A stretch of 20,000 nt of DNA from an uncultured virus (IMG/VR IMGVR_UViG_2923146907_000004) (Duplodnaviria > Heunggongvirae > Uroviricota > Caudoviricetes). Under the pieces are notes generated by a model, which saw nothing but the letters and a program-made list of their open reading frames with translations, did not search any database and had not been told where the DNA came from. The translations under genes and the position numbers were made by a program. Of this stretch, positions 1-20,000 are shown in pieces. The stretch lies in IMG/VR virus record IMGVR_UViG_2923146907_000004, one strand, 5' to 3'. The stretch's first letter is position 1. Each line of letters begins with the position of its first letter.

Positions 1-2
1 AG

Positions 3-1655
3 CCGGAAGCCCCTGGCGGCCTGAACATCGACGACCTGCTGGCCGACCTGGACGTGGGCGACATGGACGACCTGCCCGACGCGCCGACCATGATCCCGAT
101 CAACATCCCGGACGCGCCGAGCATGACGGCCATCCCGGTGCCGGAACGCCCGGACATCGACACCACGGTGGAGATTCCCGACGCGCCGCAGATCGCCATG
201 CCGGACATGGAAGCGCTGGAACAGATCCGCCTGCCGGAATTCGTGTTCCCCGAGTTGCCCACGTTCGATGCCACGCCGCCGGACGCGAGCGGGATCACGG
301 TGCCCAACGTCTTCATCAACTGGCTGGAACCGGAGTACCAGTCCGAGGTGCTGGACGAGTTGCAAGCGAAGATCAAGGAACTGATGGCGGGCGGCACCGG
401 CCTGCCTGTACCCATCGAGCAGGCGCTGTTCGCCCGCTCCCGCGAGCGCGACAGCGGTGAAACCACCCGCGCCGTGCAGGAGGCGGTCGATACTTGGGCC
501 GCCCGCAATTTCTCCATGCCGCCGGGGATGCTCGCCAGGCAGGTAGATGTGGTGCGCGAGCAAGGCCGGCTGAAGGCGGCCGAACTGAACCGCGACATCC
601 TGGTGCAAGCGGCCACCTGGGAAATCGAGAACCTGCGCTTCGCCGTGCAGCAGGGCCTGGCCCTCGAGCAGTTGACCGAGAACATGCACCAGAACATGGC
701 GCAGCGCCTGTTCGAGGTCGCCCGCTTCCACGCGGAAAGCCAGATCAACGTGTTCAACGCGCAGATCAGCCTGTTCAACGCGCAGAACGCGGCCTTCGAG
801 ACGCTGGCGCAGGTCTACCGCACCAAGCTGGATGCGGCTATCTCCAAGCTGACTGCCTACAAGACCGCCGTGGAGGGCCAGGTGGCGCTGGGGCAAATCA
901 ACCAGCAGCGCGTCGAGGTGTTCAAGGCCAAGCTGGACGCCGTACAGTCGAGCGTCGAGGTCTACAAGGCGCTGATGCAGGGGGCATCCGTGCGCGCCGA
1001 GACGATCAAGAACCAGTTCGACGCCTACCGCGCAGACGTGCAGGCGTATGCCGAGCAGATCGGCGCCGAGAAGGTCAAGTTCGACGCCTACGAGGCCCGT
1101 GTCAAGGGCGAGTCGGCCAAGGCGGACGTGCTCGATGCGCAGGCCCGCGCCTACGCTTCGACCATTCAGGGGTTGGCGAACAAGGCCGATGTCAAGGTCA
1201 AGGGCGCGCAGATCAAGATGGAGGCGGCGCGCACCAAGGTGTCGAAGTTCTTGGCGGACGTGGACGCCTACAAGGCCACCCTGCAGGCCAACCTGAGCGA
1301 GGTGCAGTACAACACGTCGGTGTTTCAGGCCCAGGTAGAAGCCTGGCGCGCAGCGGCCAGTGCCAACGTGGCCGACGCCGAGATGCAATCGCGCTTTGCC
1401 GACATGAACAGCCGGACCAACATCGCATACGCGGAAATGCAGATCAGCGAGTACACCGCAAAGATGCAGAATGCCGTACAGCAGGCGCAGATCGCCCTGG
1501 AGGCAGCCAAGGCCTTGGGGCAGTACACCGCCCAGCTCGCGGCCGGCGCTATGTCGGCGGCACATGTATCGGCCAGCATCAGTGGCTCAGGAAGTGCTAG
1601 TACAGGTGAAACAAAATCCGAAACAACTTCGACTTCTTATAATTATAATTATTGA
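3..1655 (+). CDS. Phage virion structural/internal protein, Pro/Asp-rich N-terminal part followed by long Ala/Gln-rich coiled coil (5'-truncated)
   Basis: The frame is open from base 3, upstream of the ORF-track start at 54, to TGA at 1653-1655. It has strongly GC-biased third positions, helical heptad-like sequence and a C-terminal SASISGSGS...SYNYNY tail, and lies directly upstream of ejection-type genes. Confidence 0.75.
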   Translation, partial: PEAPGGLNIDDLLADLDVGDMDDLPDAPTMIPINIPDAPSMTAIPVPERPDIDTTVEIPDAPQIAMPDMEALEQIRLPEFVFPELPTFDATPPDASGITVPNVFINWLEPEYQSEVLDELQAKIKELMAGGTGLPVPIEQALFARSRERDSGETTRAVQEAVDTWAARNFSMPPGMLARQVDVVREQGRLKAAELNRDILVQAATWEIENLRFAVQQGLALEQLTENMHQNMAQRLFEVARFHAESQINVFNAQISLFNAQNAAFETLAQVYRTKLDAAISKLTAYKTAVEGQVALGQINQQRVEVFKAKLDAVQSSVEVYKALMQGASVRAETIKNQFDAYRADVQAYAEQIGAEKVKFDAYEARVKGESAKADVLDAQARAYASTIQGLANKADVKVKGAQIKMEAARTKVSKFLADVDAYKATLQANLSEVQYNTSVFQAQVEAWRAAASANVADAEMQSRFADMNSRTNIAYAEMQISEYTAKMQNAVQQAQIALEAAKALGQYTAQLAAGAMSAAHVSASISGSGSASTGETKSETTSTSYNYNY

Positions 1656-1689
1656 TTCTGCGGGTCACGGGACATGGAAGTTTCGTATT

Positions 1690-2040
1690 TTAAGGCTGGT
1701 TGTCTTTTTGAAGATTTTGATATTCTTCCCAAGGTTTTTTTTCTTCGTCATACAGCTTGCTGCATGCAATGAATATCATGCGGCCAGCTAAGTTGCTCGG
1801 TGTCTCCTTTCCTATTGCCATCATGCAATCTCTGCCTGACTTGTAGCCAAATAATCCTCTCCCAGACCCTTGTTCGACCTCTAAGAGTGCATTTGGGTAT
1901 TGGCCTGCGCAAAGACTTATCACCACCCGGGCAGCCTGATCGTTTTGCACTTCTGGCATTTTATCCAAAATGCATGTTGCATAGTCTCCTGCTATTGAAG
2001 AGGTGGAGATAATTGTCAGTAGGAACAATAAATTTCTCAC
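1690..2040 (-). CDS. Secreted/periplasmic four-cysteine moron protein (VF_A0006-like), candidate superinfection exclusion factor
   Basis: GTG start with a GGAG RBS about 10 nt upstream. Sec-type signal peptide MRNLLFLLTIISTSSIA. Two repeats of a C-x(~20)-C unit (YATCILDKMP...SLC; RDCMMAIGK...IAC). AT-rich and antisense to the structural operon. The family name is from recollection. Confidence 0.8.
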   Translation of the reverse strand: MRNLLFLLTIISTSSIAGDYATCILDKMPEVQNDQAARVVISLCAGQYPNALLEVEQGSGRGLFGYKSGRDCMMAIGKETPSNLAGRMIFIACSKLYDEEKKPWEEYQNLQKDNQP

Positions 2041-2113
2041 AAGTACTTTTCTCCGGTTGTGCGCCCGGAATATATAGCTTTTGGTTCATTGGCGGAAAGT
2101 GGATACGCCATAG

Positions 2114-2130
2114 CCCCCTGTAGGGTTCGT
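2114..2130 (+). promoter_or_regulatory. Putative phage late-promoter/activator-binding motif CCCCCTGTAGGG
   Basis: A near-identical motif (CCCCCTGTAAGG) recurs at 15675. Both copies are intergenic and lie 75-95 bp upstream of the first gene of a late module. Confidence 0.5.
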
Positions 2131-2189
2131 CCAAAAATGAGACGAGCAGCAAGATTGAATCTGTATCCAAGCCGTTTTAGAGGCATCCC

Positions 2190-4352
2190 ATGTACGGATT
2201 CAAGAAGGGCGCCAAGCCCAAGCAACGATTTGCAGATGGTGGGCGGGTGCGTGGTCCAGGCACTGGCACCTCCGACGACATCGACACCGAGGTGCCCGCG
2301 GGCAGCTACATCATGCCGGCCGATTCGACCGAGCAGATTGGGGAAGCGGCGTTGCAGGGTATGGGAGCGCCGGTCCCGGTCAGCCTGAGCAACGGCGAGT
2401 ACCAGATGCCTCCCGAGCAGGTTCATGCCGTTGGCGTGCAGGCGCTGGACGCTGTGAAGAATGCCACTCATGTGCCGGTAGCCCAGCAGGCAAAAGGGTT
2501 CTCTCCGCGTAAAAGGGGAGAGAATGGCGCCGAGAAGCCGGAATTGTTCTTCGCCGACGGCGGGGTTGTCGATGAAGAGCGCAAAAAGCAGACCCGTTTC
2601 GACATCACCAACACGCCCGCCGCCCAGCGTGCCGCTGGCGTTGTGCCGGAGGCATCGTCTCCCGTAGCTACCAGCGGCTACAGTGCAGACCCCACCATGG
2701 CAAAGGCGCAGGCCAATATCGATGCTGAACGGCAAGCGATGGCTGTGCATCGCCAGCGCACTGCGGATGCCGCGAATCTCCAGCCGGGAGTGGCACCAGG
2801 CTACAGCGACAACCTCTATACCGCCAACGCCCAGGCACGTTCGGATGCAGCCCGGCAACAACAGGCCATTGCACAGGCCGGACCACTGCCCGATATACCG
2901 TCGACACAAGGCTTCGCGCCATCGCGACAAGGTAATGACCCAGCCAGAGCGGCAAGGATGCAGGCTCAGTTTGATCAACCGGTAACGGGCCCTGCTCGAT
3001 CCAAAGCGGCTGGTTTCACTCCGCAGTACCGTACTGAAGGGCCTGGCTGGCGAACCGACTCGGTTCTCCGCGGGACGGGCGACGACGTAGCGCAGCAGTG
3101 GGCATCGGGTGAGTATGCCCGTGGCTTTGGGACCGGCGTGCGTGGGGCGCTTGCGGCGGTTCCCGCAGCATTCGCTGATGCTGGAGAGGATGTCGGTCGA
3201 TTGGCGGAACCGGTGATCAACTTCGGTAAAGGGCTATTCGGATGGGATGACACTCCGCCGGCGCTTCGTGGTCAGCAAGCAGCCCAGGGTGCAGCGGCGC
3301 CAAGTTCCAGTGCTGCGCCCGGGCGAGGCCAGGTGTTGCCGGCTGCTGGTGCGCCAACCGGAGCGCTGGAGTCGGCGGCGAATACTGGAGCTGCTATGCC
3401 AAGCGCCGGTGGCCCGGACCTGCCCAACAACGTGACGCGGGTGGGCAACAGCTTCTCCGGCACAACAATCCGCCCGGGCTACACCGTTAACGGGGAAGCT
3501 CAAGCTGCGGGGTTCGCCCCAGGTGGTCAGCGGAGTGCTCAAAACCAGCGCGCAGTGGAGAACCTGCTGGCCCGAACGCCTGATGTGGGTATGGGGTTCA
3601 GGCCGAGTTCTGTCTCCCAGGTACCGCCGATGGCCCCGGACGCGTTGGCTCAGTACAACGCCGGTAACTCCGGCGCGCCTCGGGTAACCGTGGTTCCCGA
3701 TAGCTCTCGGGCCGATAGCGTTCGCCAGGCCGCCTTGAATGCAGCCTCAACACCTTATCGCGGTTCGCCGAACGGGCAGTTAACTGCCCGCCAGATCGAC
3801 AACCTGTTCGGGCTCCAGCAGAGCGATGACCGCAATGCTACGTCCCTGGCGAGCACTCGGGCGAATAACGACACGGCCTTGGTGCGGGAGCAGGTGCAAC
3901 AGCAGGGCGCAAATCAGCGCGCGGCTCTACAGGAAATGGGGCAGGGCGCGCGCTTCCTCGCAGCCAACGAACTCGATCGCCAGCGCCTGGCTGGTGAGCA
4001 AGAGGCCAGGGGTTTCCAAACCCGCGCCGCCCAGCGCATCGAGAAGCTGTACGAGCAGTACGACAAGGCTGCTCCCGAAGACCGCGCCGCGATCGCCGAA
4101 CAGATTCGTGTGCTTGCTGGTAAGGACGCTCCGAATCGCTTCACCGTGGTACCTGGCGGCCAGGAGTACGACCCGCAGTCCATGCAACTTCTGACGCGCC
4201 CTGCACGAGTACTCAACAACCAGACCGGCCAATTTATCGACCAGCAAACGCAGTCGGCGCAACCCGTCGCTCCGCGAACTGGTGAGGTGCGAAGTGGATA
4301 CCGGTTCAAGGGAGGGAACCCTGCCGACCAGAATAATTGGGAGAAGGTGTAA
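2190..4352 (+). CDS. Probable internal virion / DNA ejection protein (720 aa)
   Basis: GAGG RBS then ATG. The N-terminal FADGGRVRGPGTGTSDDI...LSNGEY motif is of the type seen in tape-measure and ejection proteins. The body is low-complexity A/G/Q/P sequence with a compact C-terminal GYRFKGGNPADQNNWEKV module. Its stop overlaps the next start (TAATG). Confidence 0.7.
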   Translation: MYGFKKGAKPKQRFADGGRVRGPGTGTSDDIDTEVPAGSYIMPADSTEQIGEAALQGMGAPVPVSLSNGEYQMPPEQVHAVGVQALDAVKNATHVPVAQQAKGFSPRKRGENGAEKPELFFADGGVVDEERKKQTRFDITNTPAAQRAAGVVPEASSPVATSGYSADPTMAKAQANIDAERQAMAVHRQRTADAANLQPGVAPGYSDNLYTANAQARSDAARQQQAIAQAGPLPDIPSTQGFAPSRQGNDPARAARMQAQFDQPVTGPARSKAAGFTPQYRTEGPGWRTDSVLRGTGDDVAQQWASGEYARGFGTGVRGALAAVPAAFADAGEDVGRLAEPVINFGKGLFGWDDTPPALRGQQAAQGAAAPSSSAAPGRGQVLPAAGAPTGALESAANTGAAMPSAGGPDLPNNVTRVGNSFSGTTIRPGYTVNGEAQAAGFAPGGQRSAQNQRAVENLLARTPDVGMGFRPSSVSQVPPMAPDALAQYNAGNSGAPRVTVVPDSSRADSVRQAALNAASTPYRGSPNGQLTARQIDNLFGLQQSDDRNATSLASTRANNDTALVREQVQQQGANQRAALQEMGQGARFLAANELDRQRLAGEQEARGFQTRAAQRIEKLYEQYDKAAPEDRAAIAEQIRVLAGKDAPNRFTVVPGGQEYDPQSMQLLTRPARVLNNQTGQFIDQQTQSAQPVAPRTGEVRSGYRFKGGNPADQNNWEKV

Positions 4353-7300
4353 TGGCCGATACCAGCAAGCCATGGGAAGAGTTCGCGTCTCAACAGTCAG
4401 TAACTGGTGGCGAGAAGCCGTGGGAGGAGTTCGGTGGCGAGACGAAGGAGGAGGGAAGAGGCCTGATCGGGCATGCGCGCGACCTTGGCCTATCCGTGGC
4501 CAAGGGGGTGATTGGGGTTCCGGAAGCGGCTGTTGGCCTCGCTGATATCCCAACAGAGGGCCGCGTAGGTAAGTTCCTCGAGAACCAGGACGGCATGCTC
4601 GGCTTCCGGCCCCGGGAGGCGAAGGATTTCCTGAGTGATCTGCACACCGATCAGTACAAACAGCAACAGCAGGACTTTCAGGATGCTGATGGCGTCGTAG
4701 ACAAGACGCTGCATGCTGTACAGAACCCGTCGATGGTCGTGAACACCGTAGCGGAGTCTTTGCCTTCCATGTTGGCGGGGGGCGCGGTCGGTCGTGGCGT
4801 TCGGGCGCTGGCTCCAGCGTTGGCACCTGTGGCAGCCGGCGCGGCTGGCGAAGGGGCGGTTATGGCTGGTCAGCAAGCAGAGCAGATCCGCCAAGAAACT
4901 GATGACGGCTTGCTCACTCCGGCGCAGTCGGGAGCTGCGGTGGCCACTGGTGTGTTGGGAAGTCTGTTTTCCCTTGCCGGCGGTAGCTTGGCCAAGAAAC
5001 TGGGTATCGGTGATGCGGATACCCTCCTCGCTGGTGGTGCCAACCCAGGACAACTGGTCAGCGAGCTGGCGTCCATGCCGGCGAAGAGCATTCCGCGGAA
5101 GGTGATAGAGGGCGCAATCTCCGAGGGCTTCCTTGAGGAACTGCCACAGTCCGCATCTGAGCAGGTTCTGCAAAACCTGGCGCTGGGACGGGACTGGGCC
5201 AGCGGCCTGGATGAAGCGATGGTAATGGGAACGCTGGCCGGGATGGCCATGGGTGGGCCGGCGGCGGTTCTGCATGGCGGTCAGCCGGCAGCGTCCCGTG
5301 GCCTGGCGGATGCGGACGCTACCTTCGAGAGTACCCCGGGCCTTGAGGGGCAGACTGAGACGACTGCGCCACTGGCACTCCCAGCTCCAGTGTATGAGGC
5401 TGGTTCTGACGGCCAGGTCCGGACCACGGTCGACCAGAACTCCGCTACCCAGGCACAGCGTCAGCAAGAGGCTGAACGTCTGGACCGAATCCGTCGAGGT
5501 GAAGTCACCGATGTGACTCCGGTCCCGGCGGCCCCAAAGCGCTCCGAGCAGATGGGTCTGGACCCGGCTGCTGGGCCACTGTCTGGTGCTGCTGCGCAGG
5601 CCGTGGACAGTGGCGCAACTGACCAGATGGTGCAACAAGCCGCGCTCCAGCAGGCAGCCGAGGAGGCGCAGAAGAGCGGCAGGAAAGGTGATCAGGTCAA
5701 CCCGGAAACCGGTGAGATTACAGCGGAGCAGGGTGATCTGCTGGCATCCGATCCTGTCACCGATCTGCAGGGCCGCCTGGAATTTGTACGCCGGCAAGCC
5801 CGTGCCACCGGATGGGACGCGAAGAAAATCGCCGAGCGCGATCGCTTGCAGGAAGAACTGGACAAGCTCGCGCCACCGCCGGATGCCGGCTACATGCAGC
5901 GCGTCGGTGAGCGCGTGAAGCGTATCGAGGCCGCGCAGAGCCCCGATGAAATTGCCGCGATCCTCGCCGAGGATCAGCAGGATGAGCAGCGCCACCAGAA
6001 CGCCGCTGGCCGGGTGGAGCTAGCCGCCCGTGCTCGCGGCTTCGCCCTGGACCAGGCGGCGCAGCAGCAAGCCCCGACGCCAATCGGTGTGCAGGACGAC
6101 ATCCAGCAGGCCCAAGGCAAGGCTGACACGCAGCAGGCGCAAGCCGCACAACCGGTTGCATCGCCGGCGCCGGCAGCGGAATCCGTACCGGCCGCGTCTG
6201 CGCCTGCGATAGAGGCCGCGAAGCCGTCCAACCTGAAAGACGCCATCGCCAAGGTGCGCCAGGACAAGGCGCAAGCGCCGAAGGCCGAGCCGGTCCAGCA
6301 GACCGCCGCACCCGCCGCCGATCAAGCACGCTACGCCGACCTGGCGCAGCAGTTCAATGCCATGGTTCCGCAGTTGAAGGCGGCGCGCGAGGGCGGCAAC
6401 ACTTCCGAAGTGGAGCGCTTGACCAATGCCATGCGCCCGCTGGACACCGAAATGCGCCAGCTCCAGGCGCGCGAAACCAAGCGCACCTTGGATCTTGGCC
6501 AGCAGGCATCCAAGGCGAAGCTCGAGCAGGAACTGTCCGGCGAGGCCATCGGCACCCGCCGCCGCCCGAGTGAGCACGCGCCGGAGAAGGGCCTGTACTG
6601 GGAAAAGACCGGCACCAATGAATGGACCGGGCGCGGTGCGTGGTTCCAGAAGGGCAAGACCCGCACCGACGCGGACATGGCGCAGTTCGGCGGCACGCTG
6701 GTGATGCCGTCCGAGCAGGCCGCGCAGAAGGCCCCGAGCATCGAAGGCAAGGACATCGGCGAAGGCTGGGCGGAGTTCAGCAAGGAATCGGGCACCGCGG
6801 GTATCCCTCGCGCCGACATGCCGCAGATCAAGGCCGAGCACCGCGGCGCGATGGTGAACTTCCTGAGCGCTCGTGGCGTGCAGCATCAGGAAGAGACAGT
6901 TCCCGCAGATACCCTCAAACCGACGCAGGCGGAGTTCAGCCGGGATAAGGTGGCGAAGGCCAAGGGCTTCGAAGGTGGCAACCGCTCCATTCTGGTGTCG
7001 CGTGACGGCCATGTGCTGGACGGCCATCACCAGTGGATGGCGGCCCGCGACAACGGCGAAGAGGTGAAGGTGATCCGCCTGGATGCCCCCATCCGCGACC
7101 TGGTGAAACTGGCCCACGAATTTCCCAGTTCCACCACCGATGCCAGCAGCGGGCAGGGCGCCACGGTTGAAGCGAAGCAGGTGAGGCCCAAGCCTGAGCC
7201 AGCAGCTCCTGATGTGCCTAAGAAGAAGCCGCGCGGCGTGCTGGCAAAGAGGTTACAGGCCGAGGCCCAGGCCCGCGCCGAATACTTCACCCCCGGCAAC

Positions 7301-10300
7301 GTGGTGCGAGGTTACGGCGCCAACTACGACAGGGTTATCAGCTACAACCCGACCGAATCGGGAAGCTGGACCGTCACGGTGCGCAGTGTACGCAAGGAAG
7401 GCGACACCTGGGTGGATGTCCCGGGCGAGAGCGAGCGCACTCACATGACGGCGCCGGATGCGCGCGACATGAAGCGCGGCCCGGCCGGCCGTATCGCAAC
7501 ACAGGGGGCGCCAACCGCCGATGAGTTCCCCTTGAAGGAAGCCGCAGCCAGCTACTCCGGTATCTCGAACAGCAGCAGCCAGCGAGCGAAGTCCGATGCG
7601 GATGAGTTCCAGACCTACATCGACGTGGCCCGCGACGCGGGCGCTGTCGTGGCACGCACCGATGCTCAGCAGGCGGCCGTGGAGCAAGCCACACGAGAAT
7701 TGCGGGCCGATTACCTGGCCCAGTACCGGCGCCTGATGAACGTGCGCGCCGGCACCTACAGCGGCTATGTTGTCGGGCGTTCTGGACTGAACAGCAAGCA
7801 GGCGGACAGGCGCAACAGCGCCTACGACCGCGCCATCGACACATTCGTGGCCTGGCAGAAGTCCAATCAGGATCGCGTGCGCCAGGCGGCACTGGACGCC
7901 CGTACCGACGAGGAAAAGGCGGCAGATCGCCAGGCCGCCGAGCAGGCCCGTGCCGACAAGGCGCAGCGCAAGGAAGACGGGGACCGCAGCCTGATGCGCA
8001 GGATTCTGTCCTGGAAGAAGGGCAGCGAGCCGGTGGCGATCACCAAGACCGCGCACCTTGCCGGGGTGAACTTCGGCAAGGATGGCTACCCGACCAGCAT
8101 TAAGTTGACGCCGACCGATGGCAGCGTGCTGACGAGCGACAAGTTCGACCTAGCGACGCTGTTCCGTGAGCGCGGCATGAGCGTGCCGGAGTCGAAACGC
8201 CGCGTGCGTGAACTGGTCGATTTCGTGCGTGCCGAGGATGCAGCCCGGCCCCAGTCCGAACCGGCAGAGGCACCCAAGCCCGATCCCGCGCAGCCCAGCG
8301 ATTCGAAAACCCCGACGCTCGATGAGCATGTAGCCCTCATGCAGCGCGCGCGCAGTGGGGAGGCGACCGCCGACGAGTTCCGCCAGGCATTCGAGCGTAC
8401 GCAGAACGCCCGCGACGCCCTGGTGGCCGAGCTGGGCACTATGAAGAAGGATGAACTGCTGAAGTCAGGCGGCTACAGCTTCTTCCACCGCTACCGCAAC
8501 GAGAAGAAGGCAGCGATTGTCGATGCCCTGGCCGGTCGCGTGTTGGAGGAATTTGCGCTGGGCCGCAGCTACGGCCCGAGCAGCTACGTGATGTCGGCTG
8601 CTGGCCTCGAAGCGCACCGCCAGGCCAAGGCCAGCGCGCTGGCCGAGCTGGTGGCGAACACCACCGACGACGACATCAAGGCGCACGCCGCCGAGGTCGC
8701 CGAGGCGCAGCAGGAAATCCAGGCCCGCCGGGCAGCGCAGCAGAAGGCTGTCGCCAACCCGCAGACCCTCGCCGAGTTCCGCCAGGCAGTGAGCTACAAC
8801 ATGGAGACGCACGGGGAGTCCCTGCGGGAGGCGTTCATGCGCCTGACGCCGGAACAGCGTATTCGCTACGACGAACTGGAGGCTGAGAGCACCAAGGCCC
8901 TGCGTGAGCAGGCCAAGGCACAGGCCAAGACCCGCGTAGCCAGCGCCGGGCAGACTACGGCCGGCGACATCATCGAGACGAAGCACACCAAGCACGGGCA
9001 TGACCTGTTCGTGGTCCAACTGGCCGAGCGCGTCAGCCGTGAGGACTACGACACCCTGAACAATTCGGCGAAGCGGCTGGGCGGCAGCTACAGCAGTTAT
9101 CGTGGGAATGGCGCCGTCCCCGGCTTCCAGTTCCGCACCCGCGAGGCGGCCGAAGCATTCCGTAAGCTGGTGACAGGCGACACCGCCGACGCGCAGGCCG
9201 TTGCAGAAGCGCGCCGCGACGCCTTCGAGGATGACCGCAGTCAGGGCGCCGCCGAGCGACTGCGCACCATGGCTCAGGCCCTCAACGAGCGGGCCGATGA
9301 AGCGCTGAATCGCGAGCGCAAGCAGAACACCGAGCGCCGTGCGCGGATGGCCGCCCGCGCTGAGGCCTCTGCGCGGTCCGACAAGGCACTGGCCGCCACC
9401 ATGAACAACCTGGCCGATGCCATCGAGGGCGGCAAGGCCAAGTTCCTGGACACCGTGCGGCAGAAAGTGCAAGTGGAGTTCCTGGCGCGGGAACTGCGCA
9501 ATGCGAAGGACGCGCAGATTCGTGCGAAGTACCCGACTTACGGCGAGCAGGAGAAACACCGCGGCGAGCCGGTGGACGCCGAGACGGTGGACTACTCCAC
9601 CTTCCCCAGCTACACCGCCATGCGCTCCGACCTAGCGAGCCTGGCGCGCCAGATGGCGGATGTGGACGGCCTGAAGAAATTGGCCGCGCGCCTGGAGAAG
9701 GTCGCCGACGATGTGACCGAGGCCTACACGGACTGGGCCAAGCAGAATCTTCTGTCCGTCAGCCGCTTCACCCGCGGTGACCAGTTCGCCGACTTCAAGA
9801 GTCGCGAGGATGCCGAGCGTGCCATTCGCCGCTCCGGCCTCACCGGCAAGGCCATCGTGCTTCCGGTGAAACGCGGGCAGAACCGCATCGTCATGGCCCC
9901 CAGCGAAGCCATGAAGCTGGGCCTCTGGCAGGGCGACGGCGACAAGCGCATAACGCTGTCCGGCGAGTTCGGCGGCGAACTGGTGCAGGCCCTCGGCCGG
10001 CGCAGTGGCAGCAAGATCACCGTTCCGTGGGCGCTGGAGAGCGCGCACGAAAAGCGCAAGCGCCTGGAGAGCATGGGCATCCTCACCGGCAGCGAGTACC
10101 GCTCTGCACTGCGCGAGTTCGTAGCGCTGCGCGAGGCGCCCGCCGAGCCCGACAAGATCAGGGAAATGGAACGGTCCATGATCGGCCGTCGAAATGACGG
10201 ACTGGACTTCTTCCCGACTTCGGCCGCCGTCACCGAGGAAGCCGTCGACGCCGCCGACATCCAGGAAGGCATGGACGTGCTGGAGCCTTCCGCCGGCATG

Positions 10301-13300
10301 GGCCATATGGCCGACGCGATCCGCGAGCAGACCGGCGTAGAGCCCGATGTGGTGGAGCTTTCCAGCGAACGCCGCGAGTTGCTGGAGGCCAAGGGCTACA
10401 ACCTGGTCGGCTCCGACTTCATGGAGGTGTCCGGCAAGCAGTACGACCGTATCGTGATGAACCCGCCGTTCTCCAAGGGGCGCGACATCCAGCACGTACA
10501 GCACGCCTACAGCCTGCTGAAGCCCGGCGGCCGCCTGGTTGCCATCATGGGCGAAGGCGCCTTCTTCCAGAGCAACAAGGCCGCCGAGAACTTCCGGGCC
10601 TGGCTGGACGGCCTGGGTGCCACCAGTGAACGGCTGCCGGAAGGTTCGTTTATGGACCCGGCGCTACCCGTCAATACCGGCGTGAACGCGCGCATGGTGG
10701 TGATTGACAAGCCGGCAGCCGAAGAGTCGGCAGCGCCGCAGCCCGGCGAACAACCGCCCGTGCAGTACTCGTTCGCCGGCCGCAATGCCGTCGGCGCCAA
10801 CCTGCATGCCCTGAGCACCGCACAGCAGCGCATCGCCATTGGCGAAAACGCCGAGGCCGTTCGCCGAGATACCGGTTGGCACCGTAGCGCTGATGGCAAG
10901 TGGCGCTTCGAAATCAGCGATCATCAGGCCAGCATCGCCGTGGCCGGTGAGACTGCTGGCGCCATCATCAATATGGCCCACCTCAATGCCATCAACGACG
11001 AGCGCAGTCGACCGACCGTCGGCGATGTGCTCAACCATCCTCAACTGTTCGCTGCATATCCTGACCTGCAGCGTATCCCGGTGGCAGTGATGCCAGAGGG
11101 CATCACTGCGCTGGCTCGCCTACGTCGGTTCGCCACGGGTAACCAAGTTGAGGTTCAGGCGAACATGCCGCGCACCGAGGTTGCCTCGGCGATCCTGCAC
11201 GAACTCCAGCATGCGATACAGATCCGGGAAGGTTTCGCCATGGGTGGCTCGGCCAGGGCTTTCGTCAGCAACTTCGACAAGACTGGTGCGGCGACCTATC
11301 GTCGTTTGGCTGGAGAGGTGGAGGCGCGCAACACGCAGGCTCGGCTGAAAATGACGCCGCGCCTGCGCCGGGACATCGCACCCGATGAGTCGGCGGACAT
11401 CCCTGCAAGTCAGGTGCTGGTGTCGTTCAATGGCCGCGACATCGAGAATGGCCCGTTGCCGCAGAACCTGACGGGGCGTCCGCCGATGACCTCGCAAAGC
11501 CTGGTTCGTGCTTTCGACCTGCAGTTCCCAGCCCTGGGCCAGGCTGTGCGCAAGATGCTGAAGCGCGGCAAGGAAGGACAACGGGGCGGCTTGGTGGTGA
11601 TCGACAGCGCCGACCCGTTGCGCATCGCGCACACCTACGCGCGGAAATCCGGTACCGCACTGAGCGATGCCGTTCAACTGTTTGAGGATGGCGGGCGCAT
11701 CAATGGCTTCTACGATGCCAGATCAGGTCTAACTTTTCTGGTCGGCCCGAACCTGAATCCGGTAACCGCACCGGCCGTGGTGCTTCACGAAATGGTTCAC
11801 GGCCAGCAGCGGCAGAATCTCGACCAGGCTGCCCACGCCATGCTGATGAATCGCGGCAACGTGCGGAGCGCCGAACTGCGCACCTTCCTGGACCGTGTGG
11901 CCAGCCGCATGATCGAGGCCGGCGAGAGCCGCAACATGAAGGAGGCCGCTCCGTATATCGTGGAGCAGGCTGTTATTGAAGGGCGAGAGCAGGGGTTCGC
12001 CGAGGCTGATAGCCGGTTCCTGTCCTGGGTAGACAGTGCGCTGGGCAAGCAGGTGGGTGACTTCCTGCGTAGGTTCCTGGCCAACATCCGTCAGTGGACG
12101 CTGCGCCACGGTCTGCCGGTTGGCCGTATCAGCGTGGACGATCTGGTGCGATATGCGATGGCTGGCGTGGAAAGCGCCGCCGAAGGCCGGGTAAGGAGCG
12201 ACGGCCTAGCCATGAGCCAGGACGACATGCGAAAGGCGCGCGTGCTGCAAGGCCCGCCGGTGGCCATCCTGGAGGGAAATGAAGCACCACAGGGCTTCGC
12301 TGCGGTTCGCGAGTGGGCGGCGAAGCTATTCGAGTCTCAAGGTGGCAAGGCAGTGAACCCGGACCTGGGCGACGTGGTGCTGGATATGCGCGCTGTGCGC
12401 GACTCGATGGCGCATGGCAAGGCCAACCCATACAAGTTCTCGGCGTTCGCGGCCGTCAAGGACGTGCTGGAGCGAGGTGTGGTGGTTCACCGCGCGGACT
12501 ATGAGAAGGGGGAGAGTTTCTACGTGTCGGCGCCGGTGGTGATCGACGATAAGGATGACATCGTGACTGTGTTGGTGCGCCGCGATCCGAACATGCAGCG
12601 CATGTATCTGCATTCGGTGGCCACAAAAGAATATCTCCTGAACCGTCGAGTATCCGGTGCTGATGCCATGATGGCAGCGCAGCCTTCCGGCTCGTCCAGT
12701 TCAGGAGACGTAGCCAGTGTACTCCAGCGGCTGCTGACCGCAAGCCTGAATGAACCCGAAGGTCCGCAGTTCAGTCGCTCCGGTCTGCGCGAACTCACCA
12801 GCAAGGCTACCGCCGAACTGAACAAGACCTTCAGCGCTCCGGGAGGCCTGTCCTGGTGGCACAAGACCATCGGCACCATGTACAACCTCGCAGAGCGTTC
12901 CCCGGCATTCAAGCCGGTCTTCGAGTCGGCGCAAGGATTTATCGATGACGTGAGCTATTACGCCAGCGATGCGGCTGATCTGGCGCCGAAACTGCTGCCG
13001 AAGCTGGAAACCTGGCGCGACATTGCAAAGTCCCCGGTGGGCGCTGAGGACAACAAGGCGGTGGCCAAGCCGGTATTCGAGGGCACGCTGATGTGGGCGC
13101 GCGACGTGGACGGCAAGCCGGTGCGCGTCGATTCGCTGGCTGAGCGCGCCATGCGTCTGACGGCCGACGAGAAGGCGGACATCCTGCTGAAGCAGGGCAA
13201 GATTCCCGAGGGACTGCTGCGCGCCTGGCGCGGCCTGAGCCCCGAGCAGTTCGCCAAGATGATCGACAGCCGCTACGAGGCGCAGATGCTCAAGGCAGGC

Positions 13301-15673
13301 ATCGTCTGGACCGACGCTGAGCTGCGCGACATATGGAAGCTCAACGATGCTCAGGTCGCGCTGTACCGCGAGTTCCGCGCCGCCACCGACCGTAGCCTGG
13401 ACACCATGGCCCGCGCCGACATGCTGCGCTTCGGCGGCGAGGATGTGAAGGAACTGCGCGACCAGGTGATGGACGCGGCCGATGCGCAGGAGGGGGCCGC
13501 GATACTGCGCGACCACCTGGCGCAGATGGCTGATGCATGGCCGGAACGCGCCACGAACCTGCTGAACCTGGCACACGGCATGACGGATCGCGCCGAGAAG
13601 GTCGCCCAGTTGCAGGGCGAGGGCTATGCACCGCTGTCGCGCTTCGGCAAGTACACAGTGGACGTGGTGGGTCAGGACGGTCAGCGTGAATACTTCAGCC
13701 TGTTCGAGACGAAGCGCGAGGCCAACCAAATGGCTGAGCAGATGCGTGGCGCGTTTCCTGGCGCCACCGTGAGCCAGGGCACCCTGTCCGAGGAAGCGTA
13801 CAAGCTATTCGCCGGCATCACACCGGAAACGCTGGAACTGTTCGGCAACGCCCTCGGTTTCGACTCACAGGGCGATAGCGCACGTGATCAGGCTTTCCAA
13901 GACTACCTGCGCCTGACAAAGACCAACCGCAGCGCAATGCGCCGGCTTATTCACCGAAAGGGCATCGCTGGTTATAGCGAGGACGTAGGGCGGGTACTGG
14001 CCTCGTTCGTATACTCCAATGCGCGGCAAACCGCCGCCGGTCTGCACATGGGCGACCTTTCCGAGGCTGTGAACGGCATCCCGCAGGCGCAGGGCGAACT
14101 GAAGGACGCCGCGGTACGGCTGGCCGACTACATCAAGAACCCGCAAGAGGAGGGGCAGGCGGTGCGCGGACTGCTGTTTGCGCAGTACCTCGGCGGGTCC
14201 GTCGCGTCAGCCTTCGTCAACATGACCCAGCCGGTCCAAGTGACTTTTCCCTGGCTGAGTCAGTATTGCGGGGTGAAGCGCGCTGCGGCGGAACTGGGGC
14301 GGGCAGCACGACAGATGGCGCAGCGCTCCTATCAGTTCGAACCGGACCTGGCCCGGGCATTAAAGCGCGCAGAGGATGATGGGGTGGTGTCCCCGCAGGA
14401 GGTCCACCAGTTGATGGCGCAGGCCCGCGGCAGCGGCTCGCTGCGCGCCGGGGACGGGACGCGCTTGGGTGATGCTCGAGCACTTGCGTCCAACAGCGTG
14501 GCGCGCCTGTCGATGGCCTGGGGCAAGTTGTTCGGCGCCGCAGAGCAGATCAACCGCCGCATGACCTACATCGCGTCGTATCGCATCGCCAAAGCGCAGA
14601 ACATGGCCAATCCTGACGAGTTCGCACGCCGGGCCGTGCGCGAGACGCAGTTCGTATACTCCAAGGCCAGCAAAATGCGCTGGGGGCGTGGTGCCGTCGG
14701 CGGCACCTTGATGACCTTCAAGACGTACAGCGTGGCCTATCTTGAGCTGATGCATCGCTTGTGGAATCAGGGTGAGCCTGGTTCGCAGGAGCGCAAGGAC
14801 GGTCGGAAGGCTGCTGCCCTGATGATCGGTATGCTGCTGCTCGTCGGGGGCGCCGGTGGCTTGCCGTTCGCCGAAGACGCCGAAGACCTGATCGACGGTG
14901 CGGCGCAACTCATGGGCTACAACTTTTCTACCGCGAAGGCCAAACAGGAGTTTCTTGAAAGTCTGTTCGGTCGGGTGCTTGCCGACTTCATTGATCGCGG
15001 GGTGTCCGGACTGCCTGGTGCTCCGCTCGATGTCTCAGGCCGGTTGGGCATGGGGAACCTGATTCCTGGAACCCGGCTACTCCAGCCCGCCCCCGCGAAT
15101 ATTCGCGATGTGCTTGAAATAGCTGGCCCCATGGGGGACTTCGCGAATCGCATCCTTGAGGGCGGGAAAAAGATCGCCAGTGGCGACATCGGTAGCGGGT
15201 TGCTGGAAATATCCCCGGGGGCGGTACGAAACGCTGCCAAGGGGGTGGATATGCTCGCCACTGGGATGTACCGAGACACGAAGGGCTACAAGGTCTTGGA
15301 TACCAACACGCTTGAGGCCGCGATGAAGATGATCGGCTTCCAGCCTGCCAGTGTGGCGACCATTCAGGAAGCCAACATGCTCAGCCAGAAGGCGAAGGCC
15401 TTCTACAACCTGAAGGCGCAAGATATCCGCAGTATGTGGGCAGCCGGCGTGTTCGAGAAGGACCAAGGTAAGGTTGAGCGCGCGCGGCAGGCAATTGTCG
15501 ACTGGAATCGGCGCAACCCTGACCAGCCGATGGTCATTCGTGTTCCGGACATCATGCGGCGAGTCCGCGAAATGTCGCTTTCGAAGGATGAGCGGATAGC
15601 GAAGACAGCACCCAAAGCAATGCGACAGCAGATGCGAGAGGATCTGGCGCGCACCCGCGCAGCTCTGGACTGA
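4352..15673 (+). CDS. Giant polyvalent virion/ejection protein, PLxRFG-domain containing, with DNA adenine methyltransferase (DarB-like anti-restriction role inferred), 3773 aa
   Basis: 11.3-kb ORF with its ATG at 4352 coupled to the upstream stop. Motifs: Gly/Ala-rich hydrophobic N-terminal region; ParB-like LKPTQ...LDGHHQW (~6910-7036); MTase DFFPT / LEPSAGMG / NPPF (10205-10471); TGWHRSADGKWRFEISD (LPD23-like, 10871-10921); HELQH (11198) with GEVEAR; HEMVH (11786); LPD3-like segment (~12290-12640); YAPLSRFGKY (13631). Confidence 0.9.
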   Translation: MADTSKPWEEFASQQSVTGGEKPWEEFGGETKEEGRGLIGHARDLGLSVAKGVIGVPEAAVGLADIPTEGRVGKFLENQDGMLGFRPREAKDFLSDLHTDQYKQQQQDFQDADGVVDKTLHAVQNPSMVVNTVAESLPSMLAGGAVGRGVRALAPALAPVAAGAAGEGAVMAGQQAEQIRQETDDGLLTPAQSGAAVATGVLGSLFSLAGGSLAKKLGIGDADTLLAGGANPGQLVSELASMPAKSIPRKVIEGAISEGFLEELPQSASEQVLQNLALGRDWASGLDEAMVMGTLAGMAMGGPAAVLHGGQPAASRGLADADATFESTPGLEGQTETTAPLALPAPVYEAGSDGQVRTTVDQNSATQAQRQQEAERLDRIRRGEVTDVTPVPAAPKRSEQMGLDPAAGPLSGAAAQAVDSGATDQMVQQAALQQAAEEAQKSGRKGDQVNPETGEITAEQGDLLASDPVTDLQGRLEFVRRQARATGWDAKKIAERDRLQEELDKLAPPPDAGYMQRVGERVKRIEAAQSPDEIAAILAEDQQDEQRHQNAAGRVELAARARGFALDQAAQQQAPTPIGVQDDIQQAQGKADTQQAQAAQPVASPAPAAESVPAASAPAIEAAKPSNLKDAIAKVRQDKAQAPKAEPVQQTAAPAADQARYADLAQQFNAMVPQLKAAREGGNTSEVERLTNAMRPLDTEMRQLQARETKRTLDLGQQASKAKLEQELSGEAIGTRRRPSEHAPEKGLYWEKTGTNEWTGRGAWFQKGKTRTDADMAQFGGTLVMPSEQAAQKAPSIEGKDIGEGWAEFSKESGTAGIPRADMPQIKAEHRGAMVNFLSARGVQHQEETVPADTLKPTQAEFSRDKVAKAKGFEGGNRSILVSRDGHVLDGHHQWMAARDNGEEVKVIRLDAPIRDLVKLAHEFPSSTTDASSGQGATVEAKQVRPKPEPAAPDVPKKKPRGVLAKRLQAEAQARAEYFTPGNVVRGYGANYDRVISYNPTESGSWTVTVRSVRKEGDTWVDVPGESERTHMTAPDARDMKRGPAGRIATQGAPTADEFPLKEAAASYSGISNSSSQRAKSDADEFQTYIDVARDAGAVVARTDAQQAAVEQATRELRADYLAQYRRLMNVRAGTYSGYVVGRSGLNSKQADRRNSAYDRAIDTFVAWQKSNQDRVRQAALDARTDEEKAADRQAAEQARADKAQRKEDGDRSLMRRILSWKKGSEPVAITKTAHLAGVNFGKDGYPTSIKLTPTDGSVLTSDKFDLATLFRERGMSVPESKRRVRELVDFVRAEDAARPQSEPAEAPKPDPAQPSDSKTPTLDEHVALMQRARSGEATADEFRQAFERTQNARDALVAELGTMKKDELLKSGGYSFFHRYRNEKKAAIVDALAGRVLEEFALGRSYGPSSYVMSAAGLEAHRQAKASALAELVANTTDDDIKAHAAEVAEAQQEIQARRAAQQKAVANPQTLAEFRQAVSYNMETHGESLREAFMRLTPEQRIRYDELEAESTKALREQAKAQAKTRVASAGQTTAGDIIETKHTKHGHDLFVVQLAERVSREDYDTLNNSAKRLGGSYSSYRGNGAVPGFQFRTREAAEAFRKLVTGDTADAQAVAEARRDAFEDDRSQGAAERLRTMAQALNERADEALNRERKQNTERRARMAARAEASARSDKALAATMNNLADAIEGGKAKFLDTVRQKVQVEFLARELRNAKDAQIRAKYPTYGEQEKHRGEPVDAETVDYSTFPSYTAMRSDLASLARQMADVDGLKKLAARLEKVADDVTEAYTDWAKQNLLSVSRFTRGDQFADFKSREDAERAIRRSGLTGKAIVLPVKRGQNRIVMAPSEAMKLGLWQGDGDKRITLSGEFGGELVQALGRRSGSKITVPWALESAHEKRKRLESMGILTGSEYRSALREFVALREAPAEPDKIREMERSMIGRRNDGLDFFPTSAAVTEEAVDAADIQEGMDVLEPSAGMGHMADAIREQTGVEPDVVELSSERRELLEAKGYNLVGSDFMEVSGKQYDRIVMNPPFSKGRDIQHVQHAYSLLKPGGRLVAIMGEGAFFQSNKAAENFRAWLDGLGATSERLPEGSFMDPALPVNTGVNARMVVIDKPAAEESAAPQPGEQPPVQYSFAGRNAVGANLHALSTAQQRIAIGENAEAVRRDTGWHRSADGKWRFEISDHQASIAVAGETAGAIINMAHLNAINDERSRPTVGDVLNHPQLFAAYPDLQRIPVAVMPEGITALARLRRFATGNQVEVQANMPRTEVASAILHELQHAIQIREGFAMGGSARAFVSNFDKTGAATYRRLAGEVEARNTQARLKMTPRLRRDIAPDESADIPASQVLVSFNGRDIENGPLPQNLTGRPPMTSQSLVRAFDLQFPALGQAVRKMLKRGKEGQRGGLVVIDSADPLRIAHTYARKSGTALSDAVQLFEDGGRINGFYDARSGLTFLVGPNLNPVTAPAVVLHEMVHGQQRQNLDQAAHAMLMNRGNVRSAELRTFLDRVASRMIEAGESRNMKEAAPYIVEQAVIEGREQGFAEADSRFLSWVDSALGKQVGDFLRRFLANIRQWTLRHGLPVGRISVDDLVRYAMAGVESAAEGRVRSDGLAMSQDDMRKARVLQGPPVAILEGNEAPQGFAAVREWAAKLFESQGGKAVNPDLGDVVLDMRAVRDSMAHGKANPYKFSAFAAVKDVLERGVVVHRADYEKGESFYVSAPVVIDDKDDIVTVLVRRDPNMQRMYLHSVATKEYLLNRRVSGADAMMAAQPSGSSSSGDVASVLQRLLTASLNEPEGPQFSRSGLRELTSKATAELNKTFSAPGGLSWWHKTIGTMYNLAERSPAFKPVFESAQGFIDDVSYYASDAADLAPKLLPKLETWRDIAKSPVGAEDNKAVAKPVFEGTLMWARDVDGKPVRVDSLAERAMRLTADEKADILLKQGKIPEGLLRAWRGLSPEQFAKMIDSRYEAQMLKAGIVWTDAELRDIWKLNDAQVALYREFRAATDRSLDTMARADMLRFGGEDVKELRDQVMDAADAQEGAAILRDHLAQMADAWPERATNLLNLAHGMTDRAEKVAQLQGEGYAPLSRFGKYTVDVVGQDGQREYFSLFETKREANQMAEQMRGAFPGATVSQGTLSEEAYKLFAGITPETLELFGNALGFDSQGDSARDQAFQDYLRLTKTNRSAMRRLIHRKGIAGYSEDVGRVLASFVYSNARQTAAGLHMGDLSEAVNGIPQAQGELKDAAVRLADYIKNPQEEGQAVRGLLFAQYLGGSVASAFVNMTQPVQVTFPWLSQYCGVKRAAAELGRAARQMAQRSYQFEPDLARALKRAEDDGVVSPQEVHQLMAQARGSGSLRAGDGTRLGDARALASNSVARLSMAWGKLFGAAEQINRRMTYIASYRIAKAQNMANPDEFARRAVRETQFVYSKASKMRWGRGAVGGTLMTFKTYSVAYLELMHRLWNQGEPGSQERKDGRKAAALMIGMLLLVGGAGGLPFAEDAEDLIDGAAQLMGYNFSTAKAKQEFLESLFGRVLADFIDRGVSGLPGAPLDVSGRLGMGNLIPGTRLLQPAPANIRDVLEIAGPMGDFANRILEGGKKIASGDIGSGLLEISPGAVRNAAKGVDMLATGMYRDTKGYKVLDTNTLEAAMKMIGFQPASVATIQEANMLSQKAKAFYNLKAQDIRSMWAAGVFEKDQGKVERARQAIVDWNRRNPDQPMVIRVPDIMRRVREMSLSKDERIAKTAPKAMRQQMREDLARTRAALD

Positions 15674-15674
15674 A

Positions 15675-15690
15675 CCCCCTGTAAGGATTT
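15675..15690 (+). promoter_or_regulatory. Second copy of putative late-promoter motif CCCCCTGTAAGG, upstream of the lysis cassette
   Basis: 11/12 identity to the motif at 2114. It begins 2 bp after the giant gene's stop. Confidence 0.5.
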
Positions 15691-15729
15691 GCCGTTCTCT
15701 GGCTGTACCGAAAACTACCTGCCCAAGAA

Positions 15730-15750
15730 GCCGGGGCGTGATGCCCCGGC
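15730..15750 (+). promoter_or_regulatory. GC-rich stem-loop immediately upstream of the holin RBS
   Basis: GCCGGGGC-gtgat-GCCCCGGC is a perfect 8-bp inverted repeat, followed by CTTT and then GGAGGA. Confidence 0.55.
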
Positions 15751-15767
15751 CTTTGGAGGATGGCGTT

Positions 15768-16025
15768 ATGTCGGAGAGGGCCGGAATGGCGGTAGAGGTG
15801 GTGGGCGTTTCGGTGGCCAACAAGACCACGCTGGCTGGCGCCCTTGCGGGCGCGTTGGGCTGGCTGGCGCAGATCAACTGGGTGGGGCTGATCGGCGTGC
15901 TGGTCGCCGTCATCGGTCTGCTGGCCAATATCTATTTCCAGGTTCGCCGCGACCGCCGCGAATCAGCCGAGAGCGCTGCCCGCATCGAGGCCATCCGGGG
16001 GCGTTGCGATGTCGAACAGCCGTAA
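15768..16025 (+). CDS. Holin (small membrane protein, possibly pinholin-type)
   Basis: GGAGGA RBS at 15755-15760 and ATG at 15768. Hydrophobic segments (TLAGALAGALGWLA; WVGLIGVLVAVIGLLANIYF) precede a charged C-terminus. It overlaps the endolysin start. Confidence 0.85.
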   Translation: MSERAGMAVEVVGVSVANKTTLAGALAGALGWLAQINWVGLIGVLVAVIGLLANIYFQVRRDRRESAESAARIEAIRGRCDVEQP

Positions 16026-16536
16026 CCGCGTGCTGGTTGCCGCGCTGACCGTCAGCCTGGCCGGCTTCGGCGCCTGGATGAAGTCGGAGGACTTCAGCGC
16101 GAAACCATACGTGCCGACCAAGGGCGACGTGCCGACCATCGGCTACGGCTCCACCCGCTACGAAAGCGGCCAGCCCGTCAAGCTGACCGATCCGCCGATC
16201 ACCCGCCAGCGCGGCGAACAACTGGCGCGCAACCTGATGGCGAAGGACGAACAGCAGTTCCGCGACTCGCTGCCTGGCGTGAAGCTGTTCCAGGAGGAAT
16301 ACGACCTGTACCTGGATTTCACGGGGCAGTTCGGCATCACCAACTGGCGTGGCAGCTCGATGCGCCGCGACCTGCTGGCCGGCAACTACCGCCAGGCCTG
16401 TGATGACCTGCTGAAGTGGCGCAACCAGGGCGGGCGCGATTGCTCGCTGCCGAAGAACTGGGGGCCGCAGGGCTGCAAGGGCGTGTGGACGCGCCAACAG
16501 AAGCGGCATGCGCAGTGCATCGCCGCGCAGGAGTGA
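16009..16536 (+). CDS. Endolysin, GH24 (T4-lysozyme-like) with probable N-terminal SAR anchor
   Basis: Basic N-terminus and a weakly hydrophobic Ala/Gly-rich helix (VLVAALTVSLAGFGAW), then catalytic-region SEDFSAKPYVPTKGDVPTIGYGST. It also has YDLYLDFTGQFG, ACDDLLKW and GVWTRQQKR, and sits between holin and spanins. Confidence 0.9.
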   Translation: MSNSRNRVLVAALTVSLAGFGAWMKSEDFSAKPYVPTKGDVPTIGYGSTRYESGQPVKLTDPPITRQRGEQLARNLMAKDEQQFRDSLPGVKLFQEEYDLYLDFTGQFGITNWRGSSMRRDLLAGNYRQACDDLLKWRNQGGRDCSLPKNWGPQGCKGVWTRQQKRHAQCIAAQE

Positions 16537-16539
16537 CGC

Positions 16540-17061
16540 ATGGGTGCCATCAAGGAATGGATAGTCGGCGCGCTGCTGGCCTTGTTTGCCACGGCGCTGC
16601 TGGTCGGCCTGGGTTATCTCGGCGGACGTGTGTCGATGGTGCGCGAGTACGGTGAACTGGTCGGACAGATGAAGCGGCAGAACCGCGAGGCCGCCGACAA
16701 GCTGGCCGAGTTGACCGCTCAGCGCGACATGAAACAGGCGGCCCTGAACAAGCAGGCCGCCGACCAGGAAAGGAAGGATGCCGATGCTAAAGCTGAAATC
16801 GCTCGCCTTGCTGGTGAGCTGCGCGACCGCCCTGTGCGCGTGCGCATCGTCCCCGCCGCAGGTGGGGGCTGTAGTGGTGGCGCCGCAGGTGACGCAGCCG
16901 GCACCGCCGAAGCTGGTGCAGGAGACGCCGCCTCGGCCTACGGGCTACTACCGGAAGAAAATTCTCGACGCTTTAACGACTCCCTGAGCGAAGTCGAGAC
17001 CCTGAGCGCGGCCTACAATTCGTGTCGCGCCCGGTTGATTCCCCAAGAACCGACCCCGTAG
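16540..17061 (+). CDS. Rz: Inner-membrane spanin (Rz-like)
   Basis: Single N-terminal TM helix, coiled-coil periplasmic region and LRDRPVRVRI motif. It follows the endolysin and contains an embedded lipoprotein ORF. Confidence 0.85.
   Translation: MGAIKEWIVGALLALFATALLVGLGYLGGRVSMVREYGELVGQMKRQNREAADKLAELTAQRDMKQAALNKQAADQERKDADAKAEIARLAGELRDRPVRVRIVPAAGGGCSGGAAGDAAGTAEAGAGDAASAYGLLPEENSRRFNDSLSEVETLSAAYNSCRARLIPQEPTP
16778..16987 (+). CDS. Rz1: Outer-membrane spanin lipoprotein (Rz1-like), embedded in Rz in the +1 frame
   Basis: AGGAAAGGAAGG upstream. Signal peptide with lipobox (ALCA-C) and a Pro-rich mature region, entirely nested in the Rz gene as in lambda. The start may be 16778 or 16784. 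Confidence 0.8.
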   Translation: MPMLKLKSLALLVSCATALCACASSPPQVGAVVVAPQVTQPAPPKLVQETPPRPTGYYRKKILDALTTP

Positions 17062-17071
17062 GGAGGAAACC

Positions 17072-17665
17072 ATGGCCTACACCGCATATCGGGTGCTCAA
17101 GGCACCTATCGACCAGATCGAGCGCTTCATGACCGAGGCCATCGCCGATGGCTGGCAGCCGCTCGGTGCGCCTATCCTGCTTTACCCCGATGACAAGGCC
17201 GTCTACCAGGCTTTGGTCAAGGGCACGCCGGATGGTGGTGGCACCGGCCCTGTCACCATCGTGGTGGAGGACATCACTGACGCTTCTGTCATCGGCAAAT
17301 CTCTGCTGACGGCCGTCAACGAGGAAGACGGGCGTGCAGCAATCGGGGCCGGCACTTCTAATCTGCAGTTGGGCACTACCGCAACCACCGCCAAAGCGGG
17401 AAACTATGCGCCTGCCTGGGGGGATGTGACAGGGAAACCGGCTGTTATTGCGGCTGGTGCTGATGCCGCAACAGCAAGGGAGGCTATTGGCGCGGGAACA
17501 TCCAGCCTTGCGATCGGTACAACCGCTACTACCGCAGCGGCTGGCAACCACAACCATGCAATCGCCGAAGACGCTGGTAGTGGTCTGGCGGCAGCACCGA
17601 ATCTGCAAACTGCATTTATAGCGCTTTCCACCCGAATCAAGGCGCTGGAATCCGCAGCGCCATAA
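17072..17665 (+). CDS. DUF1737-like N-terminal domain fused to repeated AIGAGTS motif; possible virion fibre/decoration protein
   Basis: GGAGG RBS. N-terminal YRVL...EAIADGWQPLGAP...YQALVK. Two internal repeats (AAIGAGTSNLQLGTTATTAKAGN / EAIGAGTSSLAIGTTATTAAAGN) and a C-terminal short coiled coil LSTRIKALE. Confidence 0.65.
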   Translation: MAYTAYRVLKAPIDQIERFMTEAIADGWQPLGAPILLYPDDKAVYQALVKGTPDGGGTGPVTIVVEDITDASVIGKSLLTAVNEEDGRAAIGAGTSNLQLGTTATTAKAGNYAPAWGDVTGKPAVIAAGADAATAREAIGAGTSSLAIGTTATTAAAGNHNHAIAEDAGSGLAAAPNLQTAFIALSTRIKALESAAP

Positions 17666-17740
17666 GGTGTCGTCACAGCGCTGCATGGCTGATGCTGGTA
17701 CGCTTGATACGTACGGAGCTTCAACCAAAGGAAGTTGGTC

Positions 17741-18370
17741 ATGCAGCACCTCAAGGGTTTCTATCGAGCAACGGCCTCACTTGCCGTGCTCGCTTTGCTG
17801 TCTTTCCCTTCAGCCTCGGCAGCTCAGGTATACCGATGCGTCGATGCCGCTGGAAAGGTCACATTTTCGGATCAAGGTTGCGCGGGCGGTCACTCGTCCT
17901 CGGCCATTGATGTCGCCCCCGCGAACACCCTCGACAGCTCGCAGTACCGAAGTCCGTTGCCTCAACCTGAGGTGCCATATCGCGTTGCGCCTTCGGCGCG
18001 GTCTGGCGTTCAAGTCAACGTCGTCGGGGGCGACAACGATGCAGAACGTGAGCGGAAAAGGCTTTGCAAAGAGGCCTCGACGCCCTATCCCGGATCTCGT
18101 GGAGGGCTGACCTCTGCTCAGCTTGCCGCCGCCGCGCAGTTGTGCGCGGGTGTTTCAGTTCCTATGCCTGCTACACCCGCGCCGGCCGGTGGCAGTGCAA
18201 GGCGAGCACCGACGGCACCTGGAGCACCAGGCGTCCTTACCAGTTGTGATGACAGTGGGTGCTGGGACAGCAACGGGGCTAGGTACAACCGAGGCGCTGG
18301 AAATACTCACTTCCCGGCGAATGGTGGGCCAGCGTGTGAGCTTGTTGGCGGGAACATGGTGTGCCCCTGA
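17741..18370 (+). CDS. Secreted DUF4124-domain protein with Cys-rich C-terminus (moron)
   Basis: AAGGAAG RBS before ATG at 17741. Signal peptide ending SASAA, the characteristic QVYRCVDAAGKVTFSDQGC, Pro-rich linkers and a C-terminal CDDSGCWD...C...CP. Confidence 0.75.
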   Translation: MQHLKGFYRATASLAVLALLSFPSASAAQVYRCVDAAGKVTFSDQGCAGGHSSSAIDVAPANTLDSSQYRSPLPQPEVPYRVAPSARSGVQVNVVGGDNDAERERKRLCKEASTPYPGSRGGLTSAQLAAAAQLCAGVSVPMPATPAPAGGSARRAPTAPGAPGVLTSCDDSGCWDSNGARYNRGAGNTHFPANGGPACELVGGNMVCP

Positions 18371-18407
18371 AGTTGTAGACTACGGCCTTTTCCTACGGAG
18401 CAGGGCG

Positions 18408-18674
18408 ATGCTGGTGATTCGATTGGCGGGGAAGTGGACGTTAAAGCTGGACCGCCAGATAGGCAGTTCCGGCAAGCACGGGATATGGGCATTCCACTGC
18501 TCTGAAAGCACTTTCGCGCCGTCTTCGAACGACCTCCGGCGCACTGCGGCGATACTTCCAGCCGAGCCCAAAGAGGGCCAGGCAGTGGAAGTGTCGATCT
18601 GCGAAAGCCCGCACTCGCCGGATGGATGGATCGCCGTCGGCTCAGGCGTAGCAGCCTACGAAGCGGAGCGCTGA
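18408..18674 (+). CDS. Hypothetical prophage protein (88 aa, MLVIRLAGKWTLKLD...)
   Basis: GGAG RBS at 18397-18400 before ATG at 18408. It is the 3' part of ORF 18123..18674, has a globular composition and fills the gap between neighbouring genes. Confidence 0.7.
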   Translation: MLVIRLAGKWTLKLDRQIGSSGKHGIWAFHCSESTFAPSSNDLRRTAAILPAEPKEGQAVEVSICESPHSPDGWIAVGSGVAAYEAER

Positions 18675-18677
18675 AAG

Positions 18678-19190
18678 TCAGGCCCACCGCCATGGCCGGA
18701 AGTCGCTGGGGATCTGCTCGTCAAGCAGCAGCGTGCCGCCGGCGTCGAGTTCGATCACCAGGCCACGCACGACGCCGGCGCGCTCAAGCGCCTGGCCCAG
18801 GCGCAGATAGGTCATTCCATCCAGCGGATCCCGGCTGATGCAGCCCAGGCGCTGTCGCCCAGGAGCAGGCGCATGGTAGATCCCCTCGCTATCCACCGCC
18901 CCAACGACATTGCCGGCGTCGATCACGTCGTAGCAGCAGTCGGCGCAGTAGTGCGTCTCGCGCGTTATGCCGTGCTCGATCGCCCATGAGTACATGCCAA
19001 GTGCATCCGTGACCATATCGTGGCGGTCCTGCAGGCTCACTATTCCGCACTGGTAGAGCTCGTTTGCCTCGCCCACCAGGTACAGGTACTGCTCATTCGC
19101 GGCGTACAGCCATGCTGCGTGCTGACGTATCGCAGCGAGCCATCGTGTGACACGCTCGTGCTGGCGGCGGCGGGGGTCGGAGTAGGACAT
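18678..19190 (-). CDS. Hypothetical protein (170 aa), putatively SOS/LexA-regulated
   Basis: GGAG RBS upstream of the ATG and a LexA box 37 bp upstream. Helical N-terminal half and a beta-rich C-terminal half with HYCADCC. Confidence 0.8.
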   Translation of the reverse strand: MSYSDPRRRQHERVTRWLAAIRQHAAWLYAANEQYLYLVGEANELYQCGIVSLQDRHDMVTDALGMYSWAIEHGITRETHYCADCCYDVIDAGNVVGAVDSEGIYHAPAPGRQRLGCISRDPLDGMTYLRLGQALERAGVVRGLVIELDAGGTLLLDEQIPSDFRPWRWA

Positions 19191-19226
19191 GGGAATCTCC
19201 GGCAGTCGGGTGGGCCGGAAATTATG

Positions 19227-19242
19227 CTGTATGAATATACAG
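19227..19242 (-). promoter_or_regulatory. LexA (SOS) box CTGTATGAATATACAG
   Basis: Matches the gammaproteobacterial CTGT-N8-ACAG consensus with an AT-rich core. It abuts a CATAAT -10-like hexamer on the minus strand (19221-19226). Confidence 0.85.
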
Positions 19243-19350
19243 TGTATGTGACTGACCGACGAATGGATCGGTTCGGGGTCACCATGAAAACAGTCCCATG
19301 CAATAGCAGTTTCTGCGTGTTAAAGGTAGAATTTCGCAGCCAAAATGAAA

Positions 19351-19371
19351 TAGTACATTGACTAGTACATT
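19351..19371 (+). repeat. Tandem direct repeat TAGTACATT x2, probable integrase arm-type sites
   Basis: Copies at 19351-19359 and 19363-19371 (12-bp period), 60-80 bp inside the att core. Confidence 0.6.
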
Positions 19372-19402
19372 TTCCTTTTGATAAATTCATTTTAGCTTTA
19401 CA

Positions 19403-19415
19403 AATCAAGGTGTTA
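19403..19415 (+). promoter_or_regulatory. IHF binding site
   Basis: AATCAAGGTGTTA is an exact match to WATCAANNNNTTR, with an upstream AT-rich tract, and lies between the arm-like repeats and the att core. Confidence 0.75.
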
Positions 19416-19430
19416 GGCGCTCGGTTGGGT

Positions 19431-19447
19431 TCTCTCCGTCCGCACCA
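19431..19447 (+). repeat. attR core: duplicated 3' end of tRNA-Leu (TCTCTCCGTCCGCACCA)
   Basis: Ends in CCA and matches the T-stem/acceptor 3' strand I recall for Pseudomonas tRNA-Leu(TAG). The rest of the tRNA is absent upstream, and composition switches from AT-rich to host-like here. Confidence 0.85.
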
Positions 19448-19513
19448 CCTTCAGGCTCGGCTTGTCCGGCCGCTGCGGTTGAAGCCGGAACGTCCGGCAC
19501 GATTCACGATATG

Positions 19514-19589
19514 GTGGGCGTAGCTCAGTTGGTAGAGCACAGGATTGTGGCTCCTGGTGTCGTGGGTTCGATTCCCATCGTCCACCCCA
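19514..19589 (+). tRNA. tRNA-His (GTG)
   Basis: Cloverleaf with GTGGGCG/CGTCCAC acceptor stem, D-arm AGCTCAGTTGGTAGAGC, anticodon GTG at 19547-19549, GGTTCGATTCC T-loop and encoded CCA. G-1 is at 19513 with a C discriminator. Confidence 0.97.
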
Positions 19590-19595
19590 TATTTC

Positions 19596-19629
19596 GAAGC
19601 GCCAGGCCTTGTGCCTGGCGTTTTCGTTT
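19596..19629 (+). terminator. Rho-independent terminator after tRNA-His
   Basis: CGCCAGGC-cttgt-GCCTGGCG stem followed by TTTTCGTTT. Confidence 0.85.
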
Positions 19630-19778
19630 GCGCTTCACGATCTCTTCTCCGCTTGCCTTTCCGGTACCCAATCCGCCCTCATGGGCGCGACGGCAGGTTG
19701 AACTTGTTCCGGGTCCGGCGCTCTTAAGCGAGCCTGTCGTTCCTGGCGGGTCCGTATATGCAGTCTGGGTGAAGCGAC

Positions 19779-20000
19779 ATGTCGATGAAATGGACCGAGC
19801 AGCGCTTGCGCAAGGCTCTCAAGCAGATGGCGAACAATCATGAATCGGCTGCGGTCGAGGTCATGCGCGCCGTCGAGCGGGCGAACGATCCGAAGCTGGC
19901 GCAGCGCCTGCTCGAGGTGATCGAGCAGATGCACCAGGATGCCGATGCGCTGCGCTCCATCGACGACGAAATCGCCAGCGGCGTGATCCGTTGCCAATGA
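19779..20000 (+). CDS. Small helical hypothetical protein (host chromosome, 73 aa)
   Basis: Complete ORF with host-like codon usage and amphipathic helical sequence, outside the att site. Confidence 0.65.
   Translation: MSMKWTEQRLRKALKQMANNHESAAVEVMRAVERANDPKLAQRLLEVIEQMHQDADALRSIDDEIASGVIRCQ

Follow-up and report, generated by a model that had tools for sequence, protein, structure and literature searches.

The C-terminal tail of a small, apparently secreted phage protein co-varies with the N-terminal motif of a giant virion protein: a candidate for superinfection exclusion by motif mimicry

Among related prophages, the C-terminal tail of a small four-cysteine protein was found to co-vary with the N-terminal repeat of the giant virion protein of the same phage. 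This outcome bears out a suggestion of the sequence-only reading, which had noticed a peptide common to the two proteins, had proposed superinfection exclusion by molecular mimicry, and had set co-variation in related prophages as the test. The window (the whole stretch of DNA analyzed, 20,000 nt) covers the virion-protein region of a temperate podovirus of Pseudomonas aeruginosa that is F116-like (Hollowayvirus), its genes and gene order being near-identical to those of F116, H66, LKA5, and phiC725A. The features compared are listed here.

1690-2040, minus strand: gene of the 116-aa secreted four-cysteine protein (PF28034 / VF_A0006-like), GTG start
1693-1746, minus strand: variable C-terminal tail of the 116-aa protein, residues 99-116, with KPWEEY at 1720-1737
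2190-4352, plus strand: 720-aa virion/ejection-type protein, phrog_11341 (no known function)
4352-15673, plus strand: 3773-aa giant polyvalent virion protein with LPD23, LPD3, and methyltransferase domains, beginning MADTSKPWEEF...GGEKPWEEF
4367-4384, plus strand: first KPWEEF, giant residues 6-11
4415-4432, plus strand: second KPWEEF, giant residues 22-27

The giant protein gave matches to LPD23 (1.8e-19) and LPD3 (2.1e-12) as well as to a methyltransferase domain, and a phrog_11358 match spanned its full length. It thus has the makeup of a phage polyvalent protein, with several unrelated domains, LPD domains included, in one very large virion protein. Its homologue in H66 is annotated as a "structural protein ... 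verified by mass spectrometry." The LPD23, LPD3, and methyltransferase domains fit the DNA-co-injected proteins described in the available part of Iyer et al. 2017 (PMC5512222); that part of the paper describes no N-terminal tandem motif or secreted mimic, and the terms "F116" and "packaging signal" have 0 occurrences in it.

The presence of KPWEEY in the small protein and of KPWEEF twice in the giant protein was confirmed at all three sites. As had been claimed, the motif was found nowhere else in the window; in six-frame translation, KPWEE occurred only at 1723-1737 (minus strand) and at 4367-4381 and 4415-4429 (plus strand). The codons of KPWEEY and KPWEEF also differ as reported earlier, and so do those of related pairs, in which 1 to 6 of 4 to 11 identical residues in the aligned motifs are encoded differently. 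Because the codons differ, the likeness is kept at the protein level and is not a DNA copy, as had been argued. Of 20,000 shuffled small proteins, 7,710 had some exact 5-mer in common with the plus-strand proteins of the window (6,211 aa); therefore, the match within the window is not significant alone. A 5-mer in common with giant residues 1 to 40 was found for 472 of 200,000 shuffled small proteins, and the observed local score was reached by 3 of 2,000 shuffled tails. Taken alone, the within-window match is weak evidence, and it is the comparison across loci that makes it strong.

Several results of that comparison agree. First, when each tail of 9 non-redundant prophages was locally aligned with the first 70 aa of each giant protein, the cognate partner scored highest in 9 of 9 rows, and the diagonal sum was reached by the true pairing only (1 of 362,880 permutations). 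Second, with 13 non-redundant groups, 12 of the 13 rows peaked at the cognate partner, and none of 1,000,000 random pairings reached the cognate sum. Third, in an annotation-free scan that scored the tail against all open reading frames of at least 150 aa in a locus, the best match fell within the first ∼50 residues of the giant protein in 21 of 23 loci, these 23 being the loci that hold both the tail and the 5′ end of the giant gene. Finally, the co-varying motifs fall into at least 8 classes that are entirely different between loci, and the homologues do not keep KPWEEY whatever the giant protein carries. Examples of the motif pairs are as follows.

Tail KPWEEY, giant KPWEEF
Tail GPWIEY, giant GPWSQY
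Tail FDPSTAR, giant FDPSTAK
Tail PPGFIPFTGKLD, giant PPGFVPFTGKLD
Tail TFTYEEAYG, giant TFSYEDAYG
Tail DRFGGVLV, giant DAFGGTLV
Tail VDRFLNGSP, giant IDDFLSGKP
Tail VNWSDFTPV, giant INWNDFSPV

A chance likeness between short low-complexity peptides, or a by-product of local recombination devoid of function, would sit well with the high rate of shared 5-mers among shuffled proteins. However, the cognate pairing is unique among the permutations and beyond the reach of the random pairings, the motifs differ by synonymous codons, and the match always lies at the same two places, namely, the C-terminal tail of the small protein and the extreme N-terminus of the giant protein. These comparative data (the permutations, the cognate pairing, and the annotation-free scan) show that the match is not due to chance, and we consider such an origin very improbable.

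Two misfits were seen. At locus L054, the tail PDWENGIITPP lies beside a giant protein with FDPxxAR motifs. At locus L045, the tail ADWWKKDATP faces ADWGVGDKEY / TWGENDKPAT in the giant protein, an ambiguous likeness that was counted as a miss (837 of 2,000 shuffles reach the score). The 720-aa gene of L054 is cut to 146 aa and is followed by bacterial genes. Locus L024 and several others have the small gene and a homologue of the 720-aa protein, with no giant gene within the available DNA.

The small protein itself appears to be modular. Its parts upstream of the tail are given here.

1984-2040, minus strand: putative signal peptide, residues ∼1-19, with an n-region containing R2, a hydrophobic core, and SIA/G as the predicted cleavage site; read by eye
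1747-1983, minus strand: conserved all-helical core, residues 20-98, with Cys23, Cys44, Cys72, and Cys93

Homologues with 97% identity across 100% of the length have PF28034.1 as their precomputed label, which places the 116-aa protein in this family, and the nearest Atlas clusters are 64 to 94% PF28034 (score, 0.91); the VF_A0006-like name comes from Pfam 38.1. By sequence, it thus belongs to the PF28034 / VF_A0006-like four-cysteine family. It is related to the narrow NCBIfam subfamily NF041602 (VF_A0006) yet is no member of it, scoring 37.7 bits over residues 19 to 47 only, compared to a curated cutoff of 65. The family comprised 447 cluster representatives at an E value of ≤0.001, all with the core in common. 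Across 97 sequences, C23 and C72 were invariant and C44 and C93 were at least 90% conserved. In the AF2 model, pLDDT was 96 to 99 across residues 21 to 100, lower in the tail (blocks of 79 and 67), and low before residue 20, where the chain was unstructured. The signal-peptide region of homologues ends in AxA/ANYATC, and after it the 116-aa protein has a compact soluble helical domain in the AF2 model and no hydrophobic stretch in its sequence. Homologue tails diverge after a conserved C..LYD, and the C-terminus in the window reads ...LYDEEKKPWEEYQNLQKDNQP. Across the family, the short motifs of the tails are of many kinds, and some tails bear several classes one after another (for example, P0034 and P0029). 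Judged from these alignments, the PF28034 family consists of a constant helical core with a hypervariable C-terminal tail. The signal-peptide-like N-terminus and the four conserved cysteines suggest that the 116-aa protein is located in the envelope or periplasm, and together with the confident core and the less ordered tail, these features are consistent with a scaffold in the periplasm on which a motif is displayed.

Searches for the fold or function of the scaffold gave little. Foldseek against the PDB gave no match at an E value of ≤0.001, the best Z score in a wide VIA-align search was only 3.4, and the sole match in a PDB sequence-profile search had an E value of 0.43, so no fold was assigned. 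Pfam had no families in the extra C-terminal regions of eight long family members, and PADLOC-DB 2.0.0 had none for P0001, P0003, P0010, and P0011 and no model for the 116-aa protein. PF28034 and NF041602 are named, and our searches found no function assigned to them; their names hold no link between the tail and the giant protein.

The class of the tail likewise goes with that of the final ∼30 residues of the 720-aa protein, whose C-terminal module the sequence-only reading had put forward as a partner (Mantel rho, 0.20, reached by 3 of 20,000 permutations over 26 distinct module/tail pairs). The segments concerned are listed here.

4245-4349, plus strand: C-terminal variable module of the 720-aa protein, residues ∼686-720, class ...GYRFKGGNPADQNNWEKV, putative motif-binding site
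4247-4446, plus strand: exchangeable cassette made up of the 720-aa C-terminal module and the giant N-terminal repeats, swapped as a unit in BR228a

There were 346 relatives of the last 161 residues of the 720-aa protein, and the module class changes directly after ...NNQTGQF(I/V)DQ. The AF2 model of this protein is mostly disordered, with a long helix at residues 533 to 626 and small beta elements at 651 to 676; pLDDT was 91 to 93 at residues 701 to 720. A telling case is that of loci L011 and L053, which have an identical giant N-terminus bearing two motif classes. In L011, the module ...GYRFKGGDPA..WERV goes with the tail GPWIEY, and in L053, the module ...GKPVYEDANGKRF goes with the tail LVPFNGKLDGEQ.

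In a blastn comparison with BR228a, the window was 95 to 97% identical outside three segments, which are the small-gene region, the cassette, and one internal segment of the giant protein. The cassette gave no alignment at all over 4247 to 4446, and via LKA5, the same identity to BR228a extends over the structural region from the terminase onward. Given this identity outside the exceptions, a phage-encoded specificity partner is hardly to be sought in the portal, the coat, or other conserved components.

The co-variation of module and tail could reflect plain linkage, because their coding ends abut in 27 of 35 loci (stop to stop, 1 to 31 nt). This would leave room for a decoy aimed at the host, in which the motif of the giant protein docks on a periplasmic or inner-membrane protein of the host during ejection, the secreted protein competes there, and the module co-varies merely through neighboring coding; the outcome would still be exclusion by mimicry. 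The module and the start of the giant protein do form one cassette in the window, and the loci come from the hosts Pseudomonas, Comamonas, Lautropia, and Azoarcus, as such a decoy could explain. However, the two motif classes among phages of one species, P. aeruginosa, and the 8 or more overall exceed what is expected from a conserved host factor, and where the giant N-terminus is identical, as in L011 and L053, the tail follows the class of the 720-aa module. A host target seems unlikely to us.

We put an even chance on the reading that a periplasmic decoy competes with the giant protein of an incoming phage for the C-terminal module of the 720-aa protein, which would amount to superinfection exclusion by motif mimicry. 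The 116-aa protein would be exported by the Sec pathway as a constant helical scaffold stabilized by disulfides, with a tail that copies the short linear motif borne twice at the extreme N-terminus of the giant protein. This motif would be a docking signal by which the 720-aa C-terminal module captures the giant protein as the internal proteins exit the virion and the DNA conduit is rebuilt in the cell envelope. In a lysogen, the periplasm would become loaded with free motif copies on the exported protein. These decoys would occupy the module carried by the proteins of a related phage as it enters, leaving its giant protein unable to dock, and DNA entry would fail. Export would also separate the decoy from the cytoplasm, where the prophage assembles its own virions. 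That the protein resides in the periplasm, that the decoy binds the 720-aa module, that the motif acts in ejection, and that related phages are excluded are all inferences from the patterns described above.

The sequence-only reading had called the small gene a moron. This holds for the Pseudomonas phages, in which the gene is AT rich (GC of 0.474 in 1501 to 2000 compared to 0.61 to 0.69 in most of the window) and is present or absent among genomes, but not for the beta-proteobacterial prophages, in which its GC content is phage-like and its position, directly beside the 720-aa gene, is fixed. The gene is syntenic among virion genes in 28 convergent loci. This fixed place, and the phage-like GC outside Pseudomonas, suit a core accessory gene better than a drifting moron and would be expected if the motif were used for something other than exclusion. 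The small protein might become part of, or control, machinery of its own phage, for instance if the 720-aa protein draws it in at the envelope during late infection or lysis. Alternatively, the signal peptide may be mis-inferred, and the protein would then belong to the virion or its assembly apparatus, with the same kind of targeting as the giant protein. We hold such a non-exclusion role to be quite improbable, since the gene is dispensable, being absent from six related phages with a giant protein of the KPWE(E/S)F type (H66, F116, Epa33, D14I, USP_25, and 8P), and runs antisense to the late operon; the AxA-type signal peptides and conserved cysteines point to the periplasm, and tails of several classes suit a broad decoy, not the joining of one machine. 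For decoy-based exclusion, the absence from these six phages fits an accessory role and gives no support.

In the BR228a group, an unrelated 63-aa signal-peptide/TM protein replaces the 116-aa gene and was considered as a second mimic. This candidate was rejected; its likeness to the WGENDKIV/FGANDEVV repeats of its giant protein was reached by 179 to 2,312 of 5,000 shuffles and is not significant, and the same protein occurs in Epa33, whose giant protein is of the KPWEEF type.

Among known systems, P22 SieA blocks DNA injection by relatives of the phage, and escape mutations map to C-terminal parts of the ejection proteins gp16 and gp20, according to the available part of Leavitt et al. 2024 (PMC10883804). 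The proposed decoy would resemble SieA as described there in being an envelope protein expressed from the prophage of a temperate podovirus and aimed at the ejection-protein conduit. It differs in being a soluble-looking, secreted, four-cysteine helical protein without a membrane segment after the signal peptide and in carrying a copy of its presumed competitor's motif. SieA-family members are inner-membrane proteins with membrane-spanning segments, and no such segment is seen in the 116-aa protein after its signal peptide. Ltp of Streptococcus phage TP-J34 and gp15 of HK97, both siphovirus proteins, are likewise prophage encoded and displayed outside the cytoplasm, and they stop DNA entry by acting on the tape measure or ejection apparatus of the incoming phage. 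Ltp is a lipoprotein, unlike the 116-aa protein, which has no cysteine at the predicted cleavage site. To our knowledge, Ltp and gp15 act by binding their target and not by copying the motif of a partner. The TolB box of colicins, a short disordered linear motif, mimics Pal and contends in the periplasm for a binding site that another protein normally uses; this is a bacteriocin's tool of attack against a host complex, not a prophage decoy against phage proteins. Our literature search found no description of motif mimicry by a secreted protein of this kind.

More tentatively, with a little more weight against than for, we suggest that exclusion of this type is widespread, modular, and reprogrammable. 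PF28034 scaffolds would carry interchangeable motifs that copy the giant/720-aa docking peptide. The ∼10 matching classes of motif, module, and decoy would then be what an arms race over a podovirus ejection docking code has left behind, with multiclass tails as broad-spectrum decoys and two-class giant proteins as intermediates that tolerate exchange of the module. If motif mimicry is correct, it would be a new mechanism of superinfection exclusion, one based on competitive mimicry of a short docking motif and not on a membrane block, and would provide a function for a named, uncharacterized family with hundreds of diverged members. Sequence alone also points to a specific contact between two ejection proteins of these phages, in which the N-terminal repeats of the giant protein would meet the final ∼30 residues of the 720-aa protein. 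The table of classes predicts which prophages should exclude which phages, which bears on the choice of phages against lysogenic clinical strains.

The small gene has no CDS annotation in LKA5, phiC725A, F1Pa, and E220. Signals that bear on its expression and reading frame are listed here.

2050-2054, minus strand: Shine-Dalgarno-like GGAGA, 9 nt before the GTG start of the 116-aa gene
2069-2074, minus strand: −10-like TATATT, with its end 7 nt ahead of 2062, the point where two RNA-library contigs stop
1735-1742, minus strand: A8 homopolymer spanning two Lys codons before PWEEY; A7 shifts the frame and loses the motif

The gene is covered by two contigs from RNA-Seq libraries of one study (1552-2062 and 1701-2062), from which neither strand nor level can be read. 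In runs X7 and X10, the flanking genes had little or no contig cover (missing cover being no evidence), and in runs X8 and X14, contigs ran across the whole stretch. A scan of 1500 to 2400 for consensus promoters and terminators found 0 sites; the TATATT together with the contig ends at 2062 is a weak hint of a promoter. The A8 tract was present in 8 of 9 sequences; the other, an UNVERIFIED record (L003), has A7, which turns the tail into ...EEKNLGKNIKIF. A frameshift that removes the motif was found in two UNVERIFIED records.

The window corresponds to the virion-protein region of a temperate podovirus, an F116-like (Hollowayvirus) phage of Pseudomonas aeruginosa, with the following genes:

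3-1655, plus strand: C-terminal end of a 630-aa protein, the first of three consecutive genes
1690-2040, minus strand: 116-aa small protein, between the 630-aa and 720-aa genes, with a GTG start and GGAGA upstream
2190-4352, plus strand: 720-aa protein, phrog_11341, no known function
4352-15673, plus strand: 3773-aa giant protein, with LPD23, LPD3, and methyltransferase domains

The giant counts among the "polyvalent" virion proteins of phages. The annotation of its H66 homologue names a structural protein with mass-spectrometric verification, and residues 1 to 200 of the giant have matches in 39 records. Short plus-strand ORFs lie downstream (15689-20000), and the annotation of the matching stretch in BR228a reads holin, lysozyme, outer-membrane lytic protein, and tail fiber protein, which places the giant gene directly 5′ of the lysis cassette. 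The small protein was found by tblastn in 10 phage records, all from Pseudomonas, including F1Pa, phiC725A, LKA5, Atpa001, E220, F_ET605sp, and JBD90. Its ORF has no gene annotation in most GenBank records, among them the first five of these; at its site the LKA5 record shows only predicted promoters and a terminator, and the Atpa001 record has three short opposite-strand ORFs instead. Two contigs from RNA-Seq libraries of one study cover the small gene (1552-2062 in run X7 and 1701-2062 in run X10), both stopping at 2062, which is 22 nt upstream of the start codon and 7 nt past TATATT, and in two further RNA runs the full 6 kb was covered. This is a weak hint of expression, because the contigs carry neither strand nor level and a consensus promoter scan of 1500-2400 returned zero promoters.

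The small protein ends in ...LYDEEKKPWEEYQNLQKDNQP and the giant begins MADTSKPWEEF...GGEKPWEEF. The pentamer KPWEE occurs at only three sites in the six-frame translation of the window, one in the small protein's tail and two at the giant's N terminus, and rereading of the sequence upheld the coordinates and codon differences that the sequence-only reading had reported for KPWEEY and KPWEEF. On its own, this match proves little: 7,710 of 20,000 shuffled small proteins shared some exact 5-mer with the window's proteins (6,211 aa). When the comparison was confined to residues 1 to 40 of the giant, the count was only 472 of 200,000. An A8 run at 1735-1742 (minus strand) spans both Lys codons immediately before PWEEY. 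The run is A7 in F_ET605sp (an UNVERIFIED record; locus L003, 4001-4375), alone among the nine sequences compared, and the resulting frameshift replaces the motif; JBD90 has the same 88.7% match to the small protein as F_ET605sp. The A7 variant is either a sequencing error or a slippage on/off switch of the tail.

Judged from sequence comparisons, the small protein belongs to a real and widespread family. Among 5.8 billion proteins searched, there were two clusters 97% identical and two relatives 53 to 54% identical, all labelled PF28034 (Atlas family name, "four-cysteine protein VF_A0006-like"), and profile searching of 1.84 billion representatives retrieved 447 with E ≤ 0.001, including 235 with E ≤ 1e-10. 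Against the narrow VF_A0006 model, NCBIfam NF041602, the small protein scored 37.7 bits, under the cutoff of 65, and PADLOC had no model matching it. The four cysteines are conserved, and homologue N termini read as canonical signal peptides ending AxA|ANYATC. The AF2 model (97 sequences; mean pLDDT, 88.2) has a compact all-helical core (residues 20 to 98; pLDDT, 96 to 99), a low-confidence N terminus, and a less confident tail; comparison of the core with the PDB found no resembling solved structure. Beyond a conserved C..LYD, the sequences split into short tails of many kinds: PW..[YF], FDPSTAR, PF.G.LDGE, TF[ST]YE[ED]A[YF]G, [IV]D.FL, DRFGG, NYFD.[YF]D, DWENG[IV]I, NW.DF.PV, WWKK[DN].TP, and others, and certain tails string several classes in tandem. 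Long members (P0032, P0042, P0053, P0054, P0058, P0072-P0074, P0108, P0112-P0114, P0117, P0128, and P0132) carry after the short motif an extra conserved region of ∼70 aa, HY..IY.AHPDAD...F..W...G.T..[VI]I..F..YK, which has no Pfam match; a neighbouring ORF in locus L047 has the same region.

Pattern scans yielded 5 related loci in bacterial genomes (Comamonas, Lautropia, Azoarcus, and Chromatiales), 19 in IMG/VR, and 21 in metagenomes. In these prophages, the giant's N terminus likewise carries a tandem short motif, which matches the adjacent small protein's tail.

Giant N-terminal motifs and tails of neighbouring small proteins
Lautropia (L011): giant GPWTNY, GPWSQY; tail GPWIEY
Azoarcus (L013): giant FDPSSAR, FDPSTAK; tail FDPRTAR, FDPSTAR
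L020: giant PPGFVPFTGKLD; tail PPGFIPFTGKLD
L023: giant FSYEDAFGL; tail FSYEDAFGL
L031: giant DAFGGTLV; tail DRFGGVLV
L032: giant IDDFLSGKP; tail VDRFLNGSP
L046: giant INWNDFSPV; tail VNWSDFTPV

Permutation tests bore out the co-variation that the sequence-only reading had put forward as a check. Among nine nonredundant prophages, the cognate tail/giant score was the row maximum in 9/9 and the column maximum in 7/9, and of 362,880 permutations, the true pairing alone reached the diagonal sum. With 13 groups, misses included, the corresponding figures were 12/13 and 9/13, and 0 of 1,000,000 random pairings reached the diagonal sum. That the likeness arose by chance is thus very improbable. An annotation-free test, in which the tail was scored against each ORF in the locus that was 150 aa or longer, could be applied to 41 of 45 complete-core loci and put the top match in the giant ORF's first ∼50 residues in 21. 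Among the remaining 20, the giant's 5′ end is present only in L045, where the likeness is weak (reached by 837 of 2,000 shuffles), and in L054, a remnant with the 720-aa gene shortened to 146 aa and bacterial genes downstream, whose tail agrees with the remnant's module class and disagrees with the adjacent giant. Aligned motifs use different codons at 1 to 6 of 4 to 11 identical residues per pair, and the likeness is maintained at the protein level. The GC content of the small-gene region is 0.47 compared to ∼0.65 in its surroundings; the gene is AT rich in Pseudomonas only (0.45 versus 0.65), and elsewhere it is near the phage's GC (0.57 to 0.70).

The 720-aa protein is a candidate third partner. 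Its family has a conserved body up to ...NNQTGQF(V/I)DQ, then a linker and a C-terminal module of ∼30 residues in discrete classes, and module class matches tail class (26 distinct pairs; Mantel rho, 0.20, reached by 3 of 20,000 permutations).

Module classes of the 720-aa protein and matching tails
GYRFKGG[ND]PA..WE.V: tail PW..[YF]
G.LY[VI]DA.GN.ATF.NG.WVP: tail FDPSTA
GKPVY[EQ]DA.G...: tail PF.G.LD
GQ.YQT..G.A.W[ND]G..F: tail F[ST]YE[ED]A
...LSREQK.EALRKLGY: tail [IV]D.FL
...AAQFDA.[FY]G.GA: tail N[YP]F
...G..AVWDG.KWV: tail DWENG

The clearest case is that of L011 and L053, which have identical giant N termini, both with PF.G.LD and GPW..Y motifs; L011 combines the GYRFKGG module with tail GPWIEY, and L053 combines the GKPVYEDANGKRF module with tail LVPFNGKLDGEQ. 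The giant start in L011 (4224-4523, minus strand) and L053 reads PFSGKLD, GPWTNY, GPWSQY, KPFDGELD, that is, two motif classes, and may be an intermediate tolerant of module exchange. In the AF2 model of the 720-aa protein, the last 20 residues (pLDDT, 91 to 93) lie next to small beta elements (651 to 676); the rest is mainly disorder or a single long helix. In 27 of the 35 loci that contain both, the small gene and the 720-aa gene, on opposite strands, have stops separated by 1 to 31 nt, so the module/tail association could come from linkage alone; linkage cannot be the source of the tail/giant-motif likeness. In seven window-type loci the two genes are divergent.

The simplest reading of these sequence patterns, to which we give about even weight, is that the small protein is a periplasmic decoy. 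The giant's N-terminal repeats would be a peptide that docks onto the C-terminal module of the 720-aa protein; in the periplasm, the exported small protein would present this same peptide and compete for the module during ejection of a related phage's internal proteins, blocking DNA entry. Export would keep the prophage's own cytoplasmic assembly unharmed. An accessory, arms-race function fits the absence of the small gene from six related phages whose giants share the motif (H66, F116, Epa33, D14I, USP_25, and 8P), the many motif classes, and the multiclass tails. That the small protein acts instead on a host-factor target is unlikely, and a role other than exclusion is less likely still. The nearest precedent for the decoy is P22 SieA, a prophage-encoded envelope protein that blocks injection and whose escape mutations lie in ejection proteins (PMC10883804); SieA is a membrane protein, and the abstract of that paper mentions no mimicry. 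Full-text literature searches found no description of a secreted protein mimicking the giant's motif, nor is mimicry mentioned in passages of the phiC725A paper and the polyvalent-protein paper (PMC5512222). We rate prophage exclusion at the DNA-entry step as known and the proposed motif-mimicry mechanism as previously undescribed.

The window is 95 to 97% identical to BR228a (P. aeruginosa phages), and via LKA5 this identity extends over the structural region from the terminase on, in both cases with three segments excepted:

1604-2150: small-gene region
4247-4446: 720-aa module and giant N-terminal repeats, exchanged as one block
6268-6727: giant residues ∼639 to 792, no alignment, flanks 96 to 97% identical

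The last is a second exchangeable module. At the 116-aa gene's site, the BR228a group (L004, 1439-1630) instead encodes another protein, of 63 aa, which has a signal peptide plus a membrane helix at its C terminus; it occurs there in 19 phage records and shows no correspondence with the motif type of the giant. The small gene and the giant gene of beta-proteobacterial prophages are separated by unrelated cargo genes (L010, 3805-5718; L026/L027, 6195-8450; L048, 5882-7456), for example, one whose 638-aa product contains a P-loop-like GQNSSGKTT, and the site between the two looks like an accessory-gene hotspot. In L033, an 813-aa protein (10102-12540, minus strand) opens with two NPWDND(E/V)(I/V)IRPAP repeats, and the adjacent small gene (9839-10102, plus strand) ends early, after ∼49 profile positions.
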